Below, in pieces: positions 1 through 64,000 of a DNA stretch of 64,000 nt. Source of the stretch: a plasmid; the NCBI RefSeq assembly GCF_055900595.2, contig NZ_JBVWEU010000002.1; one strand, written 5' to 3'. The notes under the pieces are model-generated. The model made no database searches and was not told where the DNA came from. It saw nothing but the letters and a program-made list of their open reading frames with translations. The position numbers and the translations under genes were made by a program. Numbering within the stretch: the stretch's first letter is position 1; each line of letters opens with the position of its first letter.

Positions 1-138
1 CAACCCAAAGTGGAAGCCATTATTGATTTCATCAATGCCAGCCAGCAACAAGGCAAACAGGCCAGCGGACTGATTACTTCACCGCAAACCATAAAAGCAG
101 CCCTGGCACATCAGAGCGGAACATGGATAACCCTTTAA
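1..138 (+). CDS. 3' end (46 codons) of an ORF that starts upstream of the window; product unknown
   Basis: Frame 1 is open from base 1 to TAA at 136-138 (...SGLITSPQTIKAALAHQSGTWITL*). It ends 16 nt before the next co-oriented gene. The fragment has no diagnostic motif. Confidence 0.35.
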   Translation, partial: QPKVEAIIDFINASQQQGKQASGLITSPQTIKAALAHQSGTWITL

Positions 139-154
139 TTCTCTGGAGAACACA

Positions 155-544
155 ATGACTACAACACTTTTAGCCGTTAACGGAACGCTGATGCGCGGTC
201 TGGAACTCAACCCAAATATGCAAAAAGCTGGCGGTATTTTTGTCCGTGAAGACCGAACTGACGCCCATTACCGGTTATGGAGTATTAATGATCGTCATCC
301 CGGAATGATCCGCGTGAATGAAGGAGGAGCACACGTAGACGTAGAAATCTGGCAACTGCCTCTGGCCAGTTTTGCCGAACTGTTAATGAACGAACCCGAA
401 GGCCTGACCATTGGAAAAATCAAACTTGCCGATGGTAGCGAAGTACTGGGCGTACTGGCAGAAAGCTGGCTGACTGAAGGCCAGAAGGAGATTACAGCAC
501 TGGGGGGCTGGCGCAAATACACCGGGAATTTTCACACGATGTAA
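155..544 (+). CDS. Stand-alone allophanate-hydrolase C-terminal-domain-like protein (gamma-glutamylcyclotransferase-like fold), 129 aa
   Basis: The pattern LAVNGTLMRG..YRLW..PGMIR..VEIWQLP..IGKIKLADGSEVLGVL..GGWRKY matches my recollection of the ~130-aa C-terminal domain of allophanate hydrolases. No amidase domain is present in this ORF. Confidence 0.6.
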   Translation: MTTTLLAVNGTLMRGLELNPNMQKAGGIFVREDRTDAHYRLWSINDRHPGMIRVNEGGAHVDVEIWQLPLASFAELLMNEPEGLTIGKIKLADGSEVLGVLAESWLTEGQKEITALGGWRKYTGNFHTM

Positions 545-569
545 CGCGCATTTATAAAGGAAACATATT

Positions 570-1790
570 ATGCGTAAAGAAGATAATATGAATACGGCAT
601 CAGGATTGCGTATTACCATGATTTTGCTGGGTATTGCCGTCACACCTGTGCTGTTGTCATCCTCAAGCCTCGGCAATCAACTTTCCAGTGGTAGTTTAAT
701 TAGCGTCGTACTATTAGGCGGCGTCATTCTGACCTTACTTTCAGCCATCACCATTAGTGTGGGAGAAAAAGCCCGCCTGCCAACATACGGTATTGTGAAA
801 TATTCATTTGGCGAAAAAGGGGCCATCGCCATTAATATTTTGATGGCTATAAGTCTGTTCGGCTGGATTGCCGTTACCGCTAATATGTTTGGTCATTCGG
901 TGCATGACTTACTGGCGCAGAATGGGATTGAAGCGCCACTGGCACTGTTAGTGGCAGCTGGTTGTGTCATTTTTGTCGCCTCTACGGCCTTTGGTTTTTC
1001 CATTCTGGGCAAAGTTGCCCAGGTCGCCGTGCCGGTTATCGCACTGGTGCTGTGTTATATACTCTATGTGGCAACCCATACCGAAGTATCAGCGCCAGCA
1101 GCGATAGCGGAGATGAGTACAGGTGTCGCCGTTTCCACCGTTGTTGGCACTATTATTGTGCTGGTTGCTACACTTCCCGACTTCGGTAGTTTTGTACATA
1201 ACCGAAAACATGCTCTGATTGCCGCAGGTATGACGTTTCTGGTTGCCTACCCTCTGCTATACTGGGCGGGTGCAACGCCGAGTGCCATTAGCGGCCAGGG
1301 CTCTTTACTGAATGCTATGGCAGTATTCGGTGCGGTTATGCCTGCAGCACTGTTGCTGATATTCGCCTGCGTCACCGGTAATGCGGGCAATATGTTCCAG
1401 GGGACGTTGGTAGTTTCCACACTGCTTAGCCGCTTTCCCAAATGGCAGATTACCGTTGCGCTGGGTATCCTTTCCGCCATCGTAGGCAGTATGGATATTA
1501 TGGCGTGGTTTATTCCGTTTCTGCTGTTCCTGGGTATCGCGACTCCCCCAGTTGCCGGAATTTATATCGCTGACTTTTTCCTTTATCGCCGTAATGGCTA
1601 TCAAGAGTCGGTGTTAACTCAGGAGTCACAGGTTAAAGTACTGACATTCGCTGCATGGATCACAGGCACAGCGGTTGGCTTTATGACCGTAAAAGGCTTA
1701 TTCACCCTGACGACGATCCCTTCAGTTGACTCCATTCTGGTGGCATGTATCGCGTATGCGATTCTCAGTCGGGCAAGTCAACACCGCTAA
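570..1790 (+). CDS. NCS1-family purine/cytosine-type permease (CodB-like), 406 aa
   Basis: Polytopic membrane protein with about 12 hydrophobic segments. Its size and G/A-rich TM pattern resemble CodB-type permeases. An AAGGA Shine-Dalgarno lies 8 nt upstream of the ATG. Confidence 0.7.
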   Translation: MRKEDNMNTASGLRITMILLGIAVTPVLLSSSSLGNQLSSGSLISVVLLGGVILTLLSAITISVGEKARLPTYGIVKYSFGEKGAIAINILMAISLFGWIAVTANMFGHSVHDLLAQNGIEAPLALLVAAGCVIFVASTAFGFSILGKVAQVAVPVIALVLCYILYVATHTEVSAPAAIAEMSTGVAVSTVVGTIIVLVATLPDFGSFVHNRKHALIAAGMTFLVAYPLLYWAGATPSAISGQGSLLNAMAVFGAVMPAALLLIFACVTGNAGNMFQGTLVVSTLLSRFPKWQITVALGILSAIVGSMDIMAWFIPFLLFLGIATPPVAGIYIADFFLYRRNGYQESVLTQESQVKVLTFAAWITGTAVGFMTVKGLFTLTTIPSVDSILVACIAYAILSRASQHR

Positions 1791-1818
1791 TTCCTGGGTA
1801 TACTCAGGCAATGATTAC

Positions 1819-1842
1819 GGCTGAATCTGGAGAGATTCAGCC
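1819..1842 (+). terminator. Perfect 10-bp hairpin between the permease and LysR genes (possible terminator or attenuator)
   Basis: GGCTGAATCT-GGAG-AGATTCAGCC. Only a weak T-run follows, so function is uncertain. Confidence 0.3.
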
Positions 1843-1867
1843 ACTTTACCACTGACCAGGGAGCCTT

Positions 1868-2758
1868 ATGTTCATCTCAGACGAAACGATTCGAATTATT
1901 CATCTGGTCGCCAGACACCAGAACATCACCACCGCAGCCGAACAGTTAAATAAAGTCCCTTCTACTATCAGTTACACCCTGAAGAAAGCGGAAGAAACCC
2001 TGGGCGTTGAACTGTTCATTCGTAAGGGACGATATATTGAATTATCTCCGGCGGGGAGTTACTTCATCGAACATAGCAAAAATATTCTCCGCGATCTGGA
2101 TGCATTAAAGCGCAACACAGTGCTGATTCACGATGGTATTGAGCGTGAACTGACAATTGCGGTGAACAATATTATACCTGGTGATTTTCTGGTGTCATTT
2201 ATTCAAGATTTTGAACGGCAATTCACATCAACAACACTGACGGTAGATATTGAAGTATACAACGGCTGCTGGGATGCGCTGTACAGTAAACGTGCTGATC
2301 TGGTCTACGGTGCTCCTCATGCAGTACCAAGCAGTGAAGGCATCATTAGCGAACCGGTCGGACAAATAGAATGGGATTTTGTCGTCAGCCCACTTCATCC
2401 ACTGGCAGTGAAGCGGAATCCATTAGAAAATAGTGAATTGCGTCATTATCCTGCGGTTTGTATCCGGGATACCTCCGTTAACTTCCCCCCAATGCAAGCC
2501 TGGTTGTTGGAAGGACAAAAACCTATTTTTGTTCCTGACTTCGCCATGGCAATCAGCTTAATAGAACAAAACGTCGGTATTGGTTATATTCCACATCATC
2601 TGGCATTGCCGTTATTGAACAGAGGTAAATTGCTTAAAAAGCCAATGCGCGAACATAAACACGCCACCAAGTTATTTCTTGCCGCTCGTTCCGATGGTAT
2701 AGGAAAAGCCTGTCTGTGGTGCATGTCGTATTTAAGAAATAAGCAATTCATGGCGTAA
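1868..2758 (+). CDS. LysR-family transcriptional regulator (AllS-like)
   Basis: N-terminal winged HTH (ITTAAEQLNKVPSTISYTLKKAEETLGVELFIR) followed by a LysR substrate-binding domain pattern; 296 aa. Confidence 0.85.
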   Translation: MFISDETIRIIHLVARHQNITTAAEQLNKVPSTISYTLKKAEETLGVELFIRKGRYIELSPAGSYFIEHSKNILRDLDALKRNTVLIHDGIERELTIAVNNIIPGDFLVSFIQDFERQFTSTTLTVDIEVYNGCWDALYSKRADLVYGAPHAVPSSEGIISEPVGQIEWDFVVSPLHPLAVKRNPLENSELRHYPAVCIRDTSVNFPPMQAWLLEGQKPIFVPDFAMAISLIEQNVGIGYIPHHLALPLLNRGKLLKKPMREHKHATKLFLAARSDGIGKACLWCMSYLRNKQFMA

Positions 2759-3191
2759 TACCATCAATACAGTGATATTGCCAGGCTCTTCCAGGGTTAT
2801 ACTGAATGCAATGATCCGAAAGGATGATGAATGGATTGATTCATACCACAAGTTTTCATTTTGACATCCTCCACGCCCTAAGGACGAGGGGTCCTGCTTC
2901 AACGGGCGGCATCCGTCATCCGCCAATACATTGAATAGCAGCAGACACCTGGTTAGGTGGAAAACAGCGCCTTATATCCCCGCTGAAGGACGGGGTTTTA
3001 CGGTGCACGGATAAAAGGAGCATGAATGATGGAGTATGTAGAAGTATCGGAGAAAATTTGATATTCTTCTTGATAAAATGAGATTTTCTGCACATATAAG
3101 CATACAGGAGATTCATAGTACAAAAATAAAAAATCATAATAATAAACTTAAATTGACATAACTATAATCAACTTTGAACAGGAATATATTA

Positions 3192-3581
3192 ATGATAAAA
3201 CAAAAGGTATTTTTCTCAGGTACTGTACTAGCTATTTTTTTATCTCTCAGCAACGTATCTTTGGCTTCCGGCCTGGATAAAAACATGCAGTCTCTTGCCA
3301 AAAGTATGAGTATTCTACAATCTTCCAATGATAAATCATCACTATTAAATGCTCTTGAAATGATGGATAAATCTGTAGATTCTTCTATGAATATTATTCC
3401 TGAAAAGATAGATGTTAATGATAAAGTTTCTGTAGATAATTATAAGGAAGAGTTAAAAAAACTACAACATGAAATCAATATTGCAAAAAAGAAAGTTGAG
3501 GACGGGAATATAGAATCATTACGTGAGTCTCTGGATAAAATGAACGATATAAAACTTGAAGGTCACCGAAAATTCAGATGA
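3192..3581 (+). CDS. Cytochrome b562-family periplasmic protein (signal peptide plus four-helix bundle)
   Basis: Signal peptide MIKQKVFFSGTVLAIFLSLSNVSLA|S. The mature N-terminus LDKNMQSL and C-terminus GHRKFR parallel CybC (LEDNMETL ... HQKYR), including the Met and His haem ligands. The ATG at 3192 is preferred over the TTG at 3174. The gene is strongly AT-rich. Confidence 0.65.
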   Translation: MIKQKVFFSGTVLAIFLSLSNVSLASGLDKNMQSLAKSMSILQSSNDKSSLLNALEMMDKSVDSSMNIIPEKIDVNDKVSVDNYKEELKKLQHEINIAKKKVEDGNIESLRESLDKMNDIKLEGHRKFR

Positions 3582-3832
3582 TCTACAAAAATAAATTTTA
3601 ATATTTAAATACGGCAATATATTTTATCATGTATTGCCGTCTTGGCGTATTCTTTCCGTTCCATTCAATTGCATCTGGCATAACAAGAGAAATAGTAGAC
3701 TCCTCATTACTGCTGTTGTATAACTGCGCACCATAATCTGCTAGACTGGCCCCCTGAATCTCCAGACAACCAATATCACTTAAATAAGTGATAGTCTTAA
3801 TACTAGTTTTTAGACTAGTCATTGGAGAGCAG

Positions 3833-4198
3833 ATGATTGATGTCTTAGGACCGGAGAAACGCAGACGGCGTACTACACAGGAAAAGATCGCTATTGTTCA
3901 GCAGAGTTTTGAACCGGGAATGACGGTCTCCCTTGTAGCCCGGCAACACGGTGTGGCAGCCAGCCAGCTATTTCTCTGGCGCAAGCAATACCAGGAGGGA
4001 AGTCTTACTGCTGTGGCCGCAGGAGAGCAGGTCGTTCCTGCCTCTGAACTTGCTGCTGCCATGAAGCAGATTAAAGAACTCCAGCGCCTGCTCGGCAAAA
4101 AAACGATGGAAAATGAACTCCTTAAAGAAGCCGTTGAATATGGGCGTGCAAAAAAGTGGATAGCGCACGCGCCCTTATTGCCCGGGGATGGGGAGTAA
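3833..4198 (+). CDS. insC: IS2 OrfA (InsC)
   Basis: [53 protein letters not shown]... is recognised as IS2 InsC. Confidence 0.9.
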
Positions 4199-4820
4199 GC
4201 TTAGTCAGCCGTTGTCTCCGGGTGTCGCGTGCGCAGTTGCACGTCATTCTCAGACGAACCGATGACTGGAAAGATGGTCGCCGCAGCCGTCACTCCGATA
4301 ATACGGATGTGCTTCTCCGTATACACCATGTTATCGGAGAGCTGCCCACGTATGGTTATCGTCGGGTATGGGCGCTGCTTCGCAGACAGGCCGAACTTGA
4401 TGGTATGCCTGCGATCAATGCCAAACGTGTTTACCGGATCATGCGCCAGAATGCGCTGTTGCTTGAGCGAAAAACCGCTGTACCGCCATCGAAGCGGGCA
4501 CATACTGGCAAAGTGGCCGTGAAAGAAAGCAATCAACGATGGTGCTCTGACGGGTTCGAGTTCCGCTGTGATAACGGAGAAAAACTGCGAGTCACGTTCG
4601 CGCTGGACTGCTGTGACCGTGAGGCACTGTACTGGGCGGTCACTACGGGCGGCTTCGACAGTGAAACAGTACAGGACGTCATGCCAGGAGCGGTGGAACG
4701 CCGCTTCGGCAACGAGCTTCCGGCGTCTCCAGTAGAGTGGCTGACGGATAATGGTTCATGCTACCGGGCTAATGAAACACGGCAGTTTGCCCGGATGTTG
4801 GGGCTTGAACCGAAGAACAC
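4156..4820 (+). pseudogene. insD: IS2 OrfB (InsD), truncated after ...[11 protein letters not shown]
   Basis: The DDE transposase sequence is recognised up to the break. About the last 80 codons are missing. Confidence 0.85.
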
Positions 4821-5292
4821 AGAGTTGAGTGCGTCTATCCTGGAGAACGTTGCTGTTGTGCCTCAAAAAGCCGTTCTGGTGCAGGGAACTATTCGTGATA
4901 ATATTCTGTATGGAACCGATGACATTCTTCCCGATGATGAACTGTTTTGCATCCTGAATTCATTAGGGTTAATTAAAGAGGACTGCGGAGAACATTTCCT
5001 TGCTTTCCTAGACCGGGATATTAATCCTCTGGGTAGTGGTTTGAGTGGTGGAGAGATCCAGCGATTATGCATAGCCCGCGCCCTAGCCCGTAAGAAAAAG
5101 ATTATCGTACTTGATGAACCCACGGCCTCTATTGGCGAAGAACTCGCGATAAAGATCATTACCTATATCCGGCAGCATTGCCCTACCGTTATTATTACAA
5201 CTCATAATCCACGAATTCTGGAGCTCGCCGATCATTTTTTTGATGGTATGTCAAAGTCTTGCGTCATTGCTGGAGAAGGCAGAGACCAATAA
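4821..5292 (+). pseudogene. C-terminal half of an ABC-transporter ATP-binding domain, fused in frame to the truncated insD
   Basis: Q-loop ([16 protein letters not shown]), signature LSGGEIQR, Walker B IIVLDEPT and H-loop TTHN are present. Walker A and the membrane domain are absent. Confidence 0.75.
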
Positions 5293-5323
5293 ACCACACA
5301 CGTTAATTCATTTATATCTAATC

Positions 5324-5937
5324 GGGGTTGTACGCCGGAAACGCCGAAATTTCCGATACAGCGAATTTGTTGATTTTTGAAGCATGTTTGGAAGGTTTTG
5401 ACGTGTACGTTTATGGTGCAGTAAGTGAGAATTTATTCGTACCAGCCATATGATACGTTACGGGCAGTGATTTTTCGCGCTAGACAGCTATTTGGGGTTT
5501 GGGGAGTAGTGGAACTCAAAAGGCGGTTAAGCGGTTCAATTGAATGGTCAATAACAGGTAAATCAATCTGTTGAGATCAACAACGTCGTTTGTTCCGCAA
5601 ACGGCCAGGATGAGTAAAGCCAACTTGGCCCCCCCCAAAACAGATAGCCAAGAACGCAGATTCACGATGTAAATTGGCTGGTTGATTTTTGGCTATTTAA
5701 AATGACCGCTTAACGGCGGTTATTGTTCCACTGAGCCTCAAACCCCGAAACCTGGATTTTTCCGCGACCAGTAACGGCGTGGGTTGTCACATAAACGACC
5801 GATTGAGTGACTGTCACTGAAACAACGATTTCTGCATCAGATTTCGTCACATAACCCGTCACCTATTCAACGTCATGCAAATCTGTCAATTACTGGCTTT
5901 GGTTACGGAATTTTCTAGGTTTTCGGCTTAGAACCCC
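5324..5937. mobile_element. Outer miniature element bounded by Tn3-family-type 38-bp inverted repeats (614 bp, no ORF of 60 aa or more)
   Basis: 5324-5361 GGGGTTGTACGCCGGAAACGCCGAAATTTCCGATACAG versus the complement of 5900-5937 GGGGTTCTAAGCCGAAAACCTAGAAAATTCCGTAACCA (28/37 identical). The GGGG ends face outward. No 5-bp target duplication was found. Confidence 0.5.
5494..5746. mobile_element. Inner miniature element bounded by Tn3/gamma-delta-type 38-bp inverted repeats (253 bp, no ORF)
   Basis: 5494-5531 GGGGTTTGGGGAGTAGTGGAACTCAAAAGGCGGTTAAG versus the complement of 5709-5746 GGGGTTTGAGGCTCAGTGGAACAATAACCGCCGTTAAG. Both resemble the Tn3 IR GGGGTCTGACGCTCAGTGGAACGAAAACTCACGTTAAG as I recall it. 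Confidence 0.6.
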
Positions 5938-5969
5938 AAATAGTCTTAACGTGGTTTATTTTCCGAATT

Positions 5970-6248
5970 TCAAGCGCCCCCCTGGATGAGCGTGATGATT
6001 ACTGGCGGACCTTTGACGTTCCAGCAAATTCCCCTGTTCCACATAGGTTTCCAGATATGACCGGTTATTTTCACGTTCGGTGTACGTGTTACAGCTGCAT
6101 TATCAATATCATCAGGGATAAAATTGTAAGATCGTGGAAAATGTTTATTCATAGCCCGGATGATGGCTGTCTGTGCATCCTTTGTTCGGGCGCGGTGTTT
6201 CCATTCACGCCAGCCATCCACCTCAGAAATAATAACAGTAATCATCAA
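5970..6248 (-). CDS. Hypothetical protein, 92 aa, downstream of and co-oriented with the ProQ/FinO-domain gene
   Basis: ORF with a GAGG Shine-Dalgarno 5-6 nt upstream of ATGATG. No family is recognised. Confidence 0.55.
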   Translation of the reverse strand: MMITVIISEVDGWREWKHRARTKDAQTAIIRAMNKHFPRSYNFIPDDIDNAAVTRTPNVKITGHIWKPMWNRGICWNVKGPPVIITLIQGGA

Positions 6249-6302
6249 AACCTCGTGTCGTTACTCAATTTTGATTCCATAGCGGGACAGCATTTCACAT
6301 AA

Positions 6303-6968
6303 TTATGCCCCGTTATGAATGCAGGCGTCCTTCAAATTGCTGTCCGGTGTGACAGTTTTCGATGGTTGGTTGCAACGAGCATCTTCTGTCTCTTTCATCC
6401 TGGCGTTATAACGCTGCGTGTGTTTTTCAAGTTTTGCCTGCGCATACAGCGCTTCTTCCTCCGTTACAGTTCCATGAACTTTGCCATCCAGACCATAACG
6501 CGGAGTACCTGCGACTGATATACGCTGCAGATATTTGTAACCGCCAGTAATCATCCTTACAGCACAATTCCATTCTTTTACAGTTAGTCCACACTCAGGA
6601 CTGGCCGAAATAAAAGCCATGACATCCTTTGAGATGCCTATTTTAAATGCATGATATCCCCCCTCTTCAGCCCGTAACTGAGGGAATGTTTTTTTAACAC
6701 AGTCCAGACTGTGTCGGATAAACTCATGATTCCATCTATTGTTCTTCTTTTTTTTCTTCTTCTTACGTCCTGTTTTTTTCTGTTGTTCCGGGGAACCGGC
6801 CACTGTGGCTGGTATTTCAGGAGGTAATGAGTCGGTTTTAAATTCCATTACTGGCGCTGGTTTTATATCATCAGGAACTGCCTGTACAGCATCATCCTGA
6901 TGAGAAAGAATTCGTCTTTTTTTCTTAATAATAACAACAGGTGACGGTTTCTTTGTAACACTGCCCAT
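6303..6968 (-). CDS. ProQ/FinO-domain RNA-binding protein with a Lys-rich, low-complexity N-terminal region
   Basis: The C-terminal part FPQLR..YHAFKIGISKDVMAFI..GLTVKEWNCAVRMITGGYKYLQRISVAGTPRYGLDGKVHGTVTEEEALYAQAKLEK follows the ProQ/FinO N-terminal-domain pattern (FP..F..PLKIGI..DL....LSK..LR.AL..YT.S.RYL....G..R.DLDG...G.VT.E). The start at 6968 (GAGGTG SD) is preferred over the ATG at 7004. Confidence 0.75.
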   Translation of the reverse strand: MGSVTKKPSPVVIIKKKRRILSHQDDAVQAVPDDIKPAPVMEFKTDSLPPEIPATVAGSPEQQKKTGRKKKKKKKNNRWNHEFIRHSLDCVKKTFPQLRAEEGGYHAFKIGISKDVMAFISASPECGLTVKEWNCAVRMITGGYKYLQRISVAGTPRYGLDGKVHGTVTEEEALYAQAKLEKHTQRYNARMKETEDARCNQPSKTVTPDSNLKDACIHNGA

Positions 6969-7070
6969 ATACACACCTCTGCGTATCGTTAATATATAAT
7001 GCACGACATACAGATAGTATATATCTGAGTCGGTAAAGTCACCAACAGAAGAATAATAACATGTATTTCA

Positions 7071-7349
7071 TTACTGTTCGCGAATTATCACTCTGGATTC
7101 CTTCCTGGTGACATAAGTACAGTTATCAGGTACATCTTCCATAATAAAAGACATTGCCCCGATTTTAACATTACTTCCGATTTTCACATTTAACCCAATA
7201 ATACATGTATGGGCACCAATATCGACATTATCACCAATAACAATATAGTTTTCCCTACTGTCAGAAACCTTTTCACCAATGGTTGTATTCTGCCGTATAA
7301 TGACATTCTCACCGATATCAACATTACCATGAATGACGATTCCTGCATG
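7071..7349 (-). pseudogene. Hexapeptide-repeat (LbH) acetyltransferase, C-terminal fragment (serine-acetyltransferase/WcaB-like)
   Basis: Minus-strand translation from 7340 reads IVIHGNVDIGENVIIRQNTTIGEKVSDSRENYIVIGDNVDIGAHTCIIGLNVKIGSNVKIGAMSFIMEDVPDNCTYVTRKESRVIIREQ*. It abuts the IS1 IRR at 7350. The N-terminal half is at 22358-22678. Confidence 0.8.
7341..7349. repeat. Target-site duplication TCCTGCATG, left copy
   Basis: The identical 9-mer, in the same orientation, occurs at 22358-22366 immediately outside the other IS1 IRR. Confidence 0.85.
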
Positions 7350-7630
7350 GGTAATGACTCCAACTTATTGATAGTGTTTTATGTTCAGATAATGCCCGAT
7401 GACTTTGTCATGCAGCTCCACCGATTTTGAGAACGACAGCGACTTCCGTCCCAGCCGTGCCAGGTGCTGCCTCAGGTTCAGGTTATGCCGCTCAATTCGC
7501 TGCGTATATCGCTTGCTGATTACGTGCAGCTTTCCCTTCAGGCGGGATTCATACAGCGGCCAGCCATCCGTCATCCATATCACCACGTCAAAGGGTGACA
7601 GCAGGCTCATAAGACGCCCCAGCGTCGCCA
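7350..7630 (-). mobile_element. IS1 fragment (IRR plus the 3' part of insB, 281 bp)
   Basis: The sequence and encoded ...[88 protein letters not shown] match IS1 InsB. Similarity stops at 7630. Confidence 0.9.
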
Positions 7631-8486
<856 letters not shown>

Positions 8487-8741
8487 TAATTACACTGTGG
8501 GTTGACGCCGGAAGAATCAGAGAACAGATACCGTTCTTACTGTAAAACGTGGCTAATATTAATTGAGCACTGCAGTGTTCAGAGCACAAAGAAGAAAAAA
8601 GATGTGTGCGAATGCCTGTAATGTGTTAAAAGAATGTTCCGCGTTTCCGGTACGCTTTTCGTAACTAACAATGCAGGGTGACGTAACGCTGGTTGTGCCG
8701 GAAACGCGTCCCTCCCCCTATCTTTCCTGTTTGGATTTGCC

Positions 8742-8900
8742 CCTATATTTCTGGATTATCCGACAAAACCGGCGTGAAGTATTACTCTCGTCGCCCAGCA
8801 CCATAAGGATAACGCCCATAAAATCATGAAACTTTTCTTCCAGATTGGATACAATCAGGCCGAAACGGTGATGAATATTATCCAAATCTGATGGTTCGTA
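8742..8900 (-). mobile_element. IS2-group right-end remnant (terminal repeat plus the last codons of a transposase)
   Basis: TGGATTTGCCCCTATATTTC at 8742 equals the IS2 IRR complement for 20 nt. The minus strand reads ..YPYGAGRRE.YFTPVLSDNPEI*, resembling the IS2 InsD C-terminus (..LGYRSPREY..LSDNRCLEI*). Confidence 0.5.
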
Positions 8901-9095
8901 GCGTTTTCAGCCCCCAGATTCTGAGTTGCCTGTAGGGATGATTTCAATTCCCGATTTGTCTATCGCATAGAGAAAAAGAATTTCATTTCTGTTCACCAGA
9001 ACCCATGTAACCCACTCCAATTCGTTATTTATCTCACTGATTGCCCTTCATTTATCTCATTGATGCACCGAAAGGTAAAACTGCCATCCGGTGCA

Positions 9096-10025
9096 TCACG
9101 CTCGATGCATCAAATCCTGATAAATCCCCGTCAGTATTCCTTGTAAGCTAAATTCTCTTTTTATCCACTGAGTGACTTGACCGCTTGCCGAATGCCTGGT
9201 TGCCAACAGCATTCGTGAATCCTGACGTGGGTTGTGGATCTGCCGTGTCACCAGCAATGACTTTTCCATCGCTTCACGCACCATATAGTCTGGCAGAAAA
9301 CCGATTCCCTCCCCCAAGATCTGGCACTGAAGCTTAGTATTAAAGTCGGGAACCAGAATCGACTCTTGCCCGTGTAACAGCCAGCCGACTTTTTTGTTTA
9401 TAGTGTTTGCAGTGTCTTCCACCATGATGTTCGGGTACAGACGTAACTGACTCTCAGAAATGGGCTCAGGAATAAACGCCAGCGGATGAGCCGGAGAAAT
9501 CGCGAACAACCAACGAATCATGCCGATTTCAATGTAATCAATTCCACCACCGTCCAGTAACGTATCGGGCGCGCCAATGGCGATATCAGCCTGGTTATTA
9601 ATGAGTGAATCCCAGACGCCATTATACACCTCTGTAGTAATAGCTATCTGGCAGGTTGGAAAGTGTTCCCTGAGCACTTGCAGAAGCCGAGCTGTATGCT
9701 GAGGGGTATACAACAGTTGATTAATACAAATGCGCACCCGGGATTTAATTCCCTGAGCGATGGCATCAACTCTACGTATGATGGAGTGGTAATCGTTGAG
9801 CAGGTCAGTTGCTTTGCAAAAAAGGTAGTGCCCGGGCTCGGTCAGCTCAATGCTACGGGTAGTTCGGGTAAAAAGCACCACGTCAAGCCCCATTTCCATA
9901 CGCTTGATAGTGTAACTAATTGCCGATGTGGTTAAGCCCAGTTCCTTCGCCGCCTTGCTGAAACTTCTATAGCGGGCAGCCATAGTAAATGCCAGTAAGT
10001 TTTCTTCCGTAAATATTGAATTCAT
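9096..10025 (-). CDS. LysR-family transcriptional regulator (YahB/AllS-like), divergent from the ankyrin-to-carbamate-kinase operon
   Basis: MNSIFTEENLLAFTMAARYRSFSKAAKELGLTTSAISYTIKRMEMGLDVVLFTR is the HTH, followed by a LysR effector domain. The start at 10025 has a GAGGAAAG SD. The longer ORF to 10154 is rejected. Confidence 0.85.
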   Translation of the reverse strand: MNSIFTEENLLAFTMAARYRSFSKAAKELGLTTSAISYTIKRMEMGLDVVLFTRTTRSIELTEPGHYLFCKATDLLNDYHSIIRRVDAIAQGIKSRVRICINQLLYTPQHTARLLQVLREHFPTCQIAITTEVYNGVWDSLINNQADIAIGAPDTLLDGGGIDYIEIGMIRWLFAISPAHPLAFIPEPISESQLRLYPNIMVEDTANTINKKVGWLLHGQESILVPDFNTKLQCQILGEGIGFLPDYMVREAMEKSLLVTRQIHNPRQDSRMLLATRHSASGQVTQWIKREFSLQGILTGIYQDLMHRA

Positions 10026-10412
10026 CTTTCTTTCCTCTGGCGACAATACACATACACAACATGATGATTGTTGAATGTATTTGTAATTCTTATAACCGAC
10101 AATCAGTTTTGAAAAAACTAACACCGTATTTACATTTAATTTGAAGGAAATCACACATCTGAATTTTAATTACAGGCAGCTATCCGTGCTGCAGACCACC
10201 TTTATTTATATGACTGCGGATTAATGGCTAAAATATCCCCAGCTATAATAGAAATATTGCACTATATCACACTCTCTTATTATTGTTAATTTTGTTTCAA
10301 TAATTCATGGTCTAATGATGAGTAAATTTTAAATGGATGGTGCTCTATGCATTCTGTTGCTATTCTTGGCTTGTTATATTTGTAAAATCTTAAAAAGAGC
10401 AGGAGATCGATT

Positions 10413-11018
10413 ATGTCCAATAAAGAACTCATTACAGAATTTCTGCTGGCGGCAGAACAAGGTAATTCCGATGGATTAAAATCATGCCTTGATAAAAAGG
10501 TTGATATTAATGCGACTAACCGCGAGGGGCGTACTGCAATTATTATTGCCAGTCTGAATAAACATTATGACTGCGTTTCTTTATTGATTTCCGCAGGTGC
10601 TGATATTAATAAACAAGATCAAACTTGTTTTAATCCCTTCCTGATTGGCTGCCTGAATAATGATTTAACACTGTTGCGTACGGTATTACCGGCTAACCCC
10701 GACCTTAATTGCCTAACCCGTTTTGGCGGTGTTGGTATTACACCTGCCTGCGAAAAAGGCCATGTCGAGATTGTACGTGAATTGCTGATGCGTACTGATA
10801 TCAATGTCAACCATACTAATTTTGTTGGCTGGACGCCGCTCCTAGAGGCCATCGTGCTGAATGACGGCGGTGAAAAGCAGCAGGAGATCGTCAAACTGTT
10901 GCTTGAGCATGGCGCAAACCCGCACATGACGGATAAATACGGTAAAACCCCGCTGGAGCTGGCGCGAGAAAAAGGCTACCACAAAATTGCCGAGTTGCTG
11001 ATTTCGGCTGGAGCCTGA
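10413..11018 (+). CDS. Ankyrin-repeat protein (YahD-like), 201 aa
   Basis: Repeated G.TALI.A...GH...V.LLI.AGADIN and TPL..A motifs; GGAG SD. The length matches E. coli K-12 YahD as I recall it. Confidence 0.85.
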   Translation: MSNKELITEFLLAAEQGNSDGLKSCLDKKVDINATNREGRTAIIIASLNKHYDCVSLLISAGADINKQDQTCFNPFLIGCLNNDLTLLRTVLPANPDLNCLTRFGGVGITPACEKGHVEIVRELLMRTDINVNHTNFVGWTPLLEAIVLNDGGEKQQEIVKLLLEHGANPHMTDKYGKTPLELAREKGYHKIAELLISAGA

Positions 11019-11103
11019 CAACAGGAGCACGATTATCGCTATATTATCACGGCAATCTTTTCGGGCACTAACCGCAGACTGCGCGTTTCTCACTTTTCGG
11101 GGA

Positions 11104-11952
11104 ATGGGCCAGGTTGAACAGGTTTTTTCCCATGCGGTAAATCTGTTAATACCTGAACAGCAGCGACTGCTGACGTTACTGAGTGAGGATTGTGATAACG
11201 CACCTAACAGTTGTCGTTTAGCACTGACACATTATGAAGACCTTTTTCACCCCGGTGAACAGGTCAATTTTAGCGGGTCTGGAATAACTGTTGGAAATGA
11301 TAAATGGATAGAAATAACCGGTTGTCAGATGTGGCGAATACCACGGTGGACATCTGATTCAGCAAGCCTTGCCAAAGTCGGCTGGCAGCATTGGGAAGAG
11401 TTTATCCGCCAACAACTAAGAAGCAACGACACATTATTTCTGTACCAGGGTGACAATCCATTTTATCAGGAAATTTCTCGCCAATTACTCAACCGCCGAA
11501 AAAATTTGCTGAAGGCGTTGTGTACAGGAGAAAACATCACTGCGGCAGTCAACCAGTTAATTGGTCTTGGAATAGGGCTGACGCCATCATCGGATGATTA
11601 TTTAGTAGGTTTAAGCACTATTTTATTTATTCAAGGACATCCACTAAGGAAGTATAGATACGATTTCTTAGCAGCATTACAACTTGCAGGAAATAACATA
11701 ACGCTTCTCAGCAAAATAACGTTAGAGGAAGCATTTAATCAGCGTTATCGGGAAAGAGTCGGACGGCTACTGAACCAATTTATTACTGAGCCACAACCCA
11801 TTTCTACGCAATATGTTACTGACATAAAAAATATAGGCTCAAGTTCTGGATGCGACATGCTGTATGGCATGGCGGATGCCTGCGCCCTGAGCCACAGGTC
11901 CGGAGGTAATTATGTCAATCAGGATAGTTGTAAAAAAAAACACGTATTTTGA
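11104..11952 (+). CDS. DUF2877-family protein (YahE/YlbF-like)
   Basis: 282 aa with LIGLGIGLTPSSDDYLVGL and GSSSGCDMLYG motifs typical of DUF2877. It overlaps the next gene by 41 nt. Confidence 0.75.
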   Translation: MGQVEQVFSHAVNLLIPEQQRLLTLLSEDCDNAPNSCRLALTHYEDLFHPGEQVNFSGSGITVGNDKWIEITGCQMWRIPRWTSDSASLAKVGWQHWEEFIRQQLRSNDTLFLYQGDNPFYQEISRQLLNRRKNLLKALCTGENITAAVNQLIGLGIGLTPSSDDYLVGLSTILFIQGHPLRKYRYDFLAALQLAGNNITLLSKITLEEAFNQRYRERVGRLLNQFITEPQPISTQYVTDIKNIGSSSGCDMLYGMADACALSHRSGGNYVNQDSCKKKHVF

Positions 11953-13459
11953 TTCTGTTTCACTGATGTCTATCTCCACGCGCGCAAATAAGCTTGATGG
12001 AGTTGAGCAGGCATTTGTTGCTATGGCGACAGAGATGAATAAGGGGGTGCTGAAGAATCTCGGTCTGCTGACCCCTGAGCTGGAAGAGGCGAAAAGTGGC
12101 GATCTGATGATTGTCATTAAAGGTACCAGCGAGGAGGCGAACGAGCGGACGCTAATAGCGATTGATGAGCTGTTTGCGCATAAAGAACAGGGAGGCCAGC
12201 ACGAAGCACGCTATGCCACGATTGCCAGTGCGAAGAAGCATGCTCCAGAGAGTAATCTGGCGGTGATCTCTGTCAATGGCCTGTTTGCTGCTCGTGAAGC
12301 TCGTCAGGCACTACAAAATAACCTCAATGTTATGCTGTTTTCTGACAACGTCTCTCTTGAGGACGAGCTGGAACTCAAGCATCTGGCACATGAAAAAGGG
12401 TTGTTGATGATGGGGCCTGATTGTGGAACCGCCATCATTAACGGCGCAGCGTTGTGTTTTGGCAATGCAGTGCGTCGCGGCAACATCGGAATCATTGGTG
12501 CCTCCGGTACGGGTAGCCAGGAGCTGAGCGTACGCATTCACGAATTTGGCGGCGGGATTTCCCAGCTGATTGGGACAGGTGGACGCGATATGAGTGAAAA
12601 AATTGGCGGCCTGATGATGCTTGACGCGATTAGCATGCTGGAGGCCGATCCACAAACTGAGATCATTACGCTTATATCCAAACCTCCTGCACCAGCGGTA
12701 GCCCGTAAGGTGCTGGAACGTGCGCGCACCTGTCACAAGCCTGTGGTGGTGTGTTTCCTCGGACGTGAGTCCACCCCTGCGGATGAAGAAGGCCTACAGT
12801 TTGCCCGCGGTACTAAAGAGGCTGCCTTGAAAGCGGTACTGTTGACTGGTGTGAAAAAAGAGAGTCTGGATTTGCATCCGCTCAACTGGCAGCTGATTGA
12901 AGAGGTTCGCTCCCGTCTGACTCCACAACAAAAGTATATCCGTGGCCTGTTCTGTGGTGGCACGTTATGCGATGAAGCGATGTTTACTGCCATGGAAAAA
13001 CTCTCGGATGTGTATAGCAATATTCACCCGAATCCGGCGTTCCGCCTTACAGATCTCAACCGTAGCGTGGCGCATACCTTCCTCGATTTCGGCGATGATT
13101 ATTTTACCAACGGCAAACCACATCCGATGATCGATCCCACCAATCGCATTACCCGGCTCTTGCAGGAAGCACAGGATCCTGAAGTTGGCGTGATCGTGAT
13201 GGACTTCATTCTTGGATTTGGATCACATGAAGATCCGGTTGGAGTGATGCTGGATACAATTGTTGAAGCCAAAGAAATTGCTGCCGCAGACGGTCGCCCG
13301 CTTGAGATCCTCGGCTATGTGCTGGGAACCGACCTTGATACACCGTCGCTGAAAAAACAGTGTCAGATGTTGACCGATGCCGGGGTTATTTGGGCAAGCA
13401 GTAGCACCAACACCGGATTACTGGCACGTGAATTTATATTTAAAGGGGAGGAAGGCTGA
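11912..13459 (+). CDS. FdrA/YahF-like protein (succinyl-CoA-ligase-alpha / NDP-forming acyl-CoA-synthetase fold), 515 aa
   Basis: The N-terminus MSIRIVVKKNTYFDSVSLMSISTRANKLDGVEQAFVAMATEMNKGVLKNLGLLTPELE is near-identical to my recollection of K-12 YahF. CoA-ligase glycine loops IIGASGTGSQE and GTGGRD are present. Confidence 0.85.
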   Translation: MSIRIVVKKNTYFDSVSLMSISTRANKLDGVEQAFVAMATEMNKGVLKNLGLLTPELEEAKSGDLMIVIKGTSEEANERTLIAIDELFAHKEQGGQHEARYATIASAKKHAPESNLAVISVNGLFAAREARQALQNNLNVMLFSDNVSLEDELELKHLAHEKGLLMMGPDCGTAIINGAALCFGNAVRRGNIGIIGASGTGSQELSVRIHEFGGGISQLIGTGGRDMSEKIGGLMMLDAISMLEADPQTEIITLISKPPAPAVARKVLERARTCHKPVVVCFLGRESTPADEEGLQFARGTKEAALKAVLLTGVKKESLDLHPLNWQLIEEVRSRLTPQQKYIRGLFCGGTLCDEAMFTAMEKLSDVYSNIHPNPAFRLTDLNRSVAHTFLDFGDDYFTNGKPHPMIDPTNRITRLLQEAQDPEVGVIVMDFILGFGSHEDPVGVMLDTIVEAKEIAAADGRPLEILGYVLGTDLDTPSLKKQCQMLTDAGVIWASSSTNTGLLAREFIFKGEEG

Positions 13460-14877
13460 TGAGCCAGACACTGTTTAATCAGCCGCTGAACGTTATTAAT
13501 GTCGGTATCGAAATGTTCAGCGATGACATGAAAAAGCAGAATGTACCGGTAACCCAACTTGACTGGACACCGCCAGGCCAAGGAAACATACAAGTGGTAA
13601 CGGCACTGGACGACATTGCCGCTTCACCACTGGCAGACAAAATTGCAGCTGCTAATCAGCTGGCGCTGGAACGCATTATCCAGTCGCATCCTGTGCTAAT
13701 TGGCTATGATCAGGCGATCAACGTCGTGCCGGGTATGACCCGTAACACTATCCTTCACGCCGGGCCGCCAATCCACTGGGAAAAAATGTGCGGCGCAATG
13801 AAGGGCGCAGTAACCGGGGCTCTGGTATTTGAAGGACTGGCGAAAGATCTGGATGATGCCGCCGAACTAGCTGCTTCAGGTGAAATCATCTTCTCTCCGT
13901 GCCACGAACATGACTGTGTCGGCTCAATGGCGGGTGTCACGTCTGCATCGATGTTTATGCACATCGTCGAGAACAAAACCTATGGAAACCGCGCATATAC
14001 CAATATGAGCGAGCAGATGGCAAAGATCCTGCGTATGGGCGCTAACGACCAGAGCGTTATAGAGCGTCTTAACTGGATGCGAGATGTACTGGGACCTATG
14101 TTGCGCGATGCTATGAAGCTGGCGGGCGAAATCGATCTGCACTTGATGTTAGCGCAGGCGCTGCATATGGGCGATGAGTGCCATAACCGCAACAACGCCG
14201 GGACGGCGCTGCTGATTCAGACGCTGACGCCGTGGATTATTCAGACTGGCTACCCTGTTGAGCAGCAGCGTGAGGTGTTCGAGTTTGTCCTCAGTAGTGA
14301 TTACTTCTCAGGACCAACATGGATGGCAATGTGTAAAGCCGCAATGGACGCTGCGCACGGCATTGAATACAGCACCGTGGTGACAACGATGGCACGCAAT
14401 GGTGTTGAGTTCGGTCTTCGTATTAGCGGTTTGCCGGGCCAGTGGTTTACCGGTCCGGCGCAGCAGGTGATTGGGCCGATGTTTGCGGGCTATAAGCTAG
14501 AGGATTCCGGACGTGATATCGGTGATAGTGCAATTACCGAAACCTACGGCGTTGGCGGTTTCGCTATGGCGACGGCACCAGCTATTGTGTCACTGGTGGG
14601 CGGAACAGTTGAGGAAGCTATTGATTTCTCACGTAAAATGAGAGAAATCACTCTCGGAGAAAACCCCAACGTCACCATTCCCCTGCTTGGTTTTATGGGC
14701 GTACCGACCGCTATCGATATTACACGTGTAGGCAGTACAGGCATTCTGCCGGTAATTAACACAGCCATTGCGCACAAAGACGCAGGGATCGGCATGATCG
14801 GCGCAGGAATTGTTCACCCGCCGTTCACTTGTTTTGAAAAGGCGATCCTCAACTGGCGTGACCACTACTGCCAATAA
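13459..14877 (+). CDS. DUF1116-family protein (YahG/YlbE-like), 472 aa
   Basis: Its start overlaps the previous stop (TGATG). Size and position after the FdrA-like gene match yahG/ylbE. Confidence 0.8.
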   Translation: MSQTLFNQPLNVINVGIEMFSDDMKKQNVPVTQLDWTPPGQGNIQVVTALDDIAASPLADKIAAANQLALERIIQSHPVLIGYDQAINVVPGMTRNTILHAGPPIHWEKMCGAMKGAVTGALVFEGLAKDLDDAAELAASGEIIFSPCHEHDCVGSMAGVTSASMFMHIVENKTYGNRAYTNMSEQMAKILRMGANDQSVIERLNWMRDVLGPMLRDAMKLAGEIDLHLMLAQALHMGDECHNRNNAGTALLIQTLTPWIIQTGYPVEQQREVFEFVLSSDYFSGPTWMAMCKAAMDAAHGIEYSTVVTTMARNGVEFGLRISGLPGQWFTGPAQQVIGPMFAGYKLEDSGRDIGDSAITETYGVGGFAMATAPAIVSLVGGTVEEAIDFSRKMREITLGENPNVTIPLLGFMGVPTAIDITRVGSTGILPVINTAIAHKDAGIGMIGAGIVHPPFTCFEKAILNWRDHYCQ

Positions 14878-14989
14878 CAATAACCGGGGCTAACGCAGTT
14901 AGCCCCACAGTAGCGGAAAACGTTGTTTACCTTCAGGGCTGGGCGATCTCCATGATCGCAAACGATGCTTAACCTGTTAAGGAGATTCC

Positions 14990-16540
14990 ATGAACAGCAT
15001 AAAACTAGAATGGAAACGTGGTGACTGGGCGGCTTACTTTGGACTGATGACCAACAATCTGACTAACCTGCTGACAATGATGGGTCTGCTAATTTTTGTC
15101 GTCGGAATCCCTACTGAAATTGTCTATGGACGCATTGCGCCTGCCTTTGGTCTTGCAGTGCTGGCGGCCAGTGTCTGCTACTCCTGGTTTGGTCTACAGA
15201 TGGTGAAGAAAACCGGTCGTAGCGATGTAACGGCGCTGCCGTCTGGACCGAGCGCACCCTCAATCTTTACCGTGACATTCCTGGTGCTGATGCCGGTTTA
15301 TCAGCAAACCAAAGATGCCAACTTTGCTATTCAGATAGGATTGGTGTGGTGCTTTGTCGAAGCGTTGATCCTGGTCGGTGGCTCCTTCCTGGGTGAGACT
15401 ATCCGCAAGATGATCCCGCGTACAGTGCTGCTTTCTTGTCTGTCCGGACTGGGGTTATTACTGCTGGCAATGAACCCGATGCTGCAAGCGTTCGAAGCGC
15501 CGACAGTTTCTTTCATCGTCCTGTTATTGATCTTCATTAACTGGTTCGGTAAGAAGCCGATTTTTCCCCATATTCCTACCGGTTTGCTGTTGCTGATTGC
15601 TGGTACGTCCCTAGCGTGGATATCCGGTTTACAAAGCCCGGAAGACATTAAAGCGTCGATGTCTTCCTTCGGCTTCAACCCGCCGGAAATTCATGTAAGG
15701 AGCTTCCTGCAAGGTTTGCCGCACGCTCTGCCATATCTGGCTTCTGCAGTTCCTTTGGGCCTGGCTAACTACATTTTTGACCTCGAGAACATTGAAAGTG
15801 CGCACGCGGCTGGTGATGAATACAACACCCGTAAGGTCATGATGGCGAACGGCTTTGCCTCCATGCTCGGTTGCATGCTGGGTAATCCGTTCCCGGTAAC
15901 CGTATATGTTGGGCATGCAGGCTGGAAAGCTATGGGCGCTAGTATCTGCTATACCCTCGCATCAGGCATCACTATGTTCCTGGTGCCATTGTTTGGGTTG
16001 GGCGCGTTTATGCTCGCCATTATTCCCATGACTGCTATAGTGCCAATTCTGGTTTTTATCGGTGTGGTAACCGCCAATCAGGTGGTGCGAGAAACTCCTA
16101 AAGTCGAGGTTCCCGTCATTTTCATCTGTCTGTTCCCATGGGTCGCCAACTGGGCATTGACCATCGTTAACAGCGTGATGGGCGCAGCCGGAACATCCGC
16201 TGAGAAACTTGGTAGCGACCTGTTGCACAGCAAAGGCGTCTATTACGATGGACTGATGCATCTGGGAAGCGGTGCACCGCTGGCCAGCATGCTGTGGGGA
16301 TGCATTGCTATCTTTGCCATTATGAATAAGCCGCTGCGCGGGGCGATAGCTGCATCCTTTGGAGCACTGTTATCGCTGTTTGGCGTGATTCACTCCCCAG
16401 CGGTTGGCTTTGCGGAAGGCAGCTCGATTGTGTTTGTTGTGGCCTACCTGATGATGCTTGCTATGTTTGCCCTCAAGCATGTTATTGATAGCCGTGAAAC
16501 AGTGGCTGCGTCTGAGCAGGAAGAGACTAAAACGACCTGA
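14990..16540 (+). CDS. Polytopic permease, NCS2/AzgA-like (xanthine/uracil permease superfamily), 516 aa
   Basis: More than 12 hydrophobic segments, AGGAG SD, embedded between the DUF1116 and carbamate kinase genes. The family call rests on overall pattern only. Confidence 0.65.
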   Translation: MNSIKLEWKRGDWAAYFGLMTNNLTNLLTMMGLLIFVVGIPTEIVYGRIAPAFGLAVLAASVCYSWFGLQMVKKTGRSDVTALPSGPSAPSIFTVTFLVLMPVYQQTKDANFAIQIGLVWCFVEALILVGGSFLGETIRKMIPRTVLLSCLSGLGLLLLAMNPMLQAFEAPTVSFIVLLLIFINWFGKKPIFPHIPTGLLLLIAGTSLAWISGLQSPEDIKASMSSFGFNPPEIHVRSFLQGLPHALPYLASAVPLGLANYIFDLENIESAHAAGDEYNTRKVMMANGFASMLGCMLGNPFPVTVYVGHAGWKAMGASICYTLASGITMFLVPLFGLGAFMLAIIPMTAIVPILVFIGVVTANQVVRETPKVEVPVIFICLFPWVANWALTIVNSVMGAAGTSAEKLGSDLLHSKGVYYDGLMHLGSGAPLASMLWGCIAIFAIMNKPLRGAIAASFGALLSLFGVIHSPAVGFAEGSSIVFVVAYLMMLAMFALKHVIDSRETVAASEQEETKTT

Positions 16541-16566
16541 ATAGCCTGCAAACGGAAGATAATTCT

Positions 16567-17529
16567 ATGAAAGAACTTGTGGTCGTTGCCATTGGTGGCA
16601 ACAGCATTATCAAAGATAACGCCAGCCAGTCGATTGAGCATCAGGCGGAGGCGGTGAAGGCCGTCGCCGATACGGTTCTGGAAATGCTGGCTTCCGATTA
16701 CGACATTGTGCTGACCCACGGCAACGGGCCGCAGGTCGGTCTGGATTTACGCCGCGCGGAGATAGCCCACGAGCGCGAAGGGCTACCCTTAACGCCGCTG
16801 GCGAACTGTGTGGCGGATACGCAAGGCGGCATTGGCTATCTGATCCAGCAGGCGCTGAACAACCGGCTGGCGCCTCACGGCGAGAAAAAAGCCGTCACCG
16901 TGGTGACTCAGGTGGAAGTGGATAAAAACGATCCGGGGTTTGTCCATCCCACCAAGCCCATCGGTGCATTCTTTAGTGAAAACCAGCGTGATGAACTACA
17001 AAAGGCAAACCCTGACTGGCGTTTTGTTGAAGATGCCGGACGGGGCTATCGCCGCGTGGTCGCCTCGCCGGAACCGAAACGTATTGTCGAAGCACCTGCC
17101 ATTAAGACTCTGATCCAGCAAGGCTTTGTGGTGATTGGCGCGGGCGGCGGTGGCATTCCGGTGGTGCGTACTGACGCAGGGGATTACCAAAGCGTGGACG
17201 CGGTTATCGACAAAGATCTCTCTAGCGCGCTACTGGCTCGCGAAATTCACGCCGACATTCTGGTGATCACCACCGGCGTGGAAAAAGTGAGTATTCATTT
17301 TGGGAAACCCAACCAGCATGCACTGGATACAGTGGATGTCCTAACGATGGCCCGTTACATGCAGGAGGGTCACTTCCCGCCTGGGAGTATGTTACCGAAG
17401 ATTCTTGCCAGTCTGGAGTTCCTGGAACGTGGAGGTAAAAGAGTGATTATCACCACGCCTGAATGCCTGTCCGCGGCACTGCGTGGCGAAACAGGCACCC
17501 ATATTATCCACTCCCAAGAGGAGACGTAA
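16567..17529 (+). CDS. Carbamate kinase (YahI/YqeA/ArcC-like), 320 aa
   Basis: VVAIGGNS, THGNGPQVG, GYRRVVASPEP, GGGGIPV and DKDLSSALLA motifs are characteristic of carbamate kinases. Confidence 0.9.
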   Translation: MKELVVVAIGGNSIIKDNASQSIEHQAEAVKAVADTVLEMLASDYDIVLTHGNGPQVGLDLRRAEIAHEREGLPLTPLANCVADTQGGIGYLIQQALNNRLAPHGEKKAVTVVTQVEVDKNDPGFVHPTKPIGAFFSENQRDELQKANPDWRFVEDAGRGYRRVVASPEPKRIVEAPAIKTLIQQGFVVIGAGGGGIPVVRTDAGDYQSVDAVIDKDLSSALLAREIHADILVITTGVEKVSIHFGKPNQHALDTVDVLTMARYMQEGHFPPGSMLPKILASLEFLERGGKRVIITTPECLSAALRGETGTHIIHSQEET

Positions 17530-17699
17530 ATTAAGGAAAGCGACCGCCGCCGTGAATTTTTAATGTTCATTGCAGATTATCGTGGGCTGGAAATGATAAC
17601 GGTTGGGGAGTTATTGTTTAGTTGCTAAAACAGAACGATAACCAACCCCAACCGTTCTCAATTTCGAATACTATCTTTTCCATTTATCTCTGGATAGGC

Positions 17700-18315
17700 T
17701 TTGACGTCGTCCCTACTGAGTAAAATCCCCCTCATCATCCACCTAAAACCGATTGAAAACGGTCATTACTCTTGTGGCAAACAGGCTAAAGCCGTTCACG
17801 ATGCTTCACTTCGCACCTTATCGTAATGAACAATACTGGTATTTCCAGTTCAGTTACGCCTACCCGTCTACCGCATTCTTTGCCCTAACTACGGCATAGT
17901 TCGGGATTATATCAGCTGGCTAAAGCCTTATGCTCATCAGACCACATGACTCATTGAGCATGTTGAGGCGTTACTCAAAATCTTGCCGATTAAACATATT
18001 TCGTAATTTCTTACCCTGCACTAGCATATCATCAATACTATCGACAAACGTCAGTTGCAAATAGAGGTCACAGGGTCTGATTGATGTACTGCCAAGGCCG
18101 GGTCATGAAAGAGTTTGCCCTGTTCAAAGCTCATCGTTACGCACCGTCGTAGCCGATGCGGATACTCATCAATCCTCTGGATAGGTGAGGTGCGTAGTAG
18201 AGAAGCTCGGTCGTTTTTCGTTAATCTGAATCAGTACTGTCAACATATTCAAGTCGTTAATATGGATATGAATACCTCCTTTGACCTAGAGGTACAGATG
18301 CACTACCCCCCAAGC
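17700..18315 (+). pseudogene. ISL3-family transposase remnant A (multiple stops), cut off by an IS100 end
   Basis: Decayed frames show ..CPNYGIV..WLKPYAHQTT.., ..KEFALFKAHRYA.. and LWIGEVRSREA..FF..L....I..VNMDMNTSFDLEVQ.H.P, the ISL3 order of motifs. Confidence 0.5.
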
Positions 18316-18337
18316 TGTCAACGACGGATGAAAAGTG
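18316..18337 (+). repeat. Orphan IS100 terminal inverted repeat (22 bp)
   Basis: TGTCAACGACGGATGAAAAGTG is identical to the first 22 nt of the complete IS100 copy at 20039. Confidence 0.7.
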
Positions 18338-19630
18338 GCTCTTCCGCAACCTGGATGGAGATTTTCATGCCAGTGGACTCATGACCCTCTGCCTGAGTAG
18401 TTCAAATCCGGCTCGACCATACATCTGGCCTTTCAGCATTTTTAGCCAATTTACATGACTTTCGACACCCCCCATTATTCCAGCGACTGCTGATTGCCTC
18501 ACATATAGCCGCAGCATCAGCTGCCATCCTTGCAGCCACGCGCCGAAGTTACCACTTTCTCGTTGCTCTTTTAACCACTCCCTCCATGGGTCCAGAAGTC
18601 CTCACTCTGGAGGCCGGGTTGACATTTCAGGGAATGTTCCTGAACACACCCAGAGACTGTCTGTCACACGTGATAAGCCTGTAATACGGGATAAGCCTGT
18701 AATACGGGATATTTCCCCTGAACCCACATCCCTTGTTATGTAGTGCCATAACCTCTGTCCAACGCTGATGCCGTTTTTGGCGGGTTTGCTGTTTAAGGCG
18801 TTCCGGACGACGGAGCGATGCTACAGGCACAGACAGTACTGGCTTAGGTGATTTCTTTGGTGACAACCCACTGGCAACAAGACGTATCAGAGGCATCTGT
18901 CTGTACATCATTCGTTCAGGCGCATCGCCAATATTTTTTAGCCGGTGCCATCGAGCTGCTATCTGTCTGGCCTGAGGTGCACCTTCACGTGATGCTGTCG
19001 CATAGACTCCGCCACGGTCACATGAGACAACCTGTATTTCCGGATATTTTCTGAACCAGGTCGCCAGCGTACTCTGCTCGCAACCGGGAAGCAGGACGAG
19101 GGGACGGTGAGTATAAAGATTGACGATTAACGTACCGTAATGGTAGCCCCGATGCCACGCCCACTCATCAATACCGACATGAGGCGCGCCTGACTGTTTC
19201 GTCTCCGGGGTATTAATAACCCTGCGAAGAAGAGTATCAGCACTGCAACGGAGCCCCACTGCCGTTGCTGCCTGTTTCCCGGCCTCACCTCCGGCTATTA
19301 ATCCCAGTTGATGTTGTAAATTTTGTAACACCTGTGAAGAATGCTGGGAGTGAACCGGCGAAGGGGGCAAGCGACCCGGCAAAAATTTTACGTGAACAAG
19401 CCGGGTTACGGCAGTACCAGTGGCGGACGGAAAATACAAGCCATAGCGTCTGCCCTGAGCAGGGTAGATGCTGTATCCGGCGCCGACGATAACTATGAAC
19501 AGAGTCGCTACGCTTAAAGCATTCAGGACTTGTGCTGTTTTGCGTTTTCCGTGGAGATGGAGGGTTATACCGTCAGAGCTAATAATTTGTCGACTGCATC
19601 TCCATCCGCAAGGTAACTGTAGAAGTGTCT
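18338..19630 (-). mobile_element. ISL3-family element B (~1.29 kb) with a frameshifted transposase; it abuts the IS1 IRL
   Basis: Ends GGCTCTTCCGCAACCTGGATGGAGAT (18337-) and AGACACTTCT...GCGGATGGAGAT (complement, from 19630). The minus-strand frames carry CPECF..SVHSYRRR..HLP, GIDEWAW..HYGTLIVNL, CDRGG, ARWHRLKN and a C-terminal NWLKMLKGQMYGRAGFELLRQRV. Confidence 0.6.
18673..18708. repeat. Perfect tandem duplication of an 18-bp unit (ATAAGCCTGTAATACGGG x2) inside the ISL3-B transposase pseudogene
   Basis: Read directly from the sequence. It encodes the duplicated IPYYRL. Confidence 0.9.
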
Positions 19631-19685
19631 GGTGATGCTGCCAACTTACTGATTTAGTGTATGATGGTGTTTTTGAGGTGCTCCA

Positions 19686-21992
<2,307 letters not shown>

Positions 21993-22342
21993 CTAAATCG
22001 CGCCAGCGCTGGCTGTTTTACGCGTATGACAGTCTCCGGAAGACGGTTGTTGCGCACGTATTCGGTGAACGCACTATGGCGACGCTGGGGCGTCTTATGA
22101 GCCTGCTGTCACCCTTTGACGTGGTGATATGGATGACGGATGGCTGGCCGCTGTATGAATCCCGCCTGAAGGGAAAGCTGCACGTAATCAGCAAGCGATA
22201 TACGCAGCGAATTGAGCGGCATAACCTGAATCTGAGGCAGCACCTGGCACGGCTGGGACGGAAGTCGCTGTCGTTTTCAAAATCGGTGGAGCTGCATGAC
22301 AAAGTCATCGGGCATTATCTGAACATAAAACACTATCAATAA
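21993..22342 (+). pseudogene. insB: IS1 insB, 3' part separated from its 5' part by IS100
   Basis: Encodes [35 protein letters not shown]...NIKHYQ*. Confidence 0.85.
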
Positions 22343-22357
22343 GTTGGAGTCATTACC

Positions 22358-22366
22358 TCCTGCATG
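22358..22366. repeat. Target-site duplication TCCTGCATG, right copy
   Basis: Identical to 7341-7349. Confidence 0.85.
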
Positions 22367-22678
22367 ATGAGGTAACATGAGGCCTTTACCAATCCGCGCG
22401 CCCAGGCCGATATCACATCCATACCGTTCCATAAGTGCATTTTTTATCTTTATCGCACATTTCCTTTGTTTTTGGTTTCCAGAGATAAACATCTCATTGG
22501 CCAGGCGCCACCACATCAGAAAGCCTCGTTGTCTCTGCAACCCGTTTCTTATCAGGCGGTGTAAGACAAACTTATCCCGCATGATGACTTCGGCTTTCCA
22601 GTATTCTGACAGATTACGACTTTTACCTGACAATAAAAAGGTGGCAATATGAAAATAAGCTAATGGATTTTTCATCAT
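22358..22678 (-). pseudogene. Hexapeptide-repeat acetyltransferase, N-terminal fragment (107 codons)
   Basis: MMKNPLAYFHIATFLL...ALMERYGCDIGLGARIGKGLMLPHHAG, then the IS1 IRR. It continues in frame at 7340 once one 9-mer copy and the transposon are removed. Confidence 0.8.
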
Positions 22679-22781
22679 AAAAACGACCTTAAAGAATAAA
22701 GAAAATATTCTGTATTGTGGAATAAAATAACATAACTATCAGAAATACTTTTAAAGTAATATCAGTCAGCTTTAAAGATAA

Positions 22782-23069
22782 CTATCTCATTCTCTCACTG
22801 GCGAGATTATAAACGTTACTACGTTCACGTTTACCTACCGCGACAACCGCAATAATTAGCATGTCATCAATAACCTGATAGACCAGACGAAACCCCGATG
22901 CGCGAAGTTTGATTTTGTAGCAGTCTTTTAATCCACGCAGTTTTGCGGAAGGAATATGAGGATTTTCGCTGCATTTCTTTAGTTTTTTCGCAAACTGCTG
23001 TTGAATGGATTTATCCAGTTTCAGCCATTCTTTGAGCGCATCATCCCTGAATTTTACTGTATAAGTCAT
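22782..23069 (-). CDS. RelE/ParE-superfamily toxin (StbE/YacB-like)
   Basis: 95 aa, ...KLRGLKDCYKIKLRASGFRLVYQVIDDMLIIAVVAVGKRERSNVY is typical of RelE-family toxins. It overlaps the antitoxin gene by 4 nt. Confidence 0.85.
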   Translation of the reverse strand: MTYTVKFRDDALKEWLKLDKSIQQQFAKKLKKCSENPHIPSAKLRGLKDCYKIKLRASGFRLVYQVIDDMLIIAVVAVGKRERSNVYNLASERMR

Positions 23070-23317
23070 AAATAACTGTCCAGGTCCACATCATGCAGTG
23101 GCTGATTGCTGCGTTCAGTAACCAGTTTCACCAGTTCCTGGTCATCCAGCGCATCAAGCATCCTTTCATAGAGTTCCGCAGGCACACAGTAGAATGCCGG
23201 CTGATTCCGGTTAAGAATGGCGACAGGATAACCATCTCCGGCACTGACTGTAGCCATAGGATTTTTTTTCAGTTCACTGACACTTGCACTGGTGTCAGAC
23301 AGAATGATGTTAGGCAT
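23066..23317 (-). CDS. Phd/YefM-family antitoxin (StbD/YacA-like)
   Basis: 83 aa, ILSDTSASVSELKKNPMATV...PVAILNRNQPAFYCVPAELYE is a Phd/YefM N-terminal pattern. It lies upstream of the toxin. Confidence 0.85.
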   Translation of the reverse strand: MPNIILSDTSASVSELKKNPMATVSAGDGYPVAILNRNQPAFYCVPAELYERMLDALDDQELVKLVTERSNQPLHDVDLDSYL

Positions 23318-23720
23318 AACGTACCTTTGAGACTGTTTAACAAGTCTTAAAGATACCTCTGAAAGGACCGGTTAACAAGTCTGTATTACTCATACTTTTG
23401 CAAATACATTTAATGCTGGTTTTATTGTTCTGATGCCGCGTGAGCGGCATGGAAGGCGGTATAATGTAGCTACATATGGCACAAGAGTAAAACCGCCGAA
23501 GCCCGGCGTAAGCCGGTACTGATTGATAGATTTCACCTTACCCATCCCCGTCCTGCTAAGCCATGCCCGCTGTCAGCCATGAGAGAGCTTATGTGCGCGG
23601 TCGGAGTGGTCCCGACGAGGGTTTACCCGAAGTCGGGGCGTATCTCCGCGTTAGCGGGCCGTTAGGGCCGCTTACGAGCGTGTACACGATACGTCCAGCC
23701 AGAAGACTGACAGCGATGAC

Positions 23721-23743
23721 AACGTAGTTACAACATTCATAAT
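23721..23743 (-). promoter_or_regulatory. Tus-binding Ter site (reads ..GAATGTTGTAACTAC.. on the minus strand)
   Basis: Matches the Ter core GNNNGTTGTAACTA. It is inverted relative to the second site 120 bp away. Confidence 0.65.
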
Positions 23744-23855
23744 TAAAAGCGACTCTGTTCCGGCCCTTTGGGCCGGGGCGGGGCCGCTTTTCAGTTATGA
23801 GGGAGGGGCTTTGTGGTTTCGGTTCTGCGCTGGACCGGGGTTTTCTTGGCGGTTG

Positions 23856-23878
23856 TATTTGAGTGTTGTAACTAAAAT
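23856..23878 (+). promoter_or_regulatory. Tus-binding Ter site (TATTTGAGTGTTGTAACTAAAAT)
   Basis: Matches the TerB-type consensus AATTAGTATGTTGTAACTAAAGT at the GTTGTAACTAAA core. Confidence 0.65.
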
Positions 23879-23939
23879 GGCTCCGGTCGGGGCCCGCCGC
23901 TTGCGGTGGGAGGTGCATATCTGTCTGTCCACAGGACAG

Positions 23940-24200
23940 GCAGTGAATAGGTTTTCTTTTTAAATGAATGTAATTAAGTAGTTTAAAGGAGATATAAACA
24001 GGTGTTTAAAAGATACATTGCACCCTGTAAGACTGGCGGCTGGCGCTTTATGACATGAACGGTTGTAACCTTATGGGGAAGTCCCTTGCAGTTTAATGTG
24101 GATAAGCAAAATTCCCCGTCTGTGAGGCGTGTTTTGTATCGAAAACAGGGGGGGCCGGATGCTCCAGAAGGTGGATGGTGAGGTTGTTTTTTGTATGTGG
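23940..24200. promoter_or_regulatory. IncFII vegetative origin region (oriR), approximate limits
   Basis: Lies 80-340 bp downstream of repA as in R1/R100. It has an AT-rich block at 23950-24020 and a DnaA box at 24097-24105. Confidence 0.5.
24097..24105 (-). promoter_or_regulatory. DnaA box (TTATCCACA on the minus strand)
   Basis: A perfect 9-mer TGTGGATAA on the plus strand. Confidence 0.7.
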
Positions 24201-24280
24201 TGCTGATTTTTTGTGCACTGACGGGCTTCAGGCGTGCGAATGCCTCCGGCGCGTGCCAGATTATTCTGAGGAGGTCACTT

Positions 24281-25138
24281 TCAGGGGGAAGCTGTGGCCA
24301 GCCGGCTGTAATTACGGTTACGTGACAGAATCATGCGCTCCTTCACACGACGCTCCACTTCGCGTTTTACCGCCTCACGATTGGCAGTGAAGCGCCCTTC
24401 TGAGATTTCACGTGTCAGCTGCCGTTTCACCAGGGTGACAATTTCCTGACGTTCCCTGCTTGCATCACGACGCGCACGGGCACGCTTTATTCCCCGGGAC
24501 TTAAGCTCTGTCTGGTAACTGCGGAAACGCTCACGCACAAAACGCCAGGCCTTCGCTATCAGCTCATCCATACTCAGCGCATCCAACCCCTGCTTTTTAC
24601 GCTGTCGGTTTTCCCATTCCACACGACTGCGACGCGCGGCGGCCACCGCATCCTCTGACACATCGAGGGCGGTAAACAGCGACGGTGTGAGTGTGATGTC
24701 GGTCGGAATGTTGCAGCCAATAAGTGGGTCATATTCCGTCTGGTAGGTAATCAACCCCAGCTCTGACAGAAACATCAGGGCACGGGTGGCACGGGTGATG
24801 GAGAGTTTTCCGGCAGCAGACTCCGTCGCCAGTCCGCACTCAATGGCCAGTGTGGTGATGGAGCACTGGACGCGGTTGGCCAGCGGGTCATAGTGGAAAC
24901 ACAGCCCCTGCAGCAGCGCATCAATAGCCCGTCGACGCAGCACCGGTGGCATGCGTCGACGCAGACCACGCGAACGGGCATGCGCCACATGAATGGCGAA
25001 ATCAAAACGGGAAGTGAAGCCCAGCGCCTTTTCCATCAGTTTTTCGCAGAACTTCAGCGTTCCGGCACCTTCACGGGGTGTAAACACCGGATTCGGGTTC
25101 TTTACCTGGCGGTAATACGTTTGTTGAAGATCAGCCAC
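24281..25138 (-). CDS. repA: IncFII replication initiator RepA1 (285 aa from the GTG overlapping the tap stop)
   Basis: ...[63 protein letters not shown]... is recognised as R100/R1 RepA1. The GTGGCTGA overlap with the leader peptide stop fits translational coupling. Confidence 0.9.
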
Positions 25139-25205
25139 ACCATCCTGCACTTACAATGCGCAGAAGGAGTGAGCACAGAAAGAAGTCTTGAACTTTTCCG
25201 GGCAT
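25131..25205 (-). CDS. tap: repA leader peptide Tap/RepA6 (24 aa)
   Basis: [24 protein letters not shown] with a GGGGAG SD. Its stop overlaps the repA start, as described for R1. Confidence 0.7.
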
Positions 25206-25222
25206 ATAGCTATACTCCCCGC

Positions 25223-25315
25223 ATAGCTGAATTGTTGGCTATGCGGTTTTATGGGGCCCCGGTAATCTTTTCGTACTCGCCAAAGTTGAAGAAGATTATC
25301 GGGGTTTTCGCTTTT
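25223..25315 (+). ncRNA. copA: CopA/Inc antisense RNA of the IncFII replicon (~91 nt)
   Basis: Promoter TTGAAC (25188-25193), 17-nt spacer, TATACT (25211-25216). A long bulged stem-loop pairs CCCCGGTAATCTTTTCG with GAAGAAGATTATCGGGG, followed by TTTTCGCTTTT. It is antisense to the repA leader. Confidence 0.75.
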
Positions 25316-25450
25316 CTGGCTCCTGTACATCCACATCAGAACCAGTTCCCTGCCACCTTATGGCGTGGCCAGCCACAAAATTCCTTAAACGATCAGCAAT
25401 CTATCACGCACACCAGAAACAGGCAAGAATGTGATGTCGCTACATTTTAG

Positions 25451-25699
25451 TTAGCTGAAAGCACTCTTCTGCTTTATCAGTTCAGCAATCATCTCAGCCT
25501 GAGTAACACCTTCAGCGTCACACATCTCCTGTAATTGCGCTTTTAACGCAGCAGGAATGAACACTCTGAGTTCTTTATGTGTGGCACGTTTTCTTGCCAG
25601 AGATGCCTGCTGACGTTCTGCAAGCGTCAGAGGATTACCTTTTCGGTATGCTCGCTTTGTACCTGATGAGGAAGTCACTGCATTTTCTGTCTGCGACAT
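25451..25699 (-). CDS. copB: CopB/RepA2 transcriptional repressor of repA
   Basis: 82 aa, [23 protein letters not shown]... is recognised as IncFII CopB. It lies upstream of copA/repA. Confidence 0.85.
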
Positions 25700-25949
25700 C
25701 TCGCCTCCTCAATTCTCAAACAGGGATCGTTTCGCAGAGGATACTACAGTTTTTTGAAATCAGCGACTTGAAAGTTGTGATGATGATCTGTGTTGGCGCA
25801 CAAATCATGTCTGATTACGACCGTTTAATGTGATTTTGATGATGAAATGACTGAAAAACAGGAAATGCCTTAACATGGATGCCGGCCCCGGGCGGGACCG
25901 GCTGTTTCTGGCATGTCGGGTGTCTGCCCCTGAAATACCTCACACTTCC

Positions 25950-25974
25950 GGAAAGCGGGGACTTCCGTCCCCGC
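25950..25974 (-). terminator. Rho-independent terminator downstream of srnB
   Basis: The minus strand reads GCGGGGAC-GGAA-GTCCCCGC followed by TTTCC. Confidence 0.6.
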
Positions 25975-25982
25975 CCGGCAGC

Positions 25983-26189
25983 TTACTTCCGTGCTTCGTA
26001 GGCCAGAGTTACCTGCACCACTGTATTTCCCCTGTGAATATTCAGCTCACATAACCGTTCTCTGAATATCAGTGAAAAACACAACACCGTGGCGCACACG
26101 GCGAGCAGCCCGATAAGGGCATATTTCGTCATAAACTTTGACCTCTCTGCAAAGAAGAGGCTACAATCAGTAGTGTTAAGGTACTTCAT
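25983..26189 (-). CDS. srnB: SrnB (Hok-family membrane toxin of a type I TA system); the Hok-like core starts at the Met at 26132
   Basis: MKYLNTTDCSLF.AERSKFMTKYALIGLLAVCATVLCFSLIFRERLCELNIHRGNTVVQVTLAYEARK is recognised as F-plasmid SrnB. The partner antisense RNA (srnC/sok-type) should lie on the plus strand near 26.16-26.26 kb, but I could not delimit it. Confidence 0.85.
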   Translation of the reverse strand: MKYLNTTDCSLFFAERSKFMTKYALIGLLAVCATVLCFSLIFRERLCELNIHRGNTVVQVTLAYEARK

Positions 26190-26341
26190 GCAGACCTCAC
26201 GAGTTAATGGATTAACGAGTGGGGTCTTCGCATTTCTGGTACCTGCGTCTTGCCTGAACCAGAAAGGCTCAGACACCCGCCGCGATAATACCACATTCCT
26301 GTCTGGTTACGACGATCTCCATGCCCCCGGTTTTTATTGCA

Positions 26342-26416
26342 GAAACGCCGGGAGCGGGGAAAACTTGCTTTTTCCCGTTTCCGGGGTTGGACAACTGAGC
26401 AACGCGAAGGCGTCAG
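26342..26416. repeat. Copy 1 of a ~75-bp structured repeat (partner at 37222-37293)
   Basis: GAAACGCCGGGAG-[hairpin]-TTCCGGGGTTGGACAACTGAGCAACGCGAAGGCGTCAG. It overlaps the stop codon of the DUF2726 gene. Confidence 0.7.
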
Positions 26417-26915
26417 CTACGATGTTCCGGTGACTGCTGATCAGCCCCTGTTGTATTCAGCCATTCTCCGGTCATCTGCAGCAGTTTTCTGGCATCGTGG
26501 CTTCTGAGCAACGGAATACCAGCCTGCCTCAGAACCTCTTCCAGAAGAATATCCCGGCGTCTGCGTTCCGGTCGTAAATGGCTGGCATCATCCAGCTCTA
26601 CTGCTGCAACAATACTGAACGAACGCCGCTCAACGATAACCACATCAACATGCCACTGAGACACCATCCTGAATAACTGCCACCACTGGCGTGATCGTGG
26701 CCGGATATTCCCGTTCAGCTGGACGATATCCGCGACCCGTACCTGCGGACACAGATACCACCGCTGGACAGTATTCGCTCTGCATCACCGGTCCGTATAC
26801 CTGCCGTATGCAATTGCATCAGCAAAGGAGAATGCTGATTTACACTTCTGAGGATAATCCGGATAAGTAACGCTGCAATAATCAGAACAATGAGAATAAA
26901 AATAATCAACTTCAT
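26413..26915 (-). pseudogene. DUF2726-family (restriction-endonuclease-like fold) membrane-anchored protein, disrupted by a frameshift near 26760-26775
   Basis: The N-terminal TM ORF (MKLIIFILIVLIIAALLIRIIL...) ends at 26715. A second frame opens at about 26770 and reads ..WYLCPQVRVADIVQLNG..HVDVVIVERRSFSIVAAVELDDASH..RRRDILLEEVLRQAGIPLLR, the DUF2726 core. Confidence 0.6.
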
Positions 26916-26953
26916 TATTTATCTGCTCCTGGCAATTAATTATTGCTGAATTA

Positions 26954-27163
26954 TTACCTTACATATTTCCATATCTCTTTTGGTATCCTGTCATATAACT
27001 TTCCGGTGATTAATTCCGCTAACCGGTGGTCTGCTGCTGAATTAAATGACTCACGTTCACTGTTTGATAAACTGTCTCTGTTTTTATGAATAATTTTTTC
27101 CAGCGTATTGACTGATGAACATCGCCGTAACTGATACAGCCATTCCTGTTTTGTTTTTGCCAT
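26954..27163 (-). CDS. Hypothetical protein, 69 aa
   Basis: ORF only; no family is recognised. Confidence 0.45.
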   Translation of the reverse strand: MAKTKQEWLYQLRRCSSVNTLEKIIHKNRDSLSNSERESFNSAADHRLAELITGKLYDRIPKEIWKYVR

Positions 27164-27208
27164 TTTTATTCCCGCTGAGAACAGATGAATGATAGGATTG
27201 CCATCGCT

Positions 27209-27670
27209 TTATTTACGGTGCCTCCATATCCAGGGGGGAACCGGATCAGCATCTGACCAGAGCCCACGTTTTTGTTGTCTGGCTTCGTTCTGAAGGACAG
27301 GCAGCACGGGATCTGTGTTGTACTGCTCATATACCCAGGCAGCCCCGGCCCGGACCATAAACTGATTAATATTCATTCCGTCTGGTGCATAAACCTGCCC
27401 GAGAATACGACCATAACGATCTCGCTGAAAATATGTGACGGTAACCGTTTTTCCTGCGACCAGTGATTTCATCATGTCTGTTGACCACCGGCCATAATCC
27501 TGTTTCTTTTCCGGTGCATCAATATTTACCAGCCTGATCCGCACCGCCTTCCGTGAGTCCATGACCTCGATGGTATCACCGTCCAGTACACGAACAACCC
27601 GTCCATGAATATCTGCAGACAATACCGGCCATGAAAAGATAAATAATACCAGTGGAATATATTTCATCAT
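27209..27670 (-). CDS. Secreted staphylococcal-nuclease-like (SNase/thermonuclease) protein
   Basis: Signal peptide MMKYIPLVLFIFSWPVLSA, then VVRVLDGDTIEV, IRLVNIDAPE, RYGRILG and GLW motifs of SNase homologues. A GGAGA SD lies 5 nt before the ATG at 27670. Confidence 0.85.
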   Translation of the reverse strand: MMKYIPLVLFIFSWPVLSADIHGRVVRVLDGDTIEVMDSRKAVRIRLVNIDAPEKKQDYGRWSTDMMKSLVAGKTVTVTYFQRDRYGRILGQVYAPDGMNINQFMVRAGAAWVYEQYNTDPVLPVLQNEARQQKRGLWSDADPVPPWIWRHRK

Positions 27671-27915
27671 GTTATTCTCCATATCAGATAAATGGCACCT
27701 GTATTTCAGGCATCCTGAACATTGCAGCACACAATGAATAACACCTTATTTTGTGAAATAAATCACAAAATATAAAATCACGACTTAATACGGAAAAAAC
27801 TCTGTGCTACTCAGAACTGTCCGGTCATACTGCCCGACCGGATATTAAAAAAAGCAAATCTCATAAACTCCTTTCAGCCTTCTGACTTCTGGTGTAATGA
27901 AGGCTGCTTTTTTCA

Positions 27916-28128
27916 TTACACCCTTCCCCGGCAGCGCCGGTGGCAGTGTTCAGCCTTTTTCCGGGCAAACTGCTGCCAGTCTGTCCGGGGAGCTATGCAG
28001 GCAGCCCGTCGCCATGCTTCTGCCGCTTCCATCCAGCGTCCACTGACCTCCAGAATAACGGCCCGCCCGCCGGCACGCTGGTAACGCCAGACCTGACCGT
28101 TCCGTGAACTGTTTCTGAATCCATTCAT
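27916..28128 (-). CDS. Small Arg/Trp-rich protein, possibly ANR (AraC-negative-regulator)-like; otherwise hypothetical
   Basis: 70-aa ORF. The pattern W.EAAEAWRRAA......W..FARKKAEHC resembles ANR-family proteins as I recall them. Confidence 0.45.
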   Translation of the reverse strand: MNGFRNSSRNGQVWRYQRAGGRAVILEVSGRWMEAAEAWRRAACIAPRTDWQQFARKKAEHCHRRCRGRV

Positions 28129-28263
28129 TTTTCTGCTCCTCCCTTTTAGTCGTCAGTATTATTGTGGTAAATAATTCAGTGGACTGGCTTCCTTTCGGGT
28201 ACGGAAGTTATTTCCTTTTAAGCCTTATTGTTTCAGCCTCCTCACTCTTTCGGGGAGGCCTTT

Positions 28264-28824
28264 TTATTTCTCATCAAGCACGGCCTGAAGTTCTGCCTTT
28301 ATCCGGTTCTGGCGGCGGATTTTATCCAGACGCGCTGCCGCATACGCTTCCTCCTCCTGAGAAATATGCTCCGTCACATACCCTTCCGTGTCATACCGGC
28401 AGGCACCGGCTTTCATGGCACACAGATAGCTTTCTGAACGGGTGATGGCCTTCAGCGCCCTGCGCAGTTTTTTATGCGAGAGCGGGATATTCCGCTGCGC
28501 CACGTCTTCCAGTAACACGTCCCGGATACCGCAGGCCAGAAGCCGGGGCGTGTCACCGTCAAATAATCCCGGCCACCAGGGCTTCAGGGTATTCACGGCC
28601 TCATCCAGTGAGGGCAGGTTCAGATAAATGGACAGCGCCTGTCTAGCCTGCGCTTTTTTTGCCGCCAGCTCTGCTTCCCGGGCCGCTTTCTCGGCCAGTT
28701 TCTGCTTTTTCACCTTCCATTTTGGTGGCGTGGTGACATTGATGATGGTTTTCCGGCTGCGGACAGGCGTCTCTCCTTCTGTTTTCCGCTTCAGTGTCAG
28801 TACCGGTCGTTTCTGCTCTGTCAT
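28264..28824 (-). CDS. finO: FinO fertility-inhibition RNA chaperone (intact, 186 aa)
   Basis: [69 protein letters not shown]... is recognised as FinO. There is no IS3 insertion as in F. Confidence 0.92.
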
Positions 28825-28877
28825 GCTGTGTTCTGCCTCTGACGAATCATCCTTTACGGTCAAAGATACCACACCCT

Positions 28878-29624
28878 TTACAGTGCCAGAACGCCCAGCA
28901 CAGCCAGATGGCAGGCGTAGAAAGTCGGGAAAAAATCCCCGGGCCAGAAACGGGGTAATGATTTCCCTGCACAGGACACCAGGCCAACGGTCAGCACCGT
29001 CATCACAAGGCCGGCCACCGCCGCTGTATCACTGGTGGCAAGGTTAAGCGCAGGAATCACAGTCAGCAGGCATGCAACCAGCACCAGACGTTCCGTTCTG
29101 TCTTCCGCCCGGTACAGCCGGTGACTGACTGCCAGCATCAGCAGCCCGGCAATACCGTAACTGGTGCCGGACAAAGGCCCCCACAGTGCCATCAGGAGAA
29201 TGGCCGCTGCAGTACGCCACAGACTGCGCGTTTCACACCACGTCAGCACCTGTGCCGCAACTGCAAAGGCAAACAGGATATTCCCCTCATACCAGGGAAA
29301 GCCGGCCAGATAATACGCGAACTGGGCAATCACACCCCATCCCCACAGCCGGTTAATGGCCGACTGCCGGATATGCGCATGGCGGGACAGATTCAGCCCC
29401 CACACCAGGGCAAAAAGCGGAAAGGCTCCACGCCCGGCCAGAAACATCCACGTCTGGTCCAGATGCAGAATGCGGTTTGCATGGTCCAGTACCATCAGCA
29501 CCAGTGCCACCGTTTTGATGATATCCCGCTGTCCGGGGGACCAGACCAGCAATGACTGCAACCAGGTATCGGTCCGGGCAGCCAGTGAATCGTTACGTGT
29601 CGTGTTCGTGTTATCCGTTGTCAT
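28878..29624 (-). CDS. traX: TraX pilin N-acetylase
   Basis: 248-aa polytopic protein at the traI-finO position; the sequence is recognised. Confidence 0.9.
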
Positions 29625-29643
29625 CAGCGTTTATCTTCCTGTA

Positions 29644-32600
29644 TCAGTCTCCGCCCAGGGTTTTCTCTTTCTGCAGGTCACGAACCATATCCCGCTCCAT
29701 CTGCTGCAGACGCTCCTGCAGCAGGTTTTCCCGGGCAACCTCGCGGACCGCTTCCCGTTCCCGTTGTGGTTCACGCAGTACACTCTCCGGCAGCGCGGCT
29801 TCCCGTTCAGTTATGGCAGCCCGGTCACGCTCCTGCCCGGCAATTTCCCTGACAGCCAGCTCTGTTTTGCCATCCGGCAGGTCAGGTTTGTTCTCTGCCA
29901 TTTTACGGACAATTTCATCTGCGCGGCGTTCCGTTTCACGGCGGATAGCCTCTTCAGCCTGCCGCTGTGCCAGTACCTCTGCCGTGACCGGTTCGCCATT
30001 TCCGGCACCCGGCTGGACGCTGTTGTCCGGGATATCCCCCCACACGCGGCCACCGGTGATGGCACCGGGATTCCACGGACGGCCTTCACCGGCGATTCTT
30101 ACCACCACACCACTGTCAGGATTATCACGGGCAATCCGGACGCCATCCTGCATATTATCAGCCAGCAGGCTCTCTCCGTTACGGCTGCCCTGCAGGGCCA
30201 CGAACTGCGCATCCCCGCTGCCTTTCACACGGCCTTCACCACTGAATCCCCGCAGCCCGTTTCCGTCATCCGTGGTCAGTGGGTTCAGCCAGATACCTGC
30301 TGACTTGCCGTTACGGTCAAACGCCGGCAGTGCCACATACGGCTGCGGATATTTGCGCCCCGGTGCAATAAACCGTGCAGGACTGTCTCCCCCGGCCAGC
30401 CCCGCCTGACGAAGAACGGCACGGCCTGCCGCCACGTCCCGCAGCTCCCGCGCCGTACTGAACAGCCGCTCTGCATTCATGACCTCCCGGTCCGGTTTCG
30501 GCTCAAACACATCGTGGGCCGTACCTTTCTGTACGGCATTGTTGATGGCATCCGTCCAGCCCTGACGGTTATCGGTGTACACCTGCACATGCTGCTTCAT
30601 ACGCGACAGGGCCACGTAGGCTGACTCAAAGCCGGCCATCAGTTTCCGGTTACCTTCCGTGCCTTCAAGCGCGATGGCAAAGGTTTCACTTGCCCCCTGC
30701 GCACCGTGGGCGGTGATGGCATAAGCCAGGTCAATATGTTGCTCTGCCCGCTCCTGACCGGGGCGAATCACCCGGGTCTGCTGTCCGTCCGACAGCGTGA
30801 CACTGTCACCGGAAACCGCTGTCACCGTCCAGACGCTGTTGGCCACATAGCCGCGCTCCCGATCACTCTTCGTGAAGCGCATCCGGTCACCGGTTCCCAC
30901 CCGGATGGTGTCCGGGGTGTACAGTGTGACGCCTTCAGCCACCGCCTCCCGGGGCGAAATCAGCCGCGTGTTACCTTCCGCATCCTGCAGGGTTATCAGC
31001 CCGTCATCCTTACTGATACCGGCAATCCGGTGATACGCATTATCCACCAGGACAAGTGCGTCCCGATGTGTCTCCCAGGTGGAGAGACGACGCAGTTCTC
31101 CGTCACGTATATTCGCTGTGTTCAGGACAGGCACCATGACCTGCTCTTTGCCCAGCTCACCGGCCTTTTCCCGTGCATCATGAATCATGCTGTTCAGTAC
31201 GCGCCGGTCCTCATTCAGGTGTGTGACAATCAGCGTCTGCTCCCGTGCTTCCGGTGTCCTGCCGGTATAGTCGCGGACAATGGCTTCATACAGTGTCATG
31301 GGGATATCCGGGAAAGCCTCGCCTTTCAGCATCGCCTTCTGCTGCGCTTCTGCCAGTTTCGCTTCCTGGCTGTGACTGAACTCCGTCACGGAGTGCTCCG
31401 GTGCCCATGCGCCCTCCAGACGTGGCACCTGAGACGGTTTCACGCTCTCAAGCCCGGACAGTGCCCTTTCCACATCCCGGTTAATCAGGCTGTATACCGC
31501 CTCCCGCAGTTCCGGCGTCTGACGCACAATCTCCTTCATGATGACCACATCGGCAGCACTGCGCGTCTGCTGGAGACGGAAAGGCTGACCGGGCGCGATG
31601 GCCTGCAGCTGGTCCGTGTCACCGCTGGCCACAGCCCGACCGCCACCGGCCGCAATCAGGGCGTATGCCCGTGCCATGTCGGTATTGCCCACCATTGAGC
31701 TCTCATCGAGCAGGAACAGCGTGTTGCTGAAATCCGGCGTTTCTCCGCTGCGCTGCTGCATCTGCGTGTCATGCAGAAAGGACGCCAGTGTCTGTGCATC
31801 CACGCCGGCGCTGCGCATCTCCCCGACCGCACGGTGCGTGGGGCCCAGCCCAACGACACGGGGACGCTCACTCTCCGGCAGCATGTTCACGGCTGACATC
31901 ACCGCCCGGAACTGTGTGGTCTTACCCACGCCGGCATAGCCCTGCACCACCGTGAAACGGTCGGACGTTTCCAGTATCATGCGGGTGGCGGCACGCTGTC
32001 CTGATGTCAGTTTCTCCATGAGTTCGCCAGGTACTCTCTCCATCAGCGGCGTGACCGCCTCCTTACCTTCGAGAATATGGCGAAGAATGCTCTTTTCTGC
32101 CTCATACGACGCACGGGAAACCAGCAGGCCTGTGCCATAGCCTTTTGCCACATCCACATACAGTAAATCACCGCGTTTTATCTGCGCATTGATTTCCCCT
32201 CCCAGGTCGATAAAACTGGTTCCTTCTGCAGCAAACGACTTCGCCTCTGTCAGCAGGTCCACCATGCTGAAGGCCAGGTTTTTACTTTCCAGCACAGGAA
32301 GGGCCAGATGAATAGCCTGCTGTGCCGGCGTGTGAAGCCCGGCTTTCTGCAGACTGATAGCGGTTTCCAGCAATGTCTCACCGGCACGCGCCTTTATCTG
32401 CTCAGAAACCACCGTAAAGGAGGGATGACGGGCAAGTTTTTCCGCAGTACGGGTTTCATCCAGTGAAGAATACAGCCGGACATCACGACCGCTGCGGGCC
32501 AGACCGTTCAGGGTGGCGTTGTCCATTGCCATCTGTGTGACGGAGGCAAAAACCTTCGCACTGTCGCTGACGGAATGCCCGGGCGTTTCCACCCAGCCGT

Positions 32601-34914
32601 TCTCCAGCTTCAGTGCCGTGAACGGTGAATCAGCCACAGGCAGGGTGGCCGGTTCAGCCCGCCCCGGCACAACAACCGTCATCGCATCTTCACTGACGGA
32701 TGCCACCTGCAGGCGGTCACCGCCGGAGACGCGGAGTCCGGGAATTTTCCCTGTCACCCTCAGACGCTCGCCGTCTGCCACCGGCATTTTTTCCGGCCGG
32801 AACAGCGACCAGCTGCTGTCCAGAGAAGAAATACGCACCACCTGCGTTTCACCCTGCGCATCCCGCAGGGTCAGGCTGTGACTCTGCGCCGTCACCCGGT
32901 CTATCACATAGCGGTCATGACTGCGTGTCTCCGGGTTCCACTGCTCCATCACCATTCCCGGGCGGTACATATCCCGCAGATAACGGCTCCGGCTGTCCAG
33001 CCAGACCGGTGACAGTGCCGTCATGGTCACCTCCTGATGTCCGAGCACGCCCTGTGTTTTCAGCTCACTGCGAATGGCCTGTGTCAGTATGGCCTGTTCC
33101 CGTACCCCGCTGACCTGTGCCACGCTCTCTTCTCCGGCTTTCACGCTGGCCGCAAAATCTCCTGCCAGCCGGGCATAGCGGACATTACGGTCCGGTTCAC
33201 TGATGATGGTGGCCGGTCGCTGTTCTCCCCCCTGCCAGCGATATGTGTTCACCCCGGCATCCTTCATGGCCATCAGCGCACTGCCTGTACCGGTTCGCTG
33301 CCCGCTGTCGGTTATCAGGACCTGTACGTTATGACGTGCGGCACCGTCCAGCAGGGTTAACGTCTCTTTCAGGGAGAGTTTTTCGCCCTGGTCAACGATA
33401 ACAGTACTGCCCGGCGTGAAGGCCATGCCTTCCAGCAACTGACGACGTCCGGTTATCAGCTCACCGGACAGCCGTTCATCCTGCTTCAGGTTCATCTGCG
33501 AGCGACGGTCAGCAGCGATAATCTGCACTTCCCGCCCCTGCTCCCGGGCCATCATGACCAGTTCAGCCACCCGCTCACGCTGCCCGGCTGCACCGCCCTG
33601 CCCGGACACAATGGCCAGCGACGGACGGTCCTGTGCCAGAACACTGACCGCATCGCTGTAACCAGCCGTCCGGGGGACACTTTTCTCCGGATGTACGGTC
33701 ACCCGGTTCTGTTTCATGATGTCACGACTGAGTGCCCGGACGGACAGCTCATCGAGCACATGAATTCCTGATGCGAACAGCCCCTTCTCACGGTCGAGGG
33801 GGATAAGCTGCTCACGACTGATGGTCTCATCGATACCGGCGCGTGCCCGTTCAATCACACCATTTTCCGGCGGCAGTATACCGACCGTTCTGGCCAGCAC
33901 GTCCGTGTACGTAAACTGCACTTTTCGTTCACTTAATCCGGCAATCGCCTGTGTCACCGCCTGCTGCACATCCGGCCCCTCCTGTGAAACAGCCCCGGGC
34001 GCCTGCGTGCGGGTCTCCGCACGCTGATCCGCCGCGTCACGATATGCCCGGATGTCGAACCCGGTTTCCTTCAGCGTCTGCATCCATTCAGCCATTCTGA
34101 CTTCAGGATCGACGTGCTGTTTGGATTTTCGCGTATCCAGTGCCGCCACATCCCGGGATTTCAGCGAGGCATCTTCCCCGACGGCCTCCCGGATTGCCTG
34201 TGAGCGTCCGGAAAAGGCCTCCACCGGTACGCCCGGCATCTCCCACATACCGTGCTTACCCACCACTTCGGTTTCATAGCCCAGCGCCTCAACCTGCTCT
34301 TTCAGTTTTTCCCGGTAGAGCCTGCCAAAGGCAATCTGATTAGCGTACACATTCTCAATGAACCCCGTTTTCCCCACTTTGTCACTGCTCAGTGTCTTCC
34401 ATTCGCCGTTATGCTGCGTGACATTAGCCACCACCGCATGCGTGTGTAACTGTGGTTCCTGATCGCGACTGGTGTCGTGGTTAAACAGTGCCATCACCAG
34501 ATTACCGGTCAGCACCGTTTCTGACTGTCCGTCCGTCATCACCCGTGTGGAGGCCAGCGCCTCCACCTGACGAACAGCAAAGTCCACGGCCTGGTTATGT
34601 GCATCAATCAGGCGCTTATCGCCACCTAACATGGCCATCATGGAGACACTTTTGGGGGCGGAGAAGGTCAGGTCGTAGCCGGGACGATGCCTGTTACTGC
34701 CATCCTGCATGCGGCTTAGATCCGCTCCGTCCGGCAGCCTTCCCTCCAGAAGACGGGTAAAAACATCCTTATCGACACTGCCCTGCAGTCCCAGCTGTTC
34801 AGCCCCCCTGCCGGCCCAGCGTTCTCCCATGCTGCCCAGCACATAGTAATTATCCTTGTCGGTATAATAGTTACCGGCACTTCCGGCCGATCTGACCTGC
34901 GCGATACTCATCAT
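29644..34914 (-). CDS. traI: TraI relaxase / DNA helicase I (1756 aa)
   Basis: [24 protein letters not shown], the His triad HDTSRDQEPQLHTHAVVAN and the helicase Walker A GYAGVGKT are present. It is near-identical to F TraI as recalled. Confidence 0.97.
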   Translation of the reverse strand: MMSIAQVRSAGSAGNYYTDKDNYYVLGSMGERWAGRGAEQLGLQGSVDKDVFTRLLEGRLPDGADLSRMQDGSNRHRPGYDLTFSAPKSVSMMAMLGGDKRLIDAHNQAVDFAVRQVEALASTRVMTDGQSETVLTGNLVMALFNHDTSRDQEPQLHTHAVVANVTQHNGEWKTLSSDKVGKTGFIENVYANQIAFGRLYREKLKEQVEALGYETEVVGKHGMWEMPGVPVEAFSGRSQAIREAVGEDASLKSRDVAALDTRKSKQHVDPEVRMAEWMQTLKETGFDIRAYRDAADQRAETRTQAPGAVSQEGPDVQQAVTQAIAGLSERKVQFTYTDVLARTVGILPPENGVIERARAGIDETISREQLIPLDREKGLFASGIHVLDELSVRALSRDIMKQNRVTVHPEKSVPRTAGYSDAVSVLAQDRPSLAIVSGQGGAAGQRERVAELVMMAREQGREVQIIAADRRSQMNLKQDERLSGELITGRRQLLEGMAFTPGSTVIVDQGEKLSLKETLTLLDGAARHNVQVLITDSGQRTGTGSALMAMKDAGVNTYRWQGGEQRPATIISEPDRNVRYARLAGDFAASVKAGEESVAQVSGVREQAILTQAIRSELKTQGVLGHQEVTMTALSPVWLDSRSRYLRDMYRPGMVMEQWNPETRSHDRYVIDRVTAQSHSLTLRDAQGETQVVRISSLDSSWSLFRPEKMPVADGERLRVTGKIPGLRVSGGDRLQVASVSEDAMTVVVPGRAEPATLPVADSPFTALKLENGWVETPGHSVSDSAKVFASVTQMAMDNATLNGLARSGRDVRLYSSLDETRTAEKLARHPSFTVVSEQIKARAGETLLETAISLQKAGLHTPAQQAIHLALPVLESKNLAFSMVDLLTEAKSFAAEGTSFIDLGGEINAQIKRGDLLYVDVAKGYGTGLLVSRASYEAEKSILRHILEGKEAVTPLMERVPGELMEKLTSGQRAATRMILETSDRFTVVQGYAGVGKTTQFRAVMSAVNMLPESERPRVVGLGPTHRAVGEMRSAGVDAQTLASFLHDTQMQQRSGETPDFSNTLFLLDESSMVGNTDMARAYALIAAGGGRAVASGDTDQLQAIAPGQPFRLQQTRSAADVVIMKEIVRQTPELREAVYSLINRDVERALSGLESVKPSQVPRLEGAWAPEHSVTEFSHSQEAKLAEAQQKAMLKGEAFPDIPMTLYEAIVRDYTGRTPEAREQTLIVTHLNEDRRVLNSMIHDAREKAGELGKEQVMVPVLNTANIRDGELRRLSTWETHRDALVLVDNAYHRIAGISKDDGLITLQDAEGNTRLISPREAVAEGVTLYTPDTIRVGTGDRMRFTKSDRERGYVANSVWTVTAVSGDSVTLSDGQQTRVIRPGQERAEQHIDLAYAITAHGAQGASETFAIALEGTEGNRKLMAGFESAYVALSRMKQHVQVYTDNRQGWTDAINNAVQKGTAHDVFEPKPDREVMNAERLFSTARELRDVAAGRAVLRQAGLAGGDSPARFIAPGRKYPQPYVALPAFDRNGKSAGIWLNPLTTDDGNGLRGFSGEGRVKGSGDAQFVALQGSRNGESLLADNMQDGVRIARDNPDSGVVVRIAGEGRPWNPGAITGGRVWGDIPDNSVQPGAGNGEPVTAEVLAQRQAEEAIRRETERRADEIVRKMAENKPDLPDGKTELAVREIAGQERDRAAITEREAALPESVLREPQREREAVREVARENLLQERLQQMERDMVRDLQKEKTLGGD

Positions 34915-37076
34915 CAGAAATCATCTCCCGGCTCAACATCCTCCCCGCGCTCCCGGTGCACATTAATGTTCACCTCTTCACGACGCTGCATCTGCTGCTG
35001 GATGTCCGGATGATTTTCCTGTTGCCATGCCTCATAAGCGGCCATATCCACCACTTCACCGGATTCACTGATCCCGGGTGGCAGTTGCTGTTCCATCTCT
35101 TCTTCCGGTTTCATTTTCAGCTCCTGCTCGATCCCCCCTGCCGGAACATTCACACCTGAATCTGACTTCTTATCGTTGATGGCAGGAGACACCGGCTGTT
35201 GCGGCTGTTGCGGCTGTTCAGCCTGAGTCACGTCTTCTCCGGAAACAACTTCCGGCACATCCGGTTCGAAGAGGCTGGCCATCTGACGACCTTCTGCTTC
35301 CCTTGCGGCAAGTACGGCACTCAGACGGTTCTCCATTTCCGGGTTGATGTCACGCGGAATAAACTCCGGAGCGACCTTCGGACGTGCCTGATATTTCAGT
35401 GAGAGTTTTACTGCCGGATACGGTCCGGGCAGGGTGACATAACAGGTCAAATCCGGCAGAGACTGAATGTCAGAATAACTGACCAGCGTCTGGCGCTCCA
35501 TATCCTTACCGGTCGATACCCCGTCACGTACCGGATCAGCACCGTAGGAGTACTGCTCGCTGGCTTTCAGGTGCTCTTTCTCACCAATCTCACCGGCAGC
35601 GAACTCTGCAATCTTATGGCTGGGAGAACGGAAAAAGGCACGGGTGTTCATGACGTCAAACAGCGTGGCAGCCGCTTTCTCACCGTAGATATCTTCCAGC
35701 TGGGCATAGGACTGGATACCAAACACATAACAGCCACCGAACTTACGGGCTTCCGGCAGGATCTCCACCAGGTCCGGCAGTTTGTGTAACGTGGGTAGCT
35801 CATCACAGAAAAACCACACACGACGGTTACGGTTTTCTCCCATTGCCAGCAGACCACGAATGGCAATGGACAGCCACATGGAGATCACCGGCTTCAGGGA
35901 GGCATGGGTGTCGGCATTCGACGAGATAAACAGCCAGCCGTTTTTCTGATCTTCCCGGACACCCCGCATCCAGTCACGGATGGTAAAAGACTCACCGTTA
36001 TGCTCAATCCCCTGCAGGTAACGGATGGCTTTCACGTAGTTGGTCAGCACAGCACGGATGGAAATCGCCGTTTTCTCAATTTTCTCTTCCACCAGGTTGG
36101 CCGCCGGTGAATTACGCAGGAAGGTACGCAGTTTTTCGATTTTGATGGAAAGCAGTGTGTCCACCAGTTTGCTGTAGCTGCGGTTGGGGTCATTACGCAT
36201 CAGGTACGCCGCTTCCGCAAAAATGGTACGTCCTGAACCCTGCCAGAACGGGTCCTCTTTTGTGCCCATCGGGATCAGGGTATTTGCCGTATTATCAAAA
36301 TCCGGCTGTGTCAGACACTCCTTCCATAAATCCCAGGCGGCACAGCGGGCATCCAGCGGATTCAGGATCTTATCGATGGAGGGATCATAGTAACTTTTAA
36401 CAAATTCCCCTGAACGGTCATAAATCACCACCATATCACCGCGCTGACGGGCGTAGTTGGCCAGACGACGGATAACTTCCGACTTACCGGCCCCGACCGT
36501 GCCGTGCAGACAGAAGTTCTGGATTTCAGAATCCCGGATAATCGGCAGGTCGCCAATCCGGATATCGGAGTCCTTGCCGTCTTTTTTCAGCATCCGGGCA
36601 ACGTCTTTCGGATTGTCTGTCAGCTGACGACCACCTGTGACTTCATTTTCGCTCTGTTGTTTACCCTGACGCCCCAGAATCCAGGAGACAACAAAGAAGG
36701 TAATCAGGCAAATAACCAGTGCCACAACTGTGGCCAGAACGAATGCGGACCATAGCTGCTCTCCGCACCAGATCATATATTTATCATGCAGTACCTGAGC
36801 AGCATTCATCCGGAAGGTTTTGCCGTAATACTGGATCTCATAGACCGGCTGGGACTTGATTAAATCCCGCATGCCTTCCAGCGTGGTACACCACCAGTAA
36901 ATACAGCCGTTCACAAACGTCTGCCAGCTTATTTTTACCCATAAAACCAGACCAACGAGTATCCAGAAAAAAATAAACAGGCAGTAAAGCATGATATTGG
37001 CGATCTGGCTGAACATGCGGATACGCATGGACGCAATCTGACCGCCCTGGGTCATATCCTTTGCGTTAAAACTCAT
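34914..37076 (-). CDS. traD: TraD type IV coupling protein
   Basis: 720 aa, two N-terminal TM segments, Walker A GTVGAGKS, and a C-terminal QPQQPQQP repeat. Confidence 0.96.
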
Positions 37077-37221
37077 GATGATATTCCGAAGAAAAAAAGT
37101 TAGTCGGACTGATTATTAATGATGAAAAGATTAATAACCGTTAAATTCCGGCTTCGCCGGCAACACTTCACGGTCGCACAAAGAATTTGCACAACCGCTC
37201 AGTGTTTTCATATTTATTTCG

Positions 37222-37293
37222 GAAACGCCGGGGAGAAATAAAATTTATTTTATTTCTTTCCGGGGTTGGACAACGAGCAAAGCGAGGCGTCAG
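37222..37293. repeat. Copy 2 of the ~75-bp structured repeat (partner at 26342-26416)
   Basis: GAAACGCCGGGGAG-[AGAAATAAAA-TTTA-TTTTATTTCT]-TTCCGGGGTTGGACAACGAGCAAAGCGAGGCGTCAG, 36 nt downstream of the traT stop. Confidence 0.7.
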
Positions 37294-37328
37294 TCAGGAG
37301 GCCGGTCAGACCAGCCTCCGGAAGATAA

Positions 37329-38060
37329 TCAGAGAATATTTGCGATTGATTTGGCCAGCTGGTCTTCGAGAACAGGCTTCGCCTCTTCAAATTTCAGGTT
37401 AACCTTGTTCGCATTTGAGACCACACGGGTCTGGTATTTATGCTGGTTACCTGTTTCAGTACTGGTCTGAATTTTCGCACCTGATGTGCCCTGACGCAGG
37501 GCGGCTACATTGTCCGTTGTCACCGTTGCCTTAGTACGCTCTGCAATCTGCACATCCGTGATCATGGTATAGTTCACATCTTCCACCATCGCATCTGCAG
37601 CCATACCCACCAGACCGGCAGCAAGGCCCACACCGAGTGTGGCACCGGCAGAACTGGAATTATATCCGGTGATACCGGCACCTAACGCTGCACCAACTGC
37701 TGCGCCTTCATAACCACGGTTCAGCCATCCCTGAGACTCCCGCAGATCCATCTTATCGGCCTTCAGCACATTCGCCTGAATCCAGTAGTAGGCTTTATCC
37801 GGAGAAGTCACCACCTGATACCCTTTTGCTTTCACAGCATCAGCAATTTTGCCCTGCAGCCCACTCATGTCTTTATCAGACGTGTTTTTGATCTGCAGAA
37901 ATACCGTGCGTTCGCTGGCGGGTTCAAGCCAGATGGTCTCACTCATCTGAGTCTTCACCTCAAGGTTACGCTTCTTGATTGCTGTGCTCATCGCACCACA
38001 CCCTGAAACGGCCAGAGTGGAACTGACCAGTGCAACCATCATCAATTTTTTTGTTTTCAT
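37329..38060 (-). CDS. traT: TraT surface-exclusion / serum-resistance lipoprotein
   Basis: [21 protein letters not shown] lipobox; 243 aa. The upstream extension to 38159 is rejected. Confidence 0.95.
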
Positions 38061-38091
38061 CAAATTACCTTTATTACAAACCACAGTTTTC

Positions 38092-38589
38092 TTATCGCCT
38101 GTCATCATAGTCCTGCCAACAAGTCCCAAAAGTATTTCCTGCTGAATCAAATCCTCCATGCATAGCTAATCCTGTTGCCGGATTAGTACGATAAAAATCC
38201 ACATAATCAAAATTCACATCATCAAAATCCAGATGCAAATCTTCATTAGTTTGTTCATTTACCTGAGATTGCATCCATTCTCTTACACTTACACAACCAC
38301 TAATTCGCCTTAATTCGTATAGTGTACCAATGATAAAAACCATCAGGCTTAATAACGGAGAGAGTAAGGAAGATACTGGCATCAGTATATACCAAACGCC
38401 TTTACTGAATTTAAACTCATCCGACACATGCCGTTTTTTTCGTATTTGAGAAAATAACCATATAAACAATCCCTGCCATAGTACAATAAAGCACAGGATA
38501 AAAACTGTTTCGGCACTCCCCCAATCAGCCAGATAACAGGCAATGAACTGTATCACCGTCACCAGAGCAATATGAGCTAAATTTTTCAT
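38092..38589 (-). CDS. traS: TraS entry-exclusion inner-membrane protein
   Basis: Hydrophobic protein in the traG-traT slot. The ATG at 38589 has a GGGGAG SD 6 nt upstream. Alternative starts are at 38595 and 38607. Confidence 0.85.
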
Positions 38590-38609
38590 TATCATCTCCC
38601 CATACAATA

Positions 38610-41432
38610 TTATTGCTTGTGCTTATCCTGATACTCCTTTGCTCTTTTCATCAGTTCCTGTGGACTGTCAGCCCCGGGCATTCTTTCCTGACCCGATTTT
38701 TCTTCATTATATTTATTATTCTGAGATAATGCCTCTGTTTTATGGTGATTTTGTAGTTCAGAATACTGTCTTCCTACAATATTTTCTTCGCCACGTATGC
38801 TGCTCTGAGTATCTCCGATATTGCCTCTGTATTCTGTGACCATATTATCAACCTGATGTTTTACATCATTACGGATATTACTGTCCTGCGTTCTTTGCTC
38901 AATAATGGCCTGATGCCCCTGATGATCAGCAATAATATCCTGGCTGCCACCCCCCGAAGGTACGCTCTCCATTCCTTTACCGATGTCCCCACGGGATTCA
39001 CGCCAGGCATTATCAACACCAGGCTGCACCTGTTCCTGAACAAAAGACCACGCCATAGCCCGACGGCGTTCTGCAATCTCCGGGGAACTGGTGTTTGTCA
39101 GAATAGCTTCGGCATCCTGCGGCGCGTGTTTCATCACATACTGTGCAAACTGTTGCGACAGGTCTTCACTCATCTGCCCACTCATGCTTTCAGTACGGGA
39201 TGCCATTTCAGCATATTCATGGCTGCGGGTCATATTCGTCGTGTACTGGTCGTAACTCTGTTTTGCTGAGTTCAGGGCTGCAGACAGCTGGTCCACACGG
39301 GAATCGGCATTATTGTCCGTATGGCTGCCGGATTCACTGACCTTGCGACTGGTAAAGTAATCGCTGGCCTCTTTAAAGTCTTGTGTAGCCCTGGCATCGA
39401 TATCATGGCGAGCATCATGGCTGGCCCGTGAACCACTGCTGGCCTGATGCGCATCCTCATCACTCCAGTCAATACTTGCCCGACCACCACCTCTAACACC
39501 TACGCCACCACCAACACCAAGAATTTTAGGTTTAACCCCCCATTCAGCATGAGCATCGCCATACATCCCCGCAGAACCTCTCGTACTTCTTGATGCCAGT
39601 TCTCTTGTCGCCTGCTCATTACTGATATTATGCGCCTTCGCATAGCTTTCCACTGCGCTGCGCATACGGCTGGCCATCATGGAGTCCTGTGCACTCATCG
39701 TGCTGTCAGCACCACCGGTGACAGAATCACTGCTCCCCCGGTTAGAACCAAACTGACTGAGCGAGTTCCAGGCACTGGCAATACTGCTGCTGAACCCATG
39801 CAGGGCGCTTTCTGCTCTGTTCGACGCCTCCCGGGCCATTTCCTGTTGTGCCGCCGCAATCTGACGCGTTGCATTGATACCGACCGGTAAACGGGACATC
39901 GCCCCGCTCGCATCCATCACCATATTACCGTCACGGGTCTGTGTGGCGGTTGCGCCACTGCCGGTCTGGTACATCATCTGACCAAACGACGTGGTGCTGT
40001 TGGTGCTCCAGCTGAATCCGTTCACGTTTTCCGTCTGCATGTTGCCGTAGGAGTAATTACCGTCAACCACACTACCTGCCGCACTGGCAGTCGGGCTGAT
40101 AGCAGAGGAAGCGAAATGGCTGTACACACTGGAAAATCCGGCCCCGAGTCCCCTGACCATCATCCAGGATAATGGCGGGATCATCATGGAAAGATACCCG
40201 GCAGTGGAAGCCAGATCGGAGTATTTCAGCTGTATCTGTGAAATTTCCGAGAGCACCACCGGTGCACCATTCTGCTTCGCATAAAATGTCATGGCGCTGT
40301 TCAGAATGGCGTACAACATTGGCCATGACTGCAACCACATCAGGGCAAACACATAGCCTTTCAGGACGGACAGCGTCAGTTTGTTGAAGACAGCCGCCAG
40401 TACCAGAAGCGGGAAAATACCGATGGCGATCCCCGTCAGGATGGTCTGCGTCATGGGCAGTGTCCGCATCGCCACATGACCGATGGAGACATGTGCCAGA
40501 CGTTGCTTCTCCATCGATGACGTGGTGGCCAGATTCACCAGGCTGGCTGAATCACCATTACGCGCGGCATAACTGGTGATCCCCTCCTTCAGCGCATTGA
40601 TGGTGACATTCTGGCGGATGATCTGGCTGGCTGATTTACTTGAGCCATAGAAGTAACTGTAACTGTCGCCAATCAGCGTACTGAACAACAGGTTCGGATC
40701 AGGGCGTCCACCAAATAGCTGCTGGGCATAATAATGCCAGGTTTTTCCGCCACTCTGTGTATCCAGATTCAGCTTGTCTTTCAGCGAAACCGACGCGTCC
40801 TTACAGGTCACGAAATTATTATTGCTGTCATAAACGCCCCGTAGCGGACTGGGGCGGGAAAAAATCAGCGTGTAGGGATCAGCGGAGGCCATCAGCTCCT
40901 CCAGCGTGTATTTGTGGTTCAGGTAAATATCCCCCATCACGCAGTTCTGCACATAATCCTGGAAAAGATTGGCGATTTCCGGATTGCGGGACAAAAAGTC
41001 GGTGCTTTTTGATACCAGTTCTGCGCCAAACAGCATCCCCGTTTTGCTGTAGGTGACACTGTCCGGTTGCGTGAAGATCATCTCGTAACTGGCCACCATT
41101 GCATGCCCGATACGGGTCGTCAGTGAAAGTGGCATCGCCAGTCCGACCGGCACATTATCCACCCGGTGAACTTTGACCAGGTCACTGTTATCAATAATCT
41201 GCACCGATGTGCGGACATTAACCAGCAGGCTGATAAGCACAAACACGGCCACCCAGCCCAGCAAATCCATCACGTTGTGCCGCTGTACCCACATTACGGC
41301 CACCGCGAGAACAGACAATGTGAGCGCAATTTTTTCAATGGAATCCCACGTCCGGGTCCCCATAAAGGCGGCAATGGCATTCAGGTTATTCCGCAACCAC
41401 TCACCACCGGCAATCACATAAACTTCATTCAC
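38610..41432 (-). CDS. traG: TraG mating-pair stabilisation / pilus assembly protein
   Basis: 940 aa with an N-terminal polytopic domain; position and sequence are as in F. Confidence 0.96.
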   Translation of the reverse strand: MNEVYVIAGGEWLRNNLNAIAAFMGTRTWDSIEKIALTLSVLAVAVMWVQRHNVMDLLGWVAVFVLISLLVNVRTSVQIIDNSDLVKVHRVDNVPVGLAMPLSLTTRIGHAMVASYEMIFTQPDSVTYSKTGMLFGAELVSKSTDFLSRNPEIANLFQDYVQNCVMGDIYLNHKYTLEELMASADPYTLIFSRPSPLRGVYDSNNNFVTCKDASVSLKDKLNLDTQSGGKTWHYYAQQLFGGRPDPNLLFSTLIGDSYSYFYGSSKSASQIIRQNVTINALKEGITSYAARNGDSASLVNLATTSSMEKQRLAHVSIGHVAMRTLPMTQTILTGIAIGIFPLLVLAAVFNKLTLSVLKGYVFALMWLQSWPMLYAILNSAMTFYAKQNGAPVVLSEISQIQLKYSDLASTAGYLSMMIPPLSWMMVRGLGAGFSSVYSHFASSAISPTASAAGSVVDGNYSYGNMQTENVNGFSWSTNSTTSFGQMMYQTGSGATATQTRDGNMVMDASGAMSRLPVGINATRQIAAAQQEMAREASNRAESALHGFSSSIASAWNSLSQFGSNRGSSDSVTGGADSTMSAQDSMMASRMRSAVESYAKAHNISNEQATRELASRSTRGSAGMYGDAHAEWGVKPKILGVGGGVGVRGGGRASIDWSDEDAHQASSGSRASHDARHDIDARATQDFKEASDYFTSRKVSESGSHTDNNADSRVDQLSAALNSAKQSYDQYTTNMTRSHEYAEMASRTESMSGQMSEDLSQQFAQYVMKHAPQDAEAILTNTSSPEIAERRRAMAWSFVQEQVQPGVDNAWRESRGDIGKGMESVPSGGGSQDIIADHQGHQAIIEQRTQDSNIRNDVKHQVDNMVTEYRGNIGDTQSSIRGEENIVGRQYSELQNHHKTEALSQNNKYNEEKSGQERMPGADSPQELMKRAKEYQDKHKQ

Positions 41433-42805
41433 AGCGTGCTCCCTCCGAAGTGATAGTTGTTCTGGTAACGACTGAGCATGCGGGCGGAAAGCTGCTGACG
41501 CATGTAGCTCATCTGACGATCGACGACCAGCAGCGCATCCTGCTGTACCTGCACCTGTGACTGAAACGCCGCAATCTGCCGGGTGGCATCATTCATGTTG
41601 TCGTTAATATGTTCGATAACTGCTTCGTCATAATTTCCTGTGGCCACCATCGCCCGGGCCTGCTGTATCAGCTCCTGAATGTACTGCAGCAGGATGTCGT
41701 AACCGATATAGTCCGTCAGCTGGTAAATCATACTGTTGGAAACACCGAGCATTTGCGGGTCAACCAGGTATTTGAAGACGGGGATGGTGGTACTGGAAAT
41801 AAAGCCTTTTTCCTTGTCATCCAGAGGCGTGTCACTGACCGCCTTGTTCTGAATGCTGGCCAGAAGTTTAGTAATCTGAGACTTCAGTGCATTATCCCGG
41901 CTGATGGTCACCGGTGTGTCTGCCACCACTTTCAGGCATTTATCAGAATCGTTGCAGTGATAAATTTTTGCTGTGCCGCCTTCCATCATGACCCGGATAA
42001 TTGAGCGGTCAGTGGTTCTGGCTGACAAGGGTGTGATTTCGCCGTTAGGACCAAACACCAGTGAGCCGGTCAACGTCATCACAAACTCTTTCAGCTCTTT
42101 GTTGCCGTCAAACATTCTGTTTTTGGAAAGCGCATTCCACATGATGTTGATGTTTTTGGTCACCCGCTCCTTATCCTTGTCGCTGGCTTTATCCCTGACA
42201 CTGTCAGATTTCCCGCCAACGGTACATCCCTGCCGGGAAGCCGCCCAGTCAGCAAAAATATTGCTCTCACCGGCAATGTCCTGACAGACTTTCTGCTGGG
42301 ACACCTGCGTCCGGGGGAAAAGCCCGCCGATAATCCCCTGTGCCGCCTGGCAGGAACTGAGGTTCATACTGTTAATGTCGCTTGCCATTTTCTGCAGGAA
42401 GTCTTTTGCGGTTTTGATTTCCGGCACCGTTGTCTGCAGGGCAAGGTCAAAAAAGTAACCGGCAGCATTGCTCATAATCTGCTTAACAAAACGCTGCAGC
42501 TGCTCGCCATTAATAAAACTGAACGAGCCGAGATAAGCGTCGATGCCGCCACATCCGGCATTGATATCCGGCAGCGTCATGGAAATCAGCTGAACATTTT
42601 TGACCTGAGTACGGGCATACAGGGAGCCACCGTAAGCATAACCGGCGGCCTGCCCCTGCCAGACGCCCGGCTGTGTGGTATTGGAGGCGAAGCCCAGCTT
42701 GTTAAAGAACTGATTCATGTCGCTGTTCACATCCGCTGACGCTGCGGGTGTGACCGTCAGTAAAGCAGCACAAAGAACCAGAAGAGGTTTAATGCGTGGC
42801 ATCAT
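41429..42805 (-). CDS. traH: TraH pilus assembly protein
   Basis: 458 aa with a signal peptide; recognised as F TraH. Confidence 0.96.
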   Translation of the reverse strand: MMPRIKPLLVLCAALLTVTPAASADVNSDMNQFFNKLGFASNTTQPGVWQGQAAGYAYGGSLYARTQVKNVQLISMTLPDINAGCGGIDAYLGSFSFINGEQLQRFVKQIMSNAAGYFFDLALQTTVPEIKTAKDFLQKMASDINSMNLSSCQAAQGIIGGLFPRTQVSQQKVCQDIAGESNIFADWAASRQGCTVGGKSDSVRDKASDKDKERVTKNINIMWNALSKNRMFDGNKELKEFVMTLTGSLVFGPNGEITPLSARTTDRSIIRVMMEGGTAKIYHCNDSDKCLKVVADTPVTISRDNALKSQITKLLASIQNKAVSDTPLDDKEKGFISSTTIPVFKYLVDPQMLGVSNSMIYQLTDYIGYDILLQYIQELIQQARAMVATGNYDEAVIEHINDNMNDATRQIAAFQSQVQVQQDALLVVDRQMSYMRQQLSARMLSRYQNNYHFGGSTL

Positions 42806-43104
42806 TCTTGCCCTCCCTTAATTTGTTCTCCCGGCGCATACGACATTTCAGCAGGAATATCCCGATATTTCCGTCCAGTCCTGCGGCTGTAATATATTTC
42901 AGACACCGAAATCCATCCCACAATTGCCCCCACAAAAAACACAACAGAAACAGAAAAGGTAAGGCACAGCGAAACGACAATTTCTACAGGGCTGGCGGGA
43001 TAAAAAAGCCCCTGATGGATAAAGGGGATATTCAGGCTGACGATTATTCCCGTCGCGATGCCGGATATTCCGGCAATGAGTAACACCACCTGCTTATTTC
43101 GCAC
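42802..43104 (-). CDS. TrbJ/TrbF-slot small inner-membrane transfer protein (100 aa from the GTG; the ORF extends to the ATG at 43197)
   Basis: The GTG at 43104 has a GGAGG SD 8 nt upstream and overlaps the trbB stop (GTGCGAAATAA). Three hydrophobic segments. Only one gene fits between trbB and traH here. Confidence 0.7.
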   Translation of the reverse strand: MRNKQVVLLIAGISGIATGIIVSLNIPFIHQGLFYPASPVEIVVSLCLTFSVSVVFFVGAIVGWISVSEIYYSRRTGRKYRDIPAEMSYAPGEQIKGGQE

Positions 43105-43639
43105 CTTTTTTTCCTCCGTACATCTGCAGAACGGTATCCATCCGCGCCATAAAACCGGCGGCATCCGTTGCCCCCTGTAAAAGCGGTAATGCCTCAAGCG
43201 TGTTGACGTTGACCAGGAAGGTGGTCGGTGTGGCCACCGGGATATTCGGGAAGAAGGTCTGCATCACGTCCGGTGGCACCGGTAATGCTTCCGGAAAGGC
43301 GGTATCCCCCTGACCATCCAGGGTGTAGGGAAAAACGGAAAAGCCGTACTGCTGTGCCAACTGCTTCAGTACCGGGTCAAACTGGTGACAGTAAGGGCAA
43401 TGCCCCTGCATAAACAGCACCACCTTCCAGTCGGCCAGGTTAACCTGCCTGCCGTTGCTGAGGCGGAACCAGCGGGGGGCCGGCTTTTCTGTCCTGGCTG
43501 ACGTGTCTGCTGCCGGTTGTGCAGGCTGCGCGGCCATACCCTGCGGATTCCAGAGTCGCTCTATTTCATCCCGGGTGGAGGCCTGCACACCTGTGGCCAT
43601 CATCAACAAAATGACCGGCAGTAAGTTAGTGAGAGACAT
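43094..43639 (-). CDS. trbB: TrbB thioredoxin-fold disulfide isomerase
   Basis: 181 aa, signal peptide, CPYC active site. Confidence 0.93.
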   Translation of the reverse strand: MSLTNLLPVILLMMATGVQASTRDEIERLWNPQGMAAQPAQPAADTSARTEKPAPRWFRLSNGRQVNLADWKVVLFMQGHCPYCHQFDPVLKQLAQQYGFSVFPYTLDGQGDTAFPEALPVPPDVMQTFFPNIPVATPTTFLVNVNTLEALPLLQGATDAAGFMARMDTVLQMYGGKKGAK

Positions 43640-43910
43640 GTCCGCCCTCCTGCTGCTCTGCCATCATGGCCTGTTGCCTGGCTTCCAGTGCCTCACGCTC
43701 TTCCCGGCTGACACGGGCAATCCATGCATCCAGCACCTGGTATGCGCCGAACAGCACAAGGATGGCCGCAATCAACTCCGCCAGAAAAAAAGCCATCCAG
43801 GGTTTGCTGTAAACAAGACGGGCGACGATATGAAACCAGACACCCAGGGAAAATACCCACATTCCCGTAATATCAAGCCGGGGTAAAGAGAATCTGCGTT
43901 TACTTATCAT
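43626..43910 (-). CDS. traQ: TraQ pilin chaperone
   Basis: 94 aa; position and sequence are as in F. Confidence 0.92.
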   Translation of the reverse strand: MISKRRFSLPRLDITGMWVFSLGVWFHIVARLVYSKPWMAFFLAELIAAILVLFGAYQVLDAWIARVSREEREALEARQQAMMAEQQEGGHVSH

Positions 43911-44028
43911 GTTAAACTCCGGTTATTATTTACATGAGAGTATTTATGTCTGTAATATTCGCGTTTGTGTGATATTAATCAGATCAACCTCATTATTTTG
44001 TATGGTTTTTATTACCGTTTTATATGAC

Positions 44029-44376
44029 TTAGCCTGTCATAAGCCCCCTTATAAAAAACCACATCACTCCGGACCATACTGATGACAACATAATACAGAT
44101 AAATATTCTTCTGAACCCGTCGAAGCTCGTAACGTTCGGTAATGAGCCAATAACCATTGGAACAACCATTGCTGCGCCCTGATTCATAATTGCACCACAC
44201 AGAAACCAGAGACTGGCAGTCAGCACATATAAACACGCGATATTAATAACAAGGAAAACCAGTGAGCTCAGGAGAAACATTTTCCTGTCATTACGCTCAG
44301 AAAAGAAATAACCGGCAATAATGACAAATATTAACAGAACAACACCTGTAAACAGTTTCAAATAATCTTCACTCAT
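44029..44376 (-). CDS. trbA: TrbA inner-membrane protein
   Basis: 115-aa hydrophobic protein in the F trbA slot. Confidence 0.85.
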   Translation of the reverse strand: MSEDYLKLFTGVVLLIFVIIAGYFFSERNDRKMFLLSSLVFLVINIACLYVLTASLWFLCGAIMNQGAAMVVPMVIGSLPNVTSFDGFRRIFICIMLSSVWSGVMWFFIRGLMTG

Positions 44377-44391
44377 AAATCAAATCCGCGA

Positions 44392-45135
44392 TTAAAAATT
44401 GGGTTTAAAATCTTCAGAAACGTTCAGGAATTGTTTTGCCAGGTCGTCCTGCGAAATAAAGCCGTATGATAACGGGCGAACACTGCCCTGTTTCGGGTCA
44501 ACCAGCATCATGGCCGGGAAATATTTCACGCCGAGGCGCTGCGCCTGCCCCTGGTCAGTCCGGGAATCCGGCAACAGCGGATTAATCACACCATCCACGG
44601 AAACGGGAATAACACTCAGACCATAGGTATCCCTGAAGCCATTAATGACCTGCGCCAGCTGCCCGTCGATGGGGTCCTGCCCCCGGTAAAAGAACATGAT
44701 GCCGTAGTGTTCAGCCAGTTTCGCAATGGCCTGTCGCTGCTGCACCTGGTCTGCCGCCAGCTGGTTCCGGACCGTGCCGTTGTAATGGCTGTACTGCAGG
44801 TTATAGTCCAGTTCGGGATGCGCCAGCATGGCTTTTTTGGCGCTCATGGTGAAAAGCCCGGCCTGCTGAGTCCAGTAATTCTGCAGCCGGAAATATTTCA
44901 CAAAATTATCCACGCCGGGATACAGAATGGCTTCGTACAGCGCCCGCTTTGTTGCCGTCTGCAGTGCGGCCAGTTTCTGCATAATGTCCGGCTCCTGACG
45001 GGGGGCTGCAGGTACTGGTTTATTTTCTTTTTCCTTCGGATTTATTTTCTCGTTATACCACTGCCAGCCTGCATCTTTTCCTGACGCCGGAAAAATAAAG
45101 CAGCAGAGTAACAGTGGCAGTAATGCTTTATTCAT
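44392..45135 (-). CDS. traF: TraF thioredoxin-fold pilus assembly protein
   Basis: MNKALLPLLLCCFIFPASGKDAGWQWYNEK... 247 aa, recognised as F TraF. Confidence 0.95.
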   Translation of the reverse strand: MNKALLPLLLCCFIFPASGKDAGWQWYNEKINPKEKENKPVPAAPRQEPDIMQKLAALQTATKRALYEAILYPGVDNFVKYFRLQNYWTQQAGLFTMSAKKAMLAHPELDYNLQYSHYNGTVRNQLAADQVQQRQAIAKLAEHYGIMFFYRGQDPIDGQLAQVINGFRDTYGLSVIPVSVDGVINPLLPDSRTDQGQAQRLGVKYFPAMMLVDPKQGSVRPLSYGFISQDDLAKQFLNVSEDFKPNF

Positions 45136-45355
45136 CTTCATTCCTTTCATCACTTTTTCTTTCATCAGGTTTCTGCAGGTCAGTCAGGGCAGAAAAACAA
45201 AAATACAGAATAAACAGGAGCACACCGGAGTAAAAAATAACGAAAGCAGCAGCAAGTATCTCACCTGCAGTGGTTTCTTTTACCGTATCCCACGACCAGA
45301 TAATTACCGGGGAAATGACAATCGCTGTAATCAAAAGCCGGATGCGTATTCTCAT
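45128..45355 (-). CDS. trbE: TrbE small membrane protein; its 5' end coincides with the edge of the IS block and may be truncated or altered
   Basis: 75-aa ORF in the trbE slot, overlapping the traF start. The A of its ATG is the first base of an IS21-type terminal-repeat-like unit (45355-45392). An in-frame stop lies 3 codons upstream. Confidence 0.75.
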   Translation of the reverse strand: MRIRIRLLITAIVISPVIIWSWDTVKETTAGEILAAAFVIFYSGVLLFILYFCFSALTDLQKPDERKSDERNEDE

Positions 45356-45442
45356 GAAAGGAGATCACTCAATAACTTCCATCGAGATCGGGTAATAACG
45401 GCGTTTTTCAAGGTAGTTGTCGCCTTTTGTAATAAAATTACG

Positions 45443-46348
45443 TTATGCCGCTTCTTTTTCTGGATTCAGATAAACTGCCTGAATGAGTTCCCAGTCACGC
45501 AACTGTTTGCTCCAGCGCTCAGGATGACGTTTGCGAGCTTCGCGATAAACTTTTTTTCTGGCTTCCAGTATTTGTGCGTCAATTCCGCGATGGCGTTCAT
45601 CCGGAGTAACATACTTAATACCGCTGTGCTTGTGTTCCAGGTTGTACCATCGCGTGAACTTGCTTAACCAACTTCTGGCTTCATCTATGGTTCGAAAACC
45701 ATTCTCTGGCCACCATGGACAATACTTAATCGTCCGGAAGAGCGATTCGGAATAAGGGTTATCATTGCTGACCCGGGGACGGGAATAAGAACTTAATACG
45801 CCAAGCGCGTACATTTTTGCCAGTAACGTACAACTGCGCATTGGTCCTCCGTTATCAGAATGAAGCACGAGATTGCGGGATGAACATTTTTCATTCCATA
45901 CAGCACGTTGAAGCAGTTCTGCCGCATACTGCCCAGATTCTTTCGTAAATACTTCGGCAGCAATAATTTTTCGGCTATAAATATCGACGATCATATAGAG
46001 ATAAAAATGCTGCCCCTTAACCCACGATGGGATATAACTAATATCCCAGCTCCACACCTGGTTGGGGGCTACAGCTTTGAGTACTTCAGGCCGCTTATAT
46101 TGGTGTTCACGGGTTCTCCTTGTCAGTTGGTTAGCTGATTTTAATACGCGATAAAAAGTTGATTCTGACGCGATATAAACCCCTCTGTCGGCAAGAGTCG
46201 GAACAATAATATTCGGAGACAATGATGCAAACTCCGGAGAATTGCATACATCAAGTATTCTTAATCTTTCTGTTTCTGACAGTTTATTCCCCGGGGTACG
46301 CCTTGATGCACCTGGTCTCTGATCTGTATGAACCACACCACCCTGCAT
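45443..46348 (-). CDS. IS3-family OrfB (DDE integrase-like catalytic domain)
   Basis: W.WDISYI, LYMIVDIYSRKI, LHSDNGGPM and SYSRPRVSNDNPYSESLFRT motifs of the rve/DDE domain. It is probably expressed as an OrfAB fusion. Confidence 0.85.
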   Translation of the reverse strand: MQGGVVHTDQRPGASRRTPGNKLSETERLRILDVCNSPEFASLSPNIIVPTLADRGVYIASESTFYRVLKSANQLTRRTREHQYKRPEVLKAVAPNQVWSWDISYIPSWVKGQHFYLYMIVDIYSRKIIAAEVFTKESGQYAAELLQRAVWNEKCSSRNLVLHSDNGGPMRSCTLLAKMYALGVLSSYSRPRVSNDNPYSESLFRTIKYCPWWPENGFRTIDEARSWLSKFTRWYNLEHKHSGIKYVTPDERHRGIDAQILEARKKVYREARKRHPERWSKQLRDWELIQAVYLNPEKEAA

Positions 46349-46467
46349 CCAACGTTGAAGTGTTCTGACTGAAATACCAATACACTGGCAGGCTTGTGTT
46401 TTTCTCGCTCCTGAACTGACAGCCTCGCTGACCAGATTAATAATCTTCTGCCGCTCTGGAAGAGGAG

Positions 46468-46980
46468 TCAGCCTTCCTCGCTGTTGTCCCAGAGGGCATT
46501 GAACTTTTCCCTTAACATCAAAAGAGCAGCTGCTTCCGCCAGAGCTTTATCTTTACGGAGAAGTTCTTTTTCCAGTTCCCGTAACTGGGTCTTTGCTTCG
46601 CGTAATTCTTTATCAGCACGGCGACTTTCTGCCATTTTCATTTCATGAGCCTGAATGGATATAGCTCTCCATTCTTTAACTTGCTCAACAAATAACCCCA
46701 TTCTCCGACAATAATCAGCCAGTTCCATTTCAGATAATGTTGCAGTTTCAATTACAACAGAAAATCGTCGCTCCGGTGTCCATTCATTTCCATCGACAGA
46801 AGATATTTTTTCATTTTCAGGTAACAGGCCTTGTTGCACCAGTTCAAGTCTCCATCTTGCTATTACTGAAGGGCTCAGGTCCAGTTTACGAGCAATATGC
46901 CGTATGGACCAACTATAAGGTGGTAATAACCAGGTAACACCTTGTTCTTTTATATCAATTGGTACTGCATGTGCGGGCAT
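46468..46980 (-). CDS. IS3-family OrfA (HTH plus leucine-zipper region)
   Basis: The ATG at 46980 has an AGGAGAG SD. The C-terminal ...LRELEKELLRKDKALAEAAALLMLREKF is typical of IS3-family OrfA. Confidence 0.8.
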   Translation of the reverse strand: MPAHAVPIDIKEQGVTWLLPPYSWSIRHIARKLDLSPSVIARWRLELVQQGLLPENEKISSVDGNEWTPERRFSVVIETATLSEMELADYCRRMGLFVEQVKEWRAISIQAHEMKMAESRRADKELREAKTQLRELEKELLRKDKALAEAAALLMLREKFNALWDNSEEG

Positions 46981-47172
46981 AGTCTCTCTCCTGTGTAAAA
47001 ATCTAGGCGACAACTATGCTGACACAGGGGGATAACATTTGAACAGATCGCTGAATAACATCGATGGAGATCACTTTTGACTCATTTTGTTATTCAGTGA
47101 TCTCCATCAATGTTATTGGAACTTCACAGGTGTGTTGATCTGTATCTTTTGCCATTCCGGTAAAGGATACCT

Positions 47173-48714
47173 ATGCCAACAGTTCCAATTTCTATGAGAA
47201 AACTTAAAGAAATTCTTAGGCTTAAATACGGTGTTGGACTCAGCCATCGACAAATTGGTCGTAGTCTTGCAATCTCCCCTTCCGTTGTATCCAGATATGC
47301 TAATCGGGCGGCTCAACTTGGCATAAAGCAGTGGCCCTTACCTACAGGATGGGATGATACAAAACTAAAACATGCGTTCCTTCAGACCCAGGTTAAGATG
47401 AAGAAGCACTCTCTGCCTGACTGGGCTACAGTACACCGGGAACTGCGTAATAAATGCGTGACGCTGCAGCTACTCTGGGAAGAATACTGTGAGCGTAATC
47501 CAGGCGGTTTTTACAGCTATAACCATTACTGCCGGATGTACCGTGAATGGCTCAAAACCACTTCACCATCAATGCGTCAGGTACATAAAGCTGGCGAAAA
47601 ACTTTTCGTTGATTACTGTGGACCTACCGTTGGCGTTACCGACCCTGAGACCGGAGAAATAAGAACTGCTCAGGTCATCGTAGCTGTTCTCGGGGCATCA
47701 AGTTACACATGGGCAGAGGCCACCTGGTCTCAGCAGCTTGAAGACTGGGTGATGAGTCATGTTCGCTGCTTCCAGTGGTTGGGTGGCGTTCCTGAACTTG
47801 TTGTTCCGGACAATCTGAAAAGCGCCACATCCAGGGCATGTAAGTATGATCCTGACGTTAACCCTACCTACCAGCAGATGCTTGAGCATTATAATGTCGC
47901 AGTTTTGCCTGCGCGGCCACGTAAACCGAAAGATAAAGCCAAAGCTGAAGTTGGCGTTCAGGTTGTTGAACGCTGGATCATGGCCCGAATCAGGCATGAG
48001 ATCTTCTACAGCCTTGCATCGCTTAATCAGCGCATTCGGGAGTTGCTGGAAAGACTGAATAACAAAATAATGCAGAAGTTGGGTTATTCACGTGCAGAAC
48101 TCTTCATCCAGCTTGATAAACCCGCACTGAAGCCTCTTCCTGAAGCCAGTTACAGTTACACCCTGGTGAAGAAAGTCAGAGTTCATGCCGATTACCACGT
48201 GGAAATCGACAAACATTACTACTCGGTTCCATGTTCGCTGTTAGGCCAGCAACTGGAAGCATGGATCTCCGGAGAACTGGTAAGACTCTTCAATCAGGGG
48301 CAGGAGGTTGCTGTGCACCCGCGCAAGCGTACTTATGGCTACAGTACCCGCAACGAGCACATGCCTGAAGCTCATCGACAGCATGCCACCTGGACGCCAG
48401 AGCGTCTTCTGGAATGGGCGGGGCACATAGGCAGTGAAACTCATAGTTATGTGCTTCATATACTGAACTCTCGTCCACATCCGGAACAAAGCTATCGCTT
48501 CTGCCTTGGACTCCTGAACCTTCATAAAAAATACAGTAAAGCCAGACTTAATGCAGCATGTGCAAGAGCTCTGAAAACAAAGGTATGGCGTCTGTCAGGT
48601 ATTAAATCGATCCTGGAAAAAGGTCTGGATAAACAACCTGTTCAGGATCCAAAACCAGATCTGTTATCCACGATGGAACACGAAAACGTACGCGGCAGTG
48701 AGTATTACCACTGA
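47173..48714 (+). CDS. istA: IS21-family IstA transposase (513 aa)
   Basis: N-terminal HTH (LSHRQIGRSLAISPSVVSRY) and a DDE region (..DYCGPTV.., ..PDNLKSA..). Confidence 0.88.
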   Translation: MPTVPISMRKLKEILRLKYGVGLSHRQIGRSLAISPSVVSRYANRAAQLGIKQWPLPTGWDDTKLKHAFLQTQVKMKKHSLPDWATVHRELRNKCVTLQLLWEEYCERNPGGFYSYNHYCRMYREWLKTTSPSMRQVHKAGEKLFVDYCGPTVGVTDPETGEIRTAQVIVAVLGASSYTWAEATWSQQLEDWVMSHVRCFQWLGGVPELVVPDNLKSATSRACKYDPDVNPTYQQMLEHYNVAVLPARPRKPKDKAKAEVGVQVVERWIMARIRHEIFYSLASLNQRIRELLERLNNKIMQKLGYSRAELFIQLDKPALKPLPEASYSYTLVKKVRVHADYHVEIDKHYYSVPCSLLGQQLEAWISGELVRLFNQGQEVAVHPRKRTYGYSTRNEHMPEAHRQHATWTPERLLEWAGHIGSETHSYVLHILNSRPHPEQSYRFCLGLLNLHKKYSKARLNAACARALKTKVWRLSGIKSILEKGLDKQPVQDPKPDLLSTMEHENVRGSEYYH

Positions 48715-48725
48715 TACGGGATCCA

Positions 48726-49475
48726 ATGATGAATCATCTTTACGAACAACTGACCGCACTTAAACTCACCGGCTTCCGTGATGCGCTTAAAAAGCAACTT
48801 GCTCAGCCGGGCACATACCAGGAGCTGGGCTTCGAAGAACGCCTGTCATTACTGACAGCAGAAGAACTAACCTGCCGTGAAAACAGGAAGGCAGAGCGTC
48901 TGATCAAACATGCACGGTTCAGACTTAATGCTGAGTTATCAAAGCTGGATTATCGTAACAATAGAGGGCTGGACAGGGCCCTCATCCGTTCACTCAGTCA
49001 GGGAAACTGGTTAACCCTGAAACAAAATATTTTACTGACCGGGGCCACCGGCAGCGGTAAAACGTTCCTGGCATGTGCACTTGGTCATAATGCCTGCCGA
49101 CAGGGATACAAGGTCTACTATTATCGCCTTAAAGCGCTGATGGAACAGTGCTATCAGGGGCATGCTGATGGAAGATACAGCAAACTTTTGACCAGGCTGA
49201 ATAATAGCGATCTGCTGCTTCTGGATGACTGGGGGCTGGAACCTCTCTCATCAGAACAGCGTAGCGACCTGCTGGAAATAGTGGATCTGATGTACCAACG
49301 AGGCTCAATCATCGTAGTGAGCCAGTTGCCGGTGGAAAACTGGTACAAAATGATCGGAGACTCCACACATGCGGATGCCATCCTAGATCGACTGGTTCAT
49401 GGCAGTATCAAGATCGAACTTAAAGGAGAATCAATGCGGAAAATACAATCTCCGTTGACCGAAGGAGATCAGTGA
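48726..49475 (+). CDS. istB: IS21-family IstB ATPase helper (249 aa)
   Basis: Walker A GATGSGKT and Walker B LLLLDDWG. Confidence 0.88.
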   Translation: MMNHLYEQLTALKLTGFRDALKKQLAQPGTYQELGFEERLSLLTAEELTCRENRKAERLIKHARFRLNAELSKLDYRNNRGLDRALIRSLSQGNWLTLKQNILLTGATGSGKTFLACALGHNACRQGYKVYYYRLKALMEQCYQGHADGRYSKLLTRLNNSDLLLLDDWGLEPLSSEQRSDLLEIVDLMYQRGSIIVVSQLPVENWYKMIGDSTHADAILDRLVHGSIKIELKGESMRKIQSPLTEGDQ

Positions 49476-49634
49476 AGGTAATTTAAAAACGGTTCTGTGA
49501 AAGTGACACGAACCGATCTCCATCGATGTTACTCACCGATCTCCTTCACGGTAATACGCACCGGATAAGAAAATCAATAAAACGGTTCGACGTGAATATG
49601 ACTTTCATCATTTTCCCCGGTTATTTTCCCTACC

Positions 49635-51443
49635 TTACTGTCCTGCCTGTTTCAGCTGGTCAGCAATCTGCTCTTTCACTTTCTGCGTCAGAACACCACT
49701 GTCCGGGATTTTCTGGTTATTCATCAGGTCTTCGTAGAAGTTAGTGAAATCCAGTCTGTCGAACTGAATTTTCTGCAGCTCATCAACCGTAATCCCCCGA
49801 CAGTCAGGATGCTTCGCACTGCCAAAACTGATACGCAGCTGTCCGTTGCGCCCCTGCTGCTGGACTATCTGCGCCAGCTTCGAATCAAACTGACAGTAAC
49901 TGCGTTTTTTCTCCAGGCAGACACCCAGCACTTTCTTCGAACAGAACTCTCCGACACTGACGGTCAGTTTGTTTGATTTTGCTTTAGCCAGGGCTTTTTC
50001 ATCACTGCTGCATTTGGCCAGCCCGATGTCCTGTCCCCAGCCGCTGTCCTTACAGCAGTTGCTGTATCCGGCTGCAGCCTTCTTACAAAATTTCGCCTGA
50101 CCGGTGAAAGCACGGACATCCACCCCGTTCAGCGCCGCAACATCCTTACCTGCTGCGGCCAGTGCCGCCAGCTGAGAAACGGCTTCGGCAAAATCATTAC
50201 TCTTCCCGCTCTGAGCCTTATCGCATTCGCCATCGAGACAGAAGACGTCTCCCCCACAGACCATCACTTTCCCGGATGTTTTTGACTCACAGGAGTACGT
50301 GGCATATTCATGCAGACAGGCACCTTCTTCGGAGTAAAAGGCACACTGGTGTGACACCAGGGTACAGGCTGGATTGTCGGTGTAGGTCTGACAGGTTCCC
50401 TTGTCTGCTGACTGTGTGACATACGTGTCCCGGTATGCCCAGCAGCTCTGGTACATGCTGTATGACTGACCGTCTTTCACCAGCGTCCTGTTCCCGCCAG
50501 CCTCCGTACATTCTGTTTTTGTCAGTTTCCCCAGCTCCTTGCTGAACGGGCAGCTTTCAGACCAGACAACATACGGGGTGTACGAGGCTTTTTTTACCCT
50601 GACAACCAGACGCAGCTTCATTGCCGTATGACGTTTGAATTTTGTATTCCCGACCCGGACGGGGTGAGATGACGTAAAAGCAACACCGGCAGTCAGTGTT
50701 TTCTGTACTGGTGTAAATGAGGCATCTGCTGAGTATTTGGCATTCCAGCTCAGTGGGGTTCCCAGTACTGTAATTGTCATAGGTACACTCTTCTGCAGGT
50801 AAGTACGACTCCAGCTGTAATGCGCATCGACAATTTCACCGGTAACGGGAGAGGTAATGGAGACAACATACTGACCATTCACTTCACGTGCAGGTAGCTG
50901 ACTCATTTCATACTCCAGCGTCCGGGTTTCCCATGTGGTACTCCCCTGCAGCTCCATACGGGCAGTTCGTGTGCAGTACTGCTCCACCTGTAAATCCCGC
51001 TCACAGGTGTAATTCGTGTATTCACTCCGGCTAATCTCCTGCGCACTGCACTGCTGCCCGGTGTTTCCCACAATGCTGTCAGCCCGGTTCACCACATCCC
51101 TGCCGGTCTGGATAAACGGTGCATCCGGTGAAAGAATGTCTTTCGGCTTGTTCATGAATGACTCTGTGATGGTTTTTCCGGTTTCACCGGTCGCCCATTC
51201 CGTGGTGCCGTCATTTTTCAGGCCGCCATCCCCGCCGGCAGTCACGCCACCGTAGTATTTTGTCTCGTCCGGATTCGCGTTATAGCCGGGGATACTCTCC
51301 TGTGGCTTAAAGCCCTGAATACTGCTGCTTCCCTGTCCTTTGATCTGGTGAGCAAAATCAGAGCCGGCCCGGTAATCACTGTTGCTGTCAGCCTGTGCCA
51401 TGCCGGCAACCAGAGCCAGTATCAGAGGTAAAATACGTTTCAT
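49635..51443 (-). CDS. traN: TraN outer-membrane mating-pair stabilisation protein
   Basis: 602 aa, Cys-rich, signal peptide, recognised as F-type TraN. Confidence 0.96.
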   Translation of the reverse strand: MKRILPLILALVAGMAQADSNSDYRAGSDFAHQIKGQGSSSIQGFKPQESIPGYNANPDETKYYGGVTAGGDGGLKNDGTTEWATGETGKTITESFMNKPKDILSPDAPFIQTGRDVVNRADSIVGNTGQQCSAQEISRSEYTNYTCERDLQVEQYCTRTARMELQGSTTWETRTLEYEMSQLPAREVNGQYVVSITSPVTGEIVDAHYSWSRTYLQKSVPMTITVLGTPLSWNAKYSADASFTPVQKTLTAGVAFTSSHPVRVGNTKFKRHTAMKLRLVVRVKKASYTPYVVWSESCPFSKELGKLTKTECTEAGGNRTLVKDGQSYSMYQSCWAYRDTYVTQSADKGTCQTYTDNPACTLVSHQCAFYSEEGACLHEYATYSCESKTSGKVMVCGGDVFCLDGECDKAQSGKSNDFAEAVSQLAALAAAGKDVAALNGVDVRAFTGQAKFCKKAAAGYSNCCKDSGWGQDIGLAKCSSDEKALAKAKSNKLTVSVGEFCSKKVLGVCLEKKRSYCQFDSKLAQIVQQQGRNGQLRISFGSAKHPDCRGITVDELQKIQFDRLDFTNFYEDLMNNQKIPDSGVLTQKVKEQIADQLKQAGQ

Positions 51444-52081
51444 TTCCCGGAATCTCCTTTCCCTGCCAGTAAATCATGAGCCACCTGCCGGCAGTCACCC
51501 GTGGCGGCCACTTTCTCCAGCGCCTGGCCGACCCGCAGGTTTCCCCGGATGATGTCGTATCCCTGACTGCAGAACACCACCAGTGCCGGTACACTGCGAA
51601 TGCCGTACTGTGAAAACAGCGTCGGGTCGATCTGAACACCATCAGTCGCGCCGTCTTTCACCAGGGACAGCACGGCTTCAGCGGTGGTCTTCAGGTCATT
51701 GTTCACCATGCCCCGCAGTGTGGCGGGTATACCGTAGTGCCGGGTTTCGCCCAGCATTCGTTTCAGCCCCTCTTCGGAAATGGAAAACGACACAAAATAC
51801 AGAGCACCCTGCCGGGGTTTCCCGTCCTGCGAAGCCTGCTGTTTACGAACCAGCTCATCCAGGAAATGGTTATCTGAACGCTGAAGGGGGTTTTCCAGCA
51901 CCTGCTTCTCCGCCCAGGCTTTCAGCTGATGGTCAGGTTTTTCACGCAGTTGTCTGCTTAAATTTTCCTGCTGCTTCAGGAACTGGCGGTTTTCAGGAGT
52001 GTTCACGTTTTCTGACGCCATAACCGCCCCGTTCAGCATCATCAGCAGTGCTGCCAGAAATTTCATACTCAGCTTCATCAT
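51440..52081 (-). CDS. trbC: TrbC pilus assembly protein
   Basis: 213 aa with a signal peptide, in the F trbC slot. Confidence 0.93.
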   Translation of the reverse strand: MMKLSMKFLAALLMMLNGAVMASENVNTPENRQFLKQQENLSRQLREKPDHQLKAWAEKQVLENPLQRSDNHFLDELVRKQQASQDGKPRQGALYFVSFSISEEGLKRMLGETRHYGIPATLRGMVNNDLKTTAEAVLSLVKDGATDGVQIDPTLFSQYGIRSVPALVVFCSQGYDIIRGNLRVGQALEKVAATGDCRQVAHDLLAGKGDSGK

Positions 52082-52086
52082 TCACC

Positions 52087-53079
52087 TCACAGGAAGACAC
52101 AGTTACGTTTACGCCACATCAGGTAGCCGAAGTTTTTCTTTGTGTTGGGCGGATTTTTCCCGGTTTCCCAGCGGGTCACGCTGCGCCCGAACGGGTGGCA
52201 CTGTCCGCTGTCCGGATACATATTCACCATCTGGTAACGCCAGCGTTCTTTGGGCAGGATTGGGGACGGATATTCATTACAGACGGCGTTATTTTTCCCG
52301 ATGGTTTCCATAATCATGCCCTGACGGTGCAGCTTGAACGCCATGCGTTCACTGACCAGCAGGGAGGACTGCAACGGACTGGACTCATTACTCACCCAGC
52401 CATTGAACGGGTACATACTTCCCTGCGAACCGGCACACCAGAACAGAACATCGAGAGGCATATTAAAGGCGCTGGCAATCGCATCTGCTGCGCAGGCTCC
52501 CTGTGCTATCGGATTGGCAAAGATGACAGCTTCCGGATTGAGAATGGTGGTCAGGCTGCTGTCCGTCCAGGTGGGGTCGATTTCAGAAAGATAAGCGATA
52601 TCCAGGTCACCACCTTCCAGACAGCCCAGCGATGTGATGATGTTAAGCCAGTACGTCAGCGGGTATTTGTACCAGTGAACGTGATAGAACGCCCCGTTCA
52701 CCTGCTTCTCATCCTTTTTCGCCGTTCCCTGTGCCGTTTTACCAAAAGCCGGCAGGCTGAAGCCCAGGTTAACCATGCATCCCGGTGATCGGGTGACGTC
52801 CGTCAGCGCCATCGGCTCCCAGTAACCAATGGCCAGCCCGATACGCCTGAACAGCGGCGGCGGTGCCGGACAAATCTGAATGGGCATCGACGGGTTCGCC
52901 GTGTCGGGGACCTTACCCTGACTGACTTTGATACTGCCCAGCGAGAGCGGGAAAATACAGCTCCAGCAGATATCCGTGATCGGGTTTACAAAACGCCCCT
53001 CACAGGCAGAATCCGCAGACGCTGCAGGGACATGACCGGCGAGAAGGAATAACATCAGCAGCCACAGGCTTCGCTTCAT
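52087..53079 (-). CDS. traU: TraU pilus assembly / DNA transfer protein
   Basis: 330 aa with a signal peptide, recognised as TraU. Confidence 0.96.
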   Translation of the reverse strand: MKRSLWLLMLFLLAGHVPAASADSACEGRFVNPITDICWSCIFPLSLGSIKVSQGKVPDTANPSMPIQICPAPPPLFRRIGLAIGYWEPMALTDVTRSPGCMVNLGFSLPAFGKTAQGTAKKDEKQVNGAFYHVHWYKYPLTYWLNIITSLGCLEGGDLDIAYLSEIDPTWTDSSLTTILNPEAVIFANPIAQGACAADAIASAFNMPLDVLFWCAGSQGSMYPFNGWVSNESSPLQSSLLVSERMAFKLHRQGMIMETIGKNNAVCNEYPSPILPKERWRYQMVNMYPDSGQCHPFGRSVTRWETGKNPPNTKKNFGYLMWRKRNCVFL

Positions 53080-53708
53080 TTTCTGCCCTCCTCTGCCGGA
53101 ATAAATTCCACCTTCAGGAAGCGATCGCCGGGAACGGCGCTCACCCGTGCCGGGACCTGATCAATGCCGAGGCGCTGGCAGAGCACACCGTTCTGGTCAA
53201 AGTAAACACGGCTGTCCAGAGACTTCTGCATCTCCGGGATACTGCCCTGCACGAGGATAATTTTGCTCTCCAGTGTGGGCGGCGTCTGGCGTTTCATCCA
53301 GGCCACCTGCGCCGGATCATCGCCATTGATGAAATACAGCGTCTGGTTAAAAGGAACATACTGCAGCGGATTCATCACTTCACCCTGACGGGCAAACACC
53401 CGCCCTTCGTTATCCCGGATATCCGCAGCCAGTCTGACGGACGGGTCAAACAACCGGCTGCCGTATTTCTCCGTGCGTCCGATACCGGGCACGGCAGGGG
53501 GCCGCAGACTGTTGCGGATCACCCGCTCCTTAAAGGCATCCATTTTCCGGCCCATCTCACCGGACTGCTCCAGTGCCGTCAGGCGCTGCATGATCACCGT
53601 CAGCATGTCCGGCTCCTTTACCGGCCACAGATCGCCCCAGGTACCAAGATCGGCGGCGGCCACACTCTGCCCCCATATCAGCAGGGCAATCAGCCCCCGG
53701 CATCTCAT
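53076..53708 (-). CDS. traW: TraW pilus assembly protein
   Basis: MRCRGLIALLIWGQSVAAADLGTWGDLWPVKEPDML... 210 aa. The longer ORF to 53822 is rejected. Confidence 0.95.
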   Translation of the reverse strand: MRCRGLIALLIWGQSVAAADLGTWGDLWPVKEPDMLTVIMQRLTALEQSGEMGRKMDAFKERVIRNSLRPPAVPGIGRTEKYGSRLFDPSVRLAADIRDNEGRVFARQGEVMNPLQYVPFNQTLYFINGDDPAQVAWMKRQTPPTLESKIILVQGSIPEMQKSLDSRVYFDQNGVLCQRLGIDQVPARVSAVPGDRFLKVEFIPAEEGRK

Positions 53709-54091
53709 GGCTCCGCCCTCATTCGCCGGGCGATATCCTGCTGGATTTCCCGGGTGATATCCGGAGCCCCCTGTACCACGGCAGGCGACACCAGAATGAC
53801 CGCGTGGTGTTTCTGCTGCCATGCCTGCAGGCTGGCTTCCAGTGCCGTGTTAAAACGCGCTGAAAGGGCTTTTGACTGTACTTCTGACAGTTGTTTCTGA
53901 CTGGCGCTGTCAAAAAACGCATCCACGGTCTGTTTCATGTTGAAGGCGGCAGTCACCGGTGCGTTCAGTCTGACAATGCCGTAACTGATGGCTGCGTTCA
54001 GTAACACCATTGCCAGGCATCCCGGCACCGTCCACCACCAGTGGCTGCGTCGACGGGCTGTAACGTCAGTCGTTTTTTGCGTTGTGGTCAT
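53705..54091 (-). CDS. trbI: TrbI inner-membrane protein
   Basis: 128 aa with one TM segment, in the F trbI slot. Confidence 0.92.
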   Translation of the reverse strand: MTTTQKTTDVTARRRSHWWWTVPGCLAMVLLNAAISYGIVRLNAPVTAAFNMKQTVDAFFDSASQKQLSEVQSKALSARFNTALEASLQAWQQKHHAVILVSPAVVQGAPDITREIQQDIARRMRAEP

Positions 54092-56718
54092 GCAACACTC
54101 CTGTATTTCTCATGTTCTTCCAGCCAGGCTTCCAGCGAAGCCATCTCCGGCCCTGACTTCTTCCACGCCAGCTGCCACACCGCCTCATGAATACTCAGCC
54201 CCTCTTTACGTTTCTGCTGCACAAACTCAAAATCCGGGCCGTCAGAGCTGTACATGGCGCGGCTTAACGGGTCCACAAACAGGCGGTGCCAGGAGGAATG
54301 GTTTTCCACCTGCAGCAGGAAGGAACTGAACCACTGATCTTTGGCCGCACCGAACTTACCAATCATGTCACGCTGCAGTGGCAGGAACTGGTCCGGATAC
54401 AGCTGGTTGTATTTCGCGAACTCCTTCGCACTCTGTTTGAGGATAATTTTGTAGGAGGAGTTACCCCATGCTGCACGGGCCGCACTGGAGGCCTTGTCAG
54501 AGTCAAAGTCGACGATGTTCTGTGTGATGGTGATATAGGCACCGGTATGACGGCGGGCGGTACGGTAGCCTTTCTCAATAAATTCACCGACCTTGTGATT
54601 TTTGAAGTCCAGCAGACGCCAGCCTTCATCAATGACGTTCAGTTTCTTGAGGTTACGCGGCGTGCGGTACATCCGGTTCTCAATGTAAATGATAAGGCTG
54701 AACATCACCGCAACCAGCAGGGATGGACGGTCTTCCAGTCCGCCCAGCTCCAGCACCACCATTTTCGCATCATCCCGCAGGGACGGCTCATCGGAGTTGA
54801 AATACTGGCCATAAGTGCCGTTAGCAGTGTACTGGTCAAGCAGCACAATCATTTCGTCCAGACGGCTGCGGATGGTCGGTGATTCGGCATACTGCTCGCT
54901 GTCACTGGCGTTTTTCAGGAAATCCACCACGTCATCAATACGTGCCCTGTTCTCTTTGGCCAGCCATGATGCCCTGACTGCCTGCAGCAGCAGACCTTCA
55001 TGCACTTCATCCAGGTTACCGTTGGGGCTGGCCATCACCGACAGCTGGTCGCGGACACGCTCCGCTGACTGGTCAATATCGGTGATGTTCGCAAACGGGT
55101 TAAAGCGCAGGGTTTCACCGTCCAGATATACGCCCCCCATGTTCTCACACAGGGACTTGTAGCCATCCCCCATGTCGAACACCACGGCAAAGCCCCCGGA
55201 GTCCAGCACGCTGCGGATAAGTGGCTGTATCAGCCCGGTTTTACCGGCCCCGGAGGTGCCACAGACCGCCATGTTATAGTTGGTGTTATTCATCCCCCGG
55301 AAGAAAATATCGATAAACGCCAGCTGGTTACGGTAGGTGGGTGCCAGCAGACCTGCCGGTGTCAGGGGGTTATCCGCCACTAACGGCATCAGGTTGGCCA
55401 CATTAAAGCTCTCTGCGCGCTGTACCACTCCGGCCTCTTTCAGCTGTTTAAACAACCCTTTCCCGGCCATAAAGGGCAGACAGGTCAGGAAATTGCGCAT
55501 GTGGTTAAAGCGCGGTGAAATCAGCTCAAAACCGTTTTTACGGAAGCTGTTCAGGATGTCCTGCTCCACTTCCAGTGCCGTTTCATTATTGTCCTTGCAG
55601 AAGGCTGTGATGTTGAGGAAGTAGGACACGACAGAGGACTGACCGGAGCCCAGCCGCTGACGCAGTTCCCCCCACTCCTTCGCCTCTTTCTCCACGGACG
55701 GAAACCATTTGGCATAGGAGGTCTTCGACTTTTTCTCCAGGTCCATGTACTTCAGGTTGGCTTCGCTGTGGGTTTTCACCTGGTCTTCCACCACCAGAGT
55801 CAGCGTCAGGATGAACGGACAGGAGATGGACAGTTCCGGGTTCAGCAGGTTGCTGTAGTTGTCGGCCATGTTCCACAGGAAGGCGATTTCCGGGTTACGG
55901 GCCAGATGGAAATTCAGGATGCGGGCCGTGCTGTTCCTGCCGTTCTCACGCAGGCCCAGCGTCAGGTAATCAGCCCGGACTTTCAGGTCAAAACTGTCCT
56001 CCACACACTGATAATTCAGATCAGAATACGGGTCCAGCTGACGTCTTTTCGGGTACAGGGAGTCCGGGTTATGGTTAATCATCTCCCCGACAATATCGAT
56101 AAAGGCCTGTGCATCCACCGTCTGTGTGGTGATACTGGCCCCCTGTAACGACGCCCGGATGATTTTCACCAGGTTTTCCATTTCCAGAATGTCGGCCCGG
56201 CTTTTTTTCTTCGAAGGAGAACAGTACGAGATAAACACCCGGTAATGGCGCAGGGTCAGGGGCAGATTCATCCCCTCCGGCAGCGGAAACTGTGTCGCTG
56301 CCGCTTTCATATAATAGGCCCGGGTAATGGCGTTAAACCGTTCAGCCTGTTCACCTGACCAGGAGAACTCACGCAGCCCGTATTCAATCCTGTCACCAAC
56401 CAGCTGACTGGACATCAGATGGATACACAACGGAATACCGCGCGGCAGTTTGGTGCGCAGCATGTGATCGAGGGCCTCCACAATGGACTCATTCGCCCCA
56501 TTGATGGGAATGGCTTCCAGCATAAAGCCCATCGTGGTGTCATTCATGAACAGACCGGATTCCTGGTTGTAATCACGATACGGCAGCAGACGGCTGAACT
56601 GCGGGAAGCTCATTTCGCCCAGCACTTCATTGGCCTTTGCTGATTCGTCAGGCAGTTTCAGTGCTGTGACGAGGGAGTTAACCGCCTGAGTGACGGCCTC
56701 AAGTGGGTTATTACTCAT
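54088..56718 (-). CDS. traC: TraC VirB4-type secretion ATPase
   Basis: 876 aa, Walker A GTSGAGKT, Walker B VVLELG/IDEGW region, recognised as TraC. Confidence 0.97.
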   Translation of the reverse strand: MSNNPLEAVTQAVNSLVTALKLPDESAKANEVLGEMSFPQFSRLLPYRDYNQESGLFMNDTTMGFMLEAIPINGANESIVEALDHMLRTKLPRGIPLCIHLMSSQLVGDRIEYGLREFSWSGEQAERFNAITRAYYMKAAATQFPLPEGMNLPLTLRHYRVFISYCSPSKKKSRADILEMENLVKIIRASLQGASITTQTVDAQAFIDIVGEMINHNPDSLYPKRRQLDPYSDLNYQCVEDSFDLKVRADYLTLGLRENGRNSTARILNFHLARNPEIAFLWNMADNYSNLLNPELSISCPFILTLTLVVEDQVKTHSEANLKYMDLEKKSKTSYAKWFPSVEKEAKEWGELRQRLGSGQSSVVSYFLNITAFCKDNNETALEVEQDILNSFRKNGFELISPRFNHMRNFLTCLPFMAGKGLFKQLKEAGVVQRAESFNVANLMPLVADNPLTPAGLLAPTYRNQLAFIDIFFRGMNNTNYNMAVCGTSGAGKTGLIQPLIRSVLDSGGFAVVFDMGDGYKSLCENMGGVYLDGETLRFNPFANITDIDQSAERVRDQLSVMASPNGNLDEVHEGLLLQAVRASWLAKENRARIDDVVDFLKNASDSEQYAESPTIRSRLDEMIVLLDQYTANGTYGQYFNSDEPSLRDDAKMVVLELGGLEDRPSLLVAVMFSLIIYIENRMYRTPRNLKKLNVIDEGWRLLDFKNHKVGEFIEKGYRTARRHTGAYITITQNIVDFDSDKASSAARAAWGNSSYKIILKQSAKEFAKYNQLYPDQFLPLQRDMIGKFGAAKDQWFSSFLLQVENHSSWHRLFVDPLSRAMYSSDGPDFEFVQQKRKEGLSIHEAVWQLAWKKSGPEMASLEAWLEEHEKYRSVA

Positions 56719-56843
56719 ATGAGTATTCCTTAGTGCGTTTAAAAAAGGAAAATATCAGTCTGTGGCCGTGGATATATCACGCAGTGCCATTCCTGAAACC
56801 ACAGCACAAATAAGAGATGGAGGCTTTTAACAGGAAACCAGGA

Positions 56844-57206
56844 TTAACGTTCCTTTACTGAATGAGCATCATTTAATGCCTGAATTTGTTTTTCGCGAAT
56901 CTTATTGCGCTCATTTTCTCTTACCCGTTTCACCTCTGCCATTTCGTTTCTTTCTCTACACGCTGATGCAAGCTCTTTTGCCTTACCAAGACTTAAAGGT
57001 TCAGGCTGATAATCAGATGTGTCAGACTTAATAGCTTCCTTAAATGCTTCTGCTGCACAGGGGATATCCTGTGTAATCTCTGTCAGTTGTTCTGGTGTTG
57101 CAGGTTGTTGCTCAAGGTAGTCATTGTAAAAAAGACCACATATCAACATAGCCATAACGCCAACAAATATAAAAGCCAGAACAGATTTTAAATATATCGA
57201 CTTCAT
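56844..57206 (-). CDS. Hypothetical membrane-anchored protein (120 aa from the ATG at 57206), traR-traC accessory ORF 3
   Basis: N-terminal TM (SVLAFIFVGVMAMLICGLF) followed by a charged coiled-coil-like C-terminus. An AAGGA SD lies 7 nt upstream. Confidence 0.6.
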   Translation of the reverse strand: MKSIYLKSVLAFIFVGVMAMLICGLFYNDYLEQQPATPEQLTEITQDIPCAAEAFKEAIKSDTSDYQPEPLSLGKAKELASACRERNEMAEVKRVRENERNKIREKQIQALNDAHSVKER

Positions 57207-57233
57207 TTCATTTTCCTTCGAAGCAGTAAGCAC

Positions 57234-57452
57234 TCATTGCCCACCACCATTCAGTGTTTCCATCACGTTGTTCAAAGGTTCATTTGTTTTAACTTCAATA
57301 CATTCCCCTGTATTTCCAAAGCCCCTGCCTCCGTGTGCTTCGATTGTCCGAAGAACCTGCACGCATACGTCCGTATTTGGCATGGGAGTAACATTCCAGC
57401 TTCCGCCACCGTTAATATTTTTTATCAGCACAAGAAAAATAAAGGTATGCAT
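57234..57452 (-). CDS. Hypothetical small protein (72 aa), traR-traC accessory ORF 2
   Basis: ORF abutting ORF 3, Gly-rich (NGGGSW, HGGRGFGNTGEC, NGGGQ). No family is recognised. Confidence 0.5.
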   Translation of the reverse strand: MHTFIFLVLIKNINGGGSWNVTPMPNTDVCVQVLRTIEAHGGRGFGNTGECIEVKTNEPLNNVMETLNGGGQ

Positions 57453-57531
57453 TCTTTATTACCGCCTGTTAAATATTAATCACTGAATATCCCTTCAGTT
57501 AACTTATGAGGTCATAAAACACTGCAGATTC

Positions 57532-58008
57532 TCATTCGGATTTATTCTCTTCAGTAAACTTCCGGATGGTATCCTGTTCACGCTGACGGGTGGCAGACTC
57601 CTGCATTGCATCCACTTTCTCCTGCCAGAGACGCCGGATATCCTGTTCATCCCGACCAGTCAGTTTTTTACCGGACAACAAACGGTTAAGCAGTTCCTGT
57701 CTCGCATCCGGTACGTCTTCAGTCAGACGCATAAGCTGAAGCAGGCTCTGACGGCTGAGGACCATGCGTGATTCCTCCGGTACGCTGTAATAATTAAAAA
57801 TACGACTGAATACCCCACAACAGCAGGCAACGGACAGGCACAGGGATTTCAGATACAGGCCAGAAACACAGAATGTGGCAACACCACAAAGAATAGCTAT
57901 AACTAAAAAGCCCTTACCCAGCGCCATACACAAAGAACCCTGTTTTCTGGATATCCGCTCATGCTCATCCAGAATAAAATCTATTTTTTCATTTTCTGAT
58001 TTATGCAT
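57532..58008 (-). CDS. Hypothetical two-TM membrane protein (158 aa), traR-traC accessory ORF 1
   Basis: Its ATG overlaps the traR stop (ATGCATAA). It has a Cys-rich hydrophobic hairpin (FLVIAILCGVATFCVSGLYLKSLCLSVACCCGVF). Confidence 0.65.
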   Translation of the reverse strand: MHKSENEKIDFILDEHERISRKQGSLCMALGKGFLVIAILCGVATFCVSGLYLKSLCLSVACCCGVFSRIFNYYSVPEESRMVLSRQSLLQLMRLTEDVPDARQELLNRLLSGKKLTGRDEQDIRRLWQEKVDAMQESATRQREQDTIRKFTEENKSE

Positions 58009-58222
58009 AGTGTTTCCTCTGCCTTTCCTGATACGCCTGACATTCAACGCACAACGTCACACCGGGAAATATTTTCCGCCGGGCTTCCGGAATAGGATTT
58101 CCGCATGCTTCACAGAGATAAACAGGAATACCATGAGCATTTATTTTCTGGCGTATCCGGTTTATTCCTGTCATGGTCAGTTGTTCTGTCACTGAATATG
58201 CTTCATCGACTTCATCACTCAC
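58001..58222 (-). CDS. traR: TraR DksA-type zinc-finger protein
   Basis: 73 aa with the C4 finger CEACGNPIPEARRKIFPGVTLCVEC. Confidence 0.93.
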   Translation of the reverse strand: MSDEVDEAYSVTEQLTMTGINRIRQKINAHGIPVYLCEACGNPIPEARRKIFPGVTLCVECQAYQERQRKHYA

Positions 58223-58356
58223 GGAATATTCCTCCCGACATGTTCTGACACGCTACCGCCCATCCCTTTTCACGCACAGGGCACTCGTTTTACAGGCAGA
58301 TTTTGAATACAGAAAGCCCGCCGGCATTGCCGGCTGATATACAACTTCAGGGCCAG

Positions 58357-58872
58357 TTAATTAATACGTGGTTTTCCCCACGCAGACGGTTTAATAACAA
58401 AAAACACGCTGGATGGCTGATGATAAACATCCTGATTATCAATATAAGGCGCTATCCATAATGCTGCCGTCTGCTCACCCGTTCTTAGCGGACGGGGAGG
58501 CGTTACCGGCGCAACTGAACTGACCGGGACAACCGTTTTCACTTCCCGGGCTGCAGTAAACAGCGGGCGAGGTGTCAGCAGTTTCTGCTCCGGAAGTGTC
58601 GTCACCGCAGGTCTGCTGCCGGACGGAGTGGTTGCGGTGATGGTCTGCACCGGCATTGTCCGGAAGTTCCCTTCAGCCAGGCGCGGCAGTGATGCCGCAA
58701 CCGGCTTTGCTTCTGAGGACTGCTCCAGTTTTTTGGCCTTCTCATTGGCCTGCTCCATCGTCATACAGGTATCGGATGTGGTGGCGTTACACTCAAATTC
58801 CGTATTTGTTCCTGCGCAGCCGGAAAGTAATAAGGTTCCCAGCAGAGGAATAAATAAAGAAATCTGTTTCAT
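58357..58872 (-). CDS. traV: TraV outer-membrane lipoprotein
   Basis: 171 aa with the lipobox LLLSGC. Confidence 0.95.
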   Translation of the reverse strand: MKQISLFIPLLGTLLLSGCAGTNTEFECNATTSDTCMTMEQANEKAKKLEQSSEAKPVAASLPRLAEGNFRTMPVQTITATTPSGSRPAVTTLPEQKLLTPRPLFTAAREVKTVVPVSSVAPVTPPRPLRTGEQTAALWIAPYIDNQDVYHQPSSVFFVIKPSAWGKPRIN

Positions 58873-59189
58873 TGCCCTTCTCCTTTTTTATTACTCCCCA
58901 CAACAGCAGAAATTAACTCTGCTGTCAGATTTGTTTTCCCTGCACAGGGATGTCCGGAGACCACTGTATTTCCCGGAGAAGAAAATAAGCTCATCGACAT
59001 TCCCTTCTTCATCACACCGACAGCAGCCATATTAAAATTGTGCGGCAATGATTCAGAACTGAACTCCTTCGGAGCAGGAAGAACTATTTTTGTGGTGCAG
59101 TTACTGAGAACAGCATGCATAAAATCATCTGATACGTTTTTATCCGGCACAACGCGGGCTGTAATAACATTAATATTACGCATGTTCAT
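58869..59189 (-). CDS. TrbD/TrbG-slot protein (106 aa), function unknown
   Basis: A single ORF fills the traP-traV gap. A GGAG SD precedes the ATG at 59189. It contains GHPCAGKT (a G....GKT pattern). Confidence 0.65.
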   Translation of the reverse strand: MNMRNINVITARVVPDKNVSDDFMHAVLSNCTTKIVLPAPKEFSSESLPHNFNMAAVGVMKKGMSMSLFSSPGNTVVSGHPCAGKTNLTAELISAVVGSNKKGEGQ

Positions 59190-59766
59190 TTTTATCTCCG
59201 TTGCCTCTGTTTGTTCGGTCATCAGGGAAATAAACATGGCATTTCCTGATTTTTCCCGGCAGGGAAGCGTCTTCCGTATAAACGTCCTTCAGATATTCAT
59301 CTGCGGTTACCACCCGGATACATTTCATTTTTCCGGGCAGCACCGGATATTTCCCGGTGATCGCTGCCAGCGAGACATACATCAGTGCCAGTGTTGCCCA
59401 TAATGCGGTGACCAGTTGCATCAGTGACCGGTCAGTCTCCCTGACATAATCTGCAGCATCAGCCGCGCGGTAATGGCAGATATCCTGTATTTCTGATCTG
59501 CCTGAAGAATCAGAGGAAGAAAACCAGCATTCACTGACCGGGAACTGTCCGGCAGGTGCTGTTTGTCTTACGAAGTTAATCTCCTTAACCAGTAATTTCC
59601 CCGGCGTGGTGTTGTCCTTCCATAAAACAAACAGAGCCATCAGGGCCATTGTGGCCAGTGGCAGAATGACGGTGTACTTCAGACACCAGAACAGTCCTCG
59701 CAGAACCCGGGCGACAACATACCGGGCGGCATGGCACGCCTGACGGGACGACATATTATTTGCCAT
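59176..59766 (-). CDS. traP: TraP inner-membrane protein
   Basis: 196 aa in the F traP slot. Confidence 0.9.
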   Translation of the reverse strand: MANNMSSRQACHAARYVVARVLRGLFWCLKYTVILPLATMALMALFVLWKDNTTPGKLLVKEINFVRQTAPAGQFPVSECWFSSSDSSGRSEIQDICHYRAADAADYVRETDRSLMQLVTALWATLALMYVSLAAITGKYPVLPGKMKCIRVVTADEYLKDVYTEDASLPGKIRKCHVYFPDDRTNRGNGDKNEHA

Positions 59767-61183
59767 CGTTGCCCCCTCCCTGGCTGCCGGACATAAACTG
59801 CTGCGGATTCAGGTTGCCCAGCTGCTTCAGCATCTGGTCAGTATTAAAGCCGTTAAGATGACTTTCAGCCGATGGCGGAACAGGAACCGGACTTTCCGGA
59901 TTGTCTTCTTCCGCTCTGCTCTGCGTGCGTTCCAGCGCCATCTCTTCCACGGTTTTCAGCTGGAAGCCGTCCTGGAACACCACGGTCACTTCGTTGCCCG
60001 CACCAATCGGTATCACCGGGTGATACTGTTCGGCACGTTTGATGTAGTAGTCACTGAGCGTCTGTGCGGCTTTCGATGCGCCGCCACCGATACCCATTTT
60101 CAGGACATCACCAGCCCCGTAAGCGGCTGTGGCACCCAGCCCGACAGCCGGCTGGGAAGCGCGCTCCATTCCCTGACCGATACCGTCAACAAATCCCGCG
60201 CCCCATGCCCAGCCGAGGATTTTGCCGTTACGCATCACCACTTCGCCCTTGATACCGTTTTTACCCCGGAAGCTGACATGCCCCTTAATCGGCATATCAA
60301 TGGTTTTGCCGTCCTTCAGGCAGCTGATATTGCGGGTGCGTACAATGGCACGTTCACTGGACACATCCCCCCAGGCTTCCAGCCCCACAAAACATCCCGT
60401 TGCGTCATACGTTTTGCTGTTCGGCATTTCCACCAGACCGGTGATACGCAGCTGCATCGGCACCGTGGATTCATTACCGGTGACTGAGGCATTGGCATCC
60501 GCTCCTTCAATCAGCATGGCTTTCGCAAAACTTCCTGACGGAATGTACGGCAGTGATGGTCCCTGTTTTCCCTCATTACGGGTGAACACCTTACGCTGTA
60601 TCCGGTTAGGCACCGGTACAGACTGGTACGTCACCTGCGGTGGTGGCGTGACACCATTACCTGGATAAAACGCCGTCGGCGGTGGAACAGCAACGCTGCC
60701 CTGCGGCGGGAAAGATACGGGTGTGTTTCCTGGCTGTGGTTCGCCTTCCGGGCCGGGCGGTGAGGCTGGCGTCTGCGGTACTGGCTCACCGGTCGCGGTG
60801 ACAGGATTTGCACCCAGGGCTTTCACCTGCTCTGCCAGTGCAGCATTGTCCTGTCCCAGCTTTTCAATACGACGCTGGTCATCACCGCGCTGTTTGTTCA
60901 GGACATCCAGCTCACGACGGATTTCCTCATACTGCTTCTGCATCTGTGCTGCCGTCACCTGCATCTCTGTGGTGGCATGCTGACGCACCTTGTCATCAAA
61001 GGTCGTATCCACCACACCGGTCATATCCGGCACAGGCTCCTGTTCAGCCACGGCTTCACCGTTACCGGACATGTCCACATCAGACAGATACAGTGCCCCA
61101 CCAATCGCGGAGGCTGCACCGACAACCACAATCCCCAGCCACAGGTACTGCTTGCGTTTCACAATGGTATTGATACTGGCCAT
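59756..61183 (-). CDS. traB: TraB (VirB10-like) secretion channel protein
   Basis: 475 aa with a Pro-rich linker, recognised as TraB. Confidence 0.96.
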   Translation of the reverse strand: MASINTIVKRKQYLWLGIVVVGAASAIGGALYLSDVDMSGNGEAVAEQEPVPDMTGVVDTTFDDKVRQHATTEMQVTAAQMQKQYEEIRRELDVLNKQRGDDQRRIEKLGQDNAALAEQVKALGANPVTATGEPVPQTPASPPGPEGEPQPGNTPVSFPPQGSVAVPPPTAFYPGNGVTPPPQVTYQSVPVPNRIQRKVFTRNEGKQGPSLPYIPSGSFAKAMLIEGADANASVTGNESTVPMQLRITGLVEMPNSKTYDATGCFVGLEAWGDVSSERAIVRTRNISCLKDGKTIDMPIKGHVSFRGKNGIKGEVVMRNGKILGWAWGAGFVDGIGQGMERASQPAVGLGATAAYGAGDVLKMGIGGGASKAAQTLSDYYIKRAEQYHPVIPIGAGNEVTVVFQDGFQLKTVEEMALERTQSRAEEDNPESPVPVPPSAESHLNGFNTDQMLKQLGNLNPQQFMSGSQGGGNDGK

Positions 61184-61911
61184 CAGTTGCCCTCCCCGTC
61201 ACGGATGACATACACATCCATGCGCGCACCTGCCAGTAACTGGCTGGCAGGCTGGCTGAACATCACGGCACGGGTTCCCGGCTGCCAGAAATCACTTTCC
61301 CGGATATTCAGGGCAGACAGCGTTTTATTTTCCACGGCAAAGCGGACCATCTTCAGGTGATTCCCCGTCCATACGGCATCTGCCACTGAAGACAGCCCCG
61401 CCGGGGCCTGCAGGGTTTCCTTTGTCACCGGGACCTGATACCAGCCTGCGGGTAATTTTCCGCCACGGACGGCCTGGCTGATGGTCACAAGCAGGGATTC
61501 GTAAGGCGTGGACGTTTCCCACGCACCGGCTTCTTCTCCGGTTCCGCGCAGGTCACTGACCAGCTGAATGGTACGCCCCGCGCCTTCACGGGGAACGGCC
61601 TGAATGGAAAGATTCAGACCACGTTCTGTTTCCAGAATGAACGTAAAGGGCTTTTTGTTGACGGTGGCCACCACCACACCGCCGGAGGCGGTCTGCTCAT
61701 TATTGGTCAGGGCACCATCCAGACTGTTCACGGCGATAATCCGGTCACCGGGAACGGTAAACAGATTCGGGCTGGTATTGCTGATGGCAATACTGGCCTG
61801 ACCACCGTTCACCATTGGCACCACGGTGGGGGCCAGCGTACCTGTACCGGCCATCACGCTGCAGGAAAAAAACAGGCTGCCGAATATTATTGCCGTATTA
61901 TTTTTTCTCAT
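61183..61911 (-). CDS. traK: TraK (VirB9/secretin-like) protein
   Basis: 242 aa with a signal peptide. Confidence 0.95.
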
Positions 61912-62464
61912 CGTCTGTTTCCCCGAAATTATCCAGCCAGGTCACCCCGTTTTCCCGCTTCAGAATAAGGATGTAATGTTTGATATCAGTGAAAGGTTTT
62001 GAATCACCAATCCAGGTTTTAAGCACACCACGAATTTCCACACGGCCATACTGAGGCCAGACACGAACACTGGTCTGGAAAAAGGCTGAGTTCACGTTAT
62101 CGTTTTTAATACGCTTCGCTTCTTCAGCCAGAATAACTTTCATCTGGTTCTGTGCGCCCGGGCGGATATATTGCAGAAGCGCCTGATGTGAGGCATCGAC
62201 GGTTTCTGATGAAACATTCAGACGGAGGGCAATAAATGACAGCGCCATCTGCTGTAAATAAGAGGCGTCGGCACTGTTCTGTGACACGGCAAAGGGAGCA
62301 TTAAATGCCATTGGCGTCACGGCAGTGCGTTGCTCATTCTGAAGACGGTAGTTATTCACCCCCTGAATGACGTTAACAGAGAGGCTGAGAACAATAAGCA
62401 CTGACATAAATATAAAGGCGATGGCCATTACACGACTGGTACTTAAACGGGCACCGTGTTCCAT
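61898..62464 (-). CDS. traE: TraE pilus assembly protein
   Basis: 188 aa with an N-terminal TM segment. Confidence 0.95.
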
Positions 62465-62485
62465 ATAACAATCCTGGTATCAGTT

Positions 62486-62797
62486 CTATTTAATCCACTG
62501 CCGGAAACACGAATCGGGAACATTATGAAAAATACCGCGCAGCAGGGCTGTTGGCATATACCAGTAAATCAGGTCACGTAACCAGGAACTGCCCCGCCCT
62601 TTTTTCAGTTTTTTAATCCCGAAATAAACCAGAACCGCTGCACCAATACCGAACAGATATTTCGATGTTGTGATACCCCAGCCAATACAGATTGCTGCGG
62701 GGATCAGTTCATCCAGTGGCAGGCCAAACCAGCGGCTCTGGTTGGTCAGTGTTTCCGGGAAACGATATTTCTTAAGTTTATTCTCGTCTCCCGACAT
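62486..62797 (-). CDS. traL: TraL (VirB3-like) pilus assembly protein
   Basis: 103-aa ORF in the F traL slot. Confidence 0.92.
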
Positions 62798-62811
62798 CGT
62801 TTTATTTCCTG

Positions 62812-63171
62812 TCAGAGGCCAACGACGGCCATACCCACAGCAATAAATACAGAGATGATGGCAAAACCGGCCAGGAACTTGACGTTTTTGGTCATCATGT
62901 ACATGACAGCACCGACCAGAACTTCAGCCAGAACAACCCATTTAACAACACTGGAGTCCTTACCGAAGGTCGCCTTAACCGTGGTGTTACCGCTTGCCAT
63001 CAGGTCCTGGCCCTGTGCTGCCATTGCCAGTTGCGGGAAGAACATCATCAGAACAGCAGCCGGGATCACAGCGCGAGCCAGGCGAAGCATATTCAGACGA
63101 GTGAATTTAGAAAAAAACGATTTCTTTTTGACGGGCGCAGAAGCACCCTGAACACTTAAAACAGCATTCAT
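62812..63171 (-). CDS. traA: TraA propilin (F-type pilin, [13 protein letters not shown] variant)
   Basis: [51 protein letters not shown]|[27 protein letters not shown]... is recognised. Confidence 0.97.
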
Positions 63172-63203
63172 AAGTTACCTCAATTTCGGATAAATGAATA
63201 AAA

Positions 63204-63599
63204 CTAGAGTGTATTAAATGTTATATCTTCCTCTTTATCTGCCTCCCTGAATATCTCCGAGTTATAAAAATCAGGAAACTTGATCAAATGATCAATAACT
63301 CTGTCTGCAGCCTCATCTGTTTTACACCATCCACTACGATTTTTGGCTGCAATAAGTAGCTGGTTAGTTTCATCATCCAGACGCATTGTCAGATACTTAA
63401 CCAGCGACTTACCATAGATATTCCCTGCCCTGTTAAACTTTGGATAGCGGTGAAGATGATCTTTAAGTCTTATTACTGCCTCAAACGATCGACTTCTTCC
63501 GCTTCTGTTACTTGCCTCAATTAATAGACTTTCCACATCTACAGGTAATTTTAGTTTTACCATCTTACCTGTTGCAGAACGTGTACCAAATCTTTTCAA
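63204..63599 (-). CDS. traY: TraY relaxosome accessory / tra operon activator (131 aa from the TTG start)
   Basis: (M)KRFGTRSATGKMVKLKLPVDVESLLIEASNRSGRSRSFEAVIRLKDHL... A GGGAGG SD lies 5 nt before the TTG at 63599, the start reported for F traY. Confidence 0.93.
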   Translation of the reverse strand: MKRFGTRSATGKMVKLKLPVDVESLLIEASNRSGRSRSFEAVIRLKDHLHRYPKFNRAGNIYGKSLVKYLTMRLDDETNQLLIAAKNRSGWCKTDEAADRVIDHLIKFPDFYNSEIFREADKEEDITFNTL

Positions 63600-63697
63600 T
63601 AACACCTCCCGCTGTTTATCTTCTGGTTACCACTTATGTTTGCAGAATAATCAGAAAAGGTAAATAGACGGAAAGTCTATATTTTATTAACACTTTA

Positions 63698-64000
63698 TTA
63701 ACGCGTATTTATGATACACATAGCCTTCTCGTACAAATAATGAATAAACTTTTTATTGTAGAGTAAGATGATTAACTCATCTTTATTAGAAACAGAGAAG
63801 TAGTCGCATATCAGAGATGCGTGTTTCTTTGATGTGGAGATGGATATTTTTAATATTCTTGCTATAGCATTATGACTGATTCCGGTGCTATATAAGTAAA
63901 AGACATCATTTACATATGATGATACAGAAGAATCATCACTCATTCTTCTGATTATATTTCTGATATCATCACTGACAATCGTTTTTTGATTATAACTGTC
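63698..64000 (-). CDS. traJ: TraJ transfer activator, C-terminal part (the gene runs off the window end)
   Basis: The frame is open to base 64000. A LuxR-type HTH (GISHNAIARILKISISTSKKH) is present. It lies upstream of traY. Confidence 0.85.
   Translation of the reverse strand, partial: DSYNQKTIVSDDIRNIIRRMSDDSSVSSYVNDVFYLYSTGISHNAIARILKISISTSKKHASLICDYFSVSNKDELIILLYNKKFIHYLYEKAMCIINTR

Follow-up and report, generated by a model that had tools for sequence, protein, structure and literature searches.

The insertion that interrupts the tra operon of this F-like (F64:A-:B27-type) E. coli plasmid is very probably a nested pair of simple insertions, in which an IS21-family element, ISEc12, has entered trbE and itself contains an IS3-family element near its left end. 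Positions are those of the window, the 64,000 nucleotide stretch of plasmid DNA that was analysed, and the features are listed in Table 1. The composite adds 4218 bp between traN and traF. Intact ISEc12 copies (L001, L002 and L009) align to it in two parts, 45343-45399 and 47032-49560, at 99.96-100% identity and with a 5-bp overlap. The flanks, 45000-45343 and 49561-50000, in turn match the IS-free plasmid L003 at 100% identity, where they overlap by 6 bp, CCGGAT. As the last T of this overlap doubles as the first base of ISEc12, the target duplication is 5 bp long; the ISEc12 copy in L009 is likewise flanked by a 5-bp duplication, GTTAT, and another, ACTGC, is found in the literature (PMC10711316). 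The ISEc12 insertion is clean, with no DNA deleted at the site, and under the nested arrangement the uninterrupted junction reads AAAAGCCGGATAAGAAAATC.

Table 1. Features of the composite insertion and its surroundings (window coordinates)
Feature	Position	Strand	Details
traF, intact	44395..45135	-	100% identical, 247/247 aa
trbE 3' part (residues 15-85)	45128..45355	-	In-frame fusion to ATG in ISEc12 left repeat
ISEc12 target duplication CCGGA, left copy	45338..45342		
Composite ISEc12::IS3	45343..49560	+	ISEc12 tips TGCGTATTCTCATG... and ...GGTAATACGCA
ISEc12 left terminal 56 bp	45343..45398	+	IstA-binding repeats L1 (GGAGATCACTCAATAAC) and L2 (CGAGATCGGGTAATAA|C)
IS3-family target duplication ATAA, left copy	45395..45398		Intact ISEc12 has GGGTAATAACATTTG once
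IS3-family element, 1633 bp	45399..47031	-	Minus-strand ends CCCCCTGTGTCAGCATAGTTGTCGCC... and ...GGCGACAACTACCTTGAAAAACGCCG
orfB frame of IS3-family element	45443..46546	-	DDE/rve domain; -1 frame relative to orfA
orfA of IS3-family element, 170 aa	46468..46980	-	N-terminal HTH and HTH_Tnp_1
IS3-family target duplication ATAA, right copy	47032..47035		
istA, ISEc12 transposase, 513 aa, intact	47173..48714	+	NCBIfam IS21 transposase model
istB, helper AAA+ ATPase, intact	48726..49475	+	NCBIfam IstB model
trbE 5' fragment, codons 1-16 (MKVIFTSNRFIDFLIR)	49561..49608	-	Comparison with relatives' trbE
ISEc12 target duplication CCGGA, right copy	49561..49565		Single copy in IS-free plasmid L003
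traN, intact, 602 aa	49635..51443	-	100% full-length identity to TraN of NZ_MW800638.1

A first-pass annotation had recognised both an IS3-family element with a minus-strand transposase and an IS21-family element with plus-strand istA and istB, along with about 4.2 kb of foreign DNA, and to this extent agrees with the present results. However, it drew the elements at 45406-47024 and 47040-49548, 15 bp apart, exactly in the traN-trbE junction and neither with a target duplication. According to the alignments with intact copies, the outer ends of ISEc12 lie 12 bp beyond 45355 and 49548, and because they had been placed too far in, the duplications, CCGGA around ISEc12 and ATAA around the IS3-family element, were missed. 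The ATG at 45355, taken as the start of trbE, belongs to the left inverted repeat of ISEc12, and the two flanks as then drawn, when joined, exceed the uninterrupted junction by 29 bp, which corresponds to 24 bp of ISEc12 tips and the 5-bp duplication. No flanking repeats can be seen when the ends are placed at 45355, 49548, 45406, 47024 and 47040, and it had accordingly been proposed that the elements inserted side by side and lost their duplications through later deletion or recombination. This scenario retains almost no probability and is refuted by the intact ISEc12 copies, which include 45343-45399, and by the flanks, which rejoin to the exact IS-free plasmid sequence with no base missing; the correct ends yield two perfect duplications. 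Compared with IS-free plasmids, the junction is unaltered except for simple insertions, an outcome that the annotation had itself named as counting against its proposal.

It is also very improbable that IS copies were wrongly joined into the tra region during assembly. Assemblies often go wrong at IS elements, and the exact composite structure at trbE found no match among the public records searched, but the insertions show two nested pairs of perfect duplications, of biologically typical lengths, which a chimeric join could not create, and the inner site is used repeatedly by the IS3-family element elsewhere.

With the inner element removed, ISEc12 is 2581 bp long (56 + 2529 - 4). Its naming rests on copies annotated as ISEc12 by PGAP, to which the ISEc12 parts of the block are 99.96-100% identical (over 2529 bp). 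As is characteristic of the IS21 family, a DDE transposase gene, istA, is followed by that of an AAA+ helper ATPase, istB. Both ORFs are whole: istA matches NF033546 at 310 bits (cut-off 160), with nucleotides 100% identical to L001, and istB matches NF038214 at 270 bits (cut-off 200). The tips, TGCGTATT... and ...AATACGCA, form the TG...CA inverted repeats of the family, and GAGATC-N5-RTAAC repeats are present at both ends in the L1/L2/L3 and R1/R2 pattern, assigned according to the published repeat architecture of IS21 ends (PMC10122671). L1, L2, R1, R2, istA and istB are all intact in this copy. The element has also been found inserted in tssM of E. coli ST131 clade C (PMC10711316); the copies in tssM and in F-like tra regions are the same element as that described here, with 99.96-100% identity and a 5-bp duplication.

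The IS3-family element lies 56 bp from the left tip of ISEc12, exactly on the inner edge of L2, the second of the IstA-binding repeats. Its duplication is ambiguous by one base, being either 4-bp ATAA or 5-bp ATAAC; the shorter is preferred because the ends of its relatives read ...CGCCG family-wide. Duplications of 4 bp accompany six simple insertions of the element, within the 3-5 bp usual for IS3 elements. The transposase matches the NCBIfam IS3 model NF033516 at 173 bits (cut-off 160), with PF01527 in OrfA, where an N-terminal HTH (approximately aa 10-55) precedes HTH_Tnp_1 (aa 67-140), and with PF00665 and PF13683 in OrfB. The two frames overlap by 79 nt, including AAGGGAAAAG, and the transposase is predicted to be produced from orfA and orfB by the -1 programmed frameshift typical of the family; identical copies carry the annotation 'programmed frameshift'. 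The 26-nt ends are imperfect inverted repeats with a common 11-nt core, TAGTTGTCGCC, beginning with C and finishing with G instead of TG and CA, as is usual. Many unrelated loci hold full-length copies with 99-100% identity, yet PGAP labels them only 'IS3 family transposase', and the element could not be assigned to a named IS at the approximately 95% or greater identity used for this purpose. The closest is ISPsy31 of Pseudomonas syringae, whose OrfB is 57% identical in amino acids; it shares the terminal sequences (the ...TAGTTGTCGCC core and the right end ...CCTTGAAAAACGCCG) and, in OrfA, the layout with two HTHs.

The nested insertion is otherwise ordinary, and it is the apparent homing of the IS3-family element to ISEc12 ends that is unexpected. 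In about 20 of 25 distinct genomic contexts the element abuts an ISEc12-type end where an IstA-binding repeat (GATC-N5-RTAA) has its inner edge. Of 60 E. coli genome records that were sampled, 41 have this motif adjoining the right end of the element. The six simple insertions lie at L2 or R1, in both orientations, with duplications of TTAT/ATAA or TTAC/GTAA; one genome holds five copies, all within ISEc12 ends; and a variant with 75% identity to the element is also found in a shell of ISEc12 ends. Insertion at one short motif, at independent loci and in both orientations, is thus observed far more often than expected by chance. In all likelihood this lineage prefers GATC-N5-RTAA sites in ISEc12-type ends, and the inner insertion presumably reflects such a site preference rather than a second random hit. 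The flanks of relatives in Pseudomonas, Vibrio, Shewanella and other genera are diverse, and no IS21-end motif was found in them.

The N-terminal HTH of OrfA in the E. coli forms resembles HTH-1 of IstA, the ISEc12 transposase (scores of 55-69), whereas in the two non-targeting relatives checked, ISPsy31 and a Hydrogenophaga copy, it has no such likeness (scores of 24-26). Tentatively, these scores raise the possibility that this HTH mimics that of IstA and so finds the IstA-binding repeats, although the hot spot might instead be made by IstA-induced bending of the DNA at repeat junctions. The unnamed E. coli lineage may perhaps, then, be a 'parasite of a parasite', homing to these repeats by HTH mimicry. 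Repeated insertions followed by recombination between copies would gut ISEc12, the remnants being 'shells' in which 32-80 bp of ISEc12 ends surround the IS3-family element. Within the IS3 family, IS911 inserts beside sequences resembling its own ends, and IS1397 and ISKpn1 insert into REP/BIME palindromes; these share with the element described here a strong, orientation-aware choice of short repeated targets. The target here, however, is a transposase-binding repeat of an unrelated IS family, with no likeness to the ends of the element itself.

A comparable nesting is found in the integron In2 of Tn21 on R100, where IS1353 (IS3 family; transposase of approximately 1.54 kb, 7426-8970) has inserted into the left end of IS1326 (IS21 family; istA at 9093-10616). 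Its site, immediately upstream of istA, separates the first IstA-binding repeat from the second, and its orientation is opposite to that of istA. The repeats of IS1326, of the TTGACCCAC type, differ from those of ISEc12, and no protein similarity between IS1353 and the IS3-family element was detectable by tblastn (E > 1).

Both insertions appear to be recent, as the first-pass annotation had suggested for the block. The IS-free sibling plasmid p1517k_F64:A-:B27 is 99.98-99.99% identical over the flanking tra DNA, and this near identity, together with the full length of every other Tra and Trb protein, is the basis for the conclusion. Window positions 23433-64000 are collinear with NZ_MW800638.1, which is 99.78% identical over 23433-35218 and 99.98-99.99% identical in the flanks of the block, where 24.6 kb of tra contain 3 mismatches. 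For both elements, copies with 100% identity exist elsewhere. Either ISEc12 would have inserted first and later received the IS3-family element, or a ready-made composite would have transposed as one unit. The latter, a single movement of the 4.2-kb composite into trbE by means of IstA, IstB and the intact ISEc12 tips, is a serious possibility, if a little short of probable. The same composite, with the IS3-family element at L2 in the same orientation, occurs at a different locus in another genome (L157) with 1 mismatch in 4138 bp, L146 has the same inner junction, and here istA, istB, L1, L2, R1 and R2 are all preserved. On the other hand, the IS3-family element is so site-specific that independent insertions at L2 are to be expected, and in L156 this site is occupied in the reverse orientation; both elements vary so little between copies anywhere that sequence identity cannot discriminate; plain ISEc12, with no IS3-family element, lies 54 bp away in other plasmids (L009); and the separation of L1 and L2 from L3 and the region upstream of istA may lower ISEc12 activity.

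In relatives, trbE is 258 nt long, begins 26 nt past the traN stop codon, has 85 codons and overlaps the start of traF. Here the composite splits it after codon 16 (16 + 69 codons), the native ATG lying at 49608 on the minus strand, and TrbE is presumably truncated. The 5' fragment continues into the right end of ISEc12 and stops after CVLP, while the 3' part is read in frame from the ATG in the left repeat of ISEc12 (MRIR + IRLLITA...), in an ORF that overlaps the start of traF. All the other Tra and Trb proteins, and FinO, are full length, as had been noted from their ORFs, and the neighbouring tra and trb genes are 99-100% identical. Downstream of the block, traF is the first of the essential genes.

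About 60% of the block, the istAB part of ISEc12, is directed against tra, close to the half previously estimated, while the IS3-family element runs with it. A long single tra transcript would therefore reach traF through traX only after approximately 2.5 kb of antisense ISEc12 RNA that is not translated, and long untranslated antisense RNA is a classic substrate of Rho-dependent polarity. Polarity on traF through traX is plausible from this arrangement; on balance it is expected to be strong, and the plasmid probably transfers poorly or not at all. Terminator-like hairpins in the block number 12, 7 of them on the minus strand, against 4.0 +/- 2.0 expected. The case can be likened to the classical polar insertions of IS1 and IS2 in gal, where an IS likewise interrupts a long polycistronic unit and lower distal expression would be expected; IS3 in finO of F is another such classical insertion. 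As trbE is reportedly dispensable for F transfer, any phenotype would come from polarity and not from the loss of TrbE.

It is unlikely, by comparison, that the block is non-polar, with the distal tra genes expressed sufficiently for transfer through read-through from the IS3-family transposase or from internal tra promoters. The transposase gene runs in the tra direction and stops 44 nt short of the right end of its IS, no strong terminator was found after it, and only 56 bp of ISEc12 then precede the remainder of trbE, hence read-through could give low expression from traF onwards. From the in-frame ATG of the ISEc12 repeat a TrbE-like ORF can again be read that overlaps the start of traF, and translational coupling might survive through it. 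In F, traS, traT, traD and traI are reported to have separate promoters. Against this, the minus strand showed no sigma-70-like site between 44900 and 49800, the promoters of IS3-family transposases are typically weak, traF, traH and traG are not known to have a promoter of their own, and the untranslated antisense RNA itself favours polarity.

Several plasmid lineages do keep ISEc12 in this part of tra, which is a further point in favour of non-polarity. With the same orientation as here, ISEc12 occupies the traN-trbE spacer of L009 and at least three further F-like records, lies between trbA and traF in L001, and survives as a remnant in L004, between traQ and trbA. Because several F-like plasmids carry them in tra, these insertions are tolerated for some time. 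In pR14-S7K7-1 (NZ_CP107148) and p14408_1 (NZ_LT599826) the element is oriented to tra as it is here, no more than 1.2 kb from the present site. Their insertions lie in the traN-trbE spacer or between trbA and traF, whereas the present one is inside trbE, after codon 16, and its ISEc12 also holds a nested IS3-family element.

The interruption of the tra operon is an ordinary, recent nested IS insertion, the ends of which had been mis-scored, and the rearrangement proposed from them in the first-pass annotation is wrong. The ORF listing and family models agree with that annotation on the presence of an IS3-family element on the minus strand and an IS21-family element on the plus strand. By megablast of 44300-50700 against PLSDB, the IS21-type element is identified as ISEc12. 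Intact copies of ISEc12 match the window as two pieces (approximately 45337-45399 and 47032-49565), which gave the earliest indication that the IS3 element is nested in ISEc12, rather than beside it at a distance of 15 bp as originally described. The true ends were set by aligning the window to intact ISEc12 in p14408_1 (NZ_LT599826), pR14-S7K7-1 (NZ_CP107148) and a further locus (L002), and to the IS-free sibling plasmid p1517k_F64:A-:B27 (NZ_MW800638.1). The ISEc12 copies align to 45343-45399 and 47032-49560 at 99.96-100% identity with a 5 bp overlap, and the IS-free plasmid aligns to 45000-45343 and 49561-50000 at 100% identity with a 6 bp overlap (CCGGAT); these overlapping alignments fix the tips of ISEc12, the length of which is 2581 bp without its passenger. 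Target duplications flank both elements. That of ISEc12 has the 5 bp length typical of this IS, as seen in the duplications GTTAT in pR14-S7K7-1 and ACTGC in tssM of ST131 (PMC10711316). No direct repeats had been detected before because each end of ISEc12 was set 12 bp inside its true position; the flanks so defined, once joined, are 29 bp longer than the uninterrupted junction, i.e. 24 bp of ISEc12 tips and the 5 bp duplication. The perfect match of the IS-free plasmid to both flanks leaves no place for the adjacent deletion or recombination previously suggested. An error of 12 bp in the positioning of IS ends can hence make two clean insertions look like a rearrangement, a lesson for annotation.

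Features of the composite insertion, and target sites of the IS3-family element
Feature	Position	Strand	Length or sequence	Basis
ISEc12, left tip	45343		begins TGCGTATT	alignment to intact copies
ISEc12, right tip	49560		ends AATACGCA	alignment to intact copies
ISEc12 target duplication, CCGGA	45338-45342 and 49561-49565		5 bp	flanks of ISEc12 ends
istA	47173-48714	+		ORF listing, family models
istB	48726-49475	+		ORF listing, family models
orfA of IS3-type pair	46980-46468	-		ORF listing, family models
orfB of IS3-type pair (-1 frame)	runs down to 45443	-		ORF listing, family models
Duplication of the IS3 element as best drawn, ATAA	45395-45398 and 47032-47035		4 bp	
Native trbE ATG	49608	-		comparison with relatives
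OrfA aa 1-55, compared with IstA	46816-46980			
IstA aa 1-52, compared with OrfA	47173-47330			
Target site L1			GGAGATCACTCAATAA	
Target site L2			CGAGATCGGGTAATAA	
Target site L3			CAGATCGCTGAATAA	
Target site R1			GGAGATCGGTGAGTAA	

The same misplacement makes an insertion within a gene appear to lie in a spacer. In relatives, trbE comprises 85 codons and starts 26 nt past the traN stop; in the window, 16 of its codons (MKVIFTSNRFIDFLIR) are translated before the frame runs into ISEc12 and stops. The ORF previously taken as trbE (45128-45355, minus strand) starts at an ATG within the ISEc12 left repeat, shares its frame with the 3' remainder of trbE, and encodes a TrbE-like protein of 75 aa, consisting of MRIR and TrbE residues 15-85. 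The insertion is therefore within trbE, not at the traN-trbE junction. As the fusion ORF overlaps the traF start codon, it might keep translational coupling to traF. Insertion mutants of trbE in F, in the 1992 work of Maneewannakul et al, are said to transfer normally, and the loss of TrbE itself is probably harmless. pR14-S7K7-1 and no fewer than three other records have a genuine spacer insertion of ISEc12, at a distance of 54 bp, while in p14408_1 the element lies between trbA and traF and a CH4797 plasmid has a remnant between traQ and trbA. Several sites of ISEc12 or its remnants are observed in the traN-traH part of other F-like plasmids (comparison loci L001, L004 and L009, and database hits H2-H8 and H109-H117). 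This part may be a hot spot for ISEc12, or merely a region in which insertions are tolerated; the search paired same-strand pieces only, and so carries an ascertainment bias for the orientation of ISEc12 in tra regions. The trbE::ISEc12::IS3 structure was not found in PLSDB or in any complete RefSeq E. coli genome.

Comparison with the IS-free sibling also bears on the age of the event. The plasmids are collinear across window 23433-64000, the composite is the sole structural difference seen in the tra region, and only 3 mismatches are present in 24.6 kb of tra DNA. The Tra and Trb proteins from TraY to TraX, and FinO, are full length with 98.8-100% identity, upholding the original statement that the tra ORFs are intact except in the case of trbE, which is split. 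TraD (34917-37076) has a gap of nine residues relative to its counterpart (98.8% identity), which probably represents the usual variation of its C-terminal repeat. Identical copies of both IS exist elsewhere, implying that the composite was inserted recently, as first proposed; the continued selection that was suggested in the alternative is not needed to explain the intact ORFs. The plasmid is an IncF plasmid of the APEC/ExPEC type, the transfer operon of which has been hit very recently. Window 1-23500 shares 99.8% identity with IncF plasmids of poultry, pig and human E. coli and carries fdrA, a cytosine permease gene, carbamate kinase genes, and another IS21-family element, IS100, in which no copy of the IS3 element is present.

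A minus-strand transcript from the traY promoter would enter ISEc12 through its right end, run antisense to istB and istA for approximately 2.5 kb without translation, then pass in the sense direction through the IS3 element and, past the last 56 bp of ISEc12, reach the remnant of trbE and then traF. A consensus scan of 44900-49800 detected no sigma-70-like site on the minus strand, and weak terminator-like hairpins in this interval number 12, against 4.0 ± 2.0 expected, with seven on the minus strand. The possibility that the IS3 right end supplies an outward hybrid promoter (TTGAAA as the -35) was considered and rejected: the adjoining 56 bp of ISEc12 contain no matching -10, and the consensus scan is likewise blank on this strand. 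By analogy with classical IS polarity, expression of traF, traH, traG, traD and traI is, on balance, likely to be much reduced, with poor transfer as the result. Arguing against polarity, the IS3 transposase transcript is co-directional with tra, the fusion ORF retains its overlap with the start of traF, and several plasmid lineages keep ISEc12 in the same tra region. If the block is polar, the plasmid would be stranded in its host, and caution would be warranted over 'conjugative' calls based on gene content only.

Full-length copies of the inner element (45400-47031), 99-100% identical, are present at many unrelated loci on chromosomes and plasmids; the sole label that PGAP gives to identical copies is 'IS3 family transposase, programmed frameshift', and the nearest named IS is ISPsy31, with 57% amino acid identity in OrfB. 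A metagenome scan with its left end yielded only 6 loci. The element is best drawn as 45399-47031 (1633 bp), because nearly all right-end flanks of 121 relatives in other gammaproteobacteria start with G, though 1632 bp with a 5 bp duplication, ATAAC, is an equally good fit. The insertion point is immediately past the second terminal repeat of ISEc12, 56 bp from the left tip.

The target preference of this element is a separate lead from the nested insertion, and is of greater interest than the plasmid event, in that an IS3-family element picks the transposase-binding repeats of an IS21 element. Copies gathered from E. coli genomes, plasmids and assemblies represent approximately 25 distinct contexts (the pattern derives from window 45399-47031 and comparison loci L004-L008, L013-L022 and L143-L165). 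In approximately 20 of these, ISEc12-type end sequence directly abuts the IS3 element on one side or both, and the junction always coincides with the inner edge of an IstA-binding repeat. The target motif in these terminal repeats is GATC-N5-RTAA, with the IS3 element in both orientations. Six simple insertions into otherwise intact ISEc12, all with 4 bp duplications, are at site L2 in one orientation (window, L157) or the other (L156), and at site R1 in one orientation (L005, L154) or the other (L150). A single genome has five copies, every one in an ISEc12 end (L154-L158). The element is thus almost confined to such sites, and the exceptions are few: an intact copy in the nan region (L151), a copy in a groEL-like gene adjoining GGAGATCGCCCAGGTC (L015) and two truncated remnants (L163, L164). 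The motif is beside the IS3 right end in 41 of 60 E. coli genome records sampled at even steps, a figure that is only indicative since the records are not independent. A family-wide preference for IS21 ends can be rejected, as the 121 right-end flanks in other gammaproteobacteria are diverse. The literature on ISPsy31, ISEc12, IS1353/IS1326 and IS21 terminal repeats yielded no account of IS21 ends as targets of IS3-family elements.

At another locus (L157, GCA_963577325.1), the composite recurs with 1 mismatch in 4138 bp, its IS3 element again at site L2 and identically oriented. Transposition of the composite as a single unit is thus possible; two successive insertions are equally possible, given the strong site specificity of the IS3 element. 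The sole difference from the L157 composite is a SNP private to the window at position 9 of the ISEc12 tip (45351), where the left repeat reads TGCGTATTCTCATG rather than the TGCGTATTTTCATG of other copies.

Many IS3 copies are shells, in which the element lies between 32-80 bp remnants of ISEc12 ends (L004, L006, L008, L013, L016, L147, L149, L160), and at L158 the interior of ISEc12 is inverted. A variant with only 75% nucleotide identity occupies the same shell type, with a 5 bp duplication, CCTGG (L160). As both orientations occur at both ISEc12 ends, double IS3 hits followed by recombination would explain these structures, direct copies giving rise to shells and inverted copies to an inversion such as that at L158; a more exotic deletion mechanism is unnecessary. 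Direct repeats of 5-7 bp (CCGAT, CCTGG, CCTTAA and CAATATA) lie on either side of the shells at L008, L147, L006 and L160, and the shell with L1 and R1 remnants is present at two distinct loci. IstAB may mobilise shells in trans, or the shells may have formed repeatedly in place.

OrfA of the IS3 element carries an extra N-terminal helix-turn-helix (HTH) similar to HTH-1 of the ISEc12 transposase, in which residues 25-52 of the window copy are identical to residues 24-51 of ISEc12 IstA at 12 of 28 positions (local score 55; 23 ± 4.5 in 2000 shuffles, none of which reach 55). The diverged E. coli variant (L160) is nearer to IstA (SHRQIARKLKISASVVSKW aligned with SHRQIGRSLAISPSVVSRY), with a score of 69 over a wider alignment, whereas the best of 5000 shuffles scores 49. 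The resemblance is absent from two non-targeting relatives, ISPsy31 and one from Hydrogenophaga, the scores of which (24-26) are at background. Recent recombination as its origin is rejected, the nucleotide sequences being only about 54% identical. In the IS21 transpososome structure, HTH-1 and HTH-2 of IstA read the two conserved halves of each terminal repeat, and the DNA has a sharp bend close to the R1-R2 junction (PMC10122671). The IS3 protein may itself recognise the repeats by its IstA-like helix, and the N-terminal HTH may be the target-recognition module; alternatively, DNA bent by IstA may be the preferred target. Mimicry by the OrfA helix, if true, would constitute a simple example of one mobile element selecting its target in another by molecular mimicry, and would account for the many ISEc12 'end stubs' in E. 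coli genomes.

A similar arrangement exists in R100 (7300-9100), where IS1353, of the IS3 family, is nested in IS1326, of the IS21 family: it separates the first repeat from the second, 25 bp from the tip, immediately upstream of istA and in the opposite orientation. This layout is that of ISEc12 and its IS3 element, although IS1353 has no sequence relationship to the latter and is rejected as its relative. The structural parallel supports some general affinity.
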